Below are positions 1 through 64,000 of a stretch of 64,000 bases of DNA, one piece after another. This stretch comes from Patescibacteria group bacterium. GTDB taxonomy: Bacteria > Patescibacteriota > Microgenomatia > UBA1400 > PJMF01. The notes under the pieces are model-generated. The model was not told the origin of the DNA. It saw nothing but the letters and a program-made list of their open reading frames with translations, and did not search any database. Numbering within the stretch: the first letter of the stretch is position 1; each line of letters begins with the position of its first letter. Where the stretch lies: the NCBI GenBank assembly GCA_016861205.1, contig BOKX01000001.1, positions 895,835 to 959,834 on the forward strand. Reading direction: 5' to 3'. A program made the translations under genes and the position numbers.

Positions 1-2
1 TT

Positions 3-70
3 CAGCATGTTCCCCGCGCCGAAAACAAGCGCGCCGACGAGTTAGTCAACCAAGCTCTTGACGCGGCCTA
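3..70 (+). CDS. 3' end of an upstream gene (partial); C-terminus resembles RNase HI
   Basis: Frame 3 reads ...QHVPRAENKRADELVNQALDAA* with the stop at 68-70. This resembles the RNase HI C-terminus (E. coli ...GHAGHPENERCDELARAAA). Only 22 codons are visible. Confidence 0.4.
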
Positions 71-126
71 GAGGGTTGTCACCCAGCTACTGTACTTCGG
101 ACCCGCTTTTCTCCTAGAATAGCAAA

Positions 127-3105
127 GTGTCAGAGTTATTTATTACTCAAGTTGCAACAGATGAACCCACCGTTCTGCTTATTGGCGAGGGGTCTCTGGT
201 GGACGTGGTGAGTGATGTCACAGCGGCCATGGGCTTGCAAGTGGTGGTTGTCCCGCCCGCCAGCGACGCAGTACAGGCAGCTTTTCACCAAACCAGCGAG
301 TGGTACAAGATTTTTTTAATTCAAGACACAACTACCTTACAGCCAATCGATGACACGATTCTTGCAGATCTTTGGTCGAGACAAACACAAGTCACAGTGA
401 TTCTGGGTCAGCTTACCCCGATTTCAAGCACTCCCAATCAATGGGCCAGTTGGCAAGCAATTAGCTCCAGAGCTTTACAAACACTAGCGGCCGTGGAGGC
501 GAAGTTACCTAAAGCCAAAATTGTCGTAGTTCGCGACTGGATTGATCTGAGCGGCTGGCACGATGTTTTGGTTAGCTGGGGTGAGGCGACCGCAAACTTC
601 GCTTTTATAGATCCTCAGATAGATATATTTCCACTTCAAACAGAGTATTTGAGCGAGGCCCTATCAGAAAACATTTTCCGTCCGACTAGTCCAGCCAAGA
701 TGCTTATTCAAGGCCATGCGCTTTCGAGTCATCAGTTGTTGCATCAGTGTCAGACCGCCTATCACCGGCTTCATGGTATGACCCCAAGTATCCAGGCGCG
801 ACCCGTGGTTGGTCTGGAGCCTAGCGAAGCATATCTGCAACTGAGTGCTAAAAAACTACTCGATCTAAACCCCACCATTCAAAAAGTGAGTCGGCGCTGG
901 CCAAGTCCTAGCCAACTGAAGGCAGCTCGAACTGCCCCGGCGACCCTGGTGCCACCGACCTTGCCGCCCAAGCTGAACCGAGCCACCGACACTCTGGTAG
1001 TTACCAGTCCTGCCCCATCCGTGACTCCGACTGCACCTACTGAATCGGTCGCACCAACCATCACCAGGGAAAGCGCTCGGGTGACTATGCCGAGGCCAGT
1101 TCCTATTTCCAAATCAGATGCCAATCGAGCTAGTTCCCGACTCCGACCAAACCTCAGAACAGTTCCCCCGCGCAAATCTGAGTCGCTTGTTACCCAGCCC
1201 GAGGCAGAACTTGAGCAAGCCGTGGTATCCCTCTTTAGCACGTACCGAACTGATCACAAACGGTCTCAGACCGAAAAAATGGTCAAAGAAACGCGAAACA
1301 TCACCACTAGGAGTAAACGTCGTAAAAAGGTCTTTTTTCTAGGTTTGGCAGGCTTTGGCAGCCTAATACTCGTGACTGGGATGGCTGTTAGTTTTGTATT
1401 CGGTGGCTGGTTGTTGAAACACAACCTACAACACATTTTGGACACCTCAAGTGCGTCACAAGCTTGGGTCCCACTGGCAACGTGGCTGCAGTGGGAAAAC
1501 CAGCTGATCAGTGCGATCACACCACCCGGGTTTGGTGTGCAAGCTCGAGTCTTCAGTGAAGTTGTGTTCCGGAGCTTGAAGCTTCGGCCGCAGTTAATGA
1601 TTTGGCAACAACAACAGCTAAAACTGGTGAGCACCTTGCTAGGTGCTCCCGCCCTCACCAACAACGCACCCACCGTTTCGACAGAAAATCTCTATCAAGA
1701 ACTTTCGCAGTTGCAAGCCGCGCTCAAAGAAGTTCCGTTGGAAAGTCTGACAGCAAGTAATCAAGCGGCAGCTAGTGAGTTTCAAGCCTGGCTTGAGGCT
1801 GAACGTCAAGCCATGGCGGCATACCAACAGCTCCAGCCTTGGTGGCCAACTTTCTTCGGTCAGAATCAGCGGCGTGTGTATGCGATCGTGGTGCAAAATG
1901 AGCAAGAGTTGCGGCCAACTGGTGGTTTCATCCAGGCTTTAGCACTTCTAACTGTCGACAAAGGCACCATTGTTAACGTTCAGGTTTTTAGCAGCTATGA
2001 GCTAGATTCAAAGCAGACTGGCGAAGTGAAACCACCTGCCGACCTGCAAGCACAACTTGGCGAAAACCGATGGTTTTTGCGAGACGCCAACTGGAATCCC
2101 GACTTTCCCGCCACCGCCACCCAAATTAGCTGGTTTGTAGAACACAGTGGCGGTCAAAAACCAGACGGAGTAATTGGTTTAACCATTGAAGGCTGGCAAC
2201 AGCTAATTAAGGCCACTGGCCCAGTGGAGCTGACCCAGTTTAACGAAACAATTACAGACAGGAATCTCAACGAACGACTCGAGTTTCACTCAGAGATTCA
2301 GTTTGCAAACGCCAGTGATAAACCAGACTACACCTCGACGCTGCTCAAAACATTCTTAGGGCAGCTGGGTAGCCTCAGTGCTGAAAAACAGGGTGCGTTG
2401 GTCTCGGCTCTCGTCACAGGTTTAAAGCAACAAAACATCCTGTTTTCGATGGTAGACCCGGTTGAGAACCAGCCGTTGGCTGCGTTGGGTTGGGACGGAG
2501 CCCTGCTTAGTCCGGACTGTCCAACCCGACTGGCCGACAAAGAGTGTTTAGTTGATAGCATTGCTCAAGTTGAAACAAATGTCGGCATCAATAAAGCCAA
2601 CTACTATCTGGATCGACGGGTTACACATGAGGTGACGATTGAGGCCGACTCGGTCCGGCATCAACGTACATTGGTGCTCAAGAACACCGCTCAAACGAAC
2701 GCTTGGCCCAAAGGTGCCTACAAAACGTACCTACGATGGTACGTACCGGCTGATGCACAACTCGATGGGGTGACCATTAACGGCACTCCCCTCTCCCCTG
2801 CACACATCGGCCTGCAGCAGCAAAGTGGTAAAACAGTTTGGTCAATCGTGAGCGAAGTGCCTATCTTGTCAGAGTCAACTATTGTCGTGCAGTACCATCG
2901 CCCCCTCCCCCACTCCCGAGCGTTTGCCTATGCTTTCTTCGACCAAAAACAACCAGGAACGCAAGAATCTGCCCAAATCCAAATAAAGTATCCAAAAGAG
3001 TTGGTGCCACAGCTTGTTGCTCCTCAAGCAACGCTATCCCCCAGTGCGATTACTTTCACCGAGCCGAGCCTCACGCACCAAGTTGTAGGGGTCTCGTTTA
3101 AATAA
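127..3105 (+). CDS. Large hypothetical membrane-anchored protein (992 aa): cytoplasmic N-domain, Pro/Thr-rich linker, one TM helix, ~570-aa extracytoplasmic C-domain
   Basis: Long intact ORF. Pro-rich segment (PATLVPPTLPPKLN...PAPSVTPTAPTESVAPT). Basic stretch KRRKK followed by a hydrophobic helix VFFLGLAGFGSLILVTGMAVSFVFGGWLL. No recognisable catalytic motif. Confidence 0.65.
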   Translation: MSELFITQVATDEPTVLLIGEGSLVDVVSDVTAAMGLQVVVVPPASDAVQAAFHQTSEWYKIFLIQDTTTLQPIDDTILADLWSRQTQVTVILGQLTPISSTPNQWASWQAISSRALQTLAAVEAKLPKAKIVVVRDWIDLSGWHDVLVSWGEATANFAFIDPQIDIFPLQTEYLSEALSENIFRPTSPAKMLIQGHALSSHQLLHQCQTAYHRLHGMTPSIQARPVVGLEPSEAYLQLSAKKLLDLNPTIQKVSRRWPSPSQLKAARTAPATLVPPTLPPKLNRATDTLVVTSPAPSVTPTAPTESVAPTITRESARVTMPRPVPISKSDANRASSRLRPNLRTVPPRKSESLVTQPEAELEQAVVSLFSTYRTDHKRSQTEKMVKETRNITTRSKRRKKVFFLGLAGFGSLILVTGMAVSFVFGGWLLKHNLQHILDTSSASQAWVPLATWLQWENQLISAITPPGFGVQARVFSEVVFRSLKLRPQLMIWQQQQLKLVSTLLGAPALTNNAPTVSTENLYQELSQLQAALKEVPLESLTASNQAAASEFQAWLEAERQAMAAYQQLQPWWPTFFGQNQRRVYAIVVQNEQELRPTGGFIQALALLTVDKGTIVNVQVFSSYELDSKQTGEVKPPADLQAQLGENRWFLRDANWNPDFPATATQISWFVEHSGGQKPDGVIGLTIEGWQQLIKATGPVELTQFNETITDRNLNERLEFHSEIQFANASDKPDYTSTLLKTFLGQLGSLSAEKQGALVSALVTGLKQQNILFSMVDPVENQPLAALGWDGALLSPDCPTRLADKECLVDSIAQVETNVGINKANYYLDRRVTHEVTIEADSVRHQRTLVLKNTAQTNAWPKGAYKTYLRWYVPADAQLDGVTINGTPLSPAHIGLQQQSGKTVWSIVSEVPILSESTIVVQYHRPLPHSRAFAYAFFDQKQPGTQESAQIQIKYPKELVPQLVAPQATLSPSAITFTEPSLTHQVVGVSFK

Positions 3106-3311
3106 AGATTGCTACATGGCGCCAAATAGCCGACAACGACCGTGAAAACAACACTCAAAAATTGCTTTCAGGCAGAAAAGCCGATTTTGATTGATACAGC
3201 AACCGTGAAAACTTTTCCAAAAAAAGCTACCTGGCACGTGACCTGGCTTGCCAATTAAGATTTTATTATATTTTTTTTAGTCGCTCTTGGCGGGAAATAT
3301 GCCGGTAGATC

Positions 3312-3340
3312 TTGCCAAAAAACCAGTCATCAAGTATACT
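3312..3340 (+). promoter_or_regulatory. Sigma70-type promoter for rplY (TTGCCA-N17-TATACT)
   Basis: -35 TTGCCA at 3312-3317, a 17-nt spacer, and -10 TATACT at 3335-3340. This lies about 38 nt upstream of the 3378 ATG, which has an AGGA ribosome-binding site. Confidence 0.5.
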
Positions 3341-3377
3341 TGCTTCCTTGTTTGCAAGTCTTTAGTTAGGACAATCT

Positions 3378-4040
3378 ATGGTTAACACGACATTTAACGT
3401 CAAACCTCGTCAAGAAGTAGGGAAGGCTGTCAAGAAATTGCGCCAAGCCCGTCAAGTTCCAGCCCAGATTATGGGTGCCATGGAACAGCCCATCTCAGTG
3501 GTGTTTGGTGAATCAGCTTTCATCAAGTTGTACGAGTCAGTTGGTGACACTGGTCTGGTGTATGTGTCTGTGGAAGGGGAGAGTAAACCCCACCCAGTTC
3601 TGATTGAGGAAGTGCAAGTTGACCCATTAACAGGTCAAGTTATGCACGTTTTGCTCAAGCAAGTGAACCTAAATGAAAAGATCGAGGCCGAAGTGCCAGT
3701 TGAACTGGTGAACGGCAAAGAAATCCCAGGTGCTGTTGTGATCACCGTCCGCGACGTGATCGAGGTGCAAGCCTTGCCAGCCGACCTGCCAGAGAAATTC
3801 GAGATCGACATCTCCGGTTTGACTGAAATTGGTCAAGATATCAAGTTTTCACAACTCAACTACGACAAGAGCAAAGTTAAGCTCATGCTTTCCGACGAAG
3901 AGCTCGACACCCCAGTGGTGCTGCTCCAGGCTGTGAAAGAAGAGGTCGAGGAAGCTCCAGTCGAGGCGCCAGCTGAAGGTGCCGAAGCCGGTGAGGCCGC
4001 GGCTGCCCCAGCTTCTGAAGCCGAAGCCAAGTCAGAGTAA
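3378..4040 (+). CDS. rplY: 50S ribosomal protein L25 / general stress protein Ctc
   Basis: N-terminus MVNTTFNVKPRQEVGKAVKKLRQARQVPAQIMG... and the overall L25/Ctc beta-barrel pattern. Acidic Ala/Glu-rich C-terminal tail typical of the Ctc form. Confidence 0.85.
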   Translation: MVNTTFNVKPRQEVGKAVKKLRQARQVPAQIMGAMEQPISVVFGESAFIKLYESVGDTGLVYVSVEGESKPHPVLIEEVQVDPLTGQVMHVLLKQVNLNEKIEAEVPVELVNGKEIPGAVVITVRDVIEVQALPADLPEKFEIDISGLTEIGQDIKFSQLNYDKSKVKLMLSDEELDTPVVLLQAVKEEVEEAPVEAPAEGAEAGEAAAAPASEAEAKSE

Positions 4041-4060
4041 ACATTTTTAGTGTAAAGTAA

Positions 4061-4086
4061 ACCCCCACCTCGAGTGGGGGTTTTTG
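4061..4086 (+). terminator. Rho-independent terminator after rplY
   Basis: Stem CCCCCAC / GTGGGGG with loop CTCGA, followed by TTTTT. Confidence 0.7.
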
Positions 4087-4199
4087 GTTCCAGCGTGTTT
4101 TTTTTCAAAGTACAGGCAGTGCTCTGGCGGGCTCGACAGCCCTAACATGCTGACACGGAACCAGAAGGACGTAAGTTAACTACTGGGGTTGATACCGGC

Positions 4200-4646
4200 T
4201 TAGTTGGCCTTAAAAACAGGGAAGTTGGGATCGATTGCCTTGGCTTGGAGCCACCATTGTGTAGCAGCCTGAGAGTCACCAAGTGCATTGGCTAAAATGG
4301 CCAGGTTAATGAGCACATCTCGATCGGTTGGTTGTTGCTGATGGAGGTCAAGATACTGAACATATGTGGTTTGGAGCTCAACAGGGGAGAGGCGACGAGT
4401 TTGGGTCAAAACACCAGATTGGGCAGTGATGGTAAGTGGCAGTTCAGTTTGGACAGAGTCAACTTGGGGAGAGCGGTATTGTGCCAAGCTGACTAACGCT
4501 AAGCCTAAAATGGCCAGCCAGCCAACCACGGCGGGACGCCACCAGTAACAGCCCCAGAACCAAATGGTCGACCACGCCACAGTCCAACCGAGGCGGAGAG
4601 CAAACCAGGCTTTGTGCAGTTGTGACATGACGTTATTGTGCCGCAA
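4200..4646 (-). CDS. Small hypothetical membrane protein, translationally coupled downstream of valS
   Basis: Its start overlaps the valS stop by 14 nt. Trp-rich TM region (WTVAWSTIWFWGCYWWRPAVVGWLAILGLALV). TPR-like C-terminal helix pair. Confidence 0.5.
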   Translation of the reverse strand: MRHNNVMSQLHKAWFALRLGWTVAWSTIWFWGCYWWRPAVVGWLAILGLALVSLAQYRSPQVDSVQTELPLTITAQSGVLTQTRRLSPVELQTTYVQYLDLHQQQPTDRDVLINLAILANALGDSQAATQWWLQAKAIDPNFPVFKAN

Positions 4647-6888
4647 TTGGCCAGGGTGTGGCTACCAGGAGTTCTGATGTCTGGGGGTGAAGCTCCGCCC
4701 AGATAGCTTCAGTTACAAATGGGGCAAAAGGATGTAGTAGCTTCAAGAAAACATCTAGACCTGCCACCAAGACAGTGGGGGAGAGCTGGCCTTGTTTGGC
4801 ACTTTCGATGCACTCGTCGCAGTACCAGTGCCAAAACTCGGTATAGAGTGTATCAGCAGCTAGGCCCATCTTGAGGTCGTGCAGTTGCTGTGTCACTGTG
4901 GTGATGATTTCATCCAGATGCTGAGTGAAGGCTTCATCTTGGGGTAGGGTAGAGGTAGCTGCTGGGGCGGTTTCAGCTAGATTTTTGACAAATCGGGCGC
5001 CGTTCCATAGTTTGTTGGTGAAGTTTCTCATGGCCTTAAAATCGGCTTCTCCCACTGATTTATCTAGACCTGCCGTACTCCGAATAACTAAGGCCATTCT
5101 GAGGGCATCAGCGCCGTAGGACTCGATAATTGCCAGTGGGTTAATGACGTTGCCCTTGCTCTTGCTCATTTTCTGACCCTTTTGGTCGCGAACGAGACCA
5201 TGAAGATACACGTCGGTGAAGGGAACTTGATCAGTTAAAAACACCCCCATCATCAGCATGCGCATCACCCAGAAAGGCAAGATATCGTACCCAGTTTCCA
5301 TGACTGAGGTGGGGTAGAAGCGGTCGAAATCACCAGGTTTGTTAGTCTTGAGAGTGACGACTGGCCACTGCGCAGAGGAAAACCAGGTGTCAAAAGTGTC
5401 AGTTTCTTGAATGTAGTCGTCGCCTGGAGCCTCGACGCTGACAACATACTCGGCCTCGATGGGTGCCGACAGCTGCTGCAAGTTTTTAAGTGCAGTCTCG
5501 AGCTCACCAGGGTGTTGTTTGTCTTGCTCAAGCACGCCTTCCAGGCTTCGAGTTGCCCGATTTTGTTCGCGATCGATGTACGTCAGAGTCAGGCTTTTGT
5601 TTTTTTTGTTGGAAAGTTGATACCACACTGGCAAGCGGATTCCCCAGACAATTTGACGACTGATGTTCCAGTCTTTGAGATTGGCGAGCCAATGGTCCAA
5701 GATTTTGTCATGGCCTGCCCCGTGAATGGTGGTTTTGCCTTCTGACAGAGCAGCCTGGACAGGTTCAACGAGAGGTCTTACCTTGATGAAAAACTGTGCC
5801 AAGGGGATTTTTTCAATAACGGTACCACAGCGGTAACACACTCCGACGCGATTCACGTATTTGGAGTTGGTTTTTTCGGTGTCAATGTGCCCGCTGGCAG
5901 TCAAGTCGTCAATGATTTGCTGTCGCGCCGCGGCCAACTTCAAACCAGCATATTTGTCACCACCCAGAGCGGTGATCTTGCCAGTCGTATCGAGTGCAAG
6001 GCGGATTTCCAAGTGGTGGCGTTGACCAACTTCCCAGTCAGTGGCGTCGTGTGCTGGCGTGATTTTCACAACTCCAGTGCCAAACTCTGGATCGACAAAA
6101 CTGTCCTCGAGAATCGACATGGTTTCACCGGTTAGTGGATTGAGGACTTGCCGTCCAGCGTAGTTCTTGGTTTTGGGGTTGTCAGGATGAATGGCTAAAT
6201 GAGTGTCGGCAAAAATTGTCTCTGGTCGAGTGGTGGCCACAGTTAAGAACTCATCGGGCTTATCGATGAAAAAGTACTTCACGTACACAAGCGAGGTGAC
6301 TTGCTCGGTGTGGTTTACTTCTAGATCAGAATAACTAGTGCCACAGCGAGTGCAGTAATTCACCTGTCGCCATTGGCGGTAAACAAGTTCACGTTGGTGG
6401 AGTTTCTCGAAAGTCTGGAGCACAAACGCCACAACCTGAGGATCAAGTGTAAAGCGAAAACGGCTCCAATCGGCGCTTGCCCCGAGCTTCTTGAGTTGGT
6501 TAACGGCCACATCAGAGTTCTCTTGAACGTAGTCCCAGATCATCTGGTACAACGTGTTGCGGTCGAACTGGAACCGAGATTTGCCATCTTTCTTGAGTTT
6601 TTTTTCAAAGACAAACTGTGTTTCGATGCCGGCGTGGTCGGTGCCAGGAATCCAGACGGCGTCGTCACCCAGCATGCGATGAAATCGAACGAGAATGTCC
6701 TCAAGGGCCACAAACATGGCGTGACCAATATGCAGGGGGTCGTTGGCGTTGGGTGGCGGCATGATGACACTAAATGACTTGGCCCCGGTTCGCGTGGCGA
6801 GATAAGTGTCGGGATTAAATGCCTGAGTTTCGGTCCATTTGGCCGAGATGCGGTCTTCATGTTGTTGGTGATCGTAGCGAGAGTCCAT
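4633..6888 (-). CDS. valS: Valine--tRNA ligase (compact, 751 aa)
   Basis: Class I aminoacyl-tRNA synthetase HIGH motif PPPNANDPLHIGHAMF and KMSKS motif KMSKSKGNVI. N-terminus ISAKWTETQAFNPD is typical of ValRS. It is shorter than typical ValRS (~860-950 aa), so the C-terminal coiled-coil is probably absent. Confidence 0.88.
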   Translation of the reverse strand: MDSRYDHQQHEDRISAKWTETQAFNPDTYLATRTGAKSFSVIMPPPNANDPLHIGHAMFVALEDILVRFHRMLGDDAVWIPGTDHAGIETQFVFEKKLKKDGKSRFQFDRNTLYQMIWDYVQENSDVAVNQLKKLGASADWSRFRFTLDPQVVAFVLQTFEKLHQRELVYRQWRQVNYCTRCGTSYSDLEVNHTEQVTSLVYVKYFFIDKPDEFLTVATTRPETIFADTHLAIHPDNPKTKNYAGRQVLNPLTGETMSILEDSFVDPEFGTGVVKITPAHDATDWEVGQRHHLEIRLALDTTGKITALGGDKYAGLKLAAARQQIIDDLTASGHIDTEKTNSKYVNRVGVCYRCGTVIEKIPLAQFFIKVRPLVEPVQAALSEGKTTIHGAGHDKILDHWLANLKDWNISRQIVWGIRLPVWYQLSNKKNKSLTLTYIDREQNRATRSLEGVLEQDKQHPGELETALKNLQQLSAPIEAEYVVSVEAPGDDYIQETDTFDTWFSSAQWPVVTLKTNKPGDFDRFYPTSVMETGYDILPFWVMRMLMMGVFLTDQVPFTDVYLHGLVRDQKGQKMSKSKGNVINPLAIIESYGADALRMALVIRSTAGLDKSVGEADFKAMRNFTNKLWNGARFVKNLAETAPAATSTLPQDEAFTQHLDEIITTVTQQLHDLKMGLAADTLYTEFWHWYCDECIESAKQGQLSPTVLVAGLDVFLKLLHPFAPFVTEAIWAELHPQTSELLVATPWPIAAQ

Positions 6889-6918
6889 GAGGGGAATTAT
6901 ACCTCAGTGAGAGCAAAA

Positions 6919-8709
6919 TTACTGACCGACCCCTTGCAGGTACTTGGCTGACCAAGGAATGTAGTTTGATGTGTAAACTTCCTCGCGGAGCACTTGGCCG
7001 GTTTTGTCTTTGACAACATTTTTGAAGCTGGCTCGAATACCGCTGGCTGCCCAGTCAACTTGTTTGACGGTGCCGGCTGGCAGAGAAGGGTCGGGAATGT
7101 ACACGGCTGGTGGGGCCGGTCTGGCATCCCAAGTCTTGTGGTCAACGATTTCTGTAGTTCGGCCATCAGAAGTGCCGTAAAGTTCAACGCGCATGTACAG
7201 TTTTTTGCTGTCGGTTTGGGTGTGAATCAAGATGTGGTGGCCAGTATCGTTCTTAAATCGCAAGTCAACATCACCGCTGTACACGGTAGCGTCGACACCT
7301 GGCTTGCTGTCGAGTTCATAGTAACTAACGCGGTAACTATGCGCGCGACGCTTGGTGACTGGAAGACCGGCGTTGAGCACCGCTCGGAAAGTGGTGGTGC
7401 TGACTTGGCAAACGCCACCGCCGTCGCCAAGAACGGTTTGGCCACTGCGGATCACGTAGGCCGGTTGGAAACCAGTTTCTTTTGACACGTCACCTAAGGC
7501 TTTGTTAAACGAAAACTCTTCGCCAGGCTTGACCAGGTAGTTGTTGATTCTGGATGAGGCTAAAGCCACGTTGTGGATACGACTGGGGATTGAGTGGGCG
7601 TACTCACTTTCGCCAAGACCAATTCGTTCCTGAATACCCAACTTGTTGGTTTCCCCGAGTGATCGAGTTGGAGAGCTGGTGCTGAGTGGTAGTTCTTTCT
7701 CGAGTTGCTTAGTTTTAGAGGTTGGATCTAATGCCTCAAACTCAGCCAGTGACTGCTCGAGGGTGGTTTGAAAAGTGGCTGCATCAAGCTGAAGCCCATC
7801 ACGCGGCGGTGTGAAAGCGGTGACTTGCAGTGTGTCAGGATTGTAAGTGAACTCTGGTTCTTGAGGTTGCCGATCAATTTGTTTGGCAATCGATTGGGTT
7901 GTTTCTTCAAGTTTGTCTTGGTTGGTGCCTGTTGGAAAGGCGAGCCACCCAATCATGTCGCGGTCGCTTACGGCCGTTCGATACTCCCCATTCTTAAAAA
8001 AGATTGATTTACCAATTAATTTTAACGATCTATCCCTGGCTTGTTGCTGTTCGGTCTCGCTGAGCGGGGGTTGGGTAGCTTTAATAACGGCGGACCAGGT
8101 TTGGTTTTCTGGGCCAATGTTTTGAGCCAAGTTTGTCAAGGTGGCGGCTTCGTCAACCAAGAGACCTTGTTTGCCTGGCCGGATTTCTAAGCTACTAGCC
8201 ACACCGCTAGTCTTGAGGATTGCTGCAGGAAGTTCTCCAGGATCTTCAACCTGGGCGGCGAGAGTTTTGACGAACTCGGCCAATTTATCGGGATCAGCTT
8301 GGTACTTCGGTTGGTACCGAACGCCCTGATACCAGGTTTGAGCAATGATGAAGGGGCGGAATCGCCACTTGCCTTGGCGACCGTGTTGGTATGCCTGGCC
8401 AAGAGTGGTTTCAAAGTCATAACTAAACCCGAGTTGTGCGGAACTGGATGACAGGCTGGTGGTGTTGGCTGTGAGTGTGAGAACAGTGTCGGGAAGTGGG
8501 GAGAGGTTGTCAGCAATTTTGGCTCGCGCTTGCGAAAGTGTTAGACCACCAACGGGGACTGAATCGATCATGACACCTGGGTAGAAGCGGTTTTGAAAGT
8601 ACCAGAAAAAACTGACGGTGCTCACCAAGCCCAGGCTTAAACCCAACAAAATGGCCCAGCCCAGTTTTGGCATAATTTCTGTCTTCACCTTTGGTTTTGT
8701 TTTCGCCAT
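6919..8709 (-). CDS. VanW-domain protein with N-terminal membrane anchor
   Basis: VanW signature ...GDGGGVCQVSTTTFRAVLNAGLPV.... The ORF track extends to 8826, but the likely true start is the ATG at 8709 (MAKTKPKVK...), followed by the TM helix LGWAILLGLSLGLVSTVSFFWYF. The longer extension would overlap the divergent neighbouring gene. Confidence 0.75.
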   Translation of the reverse strand: MAKTKPKVKTEIMPKLGWAILLGLSLGLVSTVSFFWYFQNRFYPGVMIDSVPVGGLTLSQARAKIADNLSPLPDTVLTLTANTTSLSSSSAQLGFSYDFETTLGQAYQHGRQGKWRFRPFIIAQTWYQGVRYQPKYQADPDKLAEFVKTLAAQVEDPGELPAAILKTSGVASSLEIRPGKQGLLVDEAATLTNLAQNIGPENQTWSAVIKATQPPLSETEQQQARDRSLKLIGKSIFFKNGEYRTAVSDRDMIGWLAFPTGTNQDKLEETTQSIAKQIDRQPQEPEFTYNPDTLQVTAFTPPRDGLQLDAATFQTTLEQSLAEFEALDPTSKTKQLEKELPLSTSSPTRSLGETNKLGIQERIGLGESEYAHSIPSRIHNVALASSRINNYLVKPGEEFSFNKALGDVSKETGFQPAYVIRSGQTVLGDGGGVCQVSTTTFRAVLNAGLPVTKRRAHSYRVSYYELDSKPGVDATVYSGDVDLRFKNDTGHHILIHTQTDSKKLYMRVELYGTSDGRTTEIVDHKTWDARPAPPAVYIPDPSLPAGTVKQVDWAASGIRASFKNVVKDKTGQVLREEVYTSNYIPWSAKYLQGVGQ

Positions 8710-8782
8710 AATAACCACATACACTCTACCTTGAAGTAGGTAAAGTGTGGTACTATTGTGCCGAACTATCGGTCTTTCGTCC

Positions 8783-10654
8783 ATGACTAATGCGCCACTG
8801 CCCACCCCGTCCCAACCTCCTGTCAAGACACCCCTGCCGCCCAGCGGGTTGGTACCTCAAGTTCAACCCGGAATGAAGCCGCCCACTCCGCCCGTGTCGC
8901 CAGCTCCAACTGCTCCAGCCAGTTTGCCTCCATTGCCAGTTAAGCCAGTTGCTGAAGCTGTCCCGCCAGTTGCTCCAGCCCCAGTGGCACCAACCGCACC
9001 GCTCCCACCTGTTGCGTCTGTTCCACCAGTTTCAGCTGCTCCGAGCATGCCGGCTGCCGTTGGTCAGACTCCAACTGGTTTGCCCCAAGCTGCCAGACCA
9101 ACTATGCCCCCTCCAGCCGCTGGTGCCCCGCCAGCCGGTTTGCCACCAGTTGCTGTGCCGGGAAAACCTGGCCCAGCCACACCGCCTCCGCCAAAGAATC
9201 CACCAACTGCCTCAGCTGGTGGAGCAGCTGGTAAGTCACCGATCGCGGCCGGACCCAAAAAATCAATTTTGCGCTTTTTGCCGTTTGTGGTGATTGCCCT
9301 ACTTATCATCGGAGTGGTTGGCTTTTTAGCGATGCGATTCCTGAATGGCGGTAGTAACACTCCCAGCACTTCTGGAACAAAAACGCCCAACCAAGGTGGG
9401 GCAGCAGCTAGTGCGAAACCTACCAACAAGCAGGTTACCCTGACCTATTGGGGTTTATGGGAACCGAGTGAAGTCATGACGCAAGTTTTGAAAGACTTCG
9501 AAACAGCCAACCCGGGCATCACCGTTCAGTATGTTAAACAATCTCCCAAGGACTACCGAGAGCGGTTACAAACCGCCATTGTCTCGGGCAATGGTCCAGA
9601 TTTGTTCCGTTTTCATGCCAGCTGGGTGCCAATGTTGAAAGCTGAGTTATCACCCATGCCGGGTAGTGTCATGTCTTCAGCTGAGTACCAGAAAACGTTC
9701 TATCCAGTGGCTGCCAAACAGCTCCAGCTGAATGGCCAGTTTGTGGGTATTCCGTTGATGTATGACGGGTTAGCTTTGTACTACAACAAGGACGTCTTGC
9801 AGACAGCTGGTGTGGAACCACCGACCACCTGGAGTGGATTGCGAACGTTAGCTACTCAGCTGACGGTGCGGACCAGTGGTGGCAGTATTGAACGAGCGGG
9901 ATTAGCAATTGGGACTGCTAGCAATGTTGATCACTTTTCAGACATTATTGGTTTGTTAATGCTCCAAAACGGCGCTGACTTAACCAATCCAACCACGGTT
10001 GAGGCGCGTGACGCTTTGACGTTCTACACCAACTTTGCCAAAGTTGACAAAGTTTGGGACAGTACCTTGCCAAACTCGACCACGGCTTTCGCGCGTGGCG
10101 ATGTGGCCATGATGTTTGCCCCAACTTGGCGTGTTCACGAGATTAAAGCTATGAATCCAAATCTAAACTTTGGGATCGCGCCGTTACCCAAACTGGCTGA
10201 GACCCAACTGGCTTGGGCTAGTTACTGGGCCGAAGGCGTCAGCGCCCAAAGTAAAAACAAGGACGATTCTTGGAAGTTGCTTAAGTACTTGAGTTCGCCA
10301 GAGATTATGCAGAAGCTGTATTCTTCCCAAAGCCAAGTGCGCAGTTTTGGTGAGCCCTACTCTCGAGTGGATTTAGCAACGCAGCTGGCTGATGATCCAT
10401 ACGTAGCTCCATATCTGAGCGATGCGCCAGCGGCCCAAGGTTGGTACCTGAGTTCCAACACGTTTGATAACGGTATCAACGACCAGATCATCAAGTACTA
10501 CGAAGATGCCATTACGGCAGTCGCAGTGAACAGTCGAACGGTTTCTGATGTGGTGACCACTCTTGATCAAGGGGTGAAACAAGTTCTGCGTCAATTTGGG
10601 GTGCCGGTTACTTCGACTGGATCGACAACCACTGGTGGAACCACCGGCCGTTAG
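8783..10654 (+). CDS. Extracellular solute-binding protein (family 1-like ABC substrate-binding protein) with a Pro-rich N-terminal linker and a TM anchor; orphan (no permease or ATPase nearby)
   Basis: Body pattern ...TLTYWGLWEPSEVMTQVLKDFETANPGITVQYVKQ...GPDLFRFHASWVPML...VGIPLMYDGLALYYNKDVL... is typical of SBP_bac_1. Roughly 150 aa of PPxP repeats, then the hydrophobic helix FLPFVVIALLIIGVVGFLAM. The ATG at 8783 (MTNAPLP...) is preferred over the GTG at 8747. Confidence 0.7.
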   Translation: MTNAPLPTPSQPPVKTPLPPSGLVPQVQPGMKPPTPPVSPAPTAPASLPPLPVKPVAEAVPPVAPAPVAPTAPLPPVASVPPVSAAPSMPAAVGQTPTGLPQAARPTMPPPAAGAPPAGLPPVAVPGKPGPATPPPPKNPPTASAGGAAGKSPIAAGPKKSILRFLPFVVIALLIIGVVGFLAMRFLNGGSNTPSTSGTKTPNQGGAAASAKPTNKQVTLTYWGLWEPSEVMTQVLKDFETANPGITVQYVKQSPKDYRERLQTAIVSGNGPDLFRFHASWVPMLKAELSPMPGSVMSSAEYQKTFYPVAAKQLQLNGQFVGIPLMYDGLALYYNKDVLQTAGVEPPTTWSGLRTLATQLTVRTSGGSIERAGLAIGTASNVDHFSDIIGLLMLQNGADLTNPTTVEARDALTFYTNFAKVDKVWDSTLPNSTTAFARGDVAMMFAPTWRVHEIKAMNPNLNFGIAPLPKLAETQLAWASYWAEGVSAQSKNKDDSWKLLKYLSSPEIMQKLYSSQSQVRSFGEPYSRVDLATQLADDPYVAPYLSDAPAAQGWYLSSNTFDNGINDQIIKYYEDAITAVAVNSRTVSDVVTTLDQGVKQVLRQFGVPVTSTGSTTTGGTTGR

Positions 10655-10718
10655 ATCCGGTTTTGCATCAACTTCATGTGCAAGTTTGGTTTGCGGTTAG
10701 AGCGGCTATAATAGGCCG

Positions 10719-11618
10719 ATGGCATCGTTATCGACCCAAGTTTTAGCGACCGTGGCCTACTGCGATCAGTTTCAGTTTCCTTTGACGCTCAAAGAAATTC
10801 ATTGGCGGTTGGTGTGGCAACCAGCGTCATCCAAGTCAAAGCCAGAGCAAGTTCCATCGTTAGCCATGGTGCGAACAGCGGTGGAGAGCCTAGTCAAACA
10901 TGGCCAGCTGGCTCGACAAGGCTTGTACTTTCAGTTGGCCAGCTCGCCAAACTGGCAACTGACTCGAGACAGACGTACCAAGGAGAGTGAGCGTAAGTGG
11001 AGTTCTGCTCTGGAGTTAGTGGCTCAAGCCAAGCGGATTCCTTGGATACAAGGAATAGCGGTGACTGGTTCACTGGCGATGAACAATGCCCAGCCAGACG
11101 CTGATATCGATTTTATGATCGTGACCGAGCCAGGCCGTTTGTGGCTGACTCGCTTGTGGGTTACCCTGTTAGCCGTTCGAGCTGGTCGGCGCCGATCTTG
11201 GCACGCTGAAGAGCCCGAGAGTTGGTGTTTTAATCTATGGCTCGACAGCGATCACTTGGCCATGCCCAAAACCCTACAGTCTGTGTATGGCGCGTACGAA
11301 GTAGTGCAGGCAGAGTGGGTGTTTGATCGAGCTCAGATAGCAGCTCGTTTTTACGCGGCGAACAGTTGGATTAAAAACTGGTTGCCAGCCGCGAGTGCTG
11401 ATTTGTTGGGGGAGAAAGAACCTGTGCCGGTGAGGCCACCTGCCGCAAATCCAATCTTAAACTGGTTGGAAAAAGTTGTTTTTAGCTGGCAATTCCACTA
11501 CATGAAACCCCACATGACTCGAGAAAGAGTGGGGGAGAGTTGGGCATTTTTTCATCCGCGTGACACCAAAAAACAAGTTGAGGCGGCTTGGCGAAGAGCT
11601 TGGAAGGATACACCATGA
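10719..11618 (+). CDS. Pol-beta-superfamily nucleotidyltransferase domain protein
   Basis: Minimal nucleotidyltransferase motif GS-x9-DxD (VTGSLAMNNAQPDADIDFMIV). No other recognisable domains. Confidence 0.55.
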   Translation: MASLSTQVLATVAYCDQFQFPLTLKEIHWRLVWQPASSKSKPEQVPSLAMVRTAVESLVKHGQLARQGLYFQLASSPNWQLTRDRRTKESERKWSSALELVAQAKRIPWIQGIAVTGSLAMNNAQPDADIDFMIVTEPGRLWLTRLWVTLLAVRAGRRRSWHAEEPESWCFNLWLDSDHLAMPKTLQSVYGAYEVVQAEWVFDRAQIAARFYAANSWIKNWLPAASADLLGEKEPVPVRPPAANPILNWLEKVVFSWQFHYMKPHMTRERVGESWAFFHPRDTKKQVEAAWRRAWKDTP

Positions 11619-12094
11619 CGACTGAATACCATTTTTTAACACCAGATTTAACCCAAGCTCTACAAGCAGCAAGGAGTAGGGGAGAGGTTGTGGTGCTAGT
11701 GACAGGAGTTTTTGATGTCCTTCATGAGGAGCATGTGGCTTTTTTGCGAAAAGCCAAAGCGTTGGGTTGGTTGTTGGTTGGGGTTGAGTCTGATGTGCGA
11801 GTTGCTGAAATGAAAGGGCCATCCCGGCCTGTTAACCCAGCCCAGAGACGGGTATCGACACTTGAAGAACTGCAGATTGCTGATGCTGTGTTTGTATTGC
11901 CAGATCACTTCAACACGCCAGCAGCTCATGAAGCGTTAATCGCCGAAGTTCGCCCGCGTTACTTGGCAGTGTCTGCTCATACGGCTCACCTCGATAAAAA
12001 ACAGGCGATTTTAGCGAAACATGGTGGAGAAGTTAAAGTTGTGCATGAGCACAACCCTGCTGTTTCCAGCACAATTTTGTTGGCTCAAGGTTGA
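11615..12094 (+). CDS. RfaE domain II-like heptose-1-phosphate adenylyltransferase/cytidylyltransferase-fold protein
   Basis: HxGH-type motif VTGVFDVLHEEHVAFL. Strong resemblance to the HldE/RfaE C-terminal domain (KGPSRPVNPAQRRVSTLEELQIADAVFVL...GGEVKVV...SSTIL versus [29 protein letters not shown]...GGEVLVL...STTNI). The ATG at 11615 overlaps the upstream stop as ATGA, indicating translational coupling; the ORF track start at 11588 is the alternative. Confidence 0.7.
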   Translation: MTTEYHFLTPDLTQALQAARSRGEVVVLVTGVFDVLHEEHVAFLRKAKALGWLLVGVESDVRVAEMKGPSRPVNPAQRRVSTLEELQIADAVFVLPDHFNTPAAHEALIAEVRPRYLAVSAHTAHLDKKQAILAKHGGEVKVVHEHNPAVSSTILLAQG

Positions 12095-12139
12095 CCGCAC
12101 GTTCTTGCTATACTGAGGTAACACAATACGGGAGGTGGT

Positions 12140-12466
12140 ATGCAACTCACACGACACGCGAGCTTAGTTGTTTTGGCAGTAGCGATGAGTGGCGCGCTCT
12201 TGACTGGTTGTGGTTTGACAAAAACAACGACACCGGCTGCTCAGCCAGCGACAGGTGGGGCCCCTGCCGCCGAACAAAAAGTGGGAGATACCACTAAAGT
12301 TGGCATTGTGTCAGAAAGTAGTGGCCGCTTTTACCTCAATGTGACTGGACAACCACCCCAAGAAATCGATAGTTACAGCGTCGACCTATCTGGGTATGTG
12401 GGACAGTCGGTGACTGTGACTGGTCAGTTTAGTGGCAATACCTTATTTGTTGGGAGTATCAAATAA
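12140..12466 (+). CDS. Small lipoprotein (lipobox LLTGC)
   Basis: Signal peptide MQLTRHASLVVLAVAMSGALLTGCGL with a lipobox Cys. 108 aa. Confidence 0.6.
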   Translation: MQLTRHASLVVLAVAMSGALLTGCGLTKTTTPAAQPATGGAPAAEQKVGDTTKVGIVSESSGRFYLNVTGQPPQEIDSYSVDLSGYVGQSVTVTGQFSGNTLFVGSIK

Positions 12467-12467
12467 T

Positions 12468-13559
12468 ATGGCCCAGCCGCAGTGGCAATTTGGCATTGGG
12501 ACAGTGGTGACCACCATCGGCCTGTTGGTAACGGGGTGGTGGTTGATGCTGGTGGTGACACCCGGCCAAGCGGCTGGTTGGCAGCAACGGCTGGAGCTGA
12601 CCATTCGTGAGTGGCGGCTCAGTTTGCCAGGGGATAAATTGGGTGCCGAAGTGCTGCAGGTTGCCGGACATCACCTGGCTGAGTACCCGATTGAAGACCT
12701 TTCGTTTGAACTGTCAGCTACCATAATTGATGCTGATACTCAGTCAGTTGTCACAACCGAATCGAGTGCACACGGAATGGTGATGTGGCCAGTTGGTGGG
12801 CAGCCATTTCAGTTGGACTTAATGGGCCAGTCAAAGTGGGAGTTGCAAGGTTTGACCTTTGAGCCACAAGGCCAATTTAAAGCTGATCATCATAATCTGT
12901 ATCTCAAGTTGAAGGAGCCAATTTGGCCTGTTAAGGGTTTTTATGTTCTGGCAGAGGATTGGGTGGCGTGGCCGTTGCCAGTGGCTGGGCTGGGTAAGAT
13001 GAGTAGTTTTGACTGGACCCAACTTGTGACCCAGTTGGCGTGGTCGCCAGCAGAGAGTGTGGTGGTGGGACCAGAACGACTGTTGCGAACAACAGCCACG
13101 GTATCAGCTGAACAGCTTCAAGCTTGGCTTGGTGACACTCAATCAATTCGATTTCAACCCACGACCGTGACCATTTGGGTTCAGCCAGGAACCTGGGCTG
13201 TCCGCCAAGTTGAGGTGCCCTTTCAGGTAGCTTTTGTACTACCGCCTGTTGGGGTAGGTCAGTCGGACCAGCCGTTTATTCAAACCGACACCTGGCAAAC
13301 TGCCAAGGGCACTTTGAGAGTCATGATTAAACCGACGGCCAACTTTACCCCGATTTCTTTTCCGACTGCCCCACAACGGATCGGTGACTTTTGGCAGCCG
13401 CTGGAGCCGCCGGTGGAAAGTTCTGATAGTGGTGCTGTGTTGGGGGTTGAGCTGCGAGCGCCGGGTCAACCGAACTCACGTCCAACTGAGTTGCCGTTTC
13501 TGTCCACTTGGCAGAAAAACCTGTTGCGCGTCCATGGTTTTGTGGTCGACGAGCGCTAG
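12468..13559 (+). CDS. Hypothetical membrane-anchored protein
   Basis: Start ATG at 12468 (MAQPQWQ...), 1 nt after the upstream stop. N-terminal TM helix IGTVVTTIGLLVTGWWLMLVV. The remainder is Trp/Gln-rich and unrecognised. Confidence 0.5.
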   Translation: MAQPQWQFGIGTVVTTIGLLVTGWWLMLVVTPGQAAGWQQRLELTIREWRLSLPGDKLGAEVLQVAGHHLAEYPIEDLSFELSATIIDADTQSVVTTESSAHGMVMWPVGGQPFQLDLMGQSKWELQGLTFEPQGQFKADHHNLYLKLKEPIWPVKGFYVLAEDWVAWPLPVAGLGKMSSFDWTQLVTQLAWSPAESVVVGPERLLRTTATVSAEQLQAWLGDTQSIRFQPTTVTIWVQPGTWAVRQVEVPFQVAFVLPPVGVGQSDQPFIQTDTWQTAKGTLRVMIKPTANFTPISFPTAPQRIGDFWQPLEPPVESSDSGAVLGVELRAPGQPNSRPTELPFLSTWQKNLLRVHGFVVDER

Positions 13560-13580
13560 GCCCTGATCTATACTTGATGC

Positions 13581-14276
13581 ATGGCTGATATTTTCTCAGT
13601 TCGAGAGTTTGAGTTCCCGTATCGCTATAAATTTCCCGGTCAGGCGAGTAATGAGCACATATTGTTTGTGATTCGTGAAAACCCAGTTATGCTGACTGCC
13701 AGGAGAACAGCAGTGGTCATCGCAGCGATAGCGGTGCTGGTGGTGGGGTATTTGCTGGAACAGTTGCTGCTGAACTTGACTGGTCCAGTGGTGGCCAACT
13801 TGGTGATGGTCGTGAGCTTGGTGCTGGCACTTGGTTTCGGGGTGATTGGTTGGTGGTGGGTGAGCGTCCTGTGGCAGCGAAGCTTAGCGTTGGTCACGAC
13901 CATGCGGTTGATTAAGTTTATTTATACAACTCCGGCTAATCGGCACAGCCTGGCTTTACCGCTGGATATGATTGTCGACACGGGTGCCTACAGCAAGGGT
14001 TTCTTGCAGGCGTTTTTTAAACTGGGAACGTTCACAGCTCGATCGAGCGCCGCTAGTTCAGGGGCAGCCACCGACGATCCAGAGCGTGTAAACAAAAAGT
14101 ACTTTTACATTGAGAACATTGCCATTGCTGAAGATTTGCAACACTACGTATCCAAAGTTCTATATGCATTTCGCCACCATCATGACCAGCTGGCTACTTT
14201 CCGACCCTTCATTCCCCATCTTAAAGGCGACGCCCGCAAAGAATTCATGCGGCAGTATCCAGAGTACTGGAGCTAA
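13581..14276 (+). CDS. YdbS/YdbT-like membrane protein with a bacterial PH (bPH_2) domain
   Basis: Two TM helices (VVIAAIAVLVVGYLL; VVANLVMVVSLVLALGFGVIGWWWV), followed by the segment LVTTMRLIKF...LALPLDMIVDTGAYSKGFLQAFFKLGTF, which matches the bPH_2 fold pattern. Confidence 0.5.
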   Translation: MADIFSVREFEFPYRYKFPGQASNEHILFVIRENPVMLTARRTAVVIAAIAVLVVGYLLEQLLLNLTGPVVANLVMVVSLVLALGFGVIGWWWVSVLWQRSLALVTTMRLIKFIYTTPANRHSLALPLDMIVDTGAYSKGFLQAFFKLGTFTARSSAASSGAATDDPERVNKKYFYIENIAIAEDLQHYVSKVLYAFRHHHDQLATFRPFIPHLKGDARKEFMRQYPEYWS

Positions 14277-14281
14277 GTAAC

Positions 14282-17200
14282 ATGGTGACTGAACTATCTG
14301 CCAGCCCCCAGCCAAGTGAGTCAGTTGCAGCAACCAAGGTAGTGAAAGTTGAGTCACCTGTCGTTGTGCAGAGTACTGGCAAGCCCAGCGAGAGCCAACC
14401 TCAGACAGACTCCGATCCTGAGCTGAAGGAAGCCATCAGGGCATGGGCAGCTTGGGGAGATTTCGAGGCAAAAAAAGAAGTGATCTTCGGACTGACACAG
14501 AAGCTACTAACCACGCTTCGATACCACCGGCGCCATTTATCTGAAGATGAGTATCGAGAAAAGGTGAAAAAAGACGTTGTTCCACTTTTGCTGTTTCCCG
14601 ACAGGCAGCCCCTGCGCAGTTGGGCGGATGTGTTTGGAAGTGAAGATGCGGGCCGGTTGTTTCCTTCCTCGACCGATCGGGAAGATAGAAATTACCGGTT
14701 GGTGCAGGCTGTTTTTTCAGACCCTGAAGTGCAAGCTTTGATTCCCCCCGATTTGCTGGTTGAGTCAATCAATCAGGAACTTGATCTCGGTGGTGACAAG
14801 CCCTGGCGAATGATGATGTTGCTGGTAGCAGAGTCGATGATGGCGACTCAGTTCTTTTTCTCGCCAGAACAGATCAATCAACCAGGCGGAGCCAAGCCGG
14901 TGCTGATGAGGGAACAACTGAATCCGCTCACGTACGCGTTAACAAAATGGTTCATGCAGAATGACGAACAAGCATTTTTTAAGTTGCAGTATGACTCTGA
15001 TGCTTTGCGGGTGGTGACGGCTTACGCTGATATCTACGGTTTTTTGGACCCTAGCACACCTGATGGTCGTGAGCGCCTCATGCGTCTCGACTATGCGGCC
15101 TTAAACATGCCCTGGTATCGTGATCACCGGGTGCAGCCCAAAATAACGTTTGAGTCAGGTGCCTTTCAAAAGACACAGTCACATTACCTTAAATCGCTCA
15201 AGAGAGTGCCTCAAAAAGTTGATGAGTACTTACGAGCCAAAAAGACAGAAGCTGAGCTTGTTTCACCAGGCTACTCCGCCGACTACGAAGCAAGAGTGAA
15301 ACACCAAGCAGAGTTGGGTAGGTCTAACTTAGAGTCGTTCCGAACTCGACGCAACCTTCGTCAAACACTCACTATGCTGTGGCAGCACTATCTTGGTCAA
15401 GAATGGGGTTTGGTTGAACGGGCTTTGAAGCCCCAGCCGAAGACGGGCGAGAAGTCTGCCACTCAACCAGCGATGCTGGCTATGCTCGAAATCGAGAAGT
15501 GCCTGCAACGAGAGCGCGACTCTTTTCACTCGATTTTTTTGCGCTTAGAACGCATCTTAGCTGAGCAGAGCAAACTAACATTTTCACACAAAATTGAAAA
15601 CAGAACCCACAGGGTAGCTGTGACCATGCTGCTAGTGGAGAGTTGTTACTTGATCGCTGTTGAAAACGCTCGAGCGGGGGACGCTGGGCGGCTCAATAGA
15701 ATTTACGGCCAATTTTTGGAGCGGTATGGGGGAAAAATTGACAAGCTGTGTGACATTGACCCTTTTGCCAATAGCCAAGTTGAGCCAAAGAAGCTTGGTG
15801 CGTTTGATACTGCCGATTACGAACGCCGCTTAGCACATGCAAACCAAGTTCTAAGAGCTTCTCCCAATGCTGGGTTTATTGATGCCGAGATGATGGAAAA
15901 CTATGCAGTTTATGAAACTCGAGTGAGAGCCATTCAGCAAATCATGAACCAGATGAGGCAACTGACTGCGGATAGCTACCAGGAGGAACGTTTTCAGAAA
16001 ACCGGCGACTACCTTGATTACTATCACTGGAAGCAACTGCCCGAGTTTAGTCGATTTGCATCTTGGCCATTTTTGAGATTACTCTTGCCGGCCATGATTA
16101 TCACTCTCAGTTCACCAATCGTTATTGGAGATGAGTACAGTGAAAGTTTGAGTAAACCGGTGCCAAACATGTTATTTGGCATTTCATTAGCGGTTGTTAT
16201 TACTTCAGGCTACTTTCTTTTTCTTGAGAGAAAACGCAAAGAACGGTTCATGAACTTAGACGTCTCGATGGTTGATGAGTTACGTCGGGTAAAAATTGAG
16301 GATGCTGACGCAGACGAAATGCTAGCTCGGGTTGCGCAAGCTGCTGAGACCGCGCAGGAAACTTTGATTGCAGGCGGTGATCGGCGAGACTTTCTGCGAT
16401 TTTTTAGCGAACAGTTAGTCGCGATCACAGCTATCATTGCGGTCATCACGGCTCTGTACTGGATGGGAACACAAGACAATTTGTTTGAGCTTGAAGACGC
16501 TCCGAAGCTGGCTAACGTACTCGGTGTTGGCGAATCAGAGGCGAAAGAAGTTAAACCCGAACAAGAAGAGGGTAGTTTTGGCGACGAGACTTTGGATGAG
16601 AGCGGATCTACAAACATAGAATCTTTGTCTGCGACGCTCAACATTGAGAATAAAGATTTTGTATCGCCACCACCCAGTATTCTTCTCAATTACCGCGGGT
16701 CAGAGCGACCGCGGTTTGCCGGTGGCAATGTTTGCACGGTACGGCCAGACCAGCCCAGACTTGAGTGTTCAGTCGGAGAGCAGTTGCCACCTGAGTTAGC
16801 AGCGATGCGAGTGGTTGAAGCTGATGACATGACCGAGTTCTCTTCAAGAGTCGAGAGTTATGTAAGCCAAGGGTTTTTAGTGCAGCAAGTAGGGCAGAAG
16901 AACACGTTCTTTGAACCCATAGCCCAAACCGTTCCTTATCAGTTGGTTGTTTTTCGAGGTGATGGCGCCAGTGGAAGCTTGGGTGTGCAGGTTTGGGAAT
17001 CTGGCTTGGTAGTAATTGAGGGTGAGTTTTATCGAGCGGCTTTAGTATCTCAAGTAACAGATGAGCAATCGAGCGTTTTGCCAATGACAGTTCCGGCTAG
17101 TGAGTCACCGAACTTGGATTGGGAGACCATTGCTACCGATCCCGAACTGCAGAACTTCAATGAACTGGTGGCTTTTGTACGTGGCCTGCTGGAGATGCGT

Positions 17201-18622
17201 GCCTCATATTTAGCAGAACGTAACCCGGAAGATATTCAAGAAGAGCTTCGTGCTGCATCTGGATCGCGGTCGTGGCTGAGTAACCGAGAAATCTTAGACC
17301 AAGTCACACTGTGGTTATCGAGTCGAGGTTATAGCTATGGGTTTGGGACGTTTAATCTGAATGAACACGCTACCTATGATTCCGCGCTGCGAGACTTGCT
17401 GGCCCAGTCCCATCTGGATTGTGACTCATGGTCGTTGCTGAGTATGTTGGCTGTTCGTGGTGCACAAACAGGCCAGCTTAACCCAAGTTTTCCGGTGTAT
17501 CTAAGATCTGGATTTGCTATTGATAGAACAACTTACCCGAGTGGCTGGATAGGCAATCAAGGGCACGTAGTTCAGTTGTATCAGGAGGTTGATGGTGAGT
17601 GGTATGTGTACGAGACTACACTGCCTGAAGCTGAGAACCAAGCTGAGGTGGTCGCAAATGATCACAACGTAGAGTTGTTGCTTGGGGCACTGGTTTCAGC
17701 CGGTTTGTCAGGCTCAGCGTTGCTTGGTGTTTTTGGGTATGTTGCCAGAGAACGGTTTAAACGTGGAAAACGGCAGCCATCTCGGCGCCGCAAGCCACCA
17801 ATTATTGATGCCCGGGCCCGGTCAGTTGTTCGGGTGACTGGCGAGGATTGGCCAGACGATCACGATCCCAAGGTGACGCCGCAGGAGGCCGAGCTGGTTT
17901 ATGGTGAAACACCAGTGGAACAGGAAGCTCCTCCAGTCCAACTGCCCGACGAAGTCAGCAAGCAGATTTTGCGCTTAGCCAACTTAGTTGAGAGTGTCAG
18001 CTTAGAGACGAAACCCGTAGTCGCCAGAACTCTTGAAGAACTATCGTCTTGGCTTCACCTCAATCACGCCGACTGGCAAACAATGCGTACCATCAGTGGT
18101 CAGCCGGACCTAACAAAAATTGTGGGAGTAGCCTACTCGAGTATTATGGAATCAGTGCGCCGAGTTGACCCACATAACTTCAAGATGCGTGACCACGGAC
18201 TGAGAGATCACTATCAATCACTTACTCGTCGGTACTTGGTTGAGCCTAGTCGGCCATGGGCTGACGTAATCGCTCGAGTAGCTCCCAAGGTAGAGCAAAG
18301 CAAAACCGTGCTGAACGATCCAGAGTGGTTGCAACTAGTTGGCCAGGCAGTGTGGGAACTAGAGCAACAACTACGCCAAACCGAAGAACAGCTGGTGGCT
18401 GAGCTCAACCTCGGCGCAGTTGATGCAACAGCGCAAACCGGTGTGGCTACCGAGAATGTTACCGAACAGCTGAAACTTGCCTTGGTCACTGCCCAACATG
18501 ACGCCCGTGAGGTACCTACTAAGGCATTAATGGCGCTCAAAGTTCGGGCGGCAGCTGATCTATGTCAAGCTCTCCTCGACTGGCTCGAAGCAGAGTGGAC
18601 AGCCAGGGGCTTTACTCAGTAG
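14282..18622 (+). CDS. Giant polytopic membrane protein (1446 aa) with a transglutaminase-like (papain-fold) Cys/His core in a predicted extracytoplasmic loop
   Basis: Intact 4.3-kb ORF. Hydrophobic helices near aa 590-640, ~720 and ~1115. Putative catalytic Cys at 17420-17422 (HLDCDSWSLLSMLAVRG) and His at 17564-17566 (GNQGHVVQLYQEVDGEWYVYETT). These resemble the transglutaminase-like core C...H...D pattern. Confidence 0.65.
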   Translation: MVTELSASPQPSESVAATKVVKVESPVVVQSTGKPSESQPQTDSDPELKEAIRAWAAWGDFEAKKEVIFGLTQKLLTTLRYHRRHLSEDEYREKVKKDVVPLLLFPDRQPLRSWADVFGSEDAGRLFPSSTDREDRNYRLVQAVFSDPEVQALIPPDLLVESINQELDLGGDKPWRMMMLLVAESMMATQFFFSPEQINQPGGAKPVLMREQLNPLTYALTKWFMQNDEQAFFKLQYDSDALRVVTAYADIYGFLDPSTPDGRERLMRLDYAALNMPWYRDHRVQPKITFESGAFQKTQSHYLKSLKRVPQKVDEYLRAKKTEAELVSPGYSADYEARVKHQAELGRSNLESFRTRRNLRQTLTMLWQHYLGQEWGLVERALKPQPKTGEKSATQPAMLAMLEIEKCLQRERDSFHSIFLRLERILAEQSKLTFSHKIENRTHRVAVTMLLVESCYLIAVENARAGDAGRLNRIYGQFLERYGGKIDKLCDIDPFANSQVEPKKLGAFDTADYERRLAHANQVLRASPNAGFIDAEMMENYAVYETRVRAIQQIMNQMRQLTADSYQEERFQKTGDYLDYYHWKQLPEFSRFASWPFLRLLLPAMIITLSSPIVIGDEYSESLSKPVPNMLFGISLAVVITSGYFLFLERKRKERFMNLDVSMVDELRRVKIEDADADEMLARVAQAAETAQETLIAGGDRRDFLRFFSEQLVAITAIIAVITALYWMGTQDNLFELEDAPKLANVLGVGESEAKEVKPEQEEGSFGDETLDESGSTNIESLSATLNIENKDFVSPPPSILLNYRGSERPRFAGGNVCTVRPDQPRLECSVGEQLPPELAAMRVVEADDMTEFSSRVESYVSQGFLVQQVGQKNTFFEPIAQTVPYQLVVFRGDGASGSLGVQVWESGLVVIEGEFYRAALVSQVTDEQSSVLPMTVPASESPNLDWETIATDPELQNFNELVAFVRGLLEMRASYLAERNPEDIQEELRAASGSRSWLSNREILDQVTLWLSSRGYSYGFGTFNLNEHATYDSALRDLLAQSHLDCDSWSLLSMLAVRGAQTGQLNPSFPVYLRSGFAIDRTTYPSGWIGNQGHVVQLYQEVDGEWYVYETTLPEAENQAEVVANDHNVELLLGALVSAGLSGSALLGVFGYVARERFKRGKRQPSRRRKPPIIDARARSVVRVTGEDWPDDHDPKVTPQEAELVYGETPVEQEAPPVQLPDEVSKQILRLANLVESVSLETKPVVARTLEELSSWLHLNHADWQTMRTISGQPDLTKIVGVAYSSIMESVRRVDPHNFKMRDHGLRDHYQSLTRRYLVEPSRPWADVIARVAPKVEQSKTVLNDPEWLQLVGQAVWELEQQLRQTEEQLVAELNLGAVDATAQTGVATENVTEQLKLALVTAQHDAREVPTKALMALKVRAAADLCQALLDWLEAEWTARGFTQ

Positions 18623-18631
18623 AATGGAGCT

Positions 18632-19042
18632 ATGGCCCGTTCTACCTCCTCCCAACAAGCGACAACCTGGCTAACCCAGTTATACTTTGTTTTGGCCAGC
18701 CTTCTGGGCTTGCTGTGTCTGGTGATTGGGGTGGCGTCTCTTGTTAACACGCTCCTGATGACCTATGTCGTCAAAGTCAAAGCCCCTCGCTACAGTATGC
18801 CGCCACAACCCTATGTGGAAGTTGCTAAGTTGGAAAAAACCACCGCGCTCACGCCAGATGAAAAAGAGGCCCTGACTCGGTGGCAACAGGACTACGAACT
18901 CTGGGAAAAAGAACAACGTGACTATGACTACGAAGCTGAAAATCGGCGTCGCTCACTAGCATGGTCAATTGCCTTGGTTATCACCGGGGCGCCCGTTTTT
19001 GCTCTGCATGCACCACGCGTGTTTGGTCGCCGCAAAGCGTAG
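18632..19042 (+). CDS. Small two-TM hypothetical membrane protein, last gene of the 12140-19042 operon
   Basis: Two TM helices (LYFVLASLLGLLCLVIGVASLV; LAWSIALVITGAPVFAL). A terminator follows. Confidence 0.5.
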   Translation: MARSTSSQQATTWLTQLYFVLASLLGLLCLVIGVASLVNTLLMTYVVKVKAPRYSMPPQPYVEVAKLEKTTALTPDEKEALTRWQQDYELWEKEQRDYDYEAENRRRSLAWSIALVITGAPVFALHAPRVFGRRKA

Positions 19043-19230
19043 CTAACATGGCTATCAGCTTTCCACTCACTTACACATTCGTCTCACATTGAAGGTTGGC
19101 CTGGTATAGCGTAAAGTTAATCCCAACATGCGACAGTACTTTTCTACCACCGCCATGCAGTGCCAAATCCAAAAACCCGGTGGTGGAGGGGGTCCGTAGT
19201 CGTTAAGTAGTAGTACATAACACAACACAA

Positions 19231-19254
19231 ACCCTCCACACAGGAGGGTTTTTT
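19231..19254 (+). terminator. Rho-independent terminator
   Basis: Stem CCCTCC / GGAGGG with loop ACACA, then TTTTTT. Confidence 0.7.
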
Positions 19255-19298
19255 AGTATCTGCTGGCCGAACAAGTACAGCAGACAGAAAGGAGAGTC

Positions 19299-19478
19299 AT
19301 GACAGACTCTGATCACGTGCCCTATTCTAGGCGAGGCTTAGAAAACCTGGCTGCTGCTCTCAACATTAACACCGCCTACCTCTGGGTTAACCCCGGACGT
19401 GGGAGCCTGGAGCTGCGCGAAGTTGATGATGGTGTCCCAGCCACCGCCGAGCCGACGGCTGGTAGCGAAAAGGAATAG
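19299..19478 (+). CDS. Small hypothetical protein (59 aa) with a strong ribosome-binding site
   Basis: AAAGGAGAG lies 7 nt upstream of the ATG. Product: MTDSDHVPYSRRGLENLAAALNINTAYLWVNPGRGSLELREVDDGVPATAEPTAGSEKE. It is below the 60-aa cutoff of the ORF track. Confidence 0.35.
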   Translation: MTDSDHVPYSRRGLENLAAALNINTAYLWVNPGRGSLELREVDDGVPATAEPTAGSEKE

Positions 19479-19498
19479 GCTGGTGTACATTACTCCTA

Positions 19499-20023
19499 AT
19501 GGAGATTACTGTTGGAACCGATCTCGTACAGTTGCCCTCATCCGAGATTCAAAAATGGCGCCGTCAGCAGCGACTGCAGCTGGGCCAAAACTTCGGTTTG
19601 TCGCCGTCTCCAGGAGAACCAGTCGTAACGTGTAATGCCAAACTTTCCACAGCCGACGAGGCGTCTTTAGATAGCCGAATCAGATCACACTTAGCCACCT
19701 TGCTTCGAGAGAGTGGTGTCGCGCTCTCAGAAATTTGTGAAACAGATCCTCAGTTTCAAATCGCTGTCTACTTGCAGGTGGGGGCCTATATTCATAAGTT
19801 GCAGGTAGAAGCTGATGTCCAGTACTTGCTTATGACTCACCCGCCACTGGTGATAGTTCAAGGTATCGCTCAGCAAGCCGGTGCCGAACCGTATCGGAGT
19901 CCAATTCTTCGGGCGGAGGTAGGCAAGGAGATGGTAGTGGCTTTGATACGGAGTACGTTTACTATTCCTTGGCAGTTTCCAGTCTTTTTACAGTCGTTTG
20001 TTAATAAGCAGTTGCCGATTTAG
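19499..20023 (+). CDS. Hypothetical protein (174 aa)
   Basis: ORF of normal composition lying between the operon terminator and the rRNA promoter. Weak ribosome-binding site. No recognisable motif. Confidence 0.35.
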   Translation: MEITVGTDLVQLPSSEIQKWRRQQRLQLGQNFGLSPSPGEPVVTCNAKLSTADEASLDSRIRSHLATLLRESGVALSEICETDPQFQIAVYLQVGAYIHKLQVEADVQYLLMTHPPLVIVQGIAQQAGAEPYRSPILRAEVGKEMVVALIRSTFTIPWQFPVFLQSFVNKQLPI

Positions 20024-20066
20024 TGGCCAACTTCGGGGGAGGCGGCATTTTCGTTGGTTCAATCTC

Positions 20067-20094
20067 TTGCAATCATCTGCTAAAGTGCTATAAT
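20067..20094 (+). promoter_or_regulatory. Near-consensus sigma70 promoter for the tRNA-Ala-23S-5S unit (TTGCAA-N16-TATAAT)
   Basis: -35 TTGCAA at 20067-20072, a 16-nt spacer, and -10 TATAAT at 20089-20094. This lies about 100 nt upstream of tRNA-Ala. Confidence 0.5.
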
Positions 20095-20195
20095 TCCTTT
20101 CGTTCGGGAAAACTCTACACGCGACATTATGTGCCGTTTGGTCCATAATCCCTCCGCACCGTTTTCGATTTTGACAAGTGAAGATACCTTAAATC

Positions 20196-20269
20196 GGGCC
20201 CTTAGCTCAGTTGGCTAGAGCGCCACATTTGCAATGTGGAGGCCAAGGGTTCGAGCCCCTTAGGGTCCA
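20196..20269 (+). tRNA. tRNA-Ala (anticodon UGC)
   Basis: Cloverleaf folds by eye. Acceptor stem GGGCCCU/AGGGUCC with discriminator A. D-arm GCTCAGTTGGCTAGAGC. Anticodon stem CCACA/TGTGG with loop TTTGCAA (anticodon TGC). T-arm GGTTCGAGCCC. No encoded CCA. Confidence 0.88.
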
Positions 20270-20480
20270 CAACTAACACAAGTCAAACACCGCTGACTGA
20301 ATTTCAGTTATCGCTGTTTGCTTTGTGCTCTACGGAGTGTCAAAGCAAAGTACCTGATTTTCAGGTGCTCCTTAACAAGTGAAGAAGAAGTCAGATCCAT
20401 GTGATTAGCATCACATGGATTAATAAACATACTTTGTTTATCTCAATTAATTTTATTTTTTGACTTAAGTAAAGTAGGTT

Positions 20481-23440
<2,960 letters not shown>

Positions 23441-23540
23441 TCAAGACTTGTTTGCTGCAAAAGTAACAAGTTTGACTTTTTCTTCACTGTTTTAGGAGCA
23501 GCTGCTCGGAATTCTTTCCGAGATCAGGTACTCAACTAAA

Positions 23541-23674
23541 GCGTTTGGTGCTGGTCTCTAGAGCGAGGTGGAACCAACTCTTCCCTTCCCGAACAGAGTC
23601 TTGAAACGCCTCAGCGGTGACAATAATTCCCGGGCAACTGGGTGTGAAGATAGCTCGAGGCCGGCACCAAGCGC
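23541..23674 (+). rRNA. rrf: 5S ribosomal RNA
   Basis: 5' GCGTTTGGTGCTGG pairs with 3' CCGGCACCAAGCGC. Internal CCCTTCCCGAACAGAG and AAACGCCTCAGCGGTGACAATAAT match conserved 5S loop C and helix IV regions. A T7 run (terminator) follows immediately. Confidence 0.75.
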
Positions 23675-23713
23675 TTTTTTTATGCCTTTTGACCTATGTG
23701 GTAGGATGAAGGC

Positions 23714-24019
23714 ATGTCATCTTCTTCACTCTCTCCAGATCAAGAACAGGGTGTCCGACAAGCGCCGACCCCAGAGGAAAATGAACTGAGTTTTCTCGAA
23801 GTAGTGGTGGGCAGCGAAATTGTCGGTATTTTTGGGCTGCTGTTGGCCGACATCATTATTCGTGAACGACGGGGTTGGGAAGTCGTGGGGGAAACCTTCA
23901 TTGCATTATGTTTAGCGTTATGGCTGATATCAGTCTCGGGATCGCCACGAGAGGCAGATCGTGGGACCACCAGACCAGCTGTGGAACCACCCCAAGTTGT
24001 ACCCGACGAAGAGAGATAA
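23714..24019 (+). CDS. Small hypothetical membrane protein (101 aa)
   Basis: ORF downstream of 5S with the hydrophobic segments IVGIFGLLLADIII and FIALCLALWLISV. It is convergent with the giant gene. No further support. Confidence 0.3.
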   Translation: MSSSSLSPDQEQGVRQAPTPEENELSFLEVVVGSEIVGIFGLLLADIIIRERRGWEVVGETFIALCLALWLISVSGSPREADRGTTRPAVEPPQVVPDEER

Positions 24020-24023
24020 GTAG

Positions 24024-27000
24024 CTAGATACCTAGATTTGCACCAGCCGGCATAGCCATGGGCTTTTCCATGACCAGAGACTGTTCTTGCGGCTTCTGGC
24101 GGGTGTCGAGTTGATCAAAACTCATGCCGGCGCCTTTTTGGACATAATCCGGATGTGTGACACTGAGCTGGTAAAGGCCTTTTGGTGCAAACAGTTGGTA
24201 TTTACCCCAGGAGTCAGTGATCGCGATAGCTGCGAGCTGATTAGCCTCGGCTCGTCCCAACCGGACCACCGCGCCTTTAATTGGTTGGCCAGCGGCAGTG
24301 GTAATCTTACCGCTGACAGCGGGAGGGGTCAGCCAGGTGCGTGCTTTCCAAGCTACTACAAGCGCGTTAGCAGCTGCAATTCCGATGTTAATTAATGATG
24401 GTGAAACTACGGCCATAACGATCGTAAAGGCGGATAATGGCAAGGCTACTTTGCCGAAGCTGAGACGAGTTGCCCAGCGTTGCCACCAGGGTAGGCGAGC
24501 TTCACTCTTCTGGCCAGGTTGGCGAGGGTCAACTGGTACCACAAACAACTGTTCTTCTCGAGCTGACTTAACACTGAACGGTTCACCCCGATAGAAATCG
24601 CGCAGGGTTTGGTAAGGTTGACGTGGGTGGCGACTGGGGAAACTATACTGCTGGTGGGCGGCCGCTAAGTTGTACGTGCCAGCCGGCAGTTTCACACCCT
24701 GGTACACACCTTTAGTGTCCGATACCACTGTCTCGGTGACGGGAGCTTCACCGGTTTTTGTTTCTTTGGTAACAGTCAGCAATGCAAATGGCACAGCCTC
24801 AAACTGTTGGCTGCCAAGGACCACTCCTTGAGGTGCATGGTGGGCTAAGAAGCCCATGGCTTGTAAGAAGCGAGTGAAAACGGTCCACCAAGATGGTTGG
24901 ACCACGGCCGCAGTGCTGGTGGCGGCTCCTACCGCCGAGCCAGCGGCAGCGCTGGCCCCACTTGCTACGGCTCCTCCTACCGCGCTTCCCACCGCTCCTG
25001 CGGCGGCAGTTACTGATCCAGCTGCGGCTACACTTGAGGCTATGACCGCCGTGGTCAAAGCCACAGAGGCAGCCACCGCGGTGGTGACAACAGCAGTGAT
25101 GACTATGAGTTCGGCTACAAGGGCGCTGACCGGGGCAACTGCTTTGGCTGCTTCAGTGACTGTTGCCACGATAGCTGCGACTTGGTTTGCGAGCGACTCG
25201 GTGGTGTCTTCAGTGGTTTCGCGAATGTCTTCAAGACTGGGCAAAGTCGGTGTAGGTGAGGGATCAACTGCGCCAATGTTGCCACCCTCACTGTCGAGTG
25301 GTTCTGTCGGTCCAGAGACGATGGGTGGGATTTCTCCTGGGGTGAGTACAGAGCCAAACGCGTTGTAAGAAAGATAGACAGTCTGGGTAGTGGTCTCATT
25401 ACCTGCATTGTCTCGAGAAATGATATTTACTCGATACCAACCATCAGTTAGTGGGAAGGGGGCGGCGACTGAGAAAGAGGCTGTCTTGGCGACGCCGTTC
25501 TCATCAGTCACGGACAGGTTATCAACATATGATGAGGCGTAGTCGGTGTAGACCGCACTGGGGCCCTGAGGGTCGACAGCATTCACCAGTTGTTGAATGA
25601 CCAAGCGAACTTTGTTCGGGCCGGCGGACACCTTGTCAAAGGTGTCTTGGCTACCGTTTGAGTTGTTGCGCGTGCTGCCTTCATATGGATCTCTGATTTG
25701 ACCCGAGAAGACCGGAATCCGGTTGAGCAAACTCATGGTGTACTCGCCACCGTTGGTGACTGAGCCAATGGTGTTGAGGCTGAGTCCATTGATGCTTGGC
25801 GCGGTGGTGTCGAGCTGAAACTCTGCCTGGACCGTCTTGAGGTTACCGGAGGTATCAAAAATATCAACTGTCCACTTGTGTTTACCCTGGGTGAGGCCAC
25901 CTTCGGTACCTAATTTTTTGAAGTAGACAGAGATCTCGTCGTTATTGGGGTCGCTGTCATTCTCATTGCGGAAAACAACTCGAACATTGTCATCGTCGCG
26001 CCAAACGTACTCGGCTGAGCCATTGCCATTGGCCGGGATATCACTGACCGAAAAGTTCCGGTTTTTGTCACCATCAAGTGTCACGGTGTAAGAGCCAACT
26101 CCACCCGTGGTGGTCGTTGATTTTGAGAAGGTGAGTGTTGGGGTGGTGTTGTTAATGGTTCCTGTTGCTGACTTGAAGTCAACACTGCCAGTGCCTTCCG
26201 CAGCGGGGGTCTCGCTGTCGCCAACTTGACTGATACCACCGGTGCCGGTCATGCCAGTAATGGCCCAGACCTGGAAGCCGTTAACAGTGGTGATGCTGGT
26301 ATCGGCATCTGCCTCAACTTTGGTGATGGCGCCAGCACAGTCTGCAGTCACTTGAGCCAGACTAGTGGCATTCGGACAGATGATGACTGACGTGTCACCA
26401 GCGGAGTAGGGAACATACAGCGTGTGGGTAGCGGCGGCACCGGGAGCTGAGGTCACATTTTCGATCACTGCTTTGCGATTGGTGGTGTCGACGTCACCAG
26501 CCACCGTTGACCAGTCTCGGTCGGTAGTTAGGTTGACCTCGATACTTGAGATGGGATAGCTATTGCCTGTATCAATAACTTGGACAGTTTCGGCACTATT
26601 GTTAACACCATTGCCGCTGCCGTAGGTGATGTTTGTGCCACTGGTAGTTTGAGCCTGGATTCCTGACAAATTGCGAATCTGATACAAACTCGCCAAGCGC
26701 TGAAAGAAGAAGAGGTTGGTTTCACCACTGCGGGTTTCTTCCCAGACTGCTCCCACGCTGCCAGTGCTGAGTCGAGCCATGGATGGTCGGCCAGTACCGC
26801 TATCCAGATCGAGGGTGGTGGTGGAGTCCCAGAGAAGTGTGCCATCGGTGCGGACGCCCTGTACAAAGTGGTGTTCAGCCACACTATCTGAAGCAATGAC
26901 AAAGATCCCGTTGTCACCATCTTCTTCCATCTCAATCAGACTGTTATGACCGAGCAGACTGATGGCACTCACGTCAGCTCCCCACACTGAAGTGAAAGAG

Positions 27001-28904
27001 TCGAAGTTATAGCGTTGGACCAAAACTTGTGTTTCGCCTTGAAACCAGGCCATGTACCAGGTATTGGCAGCGGTGCTACTGGTGTCCCGCTTAATGATGG
27101 CGCGATCGCCACTACTTGTAAAGTCATCTTCAACTTGAATAGCGGCACTCACGTCGCCAGGAGCGTAGATGCGGCGGGCCAGCAACTCGCTGGGGGTGGA
27201 GCTTTTGTGATACAGCACTGTCATGCCGCCGCCGTCATCAGGGACGTTGATCATGAATGGGAAAGAAGTGTCAACCTGAGCGCCGCTGTCAATGGAGACC
27301 CCATTTATAAAGCCTTGACTGATAGGATCATTGGGGTTGCCATCCTCACCCAAGCGGTAACCACGCAGGACATAGTCACTCGCCTCACCACGCTCGGCAA
27401 TGATGAAATAACCCATCGAGTCTGAGGCTGCTGACCAGAAGCCTCGCACATTGGAGATGAGAGAGAGCGGTGTGCCACCTGAACCCCATTGTTTTTGACC
27501 GTTGGTATTGAGGCGTTGACCCTCAATACTATCAGTATCAATATTGTGGGCAAAAACAGCAGCGCCATAGCCATCCATACCCAGAGTCAAGGTCATGTTG
27601 TCAGCATTATTTGAGTTCAGAGGGTTAAAAACCTGAACACCTTCGGTCAATGGTCCGGGCGTCGACAAGTTGAAAACAACCGTTCCCATCGACCAATCTC
27701 GAGCAGCAGCATAATCAGTACCTATGCCCCAACTGAAGGTTGTCGAGCCATCCGCATCGGTTGGCACGGTGTAGGTTGTGCTCACATGATCATAGTTTAG
27801 CCACAAGAAGTACAGTTCTGTGGCAGGTCGGGGAGAGTAGTTATTTACAAGTATGTCGTGCCAGGTGTTAATTTCATTTTCCGTGGTGAACTCACCCCAG
27901 GAAAGTGTCGACACAATAGCTTGATCGTTGAGTGTACTGTTGTCTGCAACAGTCGTAATGCCCGTTCCTGAAGGTCCACCACCTGTGCCACCATTAATAC
28001 AACTGGAAGAAGCAATAGGATCGGCAGCATCAACGTTGGTGAAGACATCAGCGGAAACATTGATGTCGGTTTCGCCAGTGACGCTATAGGTCACTGTTGA
28101 AGACACGACATCAGGGTTTGCTATGCCATAGAGCGAGACATGGGTGTAGTGGTCATTGGCAGCGTTGCTCCCAACATTACTACAGATTTCGGTTAACGGT
28201 GTGCCGTCCCAGAGCACATTATCAACCGAAGCCAAGCCATCGGTTGATTCGTAGGTAAGGGTGACATAAATGTATTGATCTACCGCTGTAACTTCGAGTG
28301 GAAGCGGATCAGAGTCGAAATAAGTGTGTGCATGTGAGCTGGTGACTACTCGACTATTTGACCACAGGAGGTCTCCAGTATTAAAGTCCAGCTTCTGAGC
28401 ATAGAACTCAGTATTATTGATTTGACCGTCGCGATTGGCCGACCAGGCAACGATCAAGTTGTTATCAGCATCTTTGACCGAGTCGGGGTCCCAGTCAGGA
28501 TACATGATGCCACCTGACCAACCGCCGGTAAAGAGAGTGGTGACCAAGACGCCACCTTCAGTCCAGAGAGCAGCGCCATCACTGTTGAAATGTTGAGCAT
28601 AAATATTGACGTCGGTGTTTATGCCATCGCGTTGCTCTTTCCAGACCATGTAGGCGCCACCATTGCCATCGGCAATCATCTTGGCAGGAGCGGAGTTGGC
28701 ATTGTAGGCTAGCGAGCCCCGAACATTAACGCCACCGTCCGGAGAAACCGGCACGCGAGTCACGACGGCCGCTGTCGCAGTGTTGACACTTGGCCCAATC
28801 AAAAGCCAAACCAGGCTAGCAAAAATAGCGAAGCGACGCCAAAGCTGATACCGAACTTTCCGCATAACTTTTTTACTATAACGCCTGGGTGTGGTGATAT
28901 ACAA
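24024..28904 (-). CDS. Giant cell-surface protein (1626 aa): N-terminal signal/anchor, large extracytoplasmic region, Ala/Val-rich TM cluster, two C-terminal carboxypeptidase-regulatory-like (CarboxypepD_reg) beta-sandwich domains
   Basis: N-terminus MRKVRYQLWRRFAIFASLVWLLIGPSVNTATAAV. Hydrophobic cluster AIVATVTEAAKAVAPVSALVAELIVITAVVTTAVAASVALTTAVIASSVAAAG. C-terminal ...KITTAAGQPIKGAVVRLG...ITDSWGKYQLFAPKGLYQLSVTHPDYV and ...TVVSDTKGVYQGVKLPAGTYNLAAAHQQY match the CarboxypepD_reg pattern. Confidence 0.75.
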   Translation of the reverse strand: MYITTPRRYSKKVMRKVRYQLWRRFAIFASLVWLLIGPSVNTATAAVVTRVPVSPDGGVNVRGSLAYNANSAPAKMIADGNGGAYMVWKEQRDGINTDVNIYAQHFNSDGAALWTEGGVLVTTLFTGGWSGGIMYPDWDPDSVKDADNNLIVAWSANRDGQINNTEFYAQKLDFNTGDLLWSNSRVVTSSHAHTYFDSDPLPLEVTAVDQYIYVTLTYESTDGLASVDNVLWDGTPLTEICSNVGSNAANDHYTHVSLYGIANPDVVSSTVTYSVTGETDINVSADVFTNVDAADPIASSSCINGGTGGGPSGTGITTVADNSTLNDQAIVSTLSWGEFTTENEINTWHDILVNNYSPRPATELYFLWLNYDHVSTTYTVPTDADGSTTFSWGIGTDYAAARDWSMGTVVFNLSTPGPLTEGVQVFNPLNSNNADNMTLTLGMDGYGAAVFAHNIDTDSIEGQRLNTNGQKQWGSGGTPLSLISNVRGFWSAASDSMGYFIIAERGEASDYVLRGYRLGEDGNPNDPISQGFINGVSIDSGAQVDTSFPFMINVPDDGGGMTVLYHKSSTPSELLARRIYAPGDVSAAIQVEDDFTSSGDRAIIKRDTSSTAANTWYMAWFQGETQVLVQRYNFDSFTSVWGADVSAISLLGHNSLIEMEEDGDNGIFVIASDSVAEHHFVQGVRTDGTLLWDSTTTLDLDSGTGRPSMARLSTGSVGAVWEETRSGETNLFFFQRLASLYQIRNLSGIQAQTTSGTNITYGSGNGVNNSAETVQVIDTGNSYPISSIEVNLTTDRDWSTVAGDVDTTNRKAVIENVTSAPGAAATHTLYVPYSAGDTSVIICPNATSLAQVTADCAGAITKVEADADTSITTVNGFQVWAITGMTGTGGISQVGDSETPAAEGTGSVDFKSATGTINNTTPTLTFSKSTTTTGGVGSYTVTLDGDKNRNFSVSDIPANGNGSAEYVWRDDDNVRVVFRNENDSDPNNDEISVYFKKLGTEGGLTQGKHKWTVDIFDTSGNLKTVQAEFQLDTTAPSINGLSLNTIGSVTNGGEYTMSLLNRIPVFSGQIRDPYEGSTRNNSNGSQDTFDKVSAGPNKVRLVIQQLVNAVDPQGPSAVYTDYASSYVDNLSVTDENGVAKTASFSVAAPFPLTDGWYRVNIISRDNAGNETTTQTVYLSYNAFGSVLTPGEIPPIVSGPTEPLDSEGGNIGAVDPSPTPTLPSLEDIRETTEDTTESLANQVAAIVATVTEAAKAVAPVSALVAELIVITAVVTTAVAASVALTTAVIASSVAAAGSVTAAAGAVGSAVGGAVASGASAAAGSAVGAATSTAAVVQPSWWTVFTRFLQAMGFLAHHAPQGVVLGSQQFEAVPFALLTVTKETKTGEAPVTETVVSDTKGVYQGVKLPAGTYNLAAAHQQYSFPSRHPRQPYQTLRDFYRGEPFSVKSAREEQLFVVPVDPRQPGQKSEARLPWWQRWATRLSFGKVALPLSAFTIVMAVVSPSLINIGIAAANALVVAWKARTWLTPPAVSGKITTAAGQPIKGAVVRLGRAEANQLAAIAITDSWGKYQLFAPKGLYQLSVTHPDYVQKGAGMSFDQLDTRQKPQEQSLVMEKPMAMPAGANLGI

Positions 28905-28945
28905 CCCAAAAATAGTTTTGTGCTTTTTATTACCAAAAGGTATCG

Positions 28946-30004
28946 TTATGGGATCGTAATTTCGTCGTCCAGGTAAACGTCTTGGATTGCCTGTAGTAGC
29001 GAGATCCCATCAGCAAGTGAACGATTAAAGGCTTTGCGACCGGCAATGACACCGCTACCGCCAGCGCGCTTGTTGATGACCGCAGTCTTTACAGCCTCGG
29101 CTAGATCGCCCTCACCTCGACTTTCACCTCCAGAATTAATCATGCCGATTTGACCTGAGTAACAATTGGCTACCTGGTAGCGGGTCATGTCGATGGGGTG
29201 GGGAGACATCAGCCGCTCGTACATCTCATCTGAGTACTTACTAAAGCCCAGCTGACGAAAGCCATCCATCACGGTCGGTGGCTTTTGCTTGATGATGTCG
29301 GCTTCGATGGTGACGCCGAGGTGATTGGCTTGACCGGTGATGTCGGCAGCTGTTTCGTAGCTCACCCCGTCTTTGATGTAACCAGGATTGCGAGGGTAGC
29401 ACCAGAGTATGGTAAACAAGCCGAGTTCATGAGCGCGGGCGAACAGCTCGCTAACTTCCTGAAGCTGGCGAGTTGATTCTGGAGCGCCAAAATAAATTGT
29501 GGCCCCGACTCCAACCGCGCCAAGATCATATGCTTGTTGGGCGGTGCCAAACATAATCTGGTCGTGCTTGGTGGGGTAGGTCAGAAGCTCGTTGTGGTTG
29601 AGTTTGACCACAAATGGAATCTGGTCGGCATACTTTTGACTCATCAGCCCCAACACCCCCAAACTCGAGGCCACGGCATTACAGCCACCTTCCATAGCTA
29701 GTTTGATGATGTTTTCTGGGTCGAAGTAGTCAGGATTGGGAGCGAATGAGAAGCCAGCTGTGTGTTCGAGGCCTTGATCCACCGGCAAAATTGACAAGTA
29801 GCCAGTGCCACCGAGTCGGCCGTGATTGTACAGGCGTTTCAGGTTGTGGAGAACGCTGGTAGACCGATCTGAGCTGCCGAAGACCTGTTCGACAGTTTCC
29901 AAGCTGGGTAAATGGAGCTGGGTGCGGGCAATTTTAGGACTGTTAAACTCTAGGAGTTCAGTTGCTTCAGACCCGAGTAGTGAGACTATTTCTTGGTGTT
30001 CCAT
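28946..30004 (-). CDS. fbaB: Class I fructose-bisphosphate aldolase (DhnA/FbaB type)
   Basis: Extensive identity to E. coli FbaB: LYNHGRLGGTGYLSILPVDQGLEHTAGFSFAPNPDYFDPENIIKLAMEGGCNAVASSLGVLG...IPFVVKLNHNELLTYP, and further along ...RYQVANCYSGQIGMINSGGES...VINKRAGGSGVIAGRKAF. Confidence 0.9.
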   Translation of the reverse strand: MEHQEIVSLLGSEATELLEFNSPKIARTQLHLPSLETVEQVFGSSDRSTSVLHNLKRLYNHGRLGGTGYLSILPVDQGLEHTAGFSFAPNPDYFDPENIIKLAMEGGCNAVASSLGVLGLMSQKYADQIPFVVKLNHNELLTYPTKHDQIMFGTAQQAYDLGAVGVGATIYFGAPESTRQLQEVSELFARAHELGLFTILWCYPRNPGYIKDGVSYETAADITGQANHLGVTIEADIIKQKPPTVMDGFRQLGFSKYSDEMYERLMSPHPIDMTRYQVANCYSGQIGMINSGGESRGEGDLAEAVKTAVINKRAGGSGVIAGRKAFNRSLADGISLLQAIQDVYLDDEITIP

Positions 30005-30044
30005 ACTATTAATAATAGTATGGTTGCGGGCTAATCGCTAGCAG

Positions 30045-31316
30045 CTACTTTTCCAGCAGCGGTTCTACGCCTGGTAACATTTTGCCAGCTAGAAACTCAA
30101 GTGAGGCCCCACCAGCGGTGGAGATGTAGTCATACTCGGTGGTGAGTCCAAACTGTTCGATAGCAGCCATGGTATCACCCCCACCCAGAACCGAAGTGGC
30201 TTTGGTTTTGGCAATGGCTTTGGCAATTTGTCGCGTGCCGGCGGCAAAGCTGGGGTTTTCAAACACGCCCATCGGGCCGTTCCAGAACACTGTCCCAGCT
30301 TGGCTGATCAGCTCTTGGTACAGTTTAATGGTGCGCGGTCCAATATCTAGGAACATCCAATTTGGCTTAACACGGTCCAACTCAGCCTTCCCATCAGTTG
30401 CCAGGTCGATGACTTGACTAGCTTTGGCTTCTAGGCTAGTTCCCACCACCACATCGGTGGGGTAGATGATTTTTGGGAGGGGAACATAGCCGTCTTTGAG
30501 CATGCGCTCGGGTTTGGTTTCTTCAATCAAGTGTTCAGCCACGGCCACGTAGTCAACCCCTTTTTTCTTGAGGTCAGCTGGGGTGTCTTGGACGTAGGAC
30601 TGGCCGATGGCAAATCCTTCCGCTTTCAGAAAATTGTTGGCCACCCCACCGCCCACCAAAACCAAGTCGGCCAGGTGGGTCAGGTTGACCACAGCTTCCA
30701 CCTTATCAGAAATCTTGGCGCCACCGATAACCATGACAAACGGTCGTTTGGGTTTGGTCAGTAGTCGGTGCAAGGTCGAAACCTCTGTCGCAAAAGCAGT
30801 ACCCATGAAGGATGGCAAAAAGTGAGTCACCCCTTCGGTTGAGGCATGAGCGCGGTGGGCGGTTGAGAAAGCTTCGTTAATAAACACTTCGGCGTGACCG
30901 GCCAATTCCTTGGCAAAGTCAGCGTCGTTGGCTTCTTCCTGTGCATAAAAACGCAGGTTTTCCAACATGACAACTTGACCAGGTTTAAGAGCTGAGACAG
31001 CGGTGGCCACTTGTTCTCCGCGACAGTCGGGCACGAACTGAATCGGTTGACGGAGCAGTTTTCCCAGGTGTTTGGCGGTGGGTTGGAGTGAGAATTCGGG
31101 TTGGGCCTTGCCTTCCGGTCTCCCGAGATGGGATATCAAGATGACCTTGGCGCGGTGGTCAATGAGAAATCGAAGGGTGTCTAGGGAAGCCTGAATCCGG
31201 TTATCGTTGGTAACTTGCGTGCGATCGCTGCTGAGGGGGACGTTGTAGTCAACCCGGACCAAAACCACTTTGTCTTTGATGTCACTGACCTTTGGTAACC
31301 GTGGTGTGAACTGCAT
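30045..31316 (-). CDS. pgk: Phosphoglycerate kinase
   Basis: N-terminus ...VLVRVDYNVPL.... PGK-typical blocks ILISHLGRPEG and FVMVIGGAKISDKVEAV...GGGVANNF...NGPMGVFE...GGGDT. Confidence 0.9.
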   Translation of the reverse strand: MQFTPRLPKVSDIKDKVVLVRVDYNVPLSSDRTQVTNDNRIQASLDTLRFLIDHRAKVILISHLGRPEGKAQPEFSLQPTAKHLGKLLRQPIQFVPDCRGEQVATAVSALKPGQVVMLENLRFYAQEEANDADFAKELAGHAEVFINEAFSTAHRAHASTEGVTHFLPSFMGTAFATEVSTLHRLLTKPKRPFVMVIGGAKISDKVEAVVNLTHLADLVLVGGGVANNFLKAEGFAIGQSYVQDTPADLKKKGVDYVAVAEHLIEETKPERMLKDGYVPLPKIIYPTDVVVGTSLEAKASQVIDLATDGKAELDRVKPNWMFLDIGPRTIKLYQELISQAGTVFWNGPMGVFENPSFAAGTRQIAKAIAKTKATSVLGGGDTMAAIEQFGLTTEYDYISTAGGASLEFLAGKMLPGVEPLLEK

Positions 31317-31406
31317 ATCTGGAACAATCGCTACTAGAAGTGGTGTTTAGCCAGGTAAGTATGATATACTTCACTCCGCTTTGCAAGAAAGGGGATAGTT
31401 TCAGCT

Positions 31407-32504
31407 ATGGCAACAGCTAAAGCCATGACTATGGCCGATTTATTGGCCAATAATCAACAACAAGTGGTCGTACCCAAGAAGGGTGCTACCGTGTCCGGAG
31501 TCATTACCGGCAAACAAAAGAAAACCTTACTCGTCGACATCGGCGCTAAGACCGAAGGAGTCGTCTCTGACAAAGAGTACGAACTCGCGACCGAGTACAT
31601 TGAAAATCTCAACGAAGGTGACAAAGTCGAAGCCGTGGTGCTCTCAACCGAGAGTGAGCGCGGTCAAGTTTTGTTGTCACTCAAACAAGCCGCTCTCGAT
31701 GCTAAATGGCAGTTCTTCACCGAGGCTATGACCAAGGATGAAGTGCTCGATGCCAAAGGTATCGATGTTAACAAGGGTGGTCTGATTGTGGTCGTCAACG
31801 GCGTGCGAGGCTTCGTGCCTTCTAGCCAGTTTGGCAAACACTACATGGGCAACATCAACCAGCTCAAAGGTCAAAGTATCAAAGTTAAAGCAATTGAAGT
31901 TGACCGTGAGAAGAATCGTTTGATCTTCTCAGAGCGACACGTCTCAGAGGCCAAAGAGTTGGCTCAGCGAGCCAAGGCTCTCGAGTCAGTCAAAGTTGGC
32001 GAAGCTTACACAGGAACTGTTTCTGGAGTGATGCCGTTCGGTCTGTTTGTAACAGTCGAAGTTCCAGTCGAAGGTAGTGAAGATGTTGGCCACGTCGAAG
32101 GTTTGGTGCACATCTCAGAAATCAGCTGGGAAAAAGTCAACAACCCTAAGGATTACCACAAGGTGGGCGACCATATCCAAGTCAAAGTCTTGGGTATCGA
32201 CGAACACAGTGGCAAGCTGAACTTATCCGTTAAGCAACTGAGCGACGACCCTTGGAAAGGTATCACAGCTCGTTACTCACCAGGAACCACGTTCACTGGA
32301 ACCGTGTCTCGTATTGAGGCTTTCGGTGTCTTCGTGAATGTCGAACCAGGTGTTGATGGTTTGATTCACTCAAGTAAGTTGTCTCCGGACGCTACCCTCC
32401 AAAAAGGCGAGGAAGTCACCGTGACTGTGGAAAGTGTTGACGAAGATCAACGTCGCATGAGTCTGAGCATGGTGTTAACCGAGCTGCCAATGGGGTATAA
32501 ATAA
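31407..32504 (+). CDS. rpsA: 30S ribosomal protein S1 (short form with four S1 domains)
   Basis: Four repeated S1 OB-fold units (G.V.G.V..I...G.FV.....EGL.H.SE pattern, e.g. GTVSGVMPFGLFVTVEV...GHVEGLVHISEISW). Lies between pgk and downstream genes. Confidence 0.82.
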   Translation: MATAKAMTMADLLANNQQQVVVPKKGATVSGVITGKQKKTLLVDIGAKTEGVVSDKEYELATEYIENLNEGDKVEAVVLSTESERGQVLLSLKQAALDAKWQFFTEAMTKDEVLDAKGIDVNKGGLIVVVNGVRGFVPSSQFGKHYMGNINQLKGQSIKVKAIEVDREKNRLIFSERHVSEAKELAQRAKALESVKVGEAYTGTVSGVMPFGLFVTVEVPVEGSEDVGHVEGLVHISEISWEKVNNPKDYHKVGDHIQVKVLGIDEHSGKLNLSVKQLSDDPWKGITARYSPGTTFTGTVSRIEAFGVFVNVEPGVDGLIHSSKLSPDATLQKGEEVTVTVESVDEDQRRMSLSMVLTELPMGYK

Positions 32505-32558
32505 GGATAAACCCAGCTTTCCGTGGGCGAGAGAAATTGAGCTACGAAAGGACAACTT

Positions 32559-32720
32559 ATGGCTAAACAACGCATGATCGTCACCGACGACCAAGTTCTG
32601 ATTGATAAAGATTTACTTTTCAACGCCATCCGCGAAGCGAATGGTGACTGGCAAAAAGTTGAGCAGGATATGAATGCTTACTTGCAGTCAGTTCAGGCCA
32701 TGGTTGGCGACCAAGACTAG
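32559..32720 (+). CDS. Small hypothetical protein (53 aa)
   Basis: A GAAAGGA ribosome-binding site lies 7 nt upstream of the ATG. Product: MAKQRMIVTDDQVLIDKDLLFNAIREANGDWQKVEQDMNAYLQSVQAMVGDQD. Below the ORF-track length cutoff. Confidence 0.35.
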   Translation: MAKQRMIVTDDQVLIDKDLLFNAIREANGDWQKVEQDMNAYLQSVQAMVGDQD

Positions 32721-32831
32721 TTTTTCCTCGAGAAAAGTGTTGATTACAGCAGTTTTCTGTGGTGATGTGTCGACTCGAATATTTGCCGAAAACCTGGCGA
32801 AAAGCCTTGATGTATGGTACAATATATCCAT

Positions 32832-33434
32832 ATGAAGTACGTGGTGGCCTGTGGTGATGAGGGTGTGCAACTGAATGAGGGTATCAGGTTGGGTTTTGCG
32901 GGGTCAGGTTTCCGATTGAGTGAGTTTAGTCAAGTCGTTCCCATTTTGAAGCAATTGTTTGGCAAAAAAATCGCCATCGTTTCTCACGAAGAGAGCGATT
33001 GGGTGAAGCAACAGCTGAGCCTCAGCAACTGGGAACAGGTCAATGCCAGCAGTCAACAACATATTCAAGCTGTCGCTGACAAAGAAAAACTGCAGTACGC
33101 TGGTTTCTTGCCATTTGCTGATCCCAAACAACTCGAGCATGATGTCAAAGGTCACATGGTTCGGCCGCATGGTATTCACATTGCCAATAAGCTGTGTTTC
33201 ACTTTGGCTGGTGGTGAACAGAAGTTTAACCTTGGTTGCTATGTTATTTCAGCTGACTGGGTAGCGGAAGCCGACACGAAGTTGGTCAAAGCCGTTATTC
33301 AACCCCAAGTTGAGTTTTATACTAAACTTAATCGCGGTGAGAAACTCGAGGTGATCTTCGAAGAAGAAGGTGCTTTAGGGGCTGAAGCAGCTGCTAAAAA
33401 CAAAGCTGCTCTCAAAAAAGCTGGCTTAATCTAA
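32832..33434 (+). CDS. Hypothetical protein (probably leaderless; ORF track starts at 32814)
   Basis: Extended -10 TGGTACAAT at 32813-32821 lies inside the longer ORF. ATG at 32832 (MKYVVACGDEGV...). No recognised domain. Confidence 0.45.
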   Translation: MKYVVACGDEGVQLNEGIRLGFAGSGFRLSEFSQVVPILKQLFGKKIAIVSHEESDWVKQQLSLSNWEQVNASSQQHIQAVADKEKLQYAGFLPFADPKQLEHDVKGHMVRPHGIHIANKLCFTLAGGEQKFNLGCYVISADWVAEADTKLVKAVIQPQVEFYTKLNRGEKLEVIFEEEGALGAEAAAKNKAALKKAGLI

Positions 33435-33577
33435 GTATTTCTGCCTTTTTTTCTCAAACATATTTGATCCACACTGAATACACTTCTAGTGTGTATTTTG
33501 CCGGTTGCAGCCTATAAGCGGCTGAGTATAATCAGCTCCGTTGGAGCCACTCTAGAGCAACTTACAATTACCCGGGA

Positions 33578-34048
33578 GTGGAAAAGACTATGGTGATGTA
33601 CGGCGAGCAAGACACAAAGATGTACCTTGATGGTCAGGCAAAAGCTGCACAAGTCCCGACCACCCCGTTTGACAGTGATGGTTCAGAACTGGGAAAAATT
33701 TTCAAGCAATTGTATCTCGCTCGACGTGGGATTACTGAAAAAAGTAGCTCCAAAAATGGCGCCAATGGCTCCAGTCATGACTTGGTTGCAACTCAACGTT
33801 TAGCTGAAATTAGTAAGCAGAAAGCAGAGGCTGCAGCAGCCGCTGAGGCTGAACGACGTCAATTGCTGGACTGGCCAGAAATGAGAGACCTTTTAGGTTG
33901 GACACAAGCAGCGGAAGTAGTCACCACTGCTGAAGCAACAGAAGCTGCTCCTGCGACTGTTCCAACTGAACCAGCTCAAACCGAGTCGGCTAACAGGACC
34001 GTTGTGGCCCGGTACCCATATGGGGTGCTGTACGAAGGCGGTCTTTAA
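33578..34048 (+). CDS. Hypothetical protein (156 aa) with an Ala/Glu-rich central helix
   Basis: Intact ORF of ordinary composition. No motif recognised. Confidence 0.4.
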   Translation: MEKTMVMYGEQDTKMYLDGQAKAAQVPTTPFDSDGSELGKIFKQLYLARRGITEKSSSKNGANGSSHDLVATQRLAEISKQKAEAAAAAEAERRQLLDWPEMRDLLGWTQAAEVVTTAEATEAAPATVPTEPAQTESANRTVVARYPYGVLYEGGL

Positions 34049-34054
34049 ACCAAA

Positions 34055-34726
34055 ATGGCAGAACGAAAGCGGTACCATGAGTACCGAGCTCTACTAGCGT
34101 TTTCAGTTTTGAGCCTGATTCTGATGCTTTCTGGTTGTGGTGATGACGATAATAAGTCAACATCTCAATCTGGTCCTGAGGTAACCTCAACCCCGGTCGT
34201 GATTGGCGGTGGGGGGATGGCTAGTGGACAAGAACAATCAAGTGCTCAGAACAACCAAGCACACACTGCCGATCGAGTTGCCCCTGAGAGTTTTCGCCAA
34301 TATGTAGTGCAACGAGGTGATAACCTGACAAGGATTGCCTTGGCATTTGGAACGACCGTCGCCGCTATCGCTACCGCGAACGGTATCACTAATCCAGACT
34401 TCATTCGCGAAGGGACAACACTGAGCATTCCGATTGTGCCACCCGCCGATCAGGCTTCAGCCACTTCGTCACCACCTACCCCTGAACCGCTAACAGGTGG
34501 TCCCGCCGGTGGGGGTGAAAAGAGTGGTGAGGCAGGTTTTAGCCGGGAGCAGTACGAAGCCTCAATGTTGATTTTAAGTACTTTTGACCAGAATTTTGTT
34601 AACTGGTTGTTAGCAACGAAAACCGAAGTTGAGTTGAATGCCAACTTGGGTAGTGCAGCTGACATGGGTCCTTTTTTAACGGCTGCTTTTGTTGAGTGGG
34701 TGCACACCACTGGTAGTGCCCAATAA
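34055..34726 (+). CDS. LysM-domain lipoprotein
   Basis: Lipoprotein signal LSLILMLSGCGDD. LysM motif YVVQRGDNLTRIALAFGTTVAAIATANGITNPDFIREGTTLSIP. Pro/Ser-rich linker. Confidence 0.7.
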   Translation: MAERKRYHEYRALLAFSVLSLILMLSGCGDDDNKSTSQSGPEVTSTPVVIGGGGMASGQEQSSAQNNQAHTADRVAPESFRQYVVQRGDNLTRIALAFGTTVAAIATANGITNPDFIREGTTLSIPIVPPADQASATSSPPTPEPLTGGPAGGGEKSGEAGFSREQYEASMLILSTFDQNFVNWLLATKTEVELNANLGSAADMGPFLTAAFVEWVHTTGSAQ

Positions 34727-34796
34727 GCCTGCCCACGCATTTCGCTAACGCAATCTACCACTCTTTCGTGCAAGCTTTGGCTGCTATACTCGAGTC

Positions 34797-36230
34797 ATGG
34801 CCAAAAGTAGTACCAATTTTGTCTGTCAAAACTGTGGTGCTGCCCAACCTAAGTGGTCTGGGCAATGTCCAAGCTGTGGCGAGTGGAATACCCTGGTGGA
34901 AACACTGGTTCAACCAGCCATGACAGCTAGTGGGGGAGGCGGACATCGTCAAAAGCCTATCGACCCCCAAAATATAGTTAGTCTCTCTCAAGTCGACCTC
35001 ACTAAACGCCCAAAATCGCGGGTTTCGAGCGGCATTGGGGAGTTGGACCGCGTTTTGGGTGGTGGCATAGTACCCGGTGCAGTTATGTTGTTGGGTGGTG
35101 AACCAGGGATCGGTAAGTCTACCTTGTTGACGCAGCTAGTTGTGAAGCAACTTCAAGTCCAATCGGAGTCATTGAACCGCCCCGAATCTGACCCCAAGTC
35201 AGTGGCGCCGATAATGTACATCGCTGGCGAAGAAAGCCCATCTCAAATTGCGCTAAGAATCAATCGGTTATTAGAAAATGACGACAAAAAAACCTCAAAA
35301 AAATCAAGCTCAAAATCGGGACAAACCTGGGCGGAGCAGCTGGTTTTTGTGACCACGACAGATGTCGATGAAATAGCGACAGCCGTTAGAGAAGTCCAGC
35401 CCAGCCTCCTAATTGTTGATAGTATCCAAACCCTCCAGACTACAGACCTGACTGGAAGTGAGGGATCGGTGGGGCAACTGAGAGAATCAACCCAACGGAT
35501 CACCGAACTAGCCAAATCACTCCACACCCCTGTTTTTCTGGTGGGTCATGTTACCAAAGAAGGCACCATAGCGGGGCCAAAAGTACTTGAACACATTGTC
35601 GACTCAGTTTTGGAATTAAATGGCGAAAGAACAGGCCAATTAAGACTGCTAAGAGCAATTAAAAATCGGTTTGGGGCGACTGATGAAGTAGGGGTGTTCA
35701 GCTTGATGGAAGTTGGTTTGATGGAGGTCACCAACCCCAGCGAACTCTTTCTTGAGCACACCAATCAACCGGTGCCAGGATCAGCAACCGTCGGCGTGAT
35801 GGAAGGAACTCGGCCGCTGCTAGCAGAAGTTCAGGCTTTGGTGGTTTCTTCACAGCTAGCAATGCCCAGACGGGTGGGTAGAGGGATTGAGTTAAACAGG
35901 ATTCAGGTTCTGACGGCTGTACTGCAGAAGCACTGCCGACTGCCACTTGGATCAGCTGACGTGTTTCTTTCTGCAGCAGGTGGCTTCACCATTCGTGAAC
36001 CGGCCGTAGATCTGGGTTTAGCTGTGGCGATTGCTAGTTCACAAGCCAACAAAGCGTTACCGAAAGGTTGTGTTTTTATTGGAGAAGTAGGCTTGCTTGG
36101 CGAAATCAGATCGGTTTCCTACCTAGATAGGCGGGTCAAAGAAGCAAAGCGGTTGGGTTTTACTCGGATTTACTCGAGACAGAGTCACACTAAGGTTAGG
36201 GATGTGCTCAAGGAGCTCCAGCTCATTTAG
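34797..36230 (+). CDS. radA: DNA repair protein RadA (Sms)
   Basis: N-terminal C4 zinc finger FVCQNCGAAQPKWSGQCPSCGEWNT. Walker A GGEPGIGKSTLL. RadA KNRFG motif (AIKNRFGATDEVGVF). Lon-protease-like C-terminal domain. Confidence 0.9.
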   Translation: MAKSSTNFVCQNCGAAQPKWSGQCPSCGEWNTLVETLVQPAMTASGGGGHRQKPIDPQNIVSLSQVDLTKRPKSRVSSGIGELDRVLGGGIVPGAVMLLGGEPGIGKSTLLTQLVVKQLQVQSESLNRPESDPKSVAPIMYIAGEESPSQIALRINRLLENDDKKTSKKSSSKSGQTWAEQLVFVTTTDVDEIATAVREVQPSLLIVDSIQTLQTTDLTGSEGSVGQLRESTQRITELAKSLHTPVFLVGHVTKEGTIAGPKVLEHIVDSVLELNGERTGQLRLLRAIKNRFGATDEVGVFSLMEVGLMEVTNPSELFLEHTNQPVPGSATVGVMEGTRPLLAEVQALVVSSQLAMPRRVGRGIELNRIQVLTAVLQKHCRLPLGSADVFLSAAGGFTIREPAVDLGLAVAIASSQANKALPKGCVFIGEVGLLGEIRSVSYLDRRVKEAKRLGFTRIYSRQSHTKVRDVLKELQLI

Positions 36231-36305
36231 CTTTTGCCTCGAGTTTGGAGATTCTAGAATTGTCCAGTATAATTCCCCTCTGAAAGAAAACAGTGAAAGG
36301 ATTAT

Positions 36306-36671
36306 ATGGTTACCCCAGAAGCAATGAAATTTGAAATCACAGGTGTGTTATCACCTAAAACCCCTGAGGCGCTACCTCAGACCCCAGAAAATCTTGATGT
36401 TGCATGGGAAACTATCTACAAACCCCAGCGTCGAGTAGAGGTCATCAACTTAGTTCGTCAAAAACTGAGCCAGGCCCAGGCTAGTTTTGAACCAGTTAAG
36501 GGTTATGCCGCCGCCTACGGGGCAGCTAATCGCTTTCAACAAGATCAAGAGGTGCGGGTAATGGCTGCGTTACGTGACAACAAACTGTTTGCTCCCAACA
36601 ACGCTGGTTTACTGCGTTGGGCAGAGAGTTATTGTGGTGACTTGACCCAGTACAAGCCCTTGTTTGTTTAG
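36306..36671 (+). CDS. Hypothetical protein (121 aa)
   Basis: Intact ORF immediately downstream of radA. No motif recognised. Confidence 0.45.
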   Translation: MVTPEAMKFEITGVLSPKTPEALPQTPENLDVAWETIYKPQRRVEVINLVRQKLSQAQASFEPVKGYAAAYGAANRFQQDQEVRVMAALRDNKLFAPNNAGLLRWAESYCGDLTQYKPLFV

Positions 36672-36727
36672 TCTTTTGCTGACGGCCGACAATTTTTGTC
36701 AGTCAGGTGTCAGAAAGATGTTTCCGG

Positions 36728-36755
36728 TTGACCAGGGGATACACCCTCCTATAAT
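36728..36755 (+). promoter_or_regulatory. Consensus-like promoter (TTGACC-N16-TATAAT) for the small acidic ORF
   Basis: -35 TTGACC at 36728-36733, a 16-nt spacer, and -10 TATAAT at 36750-36755. An AAGGAG ribosome-binding site at 36803-36808 precedes the ATG at 36815. Confidence 0.45.
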
Positions 36756-36814
36756 GCGTAGCTAATACACACTTGTGGCATTTATTACAAAATGGGCCAC
36801 AGGAAGGAGCAACT

Positions 36815-36985
36815 ATGGTGGAAGTTTTAAACCCAGGTCTGGAAGTTAAGGTACAGCCAGATATTGACGACTTAAACTACCTCGCTGAGTTAATCGTAAC
36901 TGCTCACCCGGCTGTTGAAAGTATCCGCGAAACTGGCACGCATCCAGTCATGCAAGCCGAAGCTGAAGTTGCGGAAGCAGAGTAG
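36815..36985 (+). CDS. Small acidic hypothetical protein (56 aa). The ORF track's 36773 start is a TTG; the ATG at 36815 has a near-perfect ribosome-binding site.
   Basis: The sequence AAGGAGCAACTATG places the ATG at 36815. Product: MVEVLNPGLEVKVQPDIDDLNYLAELIVTAHPAVESIRETGTHPVMQAEAEVAEAE. Confidence 0.4.
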   Translation: MVEVLNPGLEVKVQPDIDDLNYLAELIVTAHPAVESIRETGTHPVMQAEAEVAEAE

Positions 36986-37007
36986 TTTTTTACTTGCAAC
37001 AAACTCA

Positions 37008-37036
37008 AGAAAAGTGAGGCTCCGGCCTCACTTTTT
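37008..37036. terminator. Bidirectional intrinsic terminator between convergent genes
   Basis: Stem GTGAGGC / GCCTCAC with loop TCCG, flanked by an A-run (GAAAAG) on the left and a T-run (TTTTT) on the right. It overlaps the stop codon of the minus-strand ATPase gene. Confidence 0.65.
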
Positions 37037-39112
37037 GGTAGCATAGCGTTCGCGACTGACTCGCAGGACTTTGTCACGGTTTGAGTTACGGTTCTTGGCC
37101 AGGGCGAGGGTCATAGCTGGGAAGGGATTTGAGATGATGTTGTCAATCGAGATCTTGTTCAAGATTTGATAACGACTCAGCGATACCAAGTCTTCTTGCG
37201 TGTATTTATCCCCATACTCCTTAGCGAACGCTTGTGCATCGTCAGCACCCATCACAAAGCTCACAATGCTGCCGCAGTTACCAAAAATGGCCTTCTGAAC
37301 TGTTTCTGGAATCTGGGCAATGTATTGATTGGCCAATGTTAAATTGAGCCGGTATTTGCGGGCTTCCGATAGGATTTTGATGAATGAGTCGGTAGCAAAG
37401 TTTTGGAACTCATCAACATAAAGGTAGAAGTCTTTGCGTTGGTCCTCGGGAATATTCACTCTGGCCATGGCAGCTAACTGAATTTTGGTGATTAACATCG
37501 CGCCCAGCAAAGTTGCATTATCTTCACCGAGTCGGCCTTGAGACAGGTTGACCAAAATGATTTTGCCCTGATTCATAGCATCCTCGATGCTGAAAGAACT
37601 CTTGGGGGCGTTGACGACGTTGCGAATCAGAGGGGAGGACACAAACTGACCAACTTTGTTCAAAATTGGGGCAATGGCCTCAGTGCGCTGCTTGTCCTGT
37701 AGCTTGTCGTACTCATTCACCCAGAAGTTTTTGAGAATGGGATCGTCTAGAGTAGAGACGATAGTATCGCGAAATTTTGGATCATTGAGTAAATCTAAAA
37801 TATCTGACAAACGGGCGCTCGGAGTTTTGAGCAATGTCAGCAGCGCATTTCGCAAAATGTACTCAAGCCTTGGTCCCCAGGAATAAGCATACAATTTTTG
37901 AAAGATCGACACGATGCCGGAGGCAATTAGCTCTCGATGGGCGACATTTTCGCCTTCAAAGAGATTAATCTTGACCGTCCGGTCAGGATCGGCCGGGTCA
38001 AAGTAGATAACGTCATTGATGCGGCGTGCTGGGATGTAGTCCAAGAGAGTCTCGACCAGGTCGCCGTGAGGGTCGATGACACACATGCCTTCGTCGTTCT
38101 TGAGGTCGTTAATGGCCATGTTGGCGAGGAGGGTGGATTTACCGGTACCAGTTTTACCAATCACATAGAGATGTCGGCGCCGATCGGCGCGCTGCAGACC
38201 ATACGCGGTCATCTGGCCCTTAAAGAGGGTGCGTGCGAAAGGATTAATTTCTCTTTTGGCCTCGGCCGACAGTTCTGAAGTCACAATTGGTAGTGTCTCG
38301 GGTGGTTCACCTAAGAGGTTTTTGCCCCAAGTTAAGTTGGGCAGATGTGCAAATCGCTTATCTGGGAAATGGTACAGCTTTGCCAAATCGAGTGCTGGTA
38401 GTGCGCGCCACTGCCACCAGTGCCCACGGCGTTCCACCACTCGGTGGCTTAGCCAGGTTTGGCCTGGGTTCCAGGCGTGCGCAACTTTGATACCAGGTGA
38501 ACCATTGGGGGTTAAACCTTCCAGAGATGCTTTGAGGTTTTCTAGTAAGAGCTTGGCTTGTTTGCCGTCTGGAGCACTGACCAACAGACGGCCTTGTGCT
38601 CGAGATTGCGTGGTGTGAGGACTGACCAGAAACTGGACAACAGCCTGATGAGTAGCGGGAATCTGACTCAAGGTGCCGACCAAGTTCAGGAGTGGATCAC
38701 TGGTGGCGGTGGGGGCTAGCTTGACGAGCCAGTCAGCCACTTGCGGCCAAGTGAAGTGGGCTGATCTGACTGCAGGTGACGATTCTTGCCCAAGTGGGGA
38801 TTCAAAAACCTGTACGATCGGATCGTACTCGAGCTCAGTAATCAAGGCTTCTGGAAAGCTGGTAGCAATCAGACCTTGAATGTAGTTTTTTAATCGAGTC
38901 GGTACCAACACCCCAAAACTAACCATTTGCCGGCTGGCGTAGATCTCCAAACTCAGTCGTTCATCTTGACCAAGCCACTCACGCCAAAACTGGTTTTTAA
39001 GGCGAGGGAGGCCAGATAGCCATTGGGTAGCTTGTTCTAAAGTATGCTCAGCAGATCTGGATGTTTTAACCTCAAGCAAGGCATGTGGCGCGCTCATACT
39101 ACTAGTATACAA
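37028..39112 (-). CDS. TrwB/TraD/VirD4-family (type IV coupling protein-like) P-loop ATPase, 694 aa, with no N-terminal TM segment
   Basis: Walker A VIGKTGTGKSTLLANM. The block that follows, GMCVIDPHGDLVETLLDYIPARRINDVIYFDPADPDRTVKINLFEG, parallels the TrwB VDPNGD...ILNPYD...WN.F arrangement. Confidence 0.65.
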   Translation of the reverse strand: MYTSSMSAPHALLEVKTSRSAEHTLEQATQWLSGLPRLKNQFWREWLGQDERLSLEIYASRQMVSFGVLVPTRLKNYIQGLIATSFPEALITELEYDPIVQVFESPLGQESSPAVRSAHFTWPQVADWLVKLAPTATSDPLLNLVGTLSQIPATHQAVVQFLVSPHTTQSRAQGRLLVSAPDGKQAKLLLENLKASLEGLTPNGSPGIKVAHAWNPGQTWLSHRVVERRGHWWQWRALPALDLAKLYHFPDKRFAHLPNLTWGKNLLGEPPETLPIVTSELSAEAKREINPFARTLFKGQMTAYGLQRADRRRHLYVIGKTGTGKSTLLANMAINDLKNDEGMCVIDPHGDLVETLLDYIPARRINDVIYFDPADPDRTVKINLFEGENVAHRELIASGIVSIFQKLYAYSWGPRLEYILRNALLTLLKTPSARLSDILDLLNDPKFRDTIVSTLDDPILKNFWVNEYDKLQDKQRTEAIAPILNKVGQFVSSPLIRNVVNAPKSSFSIEDAMNQGKIILVNLSQGRLGEDNATLLGAMLITKIQLAAMARVNIPEDQRKDFYLYVDEFQNFATDSFIKILSEARKYRLNLTLANQYIAQIPETVQKAIFGNCGSIVSFVMGADDAQAFAKEYGDKYTQEDLVSLSRYQILNKISIDNIISNPFPAMTLALAKNRNSNRDKVLRVSRERYATKK

Positions 39113-39279
39113 GAACTTCGATCGGCCGGATATGGACTAGAGGTTAGGGATTTGCAACGTTATTCACAATTCAAAACCGCGCAAATTACAATGTGGATAA
39201 TTTTACTTTAACTTGGGTGAAAGATACACATGTTTTATATATAGGACATATAAAAAATTAGATTACAATACGTTATAGG

Positions 39280-39308
39280 TTGACGAAGCCAAAACAGCTC
39301 GTTATACT
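39280..39308 (+). promoter_or_regulatory. Near-consensus sigma70 promoter (TTGACG-N17-TATACT) inside the AT-rich intergenic island
   Basis: -35 TTGACG at 39280-39285, a 17-nt spacer, and -10 TATACT at 39303-39308. It points toward a stable hairpin and a terminator, not toward a protein-coding gene. Confidence 0.45.
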
Positions 39309-39314
39309 TGATAA

Positions 39315-39433
39315 ACAAAACAACCCCGCCGTGGCGGGGTAGAGAGTAAGCCACTGGTTGATAGCCAGTAGCTTGAGACATAAAAAAAAGCATTATTATC
39401 GCTGGACAAACCACGAATAACAATGCTTTTTTT
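39315..39433 (+). ncRNA. Candidate small RNA (~120 nt), defined by promoter + internal GC hairpin + intrinsic terminator
   Basis: Downstream of the promoter are the hairpin CCCCGCCGTGGCGGGG at ~39324-39339 and a second imperfect hairpin GCCACTGG..CCAGTAGC. The terminator stem is AAGCATTATTAT / ATAACAATGCTT, followed by TTTTTTT ending at 39433. There is no ORF with a ribosome-binding site on this strand. Confidence 0.3.
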
Positions 39434-39542
39434 AGACAGTATCCATCATGTGTTAGCGAACGATGGACACTTAATGATTAGTAAGATTACAGATTAAGAA
39501 GCCGTTTGTAAACGACATCTTAATAGCTGTTCTTGATCTAAT

Positions 39543-39628
39543 CTGGATCAAAAAGGGCGTTGAGTGGAGGTTCGGCCGTTGGGCAGGCAGCCGAGCTTCC
39601 ATCCAGCGCCCCTTTTTTGGCAGATATG
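39543..39628. other. Long imperfect hairpin (~75 nt) flanked by A5 and T6 runs; a bidirectional terminator or structured RNA element
   Basis: Sequence AAAAAGGGCGTTGAGTGGAGGTTCGGCCGTTGGGCAGGCAGCCGAGCTTCCATCCAGCGCCCCTTTTTT. The inner arm TGGAGGTTCGGC pairs with GCCGAGCTTCCA (with G-U wobbles) and the outer arm GGGCG pairs with CGCCC. Confidence 0.4.
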
Positions 39629-39667
39629 AATCCTATAATATTGAAATTTGTCCGTTTATAGGGTATA

Positions 39668-40537
39668 ATGAGCACCCTAATGTCACATTTTGCCGTTTAC
39701 TCGGCTCAAATCATCCGGATTCGCTTTCCAAACCTGCGCCAACGATTATTGGGTGAGGTAGTACTTAGAGTGGTAACTGAGCCGATGTGGCCAGTTTTGC
39801 CACCTGTCCAGGCTACCAAACCAGCTGCCGTAGCAGCTTTGCCACGTTCAGTCAGCACAACCTGGCTGTCTGGCCTAGCTACATGGAAGCGGCGAGTGGG
39901 CCTGTTCCTATCTGGAATTCTCATTGTGATTGCCTTGGTTACAACCAGTTTTTGGGCAATTCCTGCCGTTTATTATCATTTTTTTCCAGCTGAGTCGGTG
40001 GCGATTGTGCCAACTGAGAGTAGTACCCCATTGGGAGGTGACTTCACGGCTGGTGCACAATCTGAACAGGTTTTAGCGAGTTACTTACCACCTCAAGATG
40101 AAACTCTGCCAGAGGGGCAGTGGATTGTGATTCCCAGAATCGGAGTTCGCACTGAGTTGCAGGCTGACGCTCAACCAGAAGAAGCCTTGGCTACCGGAGT
40201 CTGGATGGTGCCGGGATATGGCTCACCAGGCGACAAGACCCAGCCAATGATTGTGGCGGCCCACCGGTTTGGTTGGAAGTGGTGGTGGGAGAGTGACTAC
40301 TGGAAGTACCATTCTTTCTACTTGCTGCCGGATCTAGAACCAGGTGACACAGTCGAGATCATCGCAGATCAGCGCAAGTGGGTTTACGAGATTTATGCAG
40401 GCGAAGAGGGTGAGGAAATCACTGATTATCAAGCTGACTTGATTATGTATACCTGTAAGTTTTTGAACTCTCCGTTGCGACACTTCCGTTATGCCCGGCT
40501 ACTCGATCCGACCCAAGACTCCCAGAGCTTGAATTGA
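39668..40537 (+). CDS. Sortase-family transpeptidase (class E-like) with an N-terminal TM anchor
   Basis: TM helix VGLFLSGILIVIALVTTSFWAI. Catalytic-His region MIVAAHRFG. TLxTC-like Cys motif DLIMYTCKF. Conserved Arg downstream (RHFRYARL). Confidence 0.65.
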   Translation: MSTLMSHFAVYSAQIIRIRFPNLRQRLLGEVVLRVVTEPMWPVLPPVQATKPAAVAALPRSVSTTWLSGLATWKRRVGLFLSGILIVIALVTTSFWAIPAVYYHFFPAESVAIVPTESSTPLGGDFTAGAQSEQVLASYLPPQDETLPEGQWIVIPRIGVRTELQADAQPEEALATGVWMVPGYGSPGDKTQPMIVAAHRFGWKWWWESDYWKYHSFYLLPDLEPGDTVEIIADQRKWVYEIYAGEEGEEITDYQADLIMYTCKFLNSPLRHFRYARLLDPTQDSQSLN

Positions 40538-40662
40538 CGTTTGGGGGGAAGTGGGGTATACTACCCGTATCTTCAGTGTTTTTCAATTAAGTGTGAAGCA
40601 CCAATCTATATTTTCCACCTAGGCCTGTTGTAAAGAAAACACATCTGCACAGCTTTAGCTAA

Positions 40663-42180
40663 GTGGCTAGTACAAAAACAGGAGTTCGTAGGCACGTTAT
40701 GCCAACAAAATCTTCCAAACAAGCAGCCGACTTTATCGGCGAACCTCAAGTCGAGGCTGAGTTAACTGAAACCAGTCCCGCTCCAGTAACAACTTCAGAA
40801 TCCGTCCCAGAAGTCATCGTGACCGATGCTCCGGCGAACGAGGGAACAGAGCAACTGTCGGAGACCAGTCCTAAGGCTGTCAAAGACATCCCAGTTGAAC
40901 CGTTGCGACCTCGCGGCCAACGCAGTTTTCAAGGTAATGATCGACGTGGTCGGAATGGTTACCACAATGGCAATGGTCGTCGTGGCAACCATAACAATCA
41001 TGCCAATTCTTCAGCTCAAGTTGAAGAGATGGACCTGACTATAAATCGCGACACCCCCACTGTTACCATTAAAGGTATCTTAGATACCTCTCGAGATGGC
41101 CATGGTGTGTTACGAGTCTCAATGGCTGAAGATGACCGAGATGCCTACATCTCAACCTCTCAAATTCGTCGCTTTAAGTTACGTCCTGGCGACATTGTCG
41201 AAGGCCCAGGCCGCGAACCAAAAGAGAACGAACGTTATTGGGGTTTGCTCAAAGTTGACCGCATCAATGGTCAACCTGCTGAGGAAGTAATGAACAGTGA
41301 GCGAGTCAGGTTCCATCGTCTAACACCTGTTTACCCAGACTCTCAAATCAAGCTTGAGATTGGGGAAGAACCACTGTCACTGCGGATCATCGACTTAATT
41401 GCCCCAATTGGTAAAGGTCAACGAAGTTTGATCGTGTCTCCACCTAAGGCTGGTAAAACCACCTTACTGAAAGACATCGCCACTGGTATTGCAGCCAATC
41501 ACCCTGAAATTCATTTGATGGCTGTGTTAGTTGGTGAGCGGCCAGAAGAGGTGACCGACATCCGTCGACATATCGAGAAAATTACCAACGGTAAGGGTGA
41601 AACAGCTGCCAGTAACTTTGATGAGCAGCCAGAAGACCAGTGCCGAGTGGCTGAAGTTGCACTCGAGCGTGCTAAGCGCCTCGTTGAAGTTGGTCAAGAT
41701 GTGGTGATTCTGTTGGACTCAATTACTCGGTTAGCCCGAGCTTACAACTTGTCGATTCCTACCTCTGGTCGGACTCTGTCAGGTGGTTTTGATCCGGCTG
41801 CTATTCATCCAACCAAGCAGTTTTTCGGCGCCGCTCGTAACTTTGAAGTCAGTGGTTCACTGACCATCATTGGGACAGCTCTGATCGAGACTGGATCGCG
41901 AATGGACGATGTGATTTTCGAAGAGTTTAAAGGTACCGGTAACCAAGAAGTGATTCTGGATCGCCGTCTGGCTGAACGCCGTGTCTATCCAGCGATCGAT
42001 GTTCGCTCGGGAACACGTCGAGATGACCTGCTGATTGATGCTATGACCTACCAGGCGATTAGCACTTTGCACCGCATGCTTGATACCCTGGATAAGGATG
42101 AACGGAGTATCACCTTGATCAACCAACTCAAACGGACTAAGTCCAATAAAGAGTTCCTTGCCTCACTCAAAGCGGGGTAA
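40663..42180 (+). CDS. rho: Transcription termination factor Rho with an N-terminal Arg/Gly/Asn-rich insertion domain
   Basis: RNA-binding OB region ...[36 protein letters not shown]. Walker [28 protein letters not shown]. Rho-typical C-terminus. The N-terminal insertion is [34 protein letters not shown]. Confidence 0.9.
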
Positions 42181-42200
42181 CTTCAAGGTATACTAGTACC

Positions 42201-43328
42201 ATGGCCAAGATCTCATTCCAGCTGAGTGTCCCAGGCGTGCTGGCTGATGTACCAGCGTTCGCCGGTTTTCTGCGGCACTATGTCCGGATGCGCGGTTATC
42301 GCTGGTTTTCCAAATTTGAGGTGTTTAAAGATGTGATCGTGGACTTGTTGTACAAGCAGCGCGGTCGCTATTCTCGACCATTTCTGCACTTTGGCACCAT
42401 TGGACTGGTCTTTTTTGTGATTACCTTTGGTCCATTGATCGTGTCGCAAACGAACGACGAGAAGCGGGCTGAAACACAGCGAACGATCGTAGCTGCCGCG
42501 AATGCCTACAACGAAAGCTTCACTACTACGCAAGCTGAAGGTGTTCGACAGTATCGTGGGGGTGAGATCATCACTCATGTGGTGAAAGAGGGGGAAACCT
42601 TGTCTTCAATCGCGCAACTTTACGGTTTGCAAGTGAGTACCATTGAGTGGGAGAACAACTTGACTAAGAACGCGAAGCTCAAGCCAGGCCAAGAGCTGCG
42701 TATTTTGCCGCTTGATGGTGTTCGTCACAAAGTAGCGCGAGGCGAAACTATTTACAGTATCGGTAAACGATACGGTTTGGATGAAACCCAAGTTCAGGTG
42801 ATCGTCGACTATCCTTTTAACGAGTTTTTGAATGACGAAACGTTCGAATTGGCCACTGGCCAGTATCTGATGGTGCCTGATGGTGTGAAGCCTGACGAAG
42901 CCACCACGCGACCTGTGGCTCGAGGTAACCTGAAGTTGACGCCTGATGCTGGTACCGTGACTGCGACTGGTTCATTTGTCTGGCCAGCGGCAGGGCGCAT
43001 TACTCAGGGCTATCGGTTCTATCATAAGGCTTTTGACATTGCCAACAGTGCCGGTGGTCCGATTTTGGCAGCTGACAGTGGTACGGTGATGGTAGCGGGT
43101 TGGCCAGATAACTCAGGTTATGCAAATCGGGTGGTCATCGACCACGGGAACGGTTACCAAACTCTGTACGCGCACTTGAGTGCCGTTCAAGTTACTGCGG
43201 GCCAACGCGTCAGCCGCGGATCAGTGATTGGCCAGATGGGCTGTACCGGTCGATGTACTGGTACACATTTACATTTTGAAGTTCGCCAGGGTGGGGTATT
43301 ACTTGATCCAGGATTGTTCTTGAAGTAA
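42201..43328 (+). CDS. Peptidoglycan hydrolase: TM anchor + two LysM domains + M23 (LytM-type) metallopeptidase
   Basis: LysM motifs HVVKEGETLSSIAQLYG... and HKVARGETIYSIGKRYG.... M23 motifs HxxxD (IDHGNGYQTLYAHLS) and HLHFEV. Confidence 0.85.
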   Translation: MAKISFQLSVPGVLADVPAFAGFLRHYVRMRGYRWFSKFEVFKDVIVDLLYKQRGRYSRPFLHFGTIGLVFFVITFGPLIVSQTNDEKRAETQRTIVAAANAYNESFTTTQAEGVRQYRGGEIITHVVKEGETLSSIAQLYGLQVSTIEWENNLTKNAKLKPGQELRILPLDGVRHKVARGETIYSIGKRYGLDETQVQVIVDYPFNEFLNDETFELATGQYLMVPDGVKPDEATTRPVARGNLKLTPDAGTVTATGSFVWPAAGRITQGYRFYHKAFDIANSAGGPILAADSGTVMVAGWPDNSGYANRVVIDHGNGYQTLYAHLSAVQVTAGQRVSRGSVIGQMGCTGRCTGTHLHFEVRQGGVLLDPGLFLK

Positions 43329-43335
43329 GGAAAGT

Positions 43336-44508
43336 ATGTTGGATATTGTGAAGTTACTTATCAAAGCAGGTGCGGGTGGCGATGGCCGTGTTTCGTTCCG
43401 TCGTGAGAAGTTCGTACCCAAGGGTGGGCCAGATGGTGGACACGGTGGTGACGGTGGTTCGGTTTTCATTCGTGCTAAAACTGGTTTAACCACACTCGGT
43501 GAGTACATGGGTAAAAAGGAAATTGTGGCGCGAGCCGGCCAAATGGGTGGCAAGCGTCAGCGGACAGGTGCCCAGGCCGAGTCAATCACCATGGAAGTGC
43601 CTATTGGGACCACAGTCTGGTTGTTAGCCCAAAATCAGCCGCAACCGGCCCGCAAGTACCAAGTAATCAAGGCTGGTGAGCCCTATGAGGCTGCTGAACC
43701 CAGTCAATGGCTTGATGCCAATGGTGAGTTGCTTGAAGATGTAAACGAGGTTTTATTCCAACCACTCAAGAATACTAATGTTCGCGATATACCGAAACGC
43801 GAGCTAGTGCGATTGACCGAGGATGGTCAGACTATTGAGCTAGTCCATGGTGGTAAAGGTGGGCGAGGCAACGAATCGTTTAAAGGTCCAGCTTTGACCA
43901 CCCCGTTTATTGCCGAGTACGGAGTAGAGGGTGAAGCTAAGTGTGTCATTTTGGAGTTAAAGCTGCTCGCTGATGTTGGTTTGGTTGGTTTGCCGAACGC
44001 TGGCAAGAGTACATTACTGTCAGTTTTGACTAAAGCTCGGCCAAAGATTGCCGAGTACCCATTCACCACTTTAGAGCCGCATTTGGGCGTGTTGCGCCTG
44101 GGTCAGCAGGACGAAGTGCGTGAGTTAGTTTTGGCAGATATCCCGGGTTTGATTGAAGGGGCGAGTCAGGGTAAAGGGTTGGGGTTAGAGTTTTTGCGGC
44201 ACGTTGAAAACTGTCGGACCTTACTGATGGTGCTGTATGTCCCAGATACCTTTTTGACCGATCCCGATGGGGCTGCGGCCGCGGTCTGGGAGCAGTACCA
44301 AACGGTATCTCGAGAGTTGGCAGAGTACAGTCCTGAATTGGCTGAAAAGCGACGATTTTTGATCCTCAACAAGACAGATTTATACCAAAAGACCGTTTTG
44401 GATAGTGTAGTTTCACTTTTTAAACACAAAGGTGAGACTTTGATGCCACTCAGTGGGGCCACGCAACAAGGACTGGACGAACTGAAGGTGGTGCTGAGTC
44501 AGCCGTAG
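43336..44508 (+). CDS. obg: GTPase Obg/CgtA
   Basis: Obg fold N-terminus MLDIVKLLIKAGAGGDGRVSFRREKFVPKGGPDGGHGGDGGSVF. G-domain motifs GLPNAGKSTLL, DIPGLIEGA and NKTD. Confidence 0.9.
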   Translation: MLDIVKLLIKAGAGGDGRVSFRREKFVPKGGPDGGHGGDGGSVFIRAKTGLTTLGEYMGKKEIVARAGQMGGKRQRTGAQAESITMEVPIGTTVWLLAQNQPQPARKYQVIKAGEPYEAAEPSQWLDANGELLEDVNEVLFQPLKNTNVRDIPKRELVRLTEDGQTIELVHGGKGGRGNESFKGPALTTPFIAEYGVEGEAKCVILELKLLADVGLVGLPNAGKSTLLSVLTKARPKIAEYPFTTLEPHLGVLRLGQQDEVRELVLADIPGLIEGASQGKGLGLEFLRHVENCRTLLMVLYVPDTFLTDPDGAAAAVWEQYQTVSRELAEYSPELAEKRRFLILNKTDLYQKTVLDSVVSLFKHKGETLMPLSGATQQGLDELKVVLSQP

Positions 44509-44518
44509 CAAAGATCTC

Positions 44519-46624
44519 TTAGCGAAGGTCAGAGTTTTGAAGTGGGGTGGTTTGGTCGACTGGAACTTGGTTGTTTCCTGGGTTGACGGTATCTTGCTGA
44601 TCAGCGTTAACAGTTTCATTCAAAATAGATAGATCATCAGTCAGGGCTGAACGACTTGCTTCTTGGTTGACTGGGTTGGGGGAAGCTGCCGGTCGAGTAC
44701 TGCTTGGCTTGGCAGATGCTGTAGCTTCAATAGCTGCAGTCAAACTTTGGATTTCAGCCATAATTTTTTCTCTATCGGGTGAGTCAGCTGGCATGATAGT
44801 CAACAGTTGCTCATAGACAGATTTAGCGTCAGCCAGTAGGTTCAGTTTTTGCAGCACGTTGCCTAGGTTGTAGTACGCGTTGGCATAGTCTGGCTTCAAC
44901 TGGATTGCCTGTTGGAAGAGGTTAACAGCTTGATTGTCCTGGTTTTGACTGTAAAACACGCCACCCAGTTCAAATCGCAGGTAAGGGTCGGTGGGGGCTA
45001 CTACAATGGCTTGAGTGTAGGCACTCACGGTCCATTGTTCGGCATCGTTAGCGACCCCGATCAACTGGCGGTAGATTTGAGCCAATACTTGCCAGTTCAC
45101 ACTGTCACCAGGATTAATGAAGGTCGCTGCCCGAGCTTCTCGGATGGCCTGTTGGATCAGTTGTGAGACTTGGGTTCGCTCATTTTCGGTGATGTCGGAC
45201 TTGTTAGCCAGCGCAGCAGCGATCTGGATATTGGTCTGAGCGTAGCGAGACCGATAGGAATCCATGTACGGGTTAAATTGGGTGGCTTTCTGCTGGTAGG
45301 TGTATGTCCGAACGGCATCGTTTTGTTGAGCAGCAATCAAGGCCTGCAAACTATAGTATGAGGCGATAGCTGCTCGAGTTATGCCGAAACCGCTGATGGC
45401 AACGATTAGAAGTCCAATACCGACCAAAACAGCTAAGCTGATCTGGTTTTGTCGGTGATGAGACTGCAAAGCTTGGTGATGATCAACAATACTAACGGTG
45501 AGAGCGTGAATCCGAGCTTCTCGCTCACGGCTGTTCGCGATGAAGGCAGCCAGCGCAACCGCCAACAGAGTAATGATGAGTGGGCTGGAAGGCCACAGGA
45601 TCAAACAGCCAATAGCCACCAAAGCTGCTGCCATGAATGGCCAGTGTTGGGGTGAGCTCTTGCGGCTGGTGCGAAACACCTGAACAGCGAACCAAACCCA
45701 AGTAGCTAAACCAAGTAAGCCGGTGGTGATCCACAAGGTTAGTGGGGTGTTGGTTCCTTGAATGAAGCGAACACCAGCCAAGGTTCCGGAGTTTAAGCTG
45801 GCTGGTTTGAACTGATTGAAAGCGACCTCAAAACTATCGGTGCCAACACCAATCAAAGCAGCTCGGGGGTTACGAAGAACATCAATGGCAATCGACCAGT
45901 TGGCGGCTAGTGGCAGGGTGACTGGTTGACCAGCTTGACCGGGCATGATTTGCCAGCCAGTGACCGCTAACCCCAAGATCATGACTACAGTACTGAGCAC
46001 TACCCACCAAGCAGTTGATTTGCGGGTGACGGCCCAAGTGACGACTGTTGCTAAGAAAACCAGTAAAGCTTCAAATGCGATCAAGGTAGAGCCAGCTAAG
46101 TTGAGCGCGGGATTGGACTCCAACTGGATTGGTAGGAAAAGGCTGAGGAACCGAGCTGGCAGACCCAAGCTAACTTGCGCTAACGTTGTGGCTGCCAAGA
46201 TGGTGCCGGCAGCTGCGAACGCCCACACTAATGACTGTGTCGATTTGGTTGAGAGCAGGGAGCCACCTAGTACTACTACTATTATGGCTGCTAAGTACAT
46301 ACCACCCATACCGAGTAAATTTTCCACTGGATAGACGCCGGTGAAGAAAATGGAGAGAATGACACTCACCCCAAACGCGAGTACCGCGGGAATGAGGGAG
46401 TTCAAGGTCAGGGAAATATACTTGCGATACCAGCTGGCTACCCAGAATAAAGCCATGATGATCAAGGCAGCAACACTCAAGAATATATTTTTGCTAGTCA
46501 GAAAAAAGTTGTCAAAAGCCGGTATGACGAGCACCGGCATAACGATGACGATTGCCATCATGATCGAGAGGGCAACTTGGCTAATCCAAGCAGAAGATTT
46601 AGACTCAGGAAGCATAGAAACCAT
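44519..46624 (-). CDS. O-antigen ligase (Wzy_C)/PglL-like polytopic membrane protein with C-terminal TPR repeats
   Basis: About 12 hydrophobic helices in the N-terminal 400 aa. C-terminal TPR units, e.g. AIQLKPDYANAYYNLGNVLQKLNLLADAKSVYEQLL. This architecture is common in Gram-positive and CPR genomes. Confidence 0.7.
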   Translation of the reverse strand: MVSMLPESKSSAWISQVALSIMMAIVIVMPVLVIPAFDNFFLTSKNIFLSVAALIIMALFWVASWYRKYISLTLNSLIPAVLAFGVSVILSIFFTGVYPVENLLGMGGMYLAAIIVVVLGGSLLSTKSTQSLVWAFAAAGTILAATTLAQVSLGLPARFLSLFLPIQLESNPALNLAGSTLIAFEALLVFLATVVTWAVTRKSTAWWVVLSTVVMILGLAVTGWQIMPGQAGQPVTLPLAANWSIAIDVLRNPRAALIGVGTDSFEVAFNQFKPASLNSGTLAGVRFIQGTNTPLTLWITTGLLGLATWVWFAVQVFRTSRKSSPQHWPFMAAALVAIGCLILWPSSPLIITLLAVALAAFIANSREREARIHALTVSIVDHHQALQSHHRQNQISLAVLVGIGLLIVAISGFGITRAAIASYYSLQALIAAQQNDAVRTYTYQQKATQFNPYMDSYRSRYAQTNIQIAAALANKSDITENERTQVSQLIQQAIREARAATFINPGDSVNWQVLAQIYRQLIGVANDAEQWTVSAYTQAIVVAPTDPYLRFELGGVFYSQNQDNQAVNLFQQAIQLKPDYANAYYNLGNVLQKLNLLADAKSVYEQLLTIMPADSPDREKIMAEIQSLTAAIEATASAKPSSTRPAASPNPVNQEASRSALTDDLSILNETVNADQQDTVNPGNNQVPVDQTTPLQNSDLR

Positions 46625-46679
46625 TAAACAACCTCAATGGGTTGTTGTAAAGCCATGAGTTCTTGTATAGCATAGTAGT

Positions 46680-47378
46680 ATGCAACCTCGTAAGGCAGTT
46701 AATCAAGCCGGTTTGACTATGATTGAACTGCTACTGGCTCTGGGAATTGTCTCAATTTTGCTCATCGCCGCTTATTTCCTGATGCAAACTCAGATGTCGC
46801 GTTCCCGCGACGCCCGACGCAAAGCTGATTTAGAGAAGATCAAAGTAGTTTTTGAAGACTACTACAATGACAACACGTGTTATCCACCTGCCGATGTTTT
46901 GTTGAACTGCAATGCCAACACCTTAAACCCGTATTTAGATAAAGTGCCTTGTGATCCAACGGGGGAGCCGTATCTCTACCAACCAGAGGCAGATCGTTGT
47001 GCCGGCTATCGTATTTACGCGCGAATTGAAGAACCAGATGATGAAAATGTCGTTGATCTAGGCTGTGATGGAGCAAATGGCTGCGGAATTGGGGCGGGCT
47101 TTGAAGCCTACAACTACGGAGTTTCTTCGGGTGTTCCGGTGACTACACAGGCAGCTGGTGGGTCCAATCCCACCCCTTCGCCAAGTGGCGGTGGCGCTTC
47201 ACCTTCGCCGACCTCTGGGGTCTATGTCTGTGTTCCTGTGTGTAACGTCGCTACTCAAGATTATGCAGATAACTGTGAAGTCACGTTTACCAACTCAAAT
47301 TGTGACAATGCCTGTGGCTCATCTGCCAACTGGTGTGAGTACGCGATCAGCGGCGGAGCCGGGGGCGGGGGTGGCTGA
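46680..47378 (+). CDS. Type IV pilin-like protein 1 (prepilin leader, Cys-rich, S/T/P-rich segment)
   Basis: Class III signal MQPRKAVNQAG|LTMIELLLALGIVSILLIAAYF with Glu at +5. Ser/Pro/Thr-rich tract GSNPTPSPSGGGASPSPTSG. Eight Cys residues near the C-terminus. Confidence 0.8.
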   Translation: MQPRKAVNQAGLTMIELLLALGIVSILLIAAYFLMQTQMSRSRDARRKADLEKIKVVFEDYYNDNTCYPPADVLLNCNANTLNPYLDKVPCDPTGEPYLYQPEADRCAGYRIYARIEEPDDENVVDLGCDGANGCGIGAGFEAYNYGVSSGVPVTTQAAGGSNPTPSPSGGGASPSPTSGVYVCVPVCNVATQDYADNCEVTFTNSNCDNACGSSANWCEYAISGGAGGGGG

Positions 47379-47950
47379 TGAAAATCGCAGGCAAAAAATA
47401 CTCTTATCGCACCTTAGATACAACTTACTCAAGACAAAGTGGTTTCACTTTGATCGAAATTCTAGTGGTGATGGTGATCATTGGTATTCTGGCTACCCTG
47501 GGGGTAGGGAGCTTCCAAACTTCACAGCAGAAATCGCGCGATGCGCGGAGAAAATCTGATTTGCGACAAATTGGTTTGGCCCTCGAGGCCTACTACAATG
47601 ATTACGGACAGTATCCGCTGAGTACCGCTGACAATCGCATCAACGGGTGTGCGGGTGGGGCTTGTACTTGGGGAGAGCAGTTTGCTGATGCTAATGGTAC
47701 GGTGTATATGGTCCAGTTGCCTGAGGATCCCAAAACCACCTTTACCTACTATTACTATGCCCCAAGTCCAACTGAGTATCAGCTCTACGCTCGGCTAGAG
47801 AACAACTTGGATCAGAGTGTTCCGACCGATGCTCAAAACAATCCGCAAGTCTATCAGAACCTCGACTGTGGGGCGTATACTTGTAACTACGGGACTTCCA
47901 GTGTTAATACTACCCCCGCCACTGGCCAGACCTTAGTGGACGATACGTAA
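47378..47950 (+). CDS. Type IV pilin-like protein 2
   Basis: Prepilin signal ...SRQSG|FTLIEILVVMVIIGILATLGVGSF, then ...QKSRDARRKSDLRQIGLALEAYYNDYGQYP (pilin alpha1-beta loop pattern). Its start overlaps the previous stop as ATGA. Confidence 0.8.
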   Translation: MKIAGKKYSYRTLDTTYSRQSGFTLIEILVVMVIIGILATLGVGSFQTSQQKSRDARRKSDLRQIGLALEAYYNDYGQYPLSTADNRINGCAGGACTWGEQFADANGTVYMVQLPEDPKTTFTYYYYAPSPTEYQLYARLENNLDQSVPTDAQNNPQVYQNLDCGAYTCNYGTSSVNTTPATGQTLVDDT

Positions 47951-47951
47951 T

Positions 47952-48455
47952 ATGATCAAGTCCTACCTACCTCAACCCAGTTTAGTTCGTCGCCAGGCGG
48001 GTTTTACCCTGATCGAGATCTTGGTGGTTATTTCAGTGATCGGTATTTTGGCAGGTTTGTTGTTGACGAACTTTGTCGGTGTTCGCGAGCGGGCAGCAGA
48101 TACCAGCCATAAGAATGACTTGCGTCAGCTCAAAACCGCGCTGCGTCTCTACTACAATGACGTAGGAAGTTATCCTGATGCCGGAGCTGGAGCCACCATT
48201 CAAGGTTGTGGTAGCCCTGCCGGCACATCTGTATGTGCTGATGCTTTCTCATCAGGTACAACTGTTTACATGAATGAGTTGCCGGCTGACTTTGCTTACT
48301 ACAGTGATGGCATTGATAGCTTTTTGCTAGTGACTACTCTGGCGAACGCATCTGATGAAGACATTACTGCCAGCGTGAACCGCTGCGACCCAGCTAGTCG
48401 CGGATATTTCGGTCAGACGATTGGTCCGACGGACTACTTTGTGTGTGAAGACTAG
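47952..48455 (+). CDS. Type IV pilin-like protein 3
   Basis: Prepilin signal ...RRQAG|FTLIEILVVISVIGILAGLLLTNF, then ...HKNDLRQLKTALRLYYND. Confidence 0.8.
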   Translation: MIKSYLPQPSLVRRQAGFTLIEILVVISVIGILAGLLLTNFVGVRERAADTSHKNDLRQLKTALRLYYNDVGSYPDAGAGATIQGCGSPAGTSVCADAFSSGTTVYMNELPADFAYYSDGIDSFLLVTTLANASDEDITASVNRCDPASRGYFGQTIGPTDYFVCED

Positions 48456-49320
48456 GTTCAGGTGAGTTGGCATTCGCAAATGCGGCTTGCAGTGCTTCGA
48501 TATTCGGTCGGTAGACAGCAATTCGCCCGCCTCCAATTTGCTCTATCTCATCATACTCGCCACCCAGTTCATATCGTCTGGCCACATCGCCAATAGTGCC
48601 TGCCATCAGTTGTGAGCGACCGAACTTGTTGGCTGTGATTGGTTGGAGTTGGCCTGTTTCCTCATCCGTAGCAATTTCTCGCACCGTGGCTGAATGAATG
48701 AGTTGTCCAGAGCCGTCATAAAAAAGCACGACATCGCCAACAGCTATGTGTGTGGGGTCGACCACATTTTCGCCAAAACCCGCTTCAAATGAATCAGTTT
48801 CTGTTACCAACTCAGAAAATTGGATAACTAGTGAGTCGACACCAGCCTCGAGCCAAGAATTGCGATCGCCCCCGAAAGAAACTCCGGCGCGTTTTTCCAA
48901 CAGCTGGAGGGTGTAGCTGTGGCAGTTAAAGTTCGGGTTGGCCAGGTCTGACAAATACTGCATTGTTTCGGCTGGCGGATTGTTGATTTGTTCGTCAGCG
49001 TAACGGCGGACATCCATGTTGTAGACGTAAAAGCTGAGGTCGATCTCGATGGTCTCACCATCGGTGGTGTGACAGGTGATCGTTGTGTTCTTGGAGGCTG
49101 CATCGAAAGACATGGCGATATCACACACCAGTTGGTCGAGATCTTGAGCGTCGGTGACCCCGTGGGGGAAGAGGAGGCCCAAGGCCACTAGAATGGTGAG
49201 TAGAGCTTGCTTGCGGTAGGCGAGAAACTCAGTGGTTTTTTGAGTTAGCTCAGACCAGTTGATCTGCACCAAAGCTTGCGACTCAGTTGGCTGAAGTTCG
49301 GGGACTGGTTTTTCAGACAT
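48394..49320 (-). CDS. Hypothetical membrane-anchored protein (308 aa)
   Basis: N-terminal TM helix ALLTILVALGLLFPHG. Its 3' end overlaps the 3' end of pilin gene 3 by 62 bp (convergent overlap). Confidence 0.5.
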   Translation of the reverse strand: MSEKPVPELQPTESQALVQINWSELTQKTTEFLAYRKQALLTILVALGLLFPHGVTDAQDLDQLVCDIAMSFDAASKNTTITCHTTDGETIEIDLSFYVYNMDVRRYADEQINNPPAETMQYLSDLANPNFNCHSYTLQLLEKRAGVSFGGDRNSWLEAGVDSLVIQFSELVTETDSFEAGFGENVVDPTHIAVGDVVLFYDGSGQLIHSATVREIATDEETGQLQPITANKFGRSQLMAGTIGDVARRYELGGEYDEIEQIGGGRIAVYRPNIEALQAAFANANSPEPSLHTQSSPSDQSSDRNIRD

Positions 49321-49394
49321 CGCTTGATTGTAGCAAAAACAAGATCAGGTGTGTCCCGTACTCAGTCGCTTGACCTCATCAAAGGCAGAAGCTC

Positions 49395-50132
49395 TTAAGG
49401 AATCAGGTGGCCTTCGCAAGTGTTGCCGTTTGCATCAGAGTTAGTGCCATCAGGGCAAGTGGTATTTGACCAAATGGGGTTCTCACGATTGGCTGTATTG
49501 ACATTGAGAGCCCCCGTTAAATTGGCGTTCGTAAAGTTGGTTTCAATTAAGGCGGTGTTGAAAAGGTTGGTGCCCTGTAAGTTTGCGCCGGTGAAGTTGA
49601 CTTGCTGAAGTCCCGAGTTTCTGAAACTGGCGCCAGCCACGTTTGCTCCGGTGAAGTTTGAGCCACTAAGGCCGCTATTTTTTAGTCTGGCCTCTGTCAA
49701 GTTGGCCCCGGAAAAGTTGACATTGTCCATATTATTGCTATTGATAACAGCTTTGATCAGACTCGCTCCACTAAAATCAGCATTCCTCAAGTCACTAGTT
49801 GCAACGTGGAGTGAGTCCAGGTTTACTCCAACAAATGAGCTAACATTGGCACGGCTTAACAAATCTTCCACCTCACAAGCAACGCAAATGAGAGTGCTCG
49901 TGCCAGAACTGGGGAAGTCTTTTGGCCAGCTCAAGAGAGTTTCTTGGTGCCGGCACTCTGTATCTGGTGGCACAATCCGAATGTTGGGTGCGTTAAAAAT
50001 GGTGGGGCGAACACAGGCGTAGATCCGATTTGACTCAACACCCTGAGCGTGGACAACAGCGACGGCAGCTGGTAACAAAAGCCCGCCTAAAAAAGCGGCG
50101 CTGGTGAGGAAGAGAGTTTTGGGAGTGAACAT
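49395..50132 (-). CDS. Secreted pentapeptide-repeat protein
   Basis: Signal peptide MFTPKTLFLTSAAFLGGLLLPAAVAVVHAQG. About 20 consecutive A(D/N)LxG-type pentapeptide units (NADFSGASLIKAVINSNNMDNVNFSGANLTEARLKNSGLSGSNFTGANVAGASF...). Confidence 0.8.
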   Translation of the reverse strand: MFTPKTLFLTSAAFLGGLLLPAAVAVVHAQGVESNRIYACVRPTIFNAPNIRIVPPDTECRHQETLLSWPKDFPSSGTSTLICVACEVEDLLSRANVSSFVGVNLDSLHVATSDLRNADFSGASLIKAVINSNNMDNVNFSGANLTEARLKNSGLSGSNFTGANVAGASFRNSGLQQVNFTGANLQGTNLFNTALIETNFTNANLTGALNVNTANRENPIWSNTTCPDGTNSDANGNTCEGHLIP

Positions 50133-50202
50133 GGATTAAGTATCACACTTACCGAGGCTTTATCCAATGAACATGCGATATGCAACAACTCACTTTTTGA
50201 GT

Positions 50203-53200
50203 TTAGTTCAGTAGCCACCAGGTGAACTGGACGTCTCGGTCGGGCAGGGCGGTGTCAAAGCCGACCACGAACTGACCTTCTTTTTCAGAGGTGCTTGGGT
50301 TTTCAGGAGTGATTGACTTGACGTACAGGACTTGGTTGTTGGTTGAGCCGAGTGGGGTGACCTGGACGACTGTTTCACTGGTGATTTGCTCAGACTTGAT
50401 GACCATTTCGGTCTGGCCTTGTTTGACGACAGCCTTACCTGAGGTCTTGGTGGTTTCGGCTTGGTTCTCGTTACCACTCAAGTCTTGGGCGCCGACCCCG
50501 ATACCGCCAGCGAAGTTGGCGCGGCCGTCGGCTGAGATGGTGGCGACTGGGGTGCCAAGCTCGTCGACGATCTCGAAGCGTGACTCACGGACTTCGCCAG
50601 ACTCGGTGGCTACGCCAGCGACTTTGACTTGCAATGGGTTGGTGAAGTCAGTGGGTTGGATCAGATCAGTTAGGAGGCTGTCCTCAACAGTCACGGTACC
50701 AGCCACGGTTAGGTCACCCGTCACGATGACTTGGCCGTTTGACTTCAAGCTAAGTAAGCCAGCCATCATCGACAGCGTACCTTGGCCATGAGGTTGAATT
50801 TCAAACACGGTCTCGGCTGGGTTAGCAGAGTCTAAGTAGCTCAAGACACCATCGCTCAGCTGGGTACCTTCACCGATCAGCAGTTGGTTGGCAATGCCCA
50901 CTGAGTCACCGAAGTAGGCAGAGCCGTTGACCTCGAAGTAGCGGTTGATGAAGGCAGCATCGGCACCGATTGAGACGTCAGTGCTGGCTAAGTTGAGGTC
51001 GCTGAGTGACTTGTTCATGATGGCAGAGCCAGTGGCCGAGTAGCCAGCTTGGTCGATGACTGAGAATAGGGAGGCGACTGAGGCAGCGGTGGAAGCGTTA
51101 TCAGGTTCGCCGAGCAGTTGAGCCAACAGAGACGGTTTCTGAATGGCGGTGGCCACTTTGTCGTCAAAGCCGTCAATGTTGTCGGCGTACAAAGTGCCAG
51201 AGATGGTGGCGGTGATCAACTCAGCGGTGTCCGCCTTGATCTGTTCGAACTCAGCCACTTTGCCCTCAAGTGCAGCGATACGAGCTGAGGTGGCGTCGAG
51301 TTGACCGGAGATAGTAGCGGTACCACTGATACTGGCATTGTCACTCAAGAGTGAGCCTAGGCGAGAGGTGCCGTTGACAGTCAAGTCGCCCGCCAGCTGG
51401 GTGTTGCCTTGGTCGTCGATGCTGGCCACTGGTTGGTTGTTTTGGTTAGTGACCTGGAAGCGGTCATTGTTGTCACTCAGTTTGACGTTAACAGTGTCGC
51501 CAACTGGAGTGATGAGGTCAGTTTTAACCTCTGGAGTTTGGATGCGGACCTCAGCCAAGAGCTGGCGAGTGCGAATCACGCCGGCTTTTAGGTTGGCCAC
51601 GGCTAGTTCAGCAAAAGCATCAACTTTCTCGAGCAGATTGCCGTTGTAGCTGGCATTGTAGGTGGCGGTGGCCACAGGAGCGGAGTCATTGCCAGCGATA
51701 GTTACGTCACCGCTCGAAGTAATCCGGATGCTTGGGTCGAAGTAGGAGGTGTTAACAAACACCATGACTTTTCCGGTGCCGGCCTGTGGTTCGGGCAGAG
51801 GTTGACGCTCTGATGAACCAGCTAACCGATCCTGCTCAACTTTAAGTGTTCCAGCTGAGAGTTTATGGGTGCCATCATAAGCTTCAAGGGCATAGCCGAT
51901 AATTCGGCCGGCCTTGGTAGCTTTCATGGCCACACCTGGTTGACTGGCAGAGGTTAATGGATCGCCAACGGCAATTGGGCCATTTTCTAGACTGACCTTG
52001 ACTGGCACGCGTCCAACCAAGGCCACTGGTTGAGTATCAACCACTTCGCCGCCCTCAGTATCGCCCCATCCCGCTACTAATCCTGGGTCAGTGGAAATGA
52101 CGCCTACTACCATGCTGTCATAACTGACGCCTGAGCTCTTGCTTAGGGTTTTTCCAGGTTCAGCAACAGGTGCTGTGGTAATGGCTACCAAGTCACCCTC
52201 TTCAGCGTTGCCCAAAACTTTGTACATTTCGGCTACGTCAGCACCGCCACCGTTCCAGGCTCCATCAGCGTAAGCCTGACCATTGGTTTCAAGACGATAT
52301 TCATTGTCTGGGGTGCCGTCTTCGTCAGTTCGCAGTAGCATAAAGTACTCGTTCGCGGTGCCCACATCGTTGGTTGACCAAGCTGACATAACCTCAAATG
52401 TGCTAAGCAAGTGCGATCCAACACTGGTGCCCGTCGCCCCGAACGGTGTGCCACCTTCACTGGTTACCCACAATCGTGTTCCACCACCTTGAGTGGTGCC
52501 GATAGCCACCGAGCCATTGTTCCTGACTGACATGACGTGGCGGCCACTAACGCCTGCCCGGAAGATATCGCCACTACCATTGTTTTCAACTCGCAAGCCG
52601 ACACCACTGGTTGAGCCTGAGAAGGTGGCAATTGGTAGTGATGAGGAGTAACCACGAACATCAACAGCTCCCAGCAGATTAGCATTTGGGGTGTTAACAC
52701 CCATGCCACCACTGTTGGTGAGGACAAAGCGGGTGGTACCTGAGGCTGAGGCAGTAAACAGGTCACCATTAGACTCGGTTTGGTTAATGGTCAAGACAGC
52801 CTTGCCGAAGGCAGGGGTGTCGCCACCAGTTTGGAGGTGGAGTAAACCTAAGTATGATCGACTGTCACCGAGGATAGTCCGATTTGTGACCCCATCAATA
52901 TGGAGAGCGTAGGAACCGTTGGAGCCGGGGTCACTCAGGTAGTAGTTATTGAGGATAAACTCATCAGCGCCACTATCAGCTGAAATTTGCCATAAGTTAC
53001 CTAGCTCAGTTGCTCCATCATTGTGACTAAAGATGATGTTTGAGGCACCACCGTCAACTGAACTCATCTGGAACTCAGCGTACGGATCGCCACCAGCGAA
53101 GGATCGGAACATCATGGTGGCTCGAGTAGAAGCTCTCTCAAAGTGGAGTCCGTAGGCAGGGGCGGTAGTGCCGATACCCAGGTCACCGTTACCGAGCAAA

Positions 53201-56200
53201 GTCAGATCGGCCGCGTTGTCATTGTTGCGAACTTGGAAGACAGTTTCGGCGGCGGCCAAATCAACTACCCCGGTGCCCGATCGGCGGGCGCCAGTTAGCA
53301 TAATCATCGGTACAGTGTCTGTGGGGTTGGTAGAGCCAGAGTAGCCGCGCAGTTCGAGTGCCTGTGCGCCAGAGACTTGGTCAGCAAACCCAGTTAACAT
53401 GGCTCCACCGTTGGTGCCAGAGATTGCCCCGATGTGGAAGATGGTGTTCGTGGTGGTCACGCCAGTGATGCCGTGCGCCACATCAGCATCACCCATGGCA
53501 AAGGTGGTGTCACCCGAAGTGGTGACCAAGTGCAAGTTGTAGGTCGGGGCAGTAGTGTTGATGCCAACTCGACCGACGCCGTTAAGCGGGTTGAGATAGA
53601 TGTTGCCGGTAGTGGCGCCGCCAATGGTTATAGGTCGGCTACTTGTCGATCGAATGGTACCCCCAGATCCACCTAGAGTGATGTCACCAGAAATAGAAGC
53701 TGTTGGAAAACCACCACTGACGTTATTTAGGAAGGCAAAGTTAGCACTGTCAGTGGCTAAGCCACCAACTAGGAGGTCGAGCGTGTTGTTGGTGGGACTC
53801 AGTGCGCCCTGATACAGTCGCCAGTAGGCACCCAGCGAAGTTTCTGGGTTGGCCCAGGTGAGGGTGCCTGAACCGTTCGTCTGGAGAATGTAGCCAGCTG
53901 TTTGTGATGTTGGCCAGGTGTAGGCTAAGTTGCCAAAGACCGTCGTGCCATCTACTTCCAAGTCACCTTGAATGTAGAGATCATTGTCAGTGCTCATACT
54001 GCCGGAGGCACCAGCCGTTGAATCAGCCATCAGGTTGTAGTTCACCGTACTGCCATTACCGCCGATGTTCAAAATCGCATCAGCACCGAAGATGGCATCG
54101 CCAGCAATGTTAAGAGCGGTGCCAGTAGCAGCTGGGTCGAGATAGAAGGCTTCGTTAGCCATATCAGAAAAGCGCTGAGCGATGGCGTACCCATTAGTGT
54201 CAACTCGGAAGCGTGTCACGCCAGAAACTGAGGCTGACAGAATGTCGCCTGAGTTGAGCTGGTCGATGACCAGGGCCGCATTGGAGCTGTAGTTGCCAAC
54301 CACATGGAGATCTGCGTGGGGAGCGGTGGTGCCGATCCCGACGTTGCCATCTGAGTTAATATGAAGTCGGTCAATCCCACTAGTCATGAGGGCAACATCT
54401 GTCCATGAACCATGAGCTGCAAAACGGGCAGTGGTTCCCGAGAAATCAACTGTTTGTGCACCGCCGAGTCGGAAATCGGTGGAAGCGTTGACATATCCAT
54501 TGCCAGTAATGTTGCCGACGACTTGCAGCGCCTGGCTTGGACTCGTCGTCCCAATCCCGACGTTGCCACTGGGGAGAATGGTCATCGCGGTCGTCCCATC
54601 AGACACAAAACTCAGATTACCGGTGTTGGCGTCACCGAGTGTCAGAGTGCGCTGGTTGGTGGTGGCAATCACCCCAGCTGAGTTGAGCGTAATATTGCCC
54701 GAGATACTGGCAGTAGGTGTACCTGAGTTGACATTGATGAAGGCAAAGTCAGCGCTGCTCGAGGCGCTCCCGCCGATGAGCAGATCAGTGGTGTCGTTAG
54801 CGGGAGAGAAGGCACCATCAATGATTCGCCAGTAGTTAACAGCTTGAGAGGTGGAAGCGATGCCCACCCAGGTACTGCCATTATAGTAGTAGGGAATGTT
54901 GTCACCCGTGTTGTAGTACATCGAGCCGGCACCAAGTGCAGTCGGGTTTGAGCCAAAGTTGCCGATGCGTGTCTGGCCTGCAATCGAGACGTTTTGACTA
55001 AAGTTAAAGTAATCACTGGTCGTGTTGTAGCTCATGATGCCCTCATCACCGCTTGAGCCGATGTGGAGGCTACTGGGGCCAAGGTACAGATCTTGCCAGC
55101 GTAAGGTGTCGCTGCCCAAGTCGCGAGTGTCATTCCCATCGGGCAAGAGGTTGCCCACAATTTCCACGGTGCCAGCGGTCAGGCTAAGGGTGCCATCGAC
55201 ATCGTTGTCGATAGTTTCGCCGTTTTGGAATGAGATGTCGGTAGTGACGTCAGCGTCGGCGATGTTGATAGCGTTGACGATGCCACCGGAGATGTTACCG
55301 CTGTTGGTAATGTATATGGCATTTTGCACGACCGTTGAGCCTGTGCCTGAGGTATCTTGGTTGTCGAGTCGGAGAAGCGCAGTGACGTTGTTGTCGGTGG
55401 TGTTAGAAGTACCCATGTTTCTGACTTGAAGAGCGTACTCGGTGTTTCCAGAAGTTGATGGATTGTTGGTTAATCGGACATCAACCCCGGCCAGGTCCGT
55501 CGTGCCGCTACTGTTGCTGTTGGTAACGTTGAAAATGTTGGCAGTTATGCCGCCAGTCCCAGCTGGGTTATAGGTGGATGAAAAGTACGAGGCAATTCCG
55601 GTGGTCATAGTGTTGGAAATTACAGAGTAGCCAATTCCAGCTGTACCTGTGTACTCCTGTTGCCAGGGGTAACTTCCTTGACTCAGCAAGAATTGATTAT
55701 CAAGCGTGGGACTGTCAACGAACTCGGTGAAATCAATACAGTCGGTACAGCTGAAGTCGCTGGCGGTGACGGTAGCATTGGTAAAGTTGACCACAGTGCC
55801 ATCAGCTTCGAGGTTGCCCTCGATGTACAGGTCGTCGTCACTGTCCATACTGGCCGAAGCGCCGGCAGTTGAGTCGCCGATCACGTTGTAAGCCACGTCT
55901 GAGCCTGAGCCACCGACGTTGAAGGTGTTGGTATCGGTAAAGATCAGGTCGCCGCCACCGATATTGAGGGTCAGGTCACCAGTGGTGGTTTGGAGGGTGC
56001 TGGCTTGATAGAGAACTAGATTGCCGGCGTTACTTAAGCTCAGTCGTCGTGTGCCAGAAGCAGAAGCAGCCAGGATATCGTCAGAGCCAGTTTGATTGAA
56101 CATGGCTAGGGCGTTGCCAGCGGCATTTGCCGTGCCAGTGACGACAAATCTGCCCAGAGGTGCAGTGGTACCAAAACCAACGTTACCACCTCTAGTCATA

Positions 56201-59200
56201 GCCATGTAGTTGCCGGCGGTGGTGCCAGTATTCAAAAATGTACCAAACGTGACGTAGGCGTTACCGCCCCCAGAGTTGTTACCGCCTTGAATGCCAGCAG
56301 ACAACATATTCCCTTGACCGTCGCCGCCGCCAGCCCTGATTAAGAATGGACTACTTGGACCGCCACTGTTGGCCCAGATGCCGCCATTGACGGTCAAAGT
56401 GTCATTGATATTGCCGGAGGTAGTGTTGATACCGACCCGACCACCAGTTGGGTTGAGGACCAGTGTCCGGTTGAGGCTGGTCGTAATTACACCATCTCCA
56501 GTCAGTGACAAGGCGTTGCCCGCCGTGGTGCCAGACATACTGGCGGTGACGTTGCCAGAGCCGTTGATGTTGGTCACGGCAAACCGGGCGCTGGCAGTGG
56601 ACTGGCCCCCGATTAACAGATCCACAGTCGAGTTAGCCGGGTAGAGGGCGCCGTTGCCTTGGTACCAGAACACATTGGCTAGAGTGGCCACTGTGGTCCA
56701 GCTTAGGACACCTGAGCCATCGGTGCTCAACACCTGGCCAGTGCTACCAGCGGTGTCTGGTAAGGTCAGTGTGACATCTGACCCGACCGTCGCGGGAGCC
56801 TGCAGTGCCACGTAGTTGGTGGAGTCGGAGTCAGCTAGGCGGAGGTCGCTCTGAGCTGGCAAGAAAACGTTGTCGTTTAGGTCAATCTGAGTTGAGTTGG
56901 AGCTCAAGCGCAAGTTACCACTCACATCTTCAATGACGTGGGCGACGCTGTCGATAACTGAAATAATTCCGCTGCTGTTGATCTGGAACTGTGAAGTGCT
57001 ACCCACTGAGAAAAGTGAGTCTGGAGTGGTATCTCCACCCACGCCCACGTTGCCAGCACCAGTGATGGTCATGCGGTTGTTAGCGCCGTTGGTGTAGAAG
57101 TTGATAGCCGCGTTCTGGCGGTTGGCAAAACCGATTTCTGAACCGTTAGAAGTTCCAAAGTCAGCAGTAGGTGTTCCAGAAGTATCAGTAAACTGAATGG
57201 CGCCACCAGCGCTACCTGCGATTACAAGTGACGTATAGTCACTGCCACCGGTAGAACGCAGCCACAGCCGACTCACTTGACTTGCACCACCCCAACCCGT
57301 TGCAACGTTGGTTGGAGCAGTGGTGCCGATACCGACGTTATTCAAGTTGCGGTCAAAGGTCATGATGTTACTCTCAGAACCACCAGTTACCCCTTGAACG
57401 TACAAGCGGCCAGATGAAGCATCTTCTAAGTTGAAAGAGTAGCCAGCATCACTATTTTGCTGTTTTAGGTACAAAAGCTGTGTGTTGCTGCTGACGCCAT
57501 CAGCATCCACAATGGTCAGCACTCGGTTAGAAGAGGTAGTTCCAATGCCGATGTTGCCATCTGGACGCATGGTCATCAAATGGGTGCCATCTGAGTAGAA
57601 GTTAATGTTTCCGGTGTTGCTATCACCAATATTGAGTGGTTGCTGATTAGTAGTAGCAATGACACCGGCAGAGTTAAGGGTGAGATTACCAGAGATACTG
57701 GCGGTGGGAGTGCCACTATTCAGATTGATAAAGGCAATATCTGCGCTGGCACTGGACTGACCACCAAAGAGGACATCGACAGTTGAGTTGGCTGGGTAGA
57801 GAGCACCATTGCCTTGGTACCAGAAGATGCTGGATAGCGTGGCAGCGCTGGTCCAGCTCAGGACACCTGATCCATCAGTGGACAACACTTGGCCACTGTC
57901 GCCATCAGTATCTGGCAAGGTGAGGGTGTAGTTGGTGCCGATGGTGGCGGGGGCTTGAATCGCGGCGTAGTTGGAAGAGTCGCTATCGCCAAAGCGCATG
58001 TTACCTTGAGTGTTGATGAAGATGTTTCCACCAGCAATCTGCAATCGTTCGTTAATAGTAGTAGTACCAATACCGATGTTCTGCGAACTGTTAATGCGCA
58101 TGGCGGTGGTGCCGTTGGTGGCAAAGCCCATGGCGTCGATGTCGTGCATGTAGCTGATGACACCCATGTCTTCGCTATCTTGGTCTGAAAAGCTTAGGAT
58201 TTGGTGAGCGGTGTTGCCACTGACCCACTTGAGGCGATTGGTGCTAAAGGCCTCGAGTACCAACATGTCGTTGCCATCCAGTGAGTAGCCGCGGGTGCTG
58301 CTGCTGCGGTAGAGGTGGGCAAAGCCCTCTGGGGCGGTGGTCCCGACCGCGATCCGGCCACCTGAGCCGTTGTTGGGCATCATGATGATGTTACCGGTGG
58401 TGGAGCCGCCGAGGGTGAGAGAGCGATTGTTGGTGGACTGGATGGCGCCACTGGTGTGGTTGAGCGTCAGGCTACCGGCGATCGAAGCGGTGGGGGTGCC
58501 TGAGTTGTTATTCAAGAAAGCAAAGTTGGCACTAGCCGAAGCCTGACCACCGAAGAAGACGTCCACGGTTGAGTTCAGTGGGAAGAGCGAACCATTGGTT
58601 TGGTTCCAGTAGTTGGTGCCGGCGGCTACCCACGAGAGGACGCCAGAGCCGTCGGTAGACAGAACTTGCCCACTGTCACCGTCATTGTCAGGCAACGTGA
58701 GGGTGTAGTTGGTTCCGATCGTGGCCGGAGCCTGGATAGCAGCGTAGTTGGTAGAGTCGGAGTCGGCTAGGCGGAGGTCGCCCTGGGCGTTGATCTGGAA
58801 GTTACCGGTAGCAAGTTCGAGGGCGTTGGTAGGAGTAATAGTGCCGATTCCGAGATAGCCATTTTCATCAAAGGCGCTTAAACCAGTGCCACTCGAGTTT
58901 TGCAGTTCAAGTAAGTTATTAGTCTGTGACGTAGCAGCTCTGATTTTTACCGCAATTTCATTGGCTGTTTGGTTAAAAACTGCAAAAAGATGATCTGTTT
59001 CAGTACTGATGGTACCGACATTGACGGAGTCTCGTGCGTTACCGTAAATCGTGAAGAGATTGTCGGTTGATCCGCCATCAGCACGGAGAATGGTGAAAGT
59101 GTCAGAAGCTCCGATGTTGTCTGGGTTCAGCCAGATTCCTGGTGCTCCAGCACCACCTAATGCAACCAAGCGTGCGTTAACACCACTGGTTCTGTTTCCA

Positions 59201-62200
59201 TATAGGCTGGTTGTTTGATTACTAATTGACAGTTTATCGGTCACACCCGCATCACCACCTGGACTCGTCCGAATCACAAATGATTCTCCGTTCAAAATAT
59301 TGATTGTTGGGTCAGTTGTCCCTCGGAAGGAAAGTGTGCCCGAGAGTGATGCTGAGCCAGCTACGTCAAGTGTGGCCGTGGCATTGGTACTATCAAATCC
59401 TGGCCCGATGCCCCAGTTACCAGCCGAACTCACAGCACCAATCACACTGTTGTTCAGAGCAAAGAAAATCTGACGGCCACTAGCAGCATTGAGGTACGTG
59501 CTCCCGACATTCGATTGCAGCAGGGCGTAATTACCAGTGGCTGAGTGATCTAGTGCCTGGTTGCCAAAGTAGGCATAGTCAGTGTTGGCTGGCCAGGCAC
59601 CGGTTTCGGCAGCTCCAATTCGACCGGTGGTAGTGATGCTGCCAACGGCAAAGTCAAAGTCAGGGCTGGAGGTGCCGATACCCACTCGGCCACCGGTGGC
59701 ATTCAGGGTGAGTGTTCGGTTAAGGCTGGTTTGAATGGCGCCGTCGCCATTGAGTGACAGAGCATACCCGGCGGTGGTCCCAGACATAGTGGCAGTGACT
59801 GCGCCAGAGTTGACGTTAGTCACCGCGAACCGGGCGCTGGCGGTAGATTGACCACCGATGAGCAGATCCAGAGTTGAGTTCACCGGGTAGAGCGCACCAT
59901 TACCAGTGGACCACAAGCTGTTACCGATGGTAGTGCCGTAGATTTCATTAATGGCATCTACGAGGCCTTGGGGCAAACCGGCATCCAGAGCGGTGTCAGC
60001 TACAGTCAGAGCGATGTTGCCGGTGCGGGTGTCGCTCAGATACAGCTCTCCGTTGCTGCTCAAAACCAAGTTGCCAGAGGAGTTAGCTAAGGCGTGGGCC
60101 ACGCCACCAATGGCGGCGATGTTTCCAGAGGAGTTAACCTGGAACAGATCGCCATTGCCGACGGTCAGCATGGCTGCAGGTGAAGTGTCTCCGATACCGA
60201 AGTTGTTGTTGAAGAGTGTAGCCAGTGTGGCATTTCCAACTTGGAAACCAATTGAGCTGGCAGCGGCTGTATCAAGCACGAGTGAACCAGAACTGAGCAA
60301 CTCAACAGAACCGGAACCTGTATTCTGGATAGTCAGTTCACCAGCTGAAGTGTCAAAGTAGGCGTTGCCCACGACGTGGAGTGTTTGCCCAGGCACGGTG
60401 GTACCCAAACCCAACAGACCAGCGTTGGTCAAGACCATTCGGTTTGTACCAGAGGCAGAGGCGGCGATGATGTTGCCAGAATTGGTCTGGTCAACCACCA
60501 GGGCAGCGTTGGAACCGTAGTTACCGACTACATGGAGATCTGCGATGGGTGAAGTGGTACCGATGCCAAGATTTCCGTTACTATCGAGAGTCATGAAGGC
60601 AGTACTTGATTGTCGGAAGACAAGCCTTCCGCCACCGTATGAGCTAGCATTACCAGTTGAGTACAAATTAAAACTAGTTCCGCCGGCGCCAGTATTTGAA
60701 AGGCCAACCATCGGTAGAATAGATGAAATCTCCAGCTGATAAGCTGGAGTCGTGCTGCCAATTCCGACATTACCTGTTGGCAAAAGTGACATGACCTCAG
60801 TTGCAGGGAAACCTTGGTTGTATCGATTAGCATAGCTGTATGAGCCAATAGCTAATCGTGAAGCCGTATCGGTGAAACCTAGTACAGCTCCGCTGGTGCC
60901 TGTCCAAAGATTCACAAACCTACTGGCGTCGGTTCTTTCAAAAACGAAACCTGGTGTGCCAGTCCCGGCAGTGACTCTGACTGGGAAGGCAGGAGAGCCG
61001 GAAGGTGCTGCTGATGGACCAACAACATCAAAAAGAGTGGCAGGAATCGAAGTCCCAATCCCCACATTCCCATTCTGGGTAATCACAAACCGGTTTAAGC
61101 CTGAGCTGGAGGCGGTGAAGATGTCACCCACACCTGAGTTATCGGCTACCAAGGTGGCAAAGGCGGTAGCACCAGAGACAGAAGCAACCGGCAGCGTCCC
61201 AGACATGGCCCTCAGGTCTAAGGTGCCTCTGGGACTAGTTACGCCATTTTCACCAATTCCTACCAATCCAGCTCCAGTAATGGTTACTCGTGAGAGCGCG
61301 TTGGTAGCCAAAGTTAGGGGAGTGTTTTCTCGGTTATAAACCAAGGCACCACCATTGTATCCGAGAGTCAGCCCATCGTTTTCGCTATGTCCAGTGGCGC
61401 TTGAAGTGATACTGATGTACGCCAAAGCACTATTTTGTGCAGAAACTTGAAGTTTCGAGCGAGGACTAGTTGTGCCAATTCCCACATTGCCATCGTTTGG
61501 ATTAAGGAGCAACGAGCGACTTAAGCTTGTGGCGATAGTACCATCACCAGTCAGGTATAAGCTGTTCCCAGCTGTTGAACCCGAAAAACTAGCCGTTGGG
61601 GTGCCGCTATTTACATTCAAGAACTTGAAGATGGCACTGGCACTCGACTGGCCGCCAATCAAGACATCCATGGTTGAGTTCTTGGGATAAATGACACCGT
61701 CACTGGCTGACCAGTGCACGCTGCCAGCACCAGCCAAAGCTGGATCTACCCAGCTTAAGGTGCCACTGCCATTTGTAGACAAAATATACCCAGAGGCTTG
61801 GGAGCCGGGCCAAGTGTAGGTGATGCCATTGAAAGCGGTGGTCCCAGTGGCAAAGTCAAAGTTGCCGCTAGATGAGATGGTCAGCCGATTGTTGCTGCCG
61901 CCGGTTCGGAAGATTAAGGAGCCAGTGGCGTTGGTAGCAGAAACGTAGTTCTCAGCGTTTCGTGAGAAGGCCAGGGTATTGGCTTGGAGCGTGGAGTTGT
62001 AAGCAGCTGCCTGAGTGACAGTCAGAGCCCCGTCACTGCCAAAGTAGGCCAGGTTGGTACCACTGCTGTTGTTGATGTCAGCGATGTGGGCAGTGCCACT
62101 CGGGCCACCCTGAACAGTCAGTGGCACGCCGCCGGCGTAGGTGGCTGAGATGGTGGCACCTGGAGAATAGACGTAATCTCGAGAGATCACCCCACCGATA

Positions 62201-63636
62201 CCGTCGGCATCTAAAACTATGTCGCCATTGCTACCACTAGCAGTTTGGAAGAGGAGGCTACGACCTTCCAGAGTAAAAGTCCCAGAAAGAGACCGAATCT
62301 CCGGGTTAACTTCGCCTAAAACGACACTCCCACCACCGTCCATAAACAGGATGGTGTTCACTGTGGCTGCCCCGGTGGCAGAGATGGGGTACCCCTGCAA
62401 AGTTTCGGCGTTCAGAGCGTAAGCTACCGTGCGAATTGGTTGGCGAGGGGTCAAGGTCTCGCTGCCGACTCGGACTTCTAGGTAGGTGCTGGCGTTTTCC
62501 GAAAAGACAAACTCGTTGATTTCAGCGCCACAGGTACCGTCACCCAGATTAGTGTTGAAAATGCCATCCTGATCGGGAGTCACACTACAGCTGCCTTGCC
62601 AGAGAAGTGGGCCGGCATCACCTGGGGTGTCAGTGTAGGCGCCGTTACTGGGGTGGTTGTAGATACTGAACACCATCGAGGTGCTGCTCGTGATGGGGTT
62701 CTGGTTGGTATCAGTCAGACGACCTTGGAAGGACAATATCCGATTCGGCTCGACAGGTGTGCTGGGATAAGCGAGTGGAGTGTTGGCTGTCTTGAAGAAC
62801 TGTTGGTATCCAAACACACCTAATCCCAAGATAAATAACACCAAGATAGCCAAGTTAAGGTAGGTCACCCAACCTTGACTGGCTTTGAAGACGGAATTAA
62901 GGCGTTCAATGCCTTGTCTCCAATTTTGTCGAGTTGAGACTTTTTTGACTCGAGGTCGAGGCGGAATAATTTCTACTTGAGGTTTTTTTGGTTCCAGAGC
63001 TGGCTGGCTGACTTTTGGCTCAGCTGGTTTGATTGGAGCTGGTTCTGGATTCGGCTTGATGACAGGCATCTCAGCAACTGCTTGTACAGCCTGGACAGTT
63101 ACTGGGACCTCGAGCTGGAGTAACCCGTGTTCCTCACACCACTGCCAGAAATGCTGCAAACTCGAGGTTTTACGCTTGATACTAGAGGGTTGTAAGCCGT
63201 TTTGATCTTGGAATCGCTCAAAAGCGGCGATTTGGTTTTTGGTAAGGCCAACGCTGACCACTGAGGTCCGACAAAAAGTAAAGAATTGGCTGATATCATT
63301 GCGGTAATTTCGAACAGTGGAGTTTGAGCACTTGTTAAGCTTGAGTGCTAAAACAAACTTTGGTAAAGCGACTTCGATCTGGGAAGCTGGAAACTGGTTC
63401 AGAAACTGAGTAGCCAGTTGGTAGTGAGTGTCCGTTGGCTGTCGGTCGGCCGGTAGCTGACCGATGAAGGTGGCCCAGCCCTCAGCAGACCAGCTGCTGG
63501 GGTCAGCTTGCCAGCTACAAAACTCTGTCAAGAGGTGAGCTAGCTGACTGGCTTCTGCCGGCAGCACACCAGAGCCTTGAAAGAATGTCACGGCGGCGGC
63601 AAGTGGGGAAATCGTGCGCGGAGGTTGGGCAAGCAT
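50203..63636 (-). CDS. Giant surface protein (4477 aa): cytoplasmic tyrosine-recombinase-like N-terminal SAM/core-binding domain (no catalytic domain), Pro-rich linker, single TM helix, ~4200-aa repetitive extracellular region with phage-tail-fibre-like repeats
   Basis: Intact 13.4-kb ORF. N-terminal aa ~85-175, LKLNKCSNSTVRNYRNDISQFF...QPSSIKRKTSSLQHFWQWCEEHGLL, parallels XerD LEKNLAENTLNAYRRDLSMM...KATSSARLLSAVRRLFQYLYREKF. TM helix WVTYLNLAILVLFILGLGVFGY at aa 256-277. Repeated modules ...SDSTNYAAIQAPATIGTNYTLTLPDNDGDSGQVLSTDGSGVLSW... (x3) and ...YTWPGSQASGYILSTNGSGTLSW.... Highly Gly/Ser/Thr/Asn-rich beta-repeat composition. Confidence 0.85.
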   Translation of the reverse strand: MLAQPPRTISPLAAAVTFFQGSGVLPAEASQLAHLLTEFCSWQADPSSWSAEGWATFIGQLPADRQPTDTHYQLATQFLNQFPASQIEVALPKFVLALKLNKCSNSTVRNYRNDISQFFTFCRTSVVSVGLTKNQIAAFERFQDQNGLQPSSIKRKTSSLQHFWQWCEEHGLLQLEVPVTVQAVQAVAEMPVIKPNPEPAPIKPAEPKVSQPALEPKKPQVEIIPPRPRVKKVSTRQNWRQGIERLNSVFKASQGWVTYLNLAILVLFILGLGVFGYQQFFKTANTPLAYPSTPVEPNRILSFQGRLTDTNQNPITSSTSMVFSIYNHPSNGAYTDTPGDAGPLLWQGSCSVTPDQDGIFNTNLGDGTCGAEINEFVFSENASTYLEVRVGSETLTPRQPIRTVAYALNAETLQGYPISATGAATVNTILFMDGGGSVVLGEVNPEIRSLSGTFTLEGRSLLFQTASGSNGDIVLDADGIGGVISRDYVYSPGATISATYAGGVPLTVQGGPSGTAHIADINNSSGTNLAYFGSDGALTVTQAAAYNSTLQANTLAFSRNAENYVSATNATGSLIFRTGGSNNRLTISSSGNFDFATGTTAFNGITYTWPGSQASGYILSTNGSGTLSWVDPALAGAGSVHWSASDGVIYPKNSTMDVLIGGQSSASAIFKFLNVNSGTPTASFSGSTAGNSLYLTGDGTIATSLSRSLLLNPNDGNVGIGTTSPRSKLQVSAQNSALAYISITSSATGHSENDGLTLGYNGGALVYNRENTPLTLATNALSRVTITGAGLVGIGENGVTSPRGTLDLRAMSGTLPVASVSGATAFATLVADNSGVGDIFTASSSGLNRFVITQNGNVGIGTSIPATLFDVVGPSAAPSGSPAFPVRVTAGTGTPGFVFERTDASRFVNLWTGTSGAVLGFTDTASRLAIGSYSYANRYNQGFPATEVMSLLPTGNVGIGSTTPAYQLEISSILPMVGLSNTGAGGTSFNLYSTGNASSYGGGRLVFRQSSTAFMTLDSNGNLGIGTTSPIADLHVVGNYGSNAALVVDQTNSGNIIAASASGTNRMVLTNAGLLGLGTTVPGQTLHVVGNAYFDTSAGELTIQNTGSGSVELLSSGSLVLDTAAASSIGFQVGNATLATLFNNNFGIGDTSPAAMLTVGNGDLFQVNSSGNIAAIGGVAHALANSSGNLVLSSNGELYLSDTRTGNIALTVADTALDAGLPQGLVDAINEIYGTTIGNSLWSTGNGALYPVNSTLDLLIGGQSTASARFAVTNVNSGAVTATMSGTTAGYALSLNGDGAIQTSLNRTLTLNATGGRVGIGTSSPDFDFAVGSITTTGRIGAAETGAWPANTDYAYFGNQALDHSATGNYALLQSNVGSTYLNAASGRQIFFALNNSVIGAVSSAGNWGIGPGFDSTNATATLDVAGSASLSGTLSFRGTTDPTINILNGESFVIRTSPGGDAGVTDKLSISNQTTSLYGNRTSGVNARLVALGGAGAPGIWLNPDNIGASDTFTILRADGGSTDNLFTIYGNARDSVNVGTISTETDHLFAVFNQTANEIAVKIRAATSQTNNLLELQNSSGTGLSAFDENGYLGIGTITPTNALELATGNFQINAQGDLRLADSDSTNYAAIQAPATIGTNYTLTLPDNDGDSGQVLSTDGSGVLSWVAAGTNYWNQTNGSLFPLNSTVDVFFGGQASASANFAFLNNNSGTPTASIAGSLTLNHTSGAIQSTNNRSLTLGGSTTGNIIMMPNNGSGGRIAVGTTAPEGFAHLYRSSSTRGYSLDGNDMLVLEAFSTNRLKWVSGNTAHQILSFSDQDSEDMGVISYMHDIDAMGFATNGTTAMRINSSQNIGIGTTTINERLQIAGGNIFINTQGNMRFGDSDSSNYAAIQAPATIGTNYTLTLPDTDGDSGQVLSTDGSGVLSWTSAATLSSIFWYQGNGALYPANSTVDVLFGGQSSASADIAFINLNSGTPTASISGNLTLNSAGVIATTNQQPLNIGDSNTGNINFYSDGTHLMTMRPDGNIGIGTTSSNRVLTIVDADGVSSNTQLLYLKQQNSDAGYSFNLEDASSGRLYVQGVTGGSESNIMTFDRNLNNVGIGTTAPTNVATGWGGASQVSRLWLRSTGGSDYTSLVIAGSAGGAIQFTDTSGTPTADFGTSNGSEIGFANRQNAAINFYTNGANNRMTITGAGNVGVGGDTTPDSLFSVGSTSQFQINSSGIISVIDSVAHVIEDVSGNLRLSSNSTQIDLNDNVFLPAQSDLRLADSDSTNYVALQAPATVGSDVTLTLPDTAGSTGQVLSTDGSGVLSWTTVATLANVFWYQGNGALYPANSTVDLLIGGQSTASARFAVTNINGSGNVTASMSGTTAGNALSLTGDGVITTSLNRTLVLNPTGGRVGINTTSGNINDTLTVNGGIWANSGGPSSPFLIRAGGGDGQGNMLSAGIQGGNNSGGGNAYVTFGTFLNTGTTAGNYMAMTRGGNVGFGTTAPLGRFVVTGTANAAGNALAMFNQTGSDDILAASASGTRRLSLSNAGNLVLYQASTLQTTTGDLTLNIGGGDLIFTDTNTFNVGGSGSDVAYNVIGDSTAGASASMDSDDDLYIEGNLEADGTVVNFTNATVTASDFSCTDCIDFTEFVDSPTLDNQFLLSQGSYPWQQEYTGTAGIGYSVISNTMTTGIASYFSSTYNPAGTGGITANIFNVTNSNSSGTTDLAGVDVRLTNNPSTSGNTEYALQVRNMGTSNTTDNNVTALLRLDNQDTSGTGSTVVQNAIYITNSGNISGGIVNAINIADADVTTDISFQNGETIDNDVDGTLSLTAGTVEIVGNLLPDGNDTRDLGSDTLRWQDLYLGPSSLHIGSSGDEGIMSYNTTSDYFNFSQNVSIAGQTRIGNFGSNPTALGAGSMYYNTGDNIPYYYNGSTWVGIASTSQAVNYWRIIDGAFSPANDTTDLLIGGSASSSADFAFINVNSGTPTASISGNITLNSAGVIATTNQRTLTLGDANTGNLSFVSDGTTAMTILPSGNVGIGTTSPSQALQVVGNITGNGYVNASTDFRLGGAQTVDFSGTTARFAAHGSWTDVALMTSGIDRLHINSDGNVGIGTTAPHADLHVVGNYSSNAALVIDQLNSGDILSASVSGVTRFRVDTNGYAIAQRFSDMANEAFYLDPAATGTALNIAGDAIFGADAILNIGGNGSTVNYNLMADSTAGASGSMSTDNDLYIQGDLEVDGTTVFGNLAYTWPTSQTAGYILQTNGSGTLTWANPETSLGAYWRLYQGALSPTNNTLDLLVGGLATDSANFAFLNNVSGGFPTASISGDITLGGSGGTIRSTSSRPITIGGATTGNIYLNPLNGVGRVGINTTAPTYNLHLVTTSGDTTFAMGDADVAHGITGVTTTNTIFHIGAISGTNGGAMLTGFADQVSGAQALELRGYSGSTNPTDTVPMIMLTGARRSGTGVVDLAAAETVFQVRNNDNAADLTLLGNGDLGIGTTAPAYGLHFERASTRATMMFRSFAGGDPYAEFQMSSVDGGASNIIFSHNDGATELGNLWQISADSGADEFILNNYYLSDPGSNGSYALHIDGVTNRTILGDSRSYLGLLHLQTGGDTPAFGKAVLTINQTESNGDLFTASASGTTRFVLTNSGGMGVNTPNANLLGAVDVRGYSSSLPIATFSGSTSGVGLRVENNGSGDIFRAGVSGRHVMSVRNNGSVAIGTTQGGGTRLWVTSEGGTPFGATGTSVGSHLLSTFEVMSAWSTNDVGTANEYFMLLRTDEDGTPDNEYRLETNGQAYADGAWNGGGADVAEMYKVLGNAEEGDLVAITTAPVAEPGKTLSKSSGVSYDSMVVGVISTDPGLVAGWGDTEGGEVVDTQPVALVGRVPVKVSLENGPIAVGDPLTSASQPGVAMKATKAGRIIGYALEAYDGTHKLSAGTLKVEQDRLAGSSERQPLPEPQAGTGKVMVFVNTSYFDPSIRITSSGDVTIAGNDSAPVATATYNASYNGNLLEKVDAFAELAVANLKAGVIRTRQLLAEVRIQTPEVKTDLITPVGDTVNVKLSDNNDRFQVTNQNNQPVASIDDQGNTQLAGDLTVNGTSRLGSLLSDNASISGTATISGQLDATSARIAALEGKVAEFEQIKADTAELITATISGTLYADNIDGFDDKVATAIQKPSLLAQLLGEPDNASTAASVASLFSVIDQAGYSATGSAIMNKSLSDLNLASTDVSIGADAAFINRYFEVNGSAYFGDSVGIANQLLIGEGTQLSDGVLSYLDSANPAETVFEIQPHGQGTLSMMAGLLSLKSNGQVIVTGDLTVAGTVTVEDSLLTDLIQPTDFTNPLQVKVAGVATESGEVRESRFEIVDELGTPVATISADGRANFAGGIGVGAQDLSGNENQAETTKTSGKAVVKQGQTEMVIKSEQITSETVVQVTPLGSTNNQVLYVKSITPENPSTSEKEGQFVVGFDTALPDRDVQFTWWLLN
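53600..61900. repeat. Family of diverged intragenic tandem-like DNA repeats (units of ~0.3-0.8 kb, ~70-85% identical) inside the giant gene
   Basis: Clearly related blocks by eye at ~56560-56880, ~57700-58020 and ~58490-58800 (e.g. ...gacacctga.ccatc.gtg...cttggcca.tg...ggtgtagttgg...ggagtcggagtc.gctaggcggaggtcgc...). More diverged copies lie near 53730, 54700, 59830 and 61620. Confidence 0.7.
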
Positions 63637-64000
63637 ATACTCAAACTAGATCATTAGACGTCGGTGGGTTTTTAGTAATCTGGCCAGATGTATTAGACAC
63701 TTTAGACACCACTTCAATCAGTTTAGTTTTCTCGAGAAGCCCAGTCAATCATCGAGTTCCAGGCTAAGTTAAAAAGGCGACCAAATCTGAGTTGAGAAGG
63801 GTCAAGTTGGCCAAAAACAGAGTTTGTTTTCACGCGTTTTCATGAATATCAAACCGACTCAAAGAGTGGGGTTTCCAGGTGGTTGTGGGCAGACTTCTAT
63901 ATATGCCCAATTAGTTTTCCACAGAAACCAGGTGTGGTGTGACGCTTGAAAGTGAGGTGGTGAATGTAGTAAAAATGAAACAGGCCGATTGTGGAGTACT

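What the first reader, a model, noticed from the sequence alone, without database searches (positions are those of the whole stretch)
50203..62800. Extracellular body of the giant protein: phage tail-fibre-like repeat modules and an unrecognised C-terminal domain
The extracellular region is built from recurring modules with the signature PxxxGxxGQVLSTDGSGVLSW / YTWPxSQxxGYILxTNGSGTLSW. From memory this resembles motifs in phage tail-fibre and beta-helical receptor-binding proteins. Many ...ALYPxNSTVDxLxGGQSxASAxFAFxNxNSGTPTASISG... units are also present. The last ~450 aa change character: GGADVAEMYKVLGNAEEGDLVAITTAPVAEPG..., a segment TATISGQLDATSARIAALEGKVAEFEQIKADTAELITATISGTLYADNIDGFD that is likely a trimeric coiled-coil or neck, and a final beta-rich domain. 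This organisation is the one expected of a trimeric fibre: adhesin body, then a neck, then a C-terminal chaperone or receptor-binding knob. In an episymbiotic CPR bacterium this protein would be a prime host-attachment candidate.
Basis: partly seen in the sequence, partly recalled or inferred. Interest (0 to 1): 0.7.

Follow-up and report, generated by a model that had tools for sequence, protein, structure and literature searches.

The report
Giant self-cleaving phage-like surface fibre
A 4,477-residue membrane-anchored protein of a tiny CPR bacterium is built from phage tail-fibre parts and carries a predicted self-cleaving assembly domain and a conserved end module, which makes it a testable candidate for how these bacteria touch their hosts.

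Summary
One ORF (window 50203-63636, minus strand, 4,477 aa) has seven recurring junction modules, three copies of a 60-residue unit and 14 'GIGTTxP' loops.

The units are 55-75% identical to units in proteins that carry genuine phage tail-fibre domains. The loops match solved Bdellovibrio MAT trimeric fibres.

The 'change of character' at GGA|DVAE (aa 3797, 681 residues from the end, not about 450) is a divergent phi29-gp12-type (Peptidase_G2) autoproteolytic chaperone domain. D3800 and E3803 align with the gp12 D692/E695 dyad. The AF2 model also matches gp12.

A conserved module of about 500 aa follows: a short amphipathic helix, a beta-rich stretch and a terminal beta-sandwich that resembles phage tailspike ends. 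It occurs at the C-terminus of at least 648 protein clusters, many 2,000-7,700 aa long, and in no deposited phage genome.

In relatives, the slot before this module holds either the G2-like block (41) or Peptidase_S74 (28). The roughly 400 aa before the cleavage site are the most lineage-specific part.

Best reading: a membrane-anchored trimeric fibre whose conserved C-terminal cap drives assembly and is then cut off, exposing a variable tip.

Trimer state, cleavage and host binding are inferred. This is a new variant of a known kind.

The parts
62800..62868 (-). Single transmembrane anchor (aa ~257-279). Eight Arg/Lys lie just before it, so the N-terminus is inside and the remaining ~4,200 aa are outside.
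   Evidence: It is the only segment above the hydropathy threshold in the whole protein. Sequence.
63127..63357 (-). Cytoplasmic N-terminal domain resembling the integrase SAM-like N-terminal domain (aa 94-170). It is context only and lies outside the finding's range.
   Evidence: Pfam PF02899 at 3e-06, 27.8 bits against a cut-off of 22.3. The N-terminal region is shared by 53 of 60 homologs of 1,900 aa or more.
52285..62799 (-). Extracellular fibre body (aa 280-3784). It is rich in G/T/S/A/N and is made of beta-helix-type segments with 14 'VGIGTTxPxxxL' capping-loop motifs, interrupted by seven junction modules.
   Evidence: PHROG tail-fibre families 9942 and 18345. phmmer matches to MAT fibres 8OND at 3.5e-6 and 8OJN at 1.8e-3. 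Motif count 14 against 0.25 expected. No Pfam hit.
61492..61914 (-). Junction module 1 (aa ~575-715): YTWPxSQxxGYILSTNGSGTLSW, then the IYPKNSTMDVLIGGQSSASA...NSGTPTASFSG unit, then a GIGT loop.
59632..60054 (-). Junction module 2 (aa ~1195-1335). The first half is degenerate. The LYPVNSTLDLLIGGQSTASA...NSGAVTATMSG unit is intact.
58351..58809 (-). Junction module 3 with copy 1 of the 60-aa phage-type unit (aa 1610-1669, ending GQVLSTDGSGVLSW), followed by the LFPLNSTVD...NSGTPTASIAG unit.
   Evidence: The unit is 60-75% identical to units in proteins with phage tail-fibre Pfam domains.
57574..58029 (-). Junction module 4 with copy 2 of the 60-aa unit (aa 1870-1928).
56419..56874 (-). Junction module 5 with copy 3 of the 60-aa unit (aa 2255-2313).
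   Evidence: DNA repeat families D1-D3.
54577..54999 (-). Junction module 6 (aa ~2880-3020).
53596..54018 (-). Junction module 7 (aa ~3207-3347), with the second YTWPxSQxxGYILQTNGSGTLTW.
52240..53439 (-). Lineage-specific stretch just before the cleavage site (aa ~3400-3799). It is the predicted mature distal tip and the candidate specificity determinant.
   Evidence: Only 1-15 of 45 giant homologs have any detectable match here, against about 40 of 45 for the N- and C-terminal regions. The function is inferred by analogy with T5 pb1 and Bd3182 (PMC10769870).
51724..52284 (-). Peptidase_G2-like autoproteolytic / intramolecular-chaperone beta domain (aa 3785-3971).
   Evidence: Family profile A1 against PDB: phi29 gp12 6QZ9 at 9.8e-4 and 3GQH at 6.8e-3. 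The AF2 model has pLDDT 80-97 here. Foldseek matches 3SUC at 1.1e-3 and 3GQH at 1.6e-3 with TMt 0.51. Homologs P0011 and P0096 pass Pfam PF11962, but the window protein itself does not.
52228..52239 (-). Predicted catalytic and scissile motif D3800-V-A-E3803, with cleavage predicted between A3799 and D3800.
   Evidence: The motif aligns residue for residue with D692-F-A-E695 of gp12. The cleaved gp12 fragment 3GQH starts at DFAEYF. D-[VLIFY]-A-E is present in 170 of 178 family blocks.
50206..51723 (-). Conserved C-terminal module (aa 3972-4477), which always lies at the extreme C-terminus of its relatives.
   Evidence: 648 cluster representatives at E<=1e-3, of which 109 are at E<=1e-30, many 2,000-7,697 aa long. 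No hit in Pfam, PDB sequences or phage genomes.
51214..51285 (-). Short amphipathic helix (aa 4118-4141, SARIAALEGKVAEFEQIKADTAEL). It is a candidate trimeric coiled-coil neck and is followed by the invariant ATISGTLYAxNI motif.
   Evidence: AF2 predicts a helix at residues 334-357 with low pLDDT. Hydrophobic positions 4120, 4123, 4127, 4130, 4133 and 4140/4141 are conserved across 24-28 sequences. The oligomeric state was not tested.
50206..50484 (-). Terminal beta-sandwich domain (aa 4385-4477), ending in the conserved FxWW[IL][VL]N.

Best explanation
The region encodes the extracellular part of a giant fibre anchored in the membrane by its N-terminus. The fibre is assembled from phage tail-fibre building blocks.

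Proposed mechanism:
1. The chain is exported with its N-terminus in the cytoplasm, so the C-terminus emerges last.
2. The conserved C-terminal ~680 aa trimerise. They comprise the G2-like beta domain, a short coiled-coil-like helix, a beta-rich segment and a terminal beta-sandwich.
3. This trimer sets the register for the highly repetitive shaft of about 3,500 residues, which folds into an intertwined triple beta-helix.
4. Once the trimer is formed, the Asp3800/Glu3803 dyad cuts the chain between A3799 and D3800.
5. The conserved cap of about 70 kDa per chain is released. This unmasks a lineage-specific distal tip (aa ~3400-3799) at the end of a fibre roughly 0.1-0.15 um long.
6. That tip is the candidate contact site for the host or partner cell.

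Shown here: the repeat anatomy, the homology of the units to phage and MAT fibre elements, the G2-type motif and fold, the interchangeability with S74 in relatives, and the conservation pattern.

Inferred: trimerisation, cleavage and release, fibre length, and any host-binding role.
For: Body:
- PHROG tail-fibre families match at 6.8e-20 and 7.3e-16.
- The sequence matches solved trimeric MAT fibres 8OND and 8OJN through the GIGTTxPxxxLHV loops, and there are 14 such loops.
- The 60-aa unit recurs in 1,481 or more proteins, including ones with Phage_T7_tail, Mtd_N+Phage_fiber_2, T4_gp9_10_N, Collar and Peptidase_S74 domains.
- The unit also occurs in cyanophage fibre gp28 and in four deposited aquatic phages.

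Autoprotease:
- The D-x-A-E motif is nearly invariant.
- The family profile hits gp12 with exact alignment of the catalytic dyad.
- The AF2 model matches gp12 structures 3SUC and 3GQH.
- Two homologs pass Pfam Peptidase_G2.

Exchangeable cassette: among 76 long homologs that carry the C-terminal module, 41 have the G2-like block, 28 have Peptidase_S74, 2 have both and 5 have neither, always directly before the module. Two unrelated self-cleaving chaperone domains in the same slot argue that cleavage at this junction is the selected function.

Conservation pattern:
- The N-terminal base and the C-terminal module are conserved in about 40 of 45 giant homologs.
- The 400 aa before the cut are matched in only 1-15 of 45.

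Cellular, not viral:
- The N-terminal domain and TM anchor are shared by 53 of 60 homologs.
- The neighbours are pilin-like genes, Obg, a TPR protein and rRNA.
- The C-terminal module is absent from 50,697 phage genomes.
Against: - Pfam Peptidase_G2 does not hit the window protein itself, even at E<=10.
- Only the N-terminal part of that model (about positions 24-105 of 228) is matched in the homologs, and the PDB profile E-values are modest (about 1e-3).
- Cleavage was not demonstrated. In phi29 gp12, release of the chaperone is ATP-dependent, and ATP is unlikely to be available outside the cell.
- The fragment predicted to be discarded is large, and its last ~240 aa look like the working end of phage tailspikes. 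It could therefore be a functional tip and not a disposable cap.
- The AF2 monomer model is poor between aa ~3970 and 4240, and no multimer prediction was possible.
- Nothing here shows binding to any host.
Confidence: 0.6

Rival explanations
1. The C-terminal module is the permanent, functional distal tip (adhesin or glycan-binding/degrading end). The G2-like block is then only a structural domain, or the two fragments stay associated after cleavage.
For: - There are 34 viral structure matches at E<=1e-3.
- The module is long and strongly conserved, which implies a function of its own.
Against: - The catalytic D/E is kept in 170 of 178 blocks.
- The slot is filled alternatively by S74, often with its SDxxxK motif (36 of 53 blocks within the window searched). 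That is hard to explain without cleavage.
- A host-specific tip would be expected to vary, yet this module is the most conserved extracellular part.
Confidence: 0.22
2. The gene is a phage or prophage tail fibre (or a tailocin fibre) lying in the chromosome, not a cellular surface structure.
For: - PHROG tail-fibre hits.
- Units shared with genuine phage fibres.
- The G2-like block occurs in a virion protein of PA5oct-like jumbo phages.
Against: - There is no virion-attachment N-terminus. Instead there is a 255-aa cytoplasmic domain plus one TM helix, and this arrangement is conserved in 53 of 60 giant homologs.
- The neighbours are pilin-like, Obg, TPR, pentapeptide-repeat and rRNA genes, with no phage structural genes.
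- The C-terminal module is absent from 50,697 phage genomes and gave no relative in the IMG/VR scan.
- The size, 4,477 aa, argues against it.
Confidence: 0.04
3. It is a non-trimeric repetitive surface protein, such as a monomeric beta-helix adhesin, an S-layer-associated protein or a trimeric autotransporter-type adhesin. On this view the phage-like motifs are only compositional resemblance.
For: - No Pfam family covers the body.
- One source names a unit-bearing protein 'trimeric autotransporter adhesin' (P0291).
- The composition is low in complexity, rich in G/T/S/A/N.
Against: - The matches are specific, not compositional: 55-75% identity over 60 aa, significant HMM hits, and motif counts far above shuffles.
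- There is no YadA-type anchor and no Ig, cadherin or S-layer homology domain.
- G2 and S74 domains are known only as trimer-dependent chaperones of trimeric fibres (PMC10769870, PMC8326128).
Confidence: 0.08

Closest known systems
Bdellovibrio bacteriovorus MAT (mosaic adhesive trimer) fibres, e.g. Bd2133 and Bd3182 (PMC10769870)
   Same: - Both are cellular, not viral, surface fibres built from phage-like intertwined beta-helix segments with the same capping-loop motif. There are direct sequence hits to 8OND and 8OJN.
- Both are mosaic, with one conserved end and one diversified end.
- Both have a C-terminal self-cleaving chaperone in many members.
- Both are proposed to contact other bacteria.
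   Different: - MATs are about 1,000 aa long, with a signal peptide and a conserved beta-rich N-terminal domain. This protein is 4,477 aa long, with a cytoplasmic SAM-like domain and a TM anchor.
- MATs end at S74 or at a tip domain. Here a G2-type block (S74 in relatives) is followed by a further conserved module of about 500 aa.
- The seven junction modules and the 60-aa unit were not described for MATs.
Bacillus phage phi29 pre-neck appendage (tailspike) gp12 and its C-terminal autochaperone (Peptidase_G2, PF11962; PDB 3GQH, 3SUC, 6QZ9)
   Same: - The D-x-A-E motif lies at the junction between the trimeric beta-helical body and the C-terminal domain and aligns exactly.
- The motif is followed by the hxGVxSxxPG segment.
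- The fold of the first ~130 aa is similar.
   Different: - The Pfam model does not detect the window protein.
- Only the first half of the gp12 chaperone is recognisable. Its helical, ATP-dependent part is replaced by a 500-aa module.
- The setting is extracellular and cellular, whereas gp12 assembles in the cytoplasm as a virion part.
Peptidase_S74 intramolecular chaperone domains of endosialidase, T5 pb1 and MyRF (PF13884)
   Same: They have the same position and presumed role. In 28 of 76 long relatives an S74 domain sits exactly where this protein has the G2-like block.
   Different: - The window protein has no S74 domain.
- S74 uses a Ser/Lys dyad and has a different fold.
- Canonical phage S74 domains are the very C-terminus, whereas here about 500 aa follow.
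Phage tail fibres and tailspikes carrying the 60-aa '...NYAAIQAPATxxxNYTLTLPxxDGxxGQVLxTDGSGxLSW' unit (e.g. cyanophage P-SCSP1u gp28, Pelagibacter phage HTVC026P, Synechococcus phages S-CRES1/2)
   Same: The unit is shared at 41-75% identity.
   Different: - Those proteins are 230-1,100 aa long, have virion-attachment N-termini and are encoded in phage genomes.
- The unit has no Pfam model.
- No solved structure was identified for it. The one PDB entry whose sequence contains it (8I4M) is described as resolving the fibre N-terminus (PMC10575957).

Membership tests
Peptidase_G2 (PF11962; phi29 gp12-type IMC autoproteolytic domain) | Match to the Pfam model at or above its gathering score | tested here: not met
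   The window protein or its segments give no hit even at E<=10. Homologs P0011 (36.5 bits) and P0096 (30.7 bits) exceed the 25-bit cut-off, and P0002 scores 14.7 bits.
Peptidase_G2 (PF11962; phi29 gp12-type IMC autoproteolytic domain) | An Asp/Glu pair at the scissile site, equivalent to gp12 D692/E695. These are taken as the catalytic residues from prior knowledge; no paper was retrieved here. | tested here: met
   The family profile aligns D-L-A-E onto DFAE of 6QZ9, 3GQH and 3SUC. Chain 3GQH starts at that Asp, and 3SUC carries DFAQ at the same position. In the window protein the residues are D3800 and E3803. The motif is present in 170 of 178 blocks.
Peptidase_G2 (PF11962; phi29 gp12-type IMC autoproteolytic domain) | Fold similarity to the gp12 C-terminal fragment | tested here: met
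   Foldseek matches 3SUC at E 1.1e-3 (prob 1.0) and 3GQH at E 1.6e-3 (TMt 0.51). The confidently modelled part has pLDDT 80-97. Phage cement proteins score similarly, so the fold is not unique to G2.
Peptidase_G2 (PF11962; phi29 gp12-type IMC autoproteolytic domain) | The full-length chaperone, including the C-terminal helical part of gp12 | tested here: not met
   Only profile positions ~24-105 of 228 are matched in homologs. The profile-to-PDB alignments stop at about gp12 residue 743. What follows is an unrelated 500-aa module.
Peptidase_G2 (PF11962; phi29 gp12-type IMC autoproteolytic domain) | Autocatalytic cleavage and release after trimer formation | not testable with these tools
   This needs expression of the fragment with D3800/E3803 mutants, or proteomics.
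Peptidase_S74 (PF13884) | Match to the model and an SDxxxK Ser/Lys motif | tested here: not met
   There is no hit in the window protein. S74 is present in relatives at the equivalent position.
MAT superfamily (Bdellovibrio mosaic adhesive trimers) | Trimeric beta-helix segments with the capping-loop motif | tested here: met
   phmmer matches 8OND at 3.5e-6 and 8OJN at 1.8e-3 through these loops. There are 14 motif copies against 0.25 expected. The trimeric state itself is inferred.
MAT superfamily (Bdellovibrio mosaic adhesive trimers) | A signal peptide followed by the conserved ~130-aa beta-rich N-terminal domain | tested here: not met
   The N-terminus is a 255-aa cytoplasmic region with a SAM-like domain, followed by one TM helix. 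The window protein was not compared with the MAT N-terminal domain itself.
MAT superfamily (Bdellovibrio mosaic adhesive trimers) | Surface display and binding to another cell's envelope | not testable with these tools
   This needs microscopy and binding assays.
Phage tail fibre proteins (PHROGs 9942, 18345) | Significant match to the family profiles | tested here: met
   6.8e-20 and 7.3e-16 on aa 600-1250. Further hits occur on aa 1640-1940 and 2900-3270.
Phage tail fibre proteins (PHROGs 9942, 18345) | Encoded among phage tail genes, with a virion-attachment N-terminus | tested here: not met
   The neighbours are cellular genes. The N-terminus is a membrane anchor.
Trimeric autotransporter adhesins | A C-terminal YadA-type beta-barrel membrane anchor | tested here: not met
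   There is no Pfam or NCBIfam hit. The C-terminus models as a soluble beta-sandwich.

The most novel reading that the evidence does not exclude
This protein would represent a CPR-wide class of self-processing host-contact fibres. The fibre is anchored in the membrane and linked to a cytoplasmic DNA-binding-like domain. Its variable receptor-binding tip stays masked until one of two interchangeable autoproteases (G2-type or S74) releases a conserved ~70 kDa-per-chain tailspike-like cap. The released trimeric cap may itself act on the partner cell.
Probability: 0.3. Interest if true: 0.8.

Novelty: new variant of a known kind. Interest (0 to 1): 0.62.

Why it matters
How ultrasmall CPR/Patescibacteria recognise and hold on to their hosts is largely open. 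A 2024 review of the field names type IV pili and predicted surface adhesins (PMC11665869).

This analysis defines a very widespread protein family that the scans and source names seen here leave without a functional name:
- at least 648 clusters carry the C-terminal module;
- at least 585 genome loci carry the G2-like block;
- the loci are mostly in Patescibacteria MAGs.

The family has a clear, testable anatomy: a conserved base, a mosaic shaft, a variable tip and a self-cleaving cap. This gives experimenters exact residues to mutate (D3800, E3803). It also gives a predicted neo-C-terminus and neo-N-terminus to look for in proteomes, and a defined variable region to test for host specificity.

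It also extends phage-type intramolecular chaperones to a new architecture, in which a large conserved module follows the protease. And it shows G2 and S74 domains acting as exchangeable cassettes.

Tried and rejected
- Pfam and NCBIfam on the whole protein and on nine segments found only the N-terminal SAM-like domain. My first segment boundary cut through the G2-like block, so I re-scanned aa 3700-4010 and 3780-3960. That also gave no hit.
- phmmer of the C-terminal 638 aa and of aa 3700-4010 against PDB sequences gave nothing meaningful. Only the family profile reached gp12.
- BLAST of the protein against itself returned only the trivial hit. It was replaced by a chunked search.
- The AF2 model of aa 3785-4477 as a monomer had mean pLDDT 65 and an uninformative middle. 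The coiled coil therefore remains a sequence-pattern inference.
- Foldseek does not report query ranges. I modelled the last 238 aa separately to assign the tailspike-like matches.
The single-sequence scan found no relative, but its sensitivity is low.
- Literature searches found no description of this family in CPR.
- The phi29 virion paper does not mention gp12 cleavage. The catalytic roles of D692 and E695 therefore rest on prior knowledge, plus the start of PDB chain 3GQH at that Asp and the DFAQ sequence of 3SUC.
- The prophage, TAA and Ig/cadherin-type adhesin readings were considered and rejected (see rivals).
- Organism names such as 'uncultured Gammaproteobacteria' were not trusted.
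Full report
**1. Observation**

The window holds one ORF of 4,477 codons on the minus strand, at 50203-63636. The finding's range covers aa 280-4477. That is everything after the single hydrophobic segment, at aa ~252-279.

Eight Arg/Lys immediately precede that segment. The N-terminal 255 aa, which contain an integrase SAM-like domain, should therefore be cytoplasmic, and the remaining ~4,200 aa should be outside.

All quoted motifs exist:
- GQVLSTDGSGVLSW occurs three times.
- The YTWP...GSGTLxW variant occurs twice.
- LYPxNSTxDxLxGG units occur five to seven times.
- NSGTPTASISG units occur six times.

A chunked self-comparison and an alignment resolve seven homologous junction modules at aa ~575, 1195, 1622, 1881, 2266, 2880 and 3207. 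The DNA copies are only 63-78% identical, so these are old duplications kept at the protein level.

Fourteen 'VGIGTTxPxxxL' motifs occur, against 0.25 expected in shuffles.

One correction is needed. GGADVAEMY lies at aa 3797, which is 681 residues from the end and not about 450.

**2. The body**

Pfam and NCBIfam see nothing in the body. Three other lines tie it to phage-type trimeric fibres.

- PHROG tail-fibre families 9942 and 18345 match at 6.8e-20 and 7.3e-16.
- The protein matches the sequences of solved Bdellovibrio MAT fibres (8OND Bd2133 at 3.5e-6, and 8OJN) through the GxxGIGTxxPxxxLHV loops. In those crystal structures the loops cap the edges of an intertwined trimeric beta-helix (PMC10769870).
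- The 60-aa unit ending in GQVLSTDGSGVLSW is a distinct mobile element:
  - A search with aa 1590-1990 gave 1,481 proteins.
  - Most of those listed are 230-690 aa long and share only this unit, at 55-75% identity.
  - Among them are proteins with Phage_T7_tail, Mtd_N plus Phage_fiber_2, T4_gp9_10_N, Collar and Peptidase_S74 domains.
  - A profile of the unit hits the fibre gp28 of cyanophage P-SCSP1u (8I4M, 2.2e-6). The paper describes the fibre N-terminus as the resolved part, and this stretch lies far downstream of it (PMC10575957).
  - tblastn finds the unit in four deposited aquatic phages.

Its refutation criterion, Ig-like or cadherin-like repeats, is not met.

**3. The start of the C-terminal region**

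A homolog search with aa 3840-4477 found 228 proteins. About 130 of the local BLAST matches to the 120 listed proteins fall on one block, aa ~3840-3965.

Extending the alignment upstream showed a nearly invariant D-[VL]-A-E motif. It is present in 170 of 178 blocks.

The profile of this block hits phi29 pre-neck appendage protein gp12:
- 6QZ9 at 9.8e-4, 3GQH at 6.8e-3 and 3SUC at 0.033.
- D-L-A-E aligns on D692-F-A-E695, and the following hxGVISxxPG aligns on IGVISETAG.
- The 3GQH chain, the gp12 C-terminal fragment, starts exactly at that Asp.
- 3SUC, the 'pre-mature' form, carries DFAQ.

From established knowledge of MEROPS family G2 (Xiang et al. 2009; no paper was retrieved here), this Asp/Glu pair performs the autocleavage that frees the gp12 autochaperone.

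Two homologs pass the Pfam Peptidase_G2 threshold. The window protein does not.

An AF2 model of aa 3785-4477 is confident for aa ~3795-3925 (pLDDT 80-97). Foldseek returns 3SUC and 3GQH (E ~1e-3, prob 1.0) along with phage capsid cement proteins of similar fold.

I therefore file the block as a divergent, partial relative of Peptidase_G2. It has the catalytic motif and the first sub-domain. It is not a full member, because the helical half of the gp12 chaperone is absent.

**4. The C-terminal module**

A full HMMER scan with aa 3960-4477 found 648 cluster representatives, 109 of them at E<=1e-30. In every hit listed, the best-matching stretch runs to within a few residues of the C-terminus. 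Many of these proteins are 2,000-7,697 aa long.

One is a 93%-identical ortholog, P0121.

The module has no Pfam or PDB sequence match. It has no match in 50,697 phage genomes.

Its parts are:
- A conserved amphipathic helix, aa 4118-4141, followed by the invariant ATISGTLYAxNI.
- A beta-rich stretch.
- A terminal beta-sandwich, aa 4385-4477, modelled at pLDDT 93-97.

**5. Comparative evidence on mechanism**

- Among 76 homologs of 1,200 aa or more that carry the module, 41 have the G2-like block, 28 a Peptidase_S74 domain, 2 both and 5 neither. The block always lies directly before the module. Two unrelated self-cleaving, trimer-dependent chaperones in one slot argue that cutting the chain here is what selection maintains.
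- Across 45 giant homologs, the N-terminal base (aa 101-500) and aa 4101-4477 are matched in about 40. Windows aa 3401-3800, just before the cut, are matched in only 1-15. This is the pattern expected of a conserved assembly device next to a lineage-specific working tip. It parallels T5 pb1 and Bd3182, where the binding site abuts the S74 cleavage site (PMC10769870).
- The whole architecture is a family trait. The N-terminal domain plus TM anchor is present in 53 of 60 homologs of 1,900 aa or more.
- The G2-like block occurs in at least 585 loci of GTDB genomes, mostly Patescibacteria MAGs. In the 78 loci kept, it is followed by 129-885 aa (median 500) before the stop.

**6. Context**

The neighbours are cellular:
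- a secreted pentapeptide-repeat protein directly downstream;
- three pilin-like genes;
- a polytopic membrane protein with TPR repeats;
- Obg;
- 23S and 5S rRNA.

The exact protein is recorded on a contig of 1.15 Mb, which fits a CPR genome. A prophage origin is not supported.

**7. Mechanism, committed**

The protein is an N-terminally anchored trimeric fibre. The C-terminal ~680 aa emerge last, trimerise and set the register of a repetitive shaft. Without such a nucleator the shaft could pair out of register.

D3800/E3803 then cleave A3799|D3800. The conserved cap leaves and exposes the variable tip at aa ~3400-3799.

Scaling from Bd2133 (370 aa spanning about 145 A, PMC10769870), the shaft would reach about 0.1-0.15 um. 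This is an inference.

My confidence by step:
- The fibre and chaperone classification: about 0.8.
- Cleavage with release: about 0.55.
- A host-contact role: about 0.4.

The main rival is that the tailspike-like module is itself the working tip.

**8. Novelty**

The building blocks and the principle are known: phage fibres, MAT adhesins, and S74/G2 chaperones. The following appear to be new:
- the giant TM-anchored architecture with a cytoplasmic SAM-like domain;
- the conserved 500-aa module downstream of the protease;
- the G2/S74 cassette exchange;
- the breadth of the family in CPR.

I found no description of it. Rating: new variant of a known kind.

Noticed in passing
window 63127-63357 (-), aa 94-170 of the same protein: The cytoplasmic N-terminus carries a domain resembling the SAM-like (DNA-binding) N-terminal domain of tyrosine recombinases, with no catalytic domain after it. 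It is conserved, together with the TM anchor, in 53 of 60 giant homologs. What a DNA-binding-type domain does at the foot of a surface fibre is unexplained.
   Followed up: partly
window ~61237-61686 (aa 650-800) and ~54337-54636 (aa 3000-3100): Against the 93%-identical ortholog P0121, divergence is confined to a few patches. Identity is 37-74% at aa 601-800 and 58% at aa 3001-3100, and 84-87% at aa 2301-2400 and 3301-3400. Elsewhere it is mostly 97-100%. The two main patches lie just after junction modules, which suggests cassette replacement or gene conversion within the shaft.
   Followed up: partly
window 44519-46624 (-): A 701-aa protein with at least nine predicted TM helices and C-terminal TPR repeats. 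tblastn finds similar sequence a few kb downstream of the G2-block gene in 18 of 78 related genome loci. In most of them only the TPR part aligns, so the linkage may be spurious. It could be an envelope or glycosylation factor.
   Followed up: partly
window 49395-50132 (-): A 245-aa pentapeptide-repeat protein with an N-terminal hydrophobic segment lies 70 nt downstream of the giant gene on the same strand. A relative was found near only one other locus (L062).
   Followed up: partly
window 46680-48455 (+): Three consecutive genes with the N-terminal methylation (type IV pilin-like) motif lie close to the fibre gene.
   Followed up: no
Pseudomonas jumbo phages of the PA5oct group, e.g. NC_071039.1 45793-46086 (hits H1-H11): The G2-like block, starting at the DVAE motif, matches a protein of these phages at about 37.5% identity. 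Most records call it a hypothetical protein. NC_071039.1 calls it 'virion structural protein' and PP408249.1 calls it 'baseplate wedge subunit and tail pin'. This variant of the autocleavage domain is therefore not restricted to CPR.
   Followed up: no
window ~55738-55749 (aa 2630-2633, DFSCTDCIDF): The only Cys residues in the extracellular shaft beyond aa 369 form a CxxC pair. In a trimer this could be a metal or disulfide site on the axis.
   Followed up: no
window 14282-18622 (+) and 24024-28904 (-): Two further large ORFs of 1,446 aa and 1,626 aa. The first has no Pfam hit. The second has only a CarboxypepD_reg domain near its C-terminus. They may be additional surface proteins.
   Followed up: no
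window 20196-23666 (+): tRNA-Ala(TGC), 23S and 5S rRNA lie together, but no 16S rRNA was detected anywhere in the 64-kb window. The rRNA operon appears to be split.
   Followed up: no

Follow-up and report, generated by a model that had tools for sequence, protein, structure and literature searches.

Seven in-frame copies of one protein module make up the repeated DNA of a giant gene in a Patescibacteria (CPR) bacterium. We consider it likely that these are old copies in a tail-fibre-like protein, that they are not now recombinogenic, and that the gene varies by module reshuffling over long times and by cassette replacement between relatives. The gene was analysed within a 64-kb stretch of DNA, here called the window.

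A single ORF on the minus strand encodes a protein of 4,477 aa; an identical protein was predicted from two other contigs as well. The gene lies on the chromosome among housekeeping genes (LeuRS, PGK, Rho, Obg, rRNA). From its N-terminus, the protein comprises an integrase-SAM-like domain predicted to be cytoplasmic, a single membrane helix and ~4,200 residues predicted to be extracellular. The features are listed below.

50203..63636 (-): giant membrane-anchored fibre-like surface protein (ORF list, translation)
63136..63357 (-): phage-integrase SAM-like domain, N-terminal, aa 94-167 (Pfam PF02899, E 3e-6)
62794..62871 (-): sole hydrophobic (transmembrane) segment, aa ~256-281 (full-length Kyte-Doolittle scan)
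62227..62769 (-): highly conserved, family-wide extracellular domain, LSFQGRLTD...YALNAETLQG (invariant columns of alignment A1)
60361..60666 (-): fibre segment, aa 991-1092, similar to the trimeric beta-helix region of Bd2133 (phmmer against PDB)
51727..52242 (-): conserved C-terminal domain, aa ~3799-3970, ADVAEMY...PVALVGRVPVKV, with a predicted phi29 gp12 autochaperone-like fold (AF2 and Foldseek)

The PF02899 match scored 27.8 bits against a cut-off of 22.3. NCBIfam Xer models match the protein via only their N-terminal ~100 positions (for XerC/XerD, profile positions ~4-105, scoring 37 bits where the cut-offs are at least 330). A profile search of the giant protein found no recombinase catalytic domain (R-K-H-R-H/W-Y) after the SAM-like domain; a TM helix and a fibre come there, and a tyrosine recombinase identity was rejected on these grounds. 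The SAM-like domain is conserved, cytoplasmic and of a DNA-binding type. Ten K/R residues lie in the 40 aa preceding the TM segment and three after it. This positive-inside bias suggests an N-in/C-out topology, that of a type-II membrane protein.

The extracellular part resembles a fibre. Segment aa 991-1092 is one of 15 units with the motif G-x-[VILF]-[GA]-[VIL]-[GN]-x3-[PGS] (GNVGIGTTSP type), and phmmer matched PDB entries 8OND (E 4e-6 in three stretches, a weak match of 26 bits) and 8OJN (E 0.0025). For the C-terminal domain, AF2 pLDDT was ~90 throughout, and Foldseek matched the model to 3SUC (E 8e-4) and 3GQH_A (E 5e-3, TM 0.54). The fold sits ~680 aa before the end of the protein. Homologue P0012 aligns to this region and has a Pfam Peptidase_G2 match (PF11962, E 1.8e-6) at the aligned position; the giant protein itself gave no direct Pfam match to PF11962. 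The giant protein is probably a trimeric attachment fibre, as judged from its sequence and the structural model, and the label "adhesin" is plausible for its gene.

A repeat search found families at 56563-56882, 57718-58037 and 58504-58814, and additional copies around 54709, 59791 and 61591. Comparing the gene with itself by sensitive BLASTN gave 13 off-diagonal HSPs. The best ones paired 57689-57982 with 56531-56827 (72.4%, 297 bp, E 3e-42), 59677-59904 with 56428-56658 (74.9%, 231 bp) and 58543-58794 with 57757-58017 (72.0%, 261 bp). The same search on 20 codon-order shuffles yielded 0 HSPs, so the repeat signal is far above chance. All 13 HSP offsets were divisible by 3, so that the repeat units keep the reading frame. 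Both searches confirmed the similar blocks that a sequence-only reading had placed at ~56560-56880, ~57700-58020 and ~58490-58800, and the self-comparison it had proposed gave off-diagonal signal above background. Its other figures were too high: identity, put at ~70-85% by eye, measured 68-76%, and the blocks, put at 0.3-0.8 kb, were 0.07-0.3 kb at the DNA level, only protein-level matches between copies reaching ~190 aa (~0.55 kb).

The repeats are dispersed copies of a ~150-aa module. Each module is built of a collar, a conserved core (W..G.lYP.NST.D.L.GGQ.S.SA.F.F.N.NSGTPTAS.SG) and then a strand ending G-x-V-G-I-G-T-x-x-P. The AF2 monomer model of one module was poor (pLDDT 52). The copies, with module HMM scores, are as follows.

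61429..61890 (-): M1, aa 583-736 (177 bits; alignment)
59629..60048 (-): M2, aa 1197-1336 (154 bits)
58291..58782 (-): M3, aa 1619-1782, the block at ~58490-58800 (217 bits; DNA families D1-D3)
57490..58005 (-): M4, aa 1878-2049, the block at ~57700-58020 (233 bits; DNA families D1-D4)
56395..56850 (-): M5, aa 2263-2414, the block at ~56560-56880 (192 bits; DNA families D1, D3, D4)
54499..54891 (-): M6, aa 2916-3046, without the collar half (151 bits, profile positions 37-157)
53506..53955 (-): M7, aa 3228-3377 (189 bits)

Module starts are 259-665 aa apart with unrelated sequence between them, and Tandem Repeats Finder found no tandem array in the gene.

The module copies are ancient and diverged. 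dS between copies was at least 1.3, or was saturated or uncomputable, and dN was 0.33-0.69; with dS saturated, there has been no homogenisation. The longest exact stretch common to copies was 17 bp, and codon shuffles reached 13-17 bp. When synonymous codons were permuted and the protein kept, self-BLASTN still gave 8.7 HSPs and 596±85 bits, so about half of the DNA signal remained. The observed 13 HSPs and 1061 bits exceed this, and a residue of common ancestry therefore remains. The fraction of identical codons at conserved residues was roughly 0.35, observed and expected from codon usage alike, with a small excess in pairs M2-M5, M4-M5 and M3-M4. Most modules are nearer to modules of other species than to their sisters. 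M4 shares 77% identity with a module of locus L002 but no more than 64% with any of its sisters; M5 reaches 71% with an L002 module, and M1 reaches 61% with one of L003.

Copies this old do not support either rapid size variation or assembly collapse. The sequence-only reading had named the repeats as a likely source of collapse, so that the true gene could be longer; on this view the assembler merged further, near-identical modules. Repeat-driven fragmentation of giant genes is documented (10.1101/2023.11.21.568195), and the family of this gene is over-represented at contig ends: contigs of 50 kb or more ended inside family genes in 9 of 34 cases, against 1.7-3.4 expected. However, no repeated word in this gene is longer than 17 bp, and the gene lies within a 1.15-Mb NCBI contig. 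An independent Logan assembly agrees with it at 100% identity across 23.8 kb, and assembly of two other samples gave a ~93% relative that is collinear. Collapse is thus very hard to credit here.

This relative (L082/L083) is syntenic with our locus at 92.6-95.2% nucleotide identity and has all seven modules in matching positions and order. The comparison of repeat number among strains, which the sequence-only reading had suggested, thus gave no difference in one relative, which is a minimal population sample. The backbone showed dN ~0.014, dS ~0.30 and dN/dS ~0.05. Two cassettes were replaced between the genes, with a net gain of 37 aa in the relative and saturated dS in both.

61204..61590 (-): variable cassette V1 (BLASTN window against L082/L083; sliding identity, saturated dS)
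54349..54547 (-): variable cassette V2 (BLASTN against L082/L083; sliding identity, saturated dS)

V1 is 387 bp here and 375 bp of unalignable sequence in the relative. Lowered identity (78%) beside V1 runs to ~61851 across the M1 core. Within that core, this gene is about as far from P0134 as from P0133, and these two are as far from each other (78-82% nucleotide identity), whereas the backbone of this gene and P0134 is 93% identical. V2, with 199 bp here and 328 bp in the relative, is precisely bracketed by two GNVGIGTT.P motifs (aa 3024 and aa 3097), and 41-nt motif copies of repeat family D5 flank it at 54320-54360 and 54539-54579. A search for a donor sequence of V1 or V2 found none. Since dS is saturated in the cassettes beside a backbone dS of 0.3, fast protein evolution alone is insufficient. 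The cassettes most likely represent wholesale replacement of segments between conserved motifs by homologous exchange with diverged alleles.

Hypermutation by a diversity-generating retroelement (DGR) could also be proposed for V1 and V2, as such elements are frequent among CPR genomes and act on surface proteins. However, outside the gene neither strand of the window contains a template-like copy of any of its parts, and the cassettes, instead of showing base-specific substitutions, are of unequal length and cannot be aligned. We give a DGR very little chance.

A different possibility is that the gene is a contingency locus, with repeats active for RecA-type unequal recombination and frequent expansion, contraction and mosaics within a population, as in tandem-repeat adhesins. 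We retrieved at least 407 related loci (species-level) with two peptide patterns from the conserved ecto-domain; they have a common N-terminus of SAM-like domain, TM helix and conserved ecto-domain. Some other members, in other species, carry recent in-frame internal duplications (95-100% identical, 0.4-1.9 kb), which fit such a locus, as do the reading frame of our repeats and the frequent contig breaks inside family genes. In this gene, however, the perfect identity of at most 17 bp falls short of the minimal efficient processing segment (~20-30 bp), and at the measured identity between copies recombination drops log-linearly by orders of magnitude. The saturated dS without homogenisation, the dispersed rather than tandem copies, the module number and order unchanged at dS 0.3 and the two identical assemblies also speak against it. 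A contingency locus is therefore improbable.

Over longer times the modules have changed in number and arrangement. Orthologues have 7, 8 or 9 modules: the syntenic orthologue P0133, whose central region is non-collinear with this gene, has 8, and P0136 has 9. Two orthologues carry chimeric modules, each combining two modules of this gene with the junction inside the conserved core. The one in L002 joins the collar of M1 to the core of M4, and the one in P0133 joins the collar of M4 to the core of M2. L002 is a 7.9-kb short-read contig whose end falls in module sequence, and an assembly jump could therefore account for its chimera. The one in P0133 is old (dS 1.1-1.4) and therefore gives no recombination rate.

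It could be argued that the repeats are purely structural, their DNA similarity a by-product of protein conservation and never recombinational; the chimeras would then be independent shuffling or artefacts and the cassettes fast-evolving loops. About half or more of the BLASTN signal was indeed reproduced from the protein sequence alone, and L002 may be mis-assembled. Yet both chimeras, which are independent, change from one parent to the other inside the same ~20-residue core; the P0133 gene, present on two contigs, has exact repeats of 29 bp at most; and the cassettes are saturated in dS next to a backbone at 0.3. We find this explanation unlikely, though less so than a contingency locus. 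Recombination would be the cause of chimeras and cassettes, with slow mosaicism at the module cores over evolutionary time.

The history we favour would run as follows. Ancient internal duplication would have produced the seven copies, and purifying selection on the protein, rather than ongoing gene conversion, would keep them alike. By now the copies would differ too much for useful rates of recombination among themselves or for misleading an assembler. In the long run, modules would be joined, lost or gained through crossovers at the conserved core, yielding orthologues that differ in module number as well as chimeric modules. Close relatives would vary otherwise, by wholesale replacement of inter-motif segments. 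The proposal of the sequence-only reading that the repeats mediate size or mosaic variation is thus not supported for the present day (at most 17 bp exact, dS at least 1.3), but the differing module numbers, the chimeric modules, the cassettes and the near-identical duplications in other family members support it on an evolutionary scale.

For the question of how ultra-small episymbiotic CPR bacteria find and hold their host cells, a conserved tail-fibre-like giant would be a candidate host-range determinant. Tentatively, the protein may be the fibre by which an episymbiotic patescibacterium recognises its host, and its family may be among the chief specificity determinants of the group, with interchangeable modules. 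V1 and V2, bounded by G-x-V-G-I-G-T-x-x-P, might then be swapped from lineage to lineage to retarget host range on the model of T-even phage tail fibres, and the SAM-like domain might link the fibre to an intracellular process. The backbone is under strong purifying selection while two cassettes were replaced between close relatives, and the gene would serve as a strain-tracking marker. For genome work, this gene is correctly assembled, yet its family breaks contigs and homologues are often mis-annotated as "site-specific integrase, partial".

Diverged repeats that possibly mediate variation are ordinary for large surface proteins. In phage tail fibres and tailspikes, mosaicism is bounded by motifs, as in T-even gp37/gp38 "His-box" swapping and the P2/Mu-type fibre mosaics. 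Here too, short conserved motifs flank diverged segments probably exchanged between lineages, as with V2, and a C-terminal autochaperone fold like that of phi29 gp12 is predicted. In contrast to phage fibres, the gene is chromosomal and cellular, and its product, about ten times longer, is anchored in a membrane and not attached to a virion. The group B streptococcal alpha C/Rib, staphylococcal SasG/Aap/Bap and Candida Als proteins have tandem repeats of strain-variable copy number that are nearly identical in DNA, at about 90% or more. They are likewise large surface proteins with in-frame internal repeats, near-identical in some members of our family too, whereas the copies here are dispersed, diverged and constant in number in one close relative.

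The fibres of Bdellovibrio bacteriovorus (Bd2133, PDB 8OND; Bd3182) have beta-helical units with G-N-V-G-I-G-T-x-x-P that are detectably homologous here. Both are phage-tail-fibre-like mosaics of common stalk and divergent segments, and the Bdellovibrio fibres occur in a bacterium that attaches to other bacteria, as the bearer of this protein presumably does. These mosaic adhesive trimers (MAT) are ~1,000 aa long, with a signal peptide, a conserved ~130-aa beta-rich N-terminal domain and, at the C-terminus, an S74 chaperone (SDxxxK motif) or a tip domain (PMC10769870). The 4,477-aa protein lacks the signal peptide and that N-terminal domain; it has a cytoplasmic SAM-like domain, a TM anchor and a different conserved ecto-domain. 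Pfam matched no S74 domain in it, and the gp12/Peptidase_G2-like fold is found at aa 3799-3970 instead. In Omnitrophota and further ultra-small or predatory bacteria, predicted giant surface proteins exceed 30,000 aa and contain HEAT, TPR and dockerin domains (10.1101/2023.11.21.568195). They too are very long, repeat-rich, membrane-anchored extracellular proteins for which an action on other cells is proposed, and their repeats are linked to fragmented assemblies, whereas the protein described here is far smaller and built of tail-fibre modules.

The blocks of similar DNA noticed in the sequence-only reading lie entirely within one ORF, the giant gene (50203-63636, minus strand), which encodes 4,477 aa. 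A repeat search found eight direct-repeat families in this gene, with every spacing a multiple of three. The three best blocks of that reading (56563-56882, 57718-58037 and 58504-58814) are all among these families. The copies are dispersed, not tandem. Sensitive self-BLASTN gave 13 off-diagonal HSPs of 26-297 bp, all in frame (top HSP E 3e-42), and 20 codon-order shuffles of the gene gave none, so the repeats are real. Their length (0.3-0.8 kb) and identity (~70-85%) had been estimated too high: at the DNA level they reach at most 0.3 kb, with 68-76% identity.

Protein self-comparison and alignment resolved seven copies of a ~150-aa module in the giant protein, numbered from the N-terminus and all encoded on the minus strand:

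M1: module copy, aa 583-736
M2: module copy, aa 1197-1336
M3: module copy, aa 1619-1782
M4: module copy, aa 1878-2049
M5: module copy, aa 2263-2414
M6: module copy, aa 2916-3046
M7: module copy, aa 3228-3377

Identity among M1-M7 is 36-63% over whole aligned modules, and the best local match is 78% (M2-M5). The module is built from an optional collar of two types (YTWP..Q..GYIL.TNGSGTLSW or YTLTLPD..G..GQVLSTDGSGVLSW), a core rich in invariant positions (W...G..YP.NST.D.L.GGQ.S.SA.F.F.N.NSGTPTAS.SG), and a short or long tail with G-x-V-G-I-G-T-x-x-P at its end. Collar and tail types occur in all four combinations among M1-M7, which shows mosaicism within the modules themselves. Neither Pfam nor NCBIfam nor PHROGs matched the modules or the greater part of the giant protein. 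An AF2 model of M4, made from the seven-copy alignment, had a pLDDT of 52 and was too poor for a fold search. The module is absent from every other gene of the 64-kb window, including two long ORFs at 14282-18622 (plus strand, 1,446 aa, essentially without Pfam annotation) and 24024-28904 (minus strand, 1,626 aa, with a C-terminal CarboxypepD_reg as its only Pfam match).

The copies in the giant gene are ancient and without ongoing homogenisation. At residues conserved between copies, the same codon is used at a frequency of roughly 0.35, compared with 0.35 predicted from the codon usage of the gene; a slight excess is limited to the pairs M2-M5, M4-M5 and M3-M4. Nei-Gojobori dS of all module pairs was 1.3-2.6 or not computable, and dN was 0.33-0.69. 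When synonymous codons were permuted and the protein was kept, 8.7 HSPs and 596±85 bits remained, compared with 13 HSPs and 1061 bits observed. Thus more than half of the DNA similarity follows from protein conservation; the remainder is a weak trace of shared ancestry. The longest perfect match between copies is 17 bp, compared with 13-17 bp in codon-shuffled genes. RecA-type recombination has a minimal efficient processing segment of ~20-30 bp and declines log-linearly with divergence. By established knowledge, M1-M7 would be very poor substrates for it.

Assembly collapse, which the repeats had been thought likely to cause, left no sign: a Logan contig from DRR258781 matches with 100% identity across 23,798 bp, and the giant protein is located on a 1.15-Mb NCBI contig. 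Every word shared by the module copies is too short to mislead an assembler at k=31. The giant gene is correctly assembled.

We compared the gene with that of the one close relative available, P0134 (4,514 aa), which is assembled identically from two samples (L082/L083) in full synteny. Nucleotide identity is 92.6-95.2%, and the backbone has a dN of 0.013-0.016 and a dS of ~0.30 (dN/dS ~0.05). Both proteins have the same seven modules. They differ in two cassettes that do not align:

61204-61590, minus strand: V1, 387 bp, 375 bp in the P0134 gene
54349-54547, minus strand: V2, 199 bp, 328 bp in the P0134 gene

Their net effect is 37 additional aa in P0134. Between the two genes dS is saturated inside the cassette boundaries, which indicates replacements and not fast-evolving loops. 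Around V1, the giant gene and P0134 differ over the whole M1 region (78% identity) as much as each of them does from the distant orthologue P0133 (81-82%). The edges of V2 are exactly two GNVGIGTT.P motifs with their 41-nt DNA repeat copies. No donor for V1 or V2 was found in the giant gene, the two orthologous genes or the fetched family proteins, where the nearest sequences had 37-47% aa or ~75% nt identity. The variation between close relatives is cassette replacement, not a change in repeat number. A shufflon or other invertible segment was ruled out, as the window holds only three inverted repeats, of 20-25 nt and at chance level. A DGR was ruled out for the window, where a DGR template is absent.

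Rearrangement is seen at greater distance. The syntenic orthologue P0133 (4,687 aa) has eight modules and P0136 (4,918 aa) has nine. P0133 is collinear with the giant protein at both ends, and aa 720-2960 are re-ordered, with blocks of 86-95% identity adjoining blocks without counterpart. The fourth module of P0133 joins the upstream region and collar of M4 (~95%) to the core and tail of M2 (~90%). In the family locus L002, the first module joins the M1 collar to the M4 core and 460 aa downstream (74%), skipping ~1,270 aa; at this position the outgroup L003 is M1-type over the whole module. The L002 chimera could be an assembly jump, as it lies on a 7.9-kb short-read contig. Both chimera junctions are inside the same conserved module core, and both date far back (dS at least 1.1).

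One block stands out in the comparison with P0133. The stretch from the M3 tail through the inter-module segment to the M4 collar (57877-58596, minus strand, aa 1681-1920) comprises 240 aa with 91% identity (block range 91-95%), a dN of 0.08 and a dS of ~1.1. This is far more conserved than most of the gene and comparable only to the N-terminal ecto-domain (86%, dN 0.09), which suggests from sequence comparison that the block may be functionally critical. Recent lateral transfer was ruled out because its dS of 1.1 is like that of its flanks.

Across 80 family genes, the best internal repeat identity in self-BLASTN ranged from 66% to 100%. Examples, all in frame, are:

L017: 100% over 406 bp
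L060: 98.9% over 1,064 bp
L056: 98.3% over 1,318 bp, adjacent copies
L024: 95.1% over 1,937 bp

A contig end falls inside the gene at 41 of the 80 loci. For contigs of at least 50 kb, 9 of 34 end inside a family gene, compared with 1.7-3.4 expected (P ≤ 0.004); contigs cut in this way include one of 1.17 Mb and one of 725 kb. Assemblies seem to break systematically at this family. Nine long contigs from other Patescibacteria MAGs (L014, L067, L008, L033, L080, L016, L071, L055 and L035; 54 kb to 1.17 Mb) break shortly after the conserved N-terminus of the family gene.

The proposal that repeats mediate variation therefore holds for the evolution of the gene family, by in-frame duplication, deletion and mosaic exchange, and fails for the present gene, whose copies are ancient, unhomogenised and no more or fewer in the single close relative available. 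The joints for these events in the family would be the conserved core of the module and the G-x-V-G-I-G motifs.

Pfam matches the giant protein only near its N-terminus, with a phage-integrase SAM-like domain at aa 94-167. Xer models align to it through their first ~100 positions only, so the protein is not a recombinase. A single hydrophobic segment (aa 256-281) is preceded by a K/R-rich stretch, which implies an N-in/C-out anchor and ~4,200 extracellular residues. The region 62227-63636 (aa 1-470) encodes the SAM-like domain without a catalytic domain, a single TM helix and an ecto-domain of very high conservation (LSFQGRLTD...YALNAETLQG), an arrangement that would put a DNA-binding-type fold in the cytoplasm beneath a surface fibre. 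The C-terminal conserved domain (aa ~3799-3970, model pLDDT ~90) had pre-mature phi29 gp12 and the gp12 C-terminal autochaperone fragment as top structural matches, and a Peptidase_G2 match at the aligned position of the homologue P0012 is consistent with a gp12-like fold. Five homologues (P0084, P0093, P0097, P0112 and P0123) carry Hint/intein-splicing domains (PF14890, PF01079) in the fibre part; in the alignment they stand out as typical intein-like insertions that follow a G-I-G-T-T-x-P motif.

The N-terminal architecture (SAM-like domain, TM helix, ecto-domain) was found at 407 loci among GTDB species representatives, many labelled 'site-specific integrase, partial', probably a mis-annotation. 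All homologues found are from Patescibacteria-type MAGs. A module profile matched 20,514 cluster representatives with a cut-off of E ≤ 1e-3, and 445 with a cut-off of E ≤ 1e-30; some of these proteins are as long as 7,453 aa, and as many as 62 stretches were matched in one protein. When the C-terminal 1,098 aa or the N-terminal 600 aa served as the query, homologue searches gave distant relatives only (≤42% identity, ≤~1,900 aa) and missed P0134; the query's cluster representative is a 48-aa fragment. A JGI metagenome scan with the N-terminus gave no relative.

The neighbourhood is chromosomal (LeuRS, PGK, Rho, Obg, 23S/5S rRNA, three pilin-like genes, sortase). The genes directly downstream of the giant gene (46680-50132) encode three type-IV-pilin-like (N_methyl) proteins, an unknown protein of 308 aa and a pentapeptide-repeat protein. 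L082/L083 preserve the pilin/TPR/Obg/LysM-M23 synteny, as does L084, the P0133 locus, from which the pentapeptide and 308-aa genes are missing. A tRNA, a full-length 23S rRNA (2,925 nt, without insertion) and a 5S rRNA lie at 20196-23666, and the 64-kb window has no 16S rRNA gene, so the rRNA operon is apparently split. A 694-aa protein (37028-39112, minus strand) carries domains of two kinds, type IV secretion coupling protein (TrwB/TraG-like) and HerA-type ATPase; the ORFs scanned revealed no further obvious conjugation genes.

What the evidence points to is a membrane-anchored, tail-fibre-like fibre. 'Giant adhesin' is a reasonable label, with adhesion putative. Diverged domain repeats are already a known kind of feature in giant surface proteins; what gives this gene its value is that it is a candidate determinant of host attachment in which two variable cassettes have been identified, rather than the repeats. 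A narrow literature search found no description of this SAM-like/TM/fibre family in Patescibacteria. The G-N-V-G-I-G-T-T-x-P units match the PDB sequences of Bd2133 (8OND, E 4e-6) and 8OJN, trimeric 'mosaic adhesive trimer' (MAT) fibres that Bdellovibrio displays for prey handling (PMC10769870). These MAT fibres and phage tail fibres are the nearest described relatives, and the giant protein departs from each in some of its defining features.

Follow-up and report, generated by a model that had tools for sequence, protein, structure and literature searches.

A conserved family of giant patescibacterial membrane proteins with an integrase-type core-binding domain at the N-terminus

Results

A giant open reading frame in the genome of a Patescibacteria group bacterium encodes one of a conserved group of giant type-II membrane proteins from Microgenomates-type Patescibacteria, in which the core-binding (CB) domain of tyrosine recombinases precedes a single transmembrane (TM) helix. 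The frame occupies 50203..63636 on the minus strand of the window (the whole 64,000-nucleotide stretch of contig BOKX01000001.1 that was analysed), starts with the ATG at 63636 and specifies 4477 amino acids (aa), the length and strand given in a first-pass annotation of the same DNA. The family is defined here by one or more CB domains right at the N-terminus, with the TM helix and the motif PLAYPxxPxRPNR no more than ~450 aa further on; by a shared C-terminal region of ~480 aa; and by a divergent PaaX-like gene across a conserved upstream spacer of ~0.5 kb. All three were found for the 4477-aa protein: the CB-TM-motif order, the C-terminal region and the PaaX-like neighbour. A search with the N-terminus matched 166 cluster representatives; 148 cluster representatives have a CB domain, and 81 of these are 1000-7700 aa long.

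The fusion of the CB module to a giant surface protein is real. An artefact, in which a CB-only small gene or an untranslated leader had been joined to the giant gene by a sequencing or assembly error or a wrong start codon, would fit the lack of an obvious Shine-Dalgarno sequence ahead of the ATG at 63636 and the second ATG inside the frame, at codon 190. An in-frame TAG lies three codons 5' of the first ATG. Against an artefact, gene calling gave the identical protein on both of two independent contigs, Logan contig DRR258781_2214 (L070) among them; a 97% identical variant of 4514 aa (P0001) retains the fusion; among 69 species-level genomes (Pacebacteria, Woesebacteria and Beckwithbacteria), nearly every one has the module and a long ORF in a single reading frame; alignments with homologues begin at residues 1-3; and 73 of the 81 long members have, after their last CB domain, a hydrophobic segment comparable to the TM helix. 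The in-frame fusion across genomes, contigs and homologues refutes for practical purposes a gene-calling, assembly or start-codon error, to which we assign almost no probability, and it excludes the 5' untranslated region or separate small ORF that the first-pass annotation had named beforehand as fatal to its own proposal.

Public databases hold many homologues, some of 4900-5200 aa, machine-named 'site-specific integrase'. The name is misleading for homologues without a catalytic domain. Our literature search found no paper describing the fusion of a CB domain to a giant surface protein; the earlier suggestion of an undescribed family thus stands for the searchable literature, but not for the databases.

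The CB (SAM-like) domain lies at aa ~87-170 (63127..63378, minus strand). Significant matches of the first 300 aa to Phage_int_SAM_1 (PF02899; aa 94-167, E=8.8e-8, 32.8 bits) and SAM_4 (27.9 bits, cut-off 27) confirmed the integrase-type domain recognised earlier, and Phage_int_SAM_1 also scored 27.8 bits on the full protein, above its gathering threshold of 22.3 bits. Matches at the level of the fold were significant too, which disposes of the other refuting outcome named in the first-pass annotation, the absence of any significant HMM or structural hit. The catalytic half is missing, as the first-pass annotation had also seen. The NCBIfam XerC and XerD models were matched only at model positions 3-105 of about 295, with an equivalog score of 42 bits (cut-offs 330-335). 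The complete 4477-aa sequence gave no match to Phage_integrase (PF00589) at E<=1, nor any at E<=10 to a profile made from the catalytic domains of five real recombinases; the top score of this profile for any long family member was 6.1 bits (E=0.07). The CB domain and the TM helix lie just ~80 residues apart. Judged by its sequence, the protein is no recombinase and could not perform recombination chemistry. A Pfam search returned no wHTH or Trans_reg_C domain, and the fold is that of a CB domain, not a winged helix.

The first-pass annotation had extended the CB domain over the first ~175 residues, but aa 10-81 (63394..63609, minus strand) form a separate domain in the AlphaFold2 (AF2) model, with helices at 11-21, 26-42, 51-60 and 69-81 and pLDDT of 81-96. 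This four-helix domain, predicted to be cytoplasmic, recurs in 15 of 31 aligned homologues, about half of them, and comparison with the CB sub-alignment by hhalign gave a probability of 2%, with no detectable similarity. After the CB domain comes a Pro- and charge-rich linker (aa 171-253; 62878..63126, minus strand), described earlier as Pro-rich, which is predicted to be flexible and cytoplasmic (pLDDT 43-69, secondary structure absent until aa 236). It includes the Pro-rich stretch PNPEPAPIKPAEPK at aa 196-209, aligns poorly and varies in length across the family, and is strongly basic just before the membrane (8 K/R and 1 D/E in aa 226-255). The TM helix or signal anchor (aa 254-282 in the AF2 model; 62791..62877, minus strand) has its hydrophobic core at aa 257-275 and pLDDT up to 96, and provides the only Kyte-Doolittle hydropathy above 1.6 (19-residue windows) in the whole protein, in line with the single helix first reported. 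No N-terminal signal sequence is present. Together with the hydropathy and the charge bias around the helix (8 K/R before, 3 after), this points to a single-pass, N-in topology with the N-terminal domains in the cytoplasm, as proposed before, and the remainder outside.

Just outside the predicted membrane boundary lies the family signature PLAYPSTPVEPNRI (62737..62781, minus strand; consensus PLAYPxxPTRPNR), in which PLAYPSTPVEPNR at aa 286-299 fits the broader pattern PLAYPxxPxRPNR; alignment A1 shows no variation at A289, P291 or R299. The predicted extracellular body (aa 301-3999; 51640..62736, minus strand) has a conserved membrane-proximal part followed by a variable, Gly/Ser/Thr/Asn-rich, fibre-like region, and gave no Pfam match. 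Whereas aa 251-500 are common to 98 homologues, windows in the middle are common to just 0-40. Residues 284-4477 comprise 43% G+S+T+N and 0.8% K, with 4 Cys. The ~4200 aa of extracellular repeats reported at first are thus borne out as a very long, predicted non-cytoplasmic part, but 'repeats' is a loose term for 8 GNVGIGT-like and 5 LYPxNSTxDxLIGG-like motifs around a variable middle. The C-terminal ~480 aa (50206..51639, minus strand) are conserved and end in VQFTWWLLN, with the family consensus FNWWIVN (F-N/T-W-W-[IL]-[VL]-N); in about 50 homologues the match stops no more than 0-5 residues short of the C-terminus, in agreement with alignment A3. The C-terminus (DRDVQFTWWLLN) has no LPXTG sorting signal, and the whole protein has no second hydrophobic segment. 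A sortase gene is present in the window at 39668..40537.

Both motif blocks ascribed earlier to the CB domain are there, the first as S104-x-x-T107-x-x-x-Y111-R112-x-D114-I115-x-x-F118 and the second as R155-K156-T-S-S-L-Q-H-F163-W-Q-W166, to which the pattern first given was only an approximation. The family signature reads T-[IV]-[RK]-N-Y-R-S-D and S-I-x-R-K-L-S-S at the start of helices B and D. In alignment A1, T107, N110, Y111 and D114 are invariant, S113 is near-invariant, and conservation reaches 90% or more at R155 and K156. CB segments are basic, with a median net charge of +5 and a positive charge in 91% of 203 segments. Two tandem copies occur in 28 of the 81 long homologues; the 4477-aa protein has one. 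These data bear on a passive role, in which the N-terminal domains would bind no specific ligand and would act as a stably folded 'stopper' in the cytoplasm, setting the N-in orientation and holding a very long Sec-exported fibre in place; the CB fold would then be a chance acquisition from the remains of a recombinase gene. Lacking an LPXTG-type signal, the protein relies on its lone N-terminal anchor helix, and CB-only proteins and multi-CB recombinases among the more distant matches show that the domain shuffles freely. However, any small folded domain would serve as a plug, and so the persistence of the polar and basic residues N110, D114, S113, R155 and K156 across proteins otherwise about 30% identical, and the repeated duplication of the CB unit, are hard to explain in this way. 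We regard a passive stopper as improbable.

The giant gene is preceded by a sigma-70-like promoter (TTGACT-17-TAAACT; 63720..63748, minus strand; about 85-110 nt 5' of the ATG by consensus scan). Alignment A4, which covers 22 species, shows its block ATTGAC...CTAnACT to be conserved. Between promoter and start lies a conserved promoter-proximal or 5'-leader motif, GTGTCTAATACATCTGG (63684..63700, minus strand; family consensus GTCTAATGAATCTGG), often with a second TCTAAT ahead of it and TTAGAC after it; a comparable motif stands about 40-60 nt ahead of the start in 36 loci. The spacer of ~530 bp is conserved at the DNA level between species whose proteins are about 30% identical and contains repeated short motifs, among them the DnaA-box-like 9-mer TGTGGAAAA (63915..63923, minus strand; TTTTCCACA on the plus strand). 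TTWTCCACA is about 37-fold denser in the spacer than in the flanks (57 loci). The remainder of the spacer lies outside the window (6023-6554 on the Logan contig L070), and some conserved upstream blocks are degenerate in the window's own organism (alignment A4).

In many loci the 9-mers TTTTCCACA and TGTGGAWAA form inverted repeats about 210 bp apart. With the recombinase descent of the CB domain, they could suggest recombination-linked phase variation, the CB domain binding the inverted repeats of an invertible promoter or competing with a recombinase there. All 22 of 22 aligned spacers are, however, colinear in one orientation, the conserved promoter lies outside the repeat-bounded segment, the repeats fit the DnaA-box consensus, and the left repeat is degenerate in the window's organism. 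No recombinase gene was found in the conserved neighbourhood, nor elsewhere in the window with the CB profile. Phase variation is accordingly very improbable.

A divergent gene for a protein of ~250 aa lies at a median of 557 bp upstream in 60 loci, with weak PaaX_M matches in 11 of 17 members (best E=7.5e-6). On the window's own contig, beyond the window end, the corresponding 266-aa gene is 532 bp upstream of the giant gene, and its product shares 49% identity with the nearest family member aligned in A2. There is a serious rival to a DNA-binding role: the CB and preceding helical domains may form a protein-docking module that holds or releases a cytoplasmic partner at the membrane, with a soluble factor in the cell thus placed under the control of the external fibre and its state. 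The PaaX-like regulator would be the most obvious partner and a Xer-type recombinase another; the logic is that of RsgI-SigI and PtsG-Mlc, in which a membrane protein holds a soluble factor. The aa 10-81 domain has no DNA-binding signature, the lone CB domain lacks the clamp that recombinases use on DNA, and in the tetramers of recombinases the contacts between protomers involve CB domains. On the other side, the CB segments are strongly basic, with their conserved motifs in the blocks that open helices B and D, and the simpler explanation for a divergently placed regulator gene is that its product controls the giant gene. Docking is somewhat unlikely in our estimate.

Discussion

The best explanation, tentatively preferred at a little under even probability, is that the CB domain reads DNA as a membrane-tethered head and links a surface fibre to the chromosome. 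The helical and CB domains would sit in the cytoplasm with the fibre outside, and the CB domain would keep its recombinase job of reading DNA in the major groove, on the leash of a long linker. In XerH, the N-terminal four-helix bundle and helix alpha-F enter the major groove and make most of the base-specific contacts (PMC5241119). Such a head might belong to a ToxR-like one-component transmembrane regulator, in which contact or tension outside alters DNA binding inside, with the operator-like conserved sites beside its own gene as candidate targets; alternatively, it might serve as a DNA-to-membrane tether. The first-pass annotation had put forward anchoring to nucleoid or DNA, recombination-linked phase variation and a co-opted interaction module as no more than possible roles. 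The CB fold and homology, the conserved signature, the basic CB segments, the predicted N-in orientation and the disordered linker of ~80 aa were counted for a DNA-binding head. The tandem CB domains are as expected for the binding of two half-sites, the repeated motifs of the spacer provide candidate target sites close by, and the retention of the fusion in nearly all of the 69 genomes argues for selection on the cytoplasmic module. A lone CB domain, without the C-shaped clamp formed with a catalytic partner, may bind DNA weakly. The upstream motifs fit DnaA boxes better, nothing ties them to the CB domain, and they could be operators of the adjacent PaaX-like regulator; the conserved CB surface residues would suit a protein partner equally well.

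Known systems share parts of this architecture. Xer and phage-integrase recombinases (XerC, XerD, XerA, lambda Int and IntI) have the N-terminal CB domain in common with the giant protein, which has neither their R-K-H-R-H/W-Y active site nor their strand exchange; its CB domain is instead preceded by an unrelated helical domain and followed by the linker, the TM helix and ~4200 extracellular residues. The recombinase-derived DNA-binding regulators MrpR/YopR of SPbeta (PDB 8a0a) and SroF of phi3T (PDB 9rd5) are soluble phage repressors of ~320 aa that have no membrane anchor or extracellular part and retain a degenerate catalytic domain. Having kept both recombinase domains, they are imperfect precedents for a CB-only module. 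The membrane-bound one-component regulators ToxR, TcpP and CadC have the layout predicted for the giant protein, with a cytoplasmic N-terminal DNA-binding-type domain, a flexible juxtamembrane linker, one TM helix and an outer C-terminal domain, but theirs is an OmpR-like winged helix with an outer domain of about 100-250 aa, and the likeness is one of topology only. Sortase-anchored LPXTG adhesins of the Gram-positive type differ in having a C-terminal LPXTG, a hydrophobic stretch and a basic tail. Other very large CPR surface proteins are, as predicted for this one, single- or few-pass and surface-targeted in ultra-small, presumably host-attached bacteria. In Absconditicoccaceae, the cell surface is the preferred destination of very large proteins (PMC13059738). 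In the literature searched, no recombinase-type cytoplasmic domain was reported for them.

The naming of homologues without a catalytic domain as site-specific integrases can inflate counts of mobile elements in patescibacterial genomes. A large part of bacterial diversity belongs to the Patescibacteria, whose cultivated members are found attached to other microbes; the means by which they sense hosts and hold on to them are, to our knowledge, poorly understood. The giant surface proteins described here form a syntenic family that spans the lineage and, with a DNA-reading-type domain at the predicted cytoplasmic end, offer a concrete, testable candidate link from surface to chromosome. In its full form, that a functional, sequence-specific DNA-binding head made from half a recombinase couples a micrometre-scale fibre to the chromosome of an ultra-small episymbiont, as a contact- or tension-sensing regulator or an envelope-to-chromosome tether, possibly acting at the conserved sites beside its own gene, the proposal is speculative and, we judge, unlikely. 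If this full proposal were true, these proteins would be trans-envelope signalling devices of a new class, and might be the means by which such bacteria sense attachment to a host.

The giant open reading frame and its start

The giant protein is encoded by 4477 codons on the minus strand (50203..63636). Its start codon is ATG 63636, and a stop codon in the same frame (TAG) lies three codons before it. Use of this start is supported by homologues that align from residues 1-3, and in nearly all of the 69 related loci described below a long ORF continues in frame from the N-terminal module. The first-pass annotation had reported a recombinase-like domain fused to a giant surface protein, and on these grounds the fusion does not result from a misplaced start codon or from an untranslated 5' leader; that it is an artefact of any kind is scarcely credible. 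The identical protein was recorded on two Logan contigs, one of which (DRR258781_2214 from run DRR258781, hereafter L070) reaches 6.5 kb farther upstream than the window.

The window comes from the chromosome of a Patescibacteria/CPR-type bacterium with a small genome. Its gene content includes DUF4012, L25, LeuRS, VanW, PGK, S1, RadA-like, Rho and Obg, and type IV pilins, a sortase and LysM/M23 proteins are also encoded. Other features are a CarboxypepD_reg-domain protein of 1626 aa (24024-28904, minus strand), a 1446-aa protein lacking any Pfam match (14282-18622, plus strand) and a 694-aa TrwB/TraG-like type IV coupling protein (37028-39112, minus strand). At many genes in the window a -10-like TAnnnT hexamer has its end about 6-8 nt before the ATG without a Shine-Dalgarno sequence, as at the starts at 6888(-), 34797, 42201, 46680, 50132(-), 49320(-) and 39668, which suggests that leaderless or very-short-leader mRNAs are frequent here.

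A recombinase core-binding domain without a catalytic domain

The presence of a core-binding (CB) domain, the SAM-like DNA-reading domain of tyrosine recombinases, at the N-terminus was confirmed by several comparisons. When the first 300 amino acids were searched against Pfam, Phage_int_SAM_1 matched at aa 94-167 (E=8.8e-8, 32.8 bits against a cut-off of 22.3) and SAM_4 also exceeded its cut-off (27.9 bits versus 27); with the full-length protein, SAM_1 was still above cut-off at 27.8 bits. Matches to the NCBIfam XerC and XerD models were confined to the first ~105 model positions. A PDB search with the N-terminus as a single sequence returned only noise and a profile was needed: an alignment of 31 family N-termini, used as the profile, matched XerD (1a0p), XerA (5hxy) and 3nrw. 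The AlphaFold model computed on this alignment had pLDDT values above 90 over aa 10-170 (81-96 within aa 10-81). In it, two helical domains, at aa 10-81 and aa 87-169, are followed by a disordered linker and then by a long helix, aa 254-282. The same proteins took the top ranks in a Foldseek search with the whole model, with weak E-values.

The domain had been placed in the first ~175 residues; it is indeed there, and its fold spans only aa ~87-170. The pattern given for the second of two conserved sequence blocks is only approximate: the actual sequence reads R155-K156-T-S-S-L-Q-H-F-W-Q-W. Residues 10-81 form a separate four-helix domain that was found in about half of the aligned relatives. 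Its sequence does not detectably resemble CB (hhalign probability 2%), and the possibility that it is a degenerate second copy of that domain was discarded on sequence grounds. The N-terminus of PDB 9i5v chain 14 (401 aa), labelled 'Ribosome-associated translation inhibitor RaiA', matches the family profile (E=4e-6) in the manner of a typical Xer-type CB domain; the database sequence has probably been fused or mis-joined.

No catalytic domain follows, as the first-pass annotation had stated. The Pfam Phage_integrase model gave no match at E<=1 across all 4477 residues, and a catalytic-domain profile built from five genuine recombinases among the distant matches found nothing at E<=10 in the giant protein; its top score among long family members was 6.1 bits (E=0.07). 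Only ~80 residues separate the CB domain from the membrane helix.

Predicted membrane topology and the predicted extracellular part

The sole hydrophobic segment of the giant protein has its core at aa 257-275. The 30 residues that precede the helix include eight K/R and one D/E; three K/R and one D/E follow it. Given this charge bias, the single hydrophobic segment and the lack of an N-terminal signal sequence, a type-II arrangement is predicted from the sequence, in which the helical domains would be cytoplasmic and aa 283-4477 would lie beyond the membrane, in agreement with the single N-in helix proposed previously. Gly, Ser, Thr and Asn together make up 43% of the predicted outside part, and Lys 0.8%. 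This part contains four Cys and carries eight GNVGIGT-like and five LYPxNSTxDxLIGG-like motifs. It had no Pfam match in the full-protein scan, and the C-terminus has no LPXTG-type end. A Peptidase_G2-like identity for aa ~3795-3960 was supported neither by that scan nor by PDB sequence search.

A family of giant relatives

Giant relatives with the same N-terminus (the CB-TM family) came to light in a full HMMER comparison of aa 1-290 with 1.84 billion cluster representatives: 166 of these matched at E<=1e-3, and 80 reached E<=1e-10. A word-index protein search with the N-terminal 300 aa found no match, and with the alignment it found just four short CB fragments. For most of the better HMMER matches, the protein was 2000-7700 aa long and the match lay at its N-terminus. 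Among the 81 representatives of at least 1000 aa, 53 had one CB domain and 28 had two in tandem, and a hydrophobic segment followed the last CB domain within 450 aa in 73 of the 81. The median net charge of the CB segments was +5. Tandem members include P0002, P0004, P0005, P0009, P0012, P0017 and P0021, among others, and in some, such as P0002, the preceding helical domain is duplicated together with the CB unit. Among the distant matches, P0135 and P0084 are real recombinases that contain at least two CB domains, and P0127 and P0128 are CB-only.

A second scan, of one genome per GTDB species, identified the 69 related loci. In many of them the ORF exceeds 3500 aa or runs off the contig; in four exceptions it stops after 160-317 aa. 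Pacebacteria, Woesebacteria, Beckwithbacteria, Microgenomates and 'Patescibacteria group' all appear in the record titles. Many loci are labelled 'uncultured Pseudomonadales bacterium', and 'Vitreimonas sp.', 'Limisphaerales' and 'Methylococcaceae' also occur. These off-lineage names look unreliable, and the Pseudomonadales label appears to be a deposit artefact because the loci share the family neighbourhood and one has the isolate name HK-STAS-PATE-15.

Just outside the membrane, a PLAYPxxPxRPNR motif is common to the family, and the ~200 aa after it are common to 98 homologues. The last ~480 aa are also conserved, with ~50 homologues matched to within 0-5 residues of their own C-termini, and the middle of the protein is variable.

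Conserved upstream genes and spacer

Related loci share their upstream gene order, which is the same on L070, the window's own contig. A divergent ~250-aa gene (L070 5222-6022, minus strand, just outside the window) is present in 60 loci at a median of 557 bp upstream. Farther upstream lie genes for a ~680-aa Big_13/CarboxypepD_reg membrane protein with internal hydrophobic segments (48 loci), a ~355-aa WxLIP-like protein (45 loci) and a ~285-aa protein (42 loci); these form a conserved surface-protein gene cluster (L070 2-4523), syntenic in 42-48 loci. Genes downstream of the giant gene are not conserved: the pentapeptide-repeat and 308-aa genes, considered as partners, were absent from all 15 of the loci with a complete giant gene. 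In 11 of 17 members the divergent gene product gave weak matches to PaaX_M (the PaaX central, Cas2-like domain; best E=7.5e-6); it probably regulates transcription at the giant-gene locus. A possible role for the N-terminus, less likely than the reading proposed below, is as a docking site holding a soluble factor, such as this PaaX-like regulator, at the membrane.

The ~530-bp spacer between the two genes (window 63637-64000 and beyond; L070 6023-6554) is conserved at the DNA level across 22 aligned loci although the flanking proteins are ~30% identical between species. DnaA-box-like TTWTCCACA 9-mers number 47 in 31.8 kb of spacers versus 32 in 792 kb of flanks, a ~37-fold higher density, and further conserved blocks are ACCCGAA, GCCTGGTA, CTTCACATAATACA and ATGAAAAnnCGTGAAAA. 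The spacer contains a sigma-70-like promoter (63748..63720, minus strand) and a promoter-proximal or 5'-leader motif, GTCTAATGAATCTGG (63684-63700, minus strand; 36 loci). Frequently, another TCTAAT lies ~10 nt 5' of this motif and an inverted TTAGAC lies 3' of it. The motif might function as an operator or form an RNA hairpin. Transcription is predicted to begin ~75 nt before ATG 63636. The window organism has a second GTCTAATGA ~20 nt before the giant gene's ATG (63613-63660 region, minus strand), and the gene shows TAGTTT at -12..-7 in addition to the conserved promoter ~100 nt upstream. No Rfam match was found in the spacer at E<=1, and no coherent reading frame for a conserved small ORF. 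The DnaA-box-like motifs and a dif-like TTATGTGAAG raised the possibility that the spacer is oriC or a terminus/dif site; neither was supported, as GC skew had the same sign on both sides in 49/49 loci. In the window, plus-strand skew is positive in nearly every 2-kb bin regardless of gene orientation, placing the giant gene on the C-rich, presumably lagging, strand, and the upstream skew of the same sign in those 49 loci suggests a conserved head-on orientation for this 13-kb gene. An invertible switch was also rejected: all aligned spacers are colinear with no inverted order, which makes a role in phase variation very improbable.

Proposed function

From the observed anatomy and conservation we infer a function as follows. 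Across the family the CB signature is kept where helices B and D begin, and so is the positive charge; the domain is often doubled and hangs on a flexible leash of ~80 aa below the membrane. A membrane-tethered DNA-binding head, coupling the surface fibre to the chromosome, is tentatively the most likely reading; such a head would be a transmembrane regulator of the ToxR-like kind or would tether DNA to the membrane. The same N-terminus might instead serve as a ligand-free cytoplasmic stopper, which we consider unlikely.

The family had been thought undescribed. No paper describing the architecture was found in the literature searched; homologues are already in databases, with those of 4918 and 5205 aa named 'site-specific integrase' by NCBI and one of 5466 aa named 'phage integrase N-terminal SAM-like domain-containing protein'. 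The first-pass finding is confirmed and has been extended: CB-TM proteins have a new domain architecture made from known parts, which defines a sizeable, syntenic family in one Patescibacteria branch that has been mis-named in databases.
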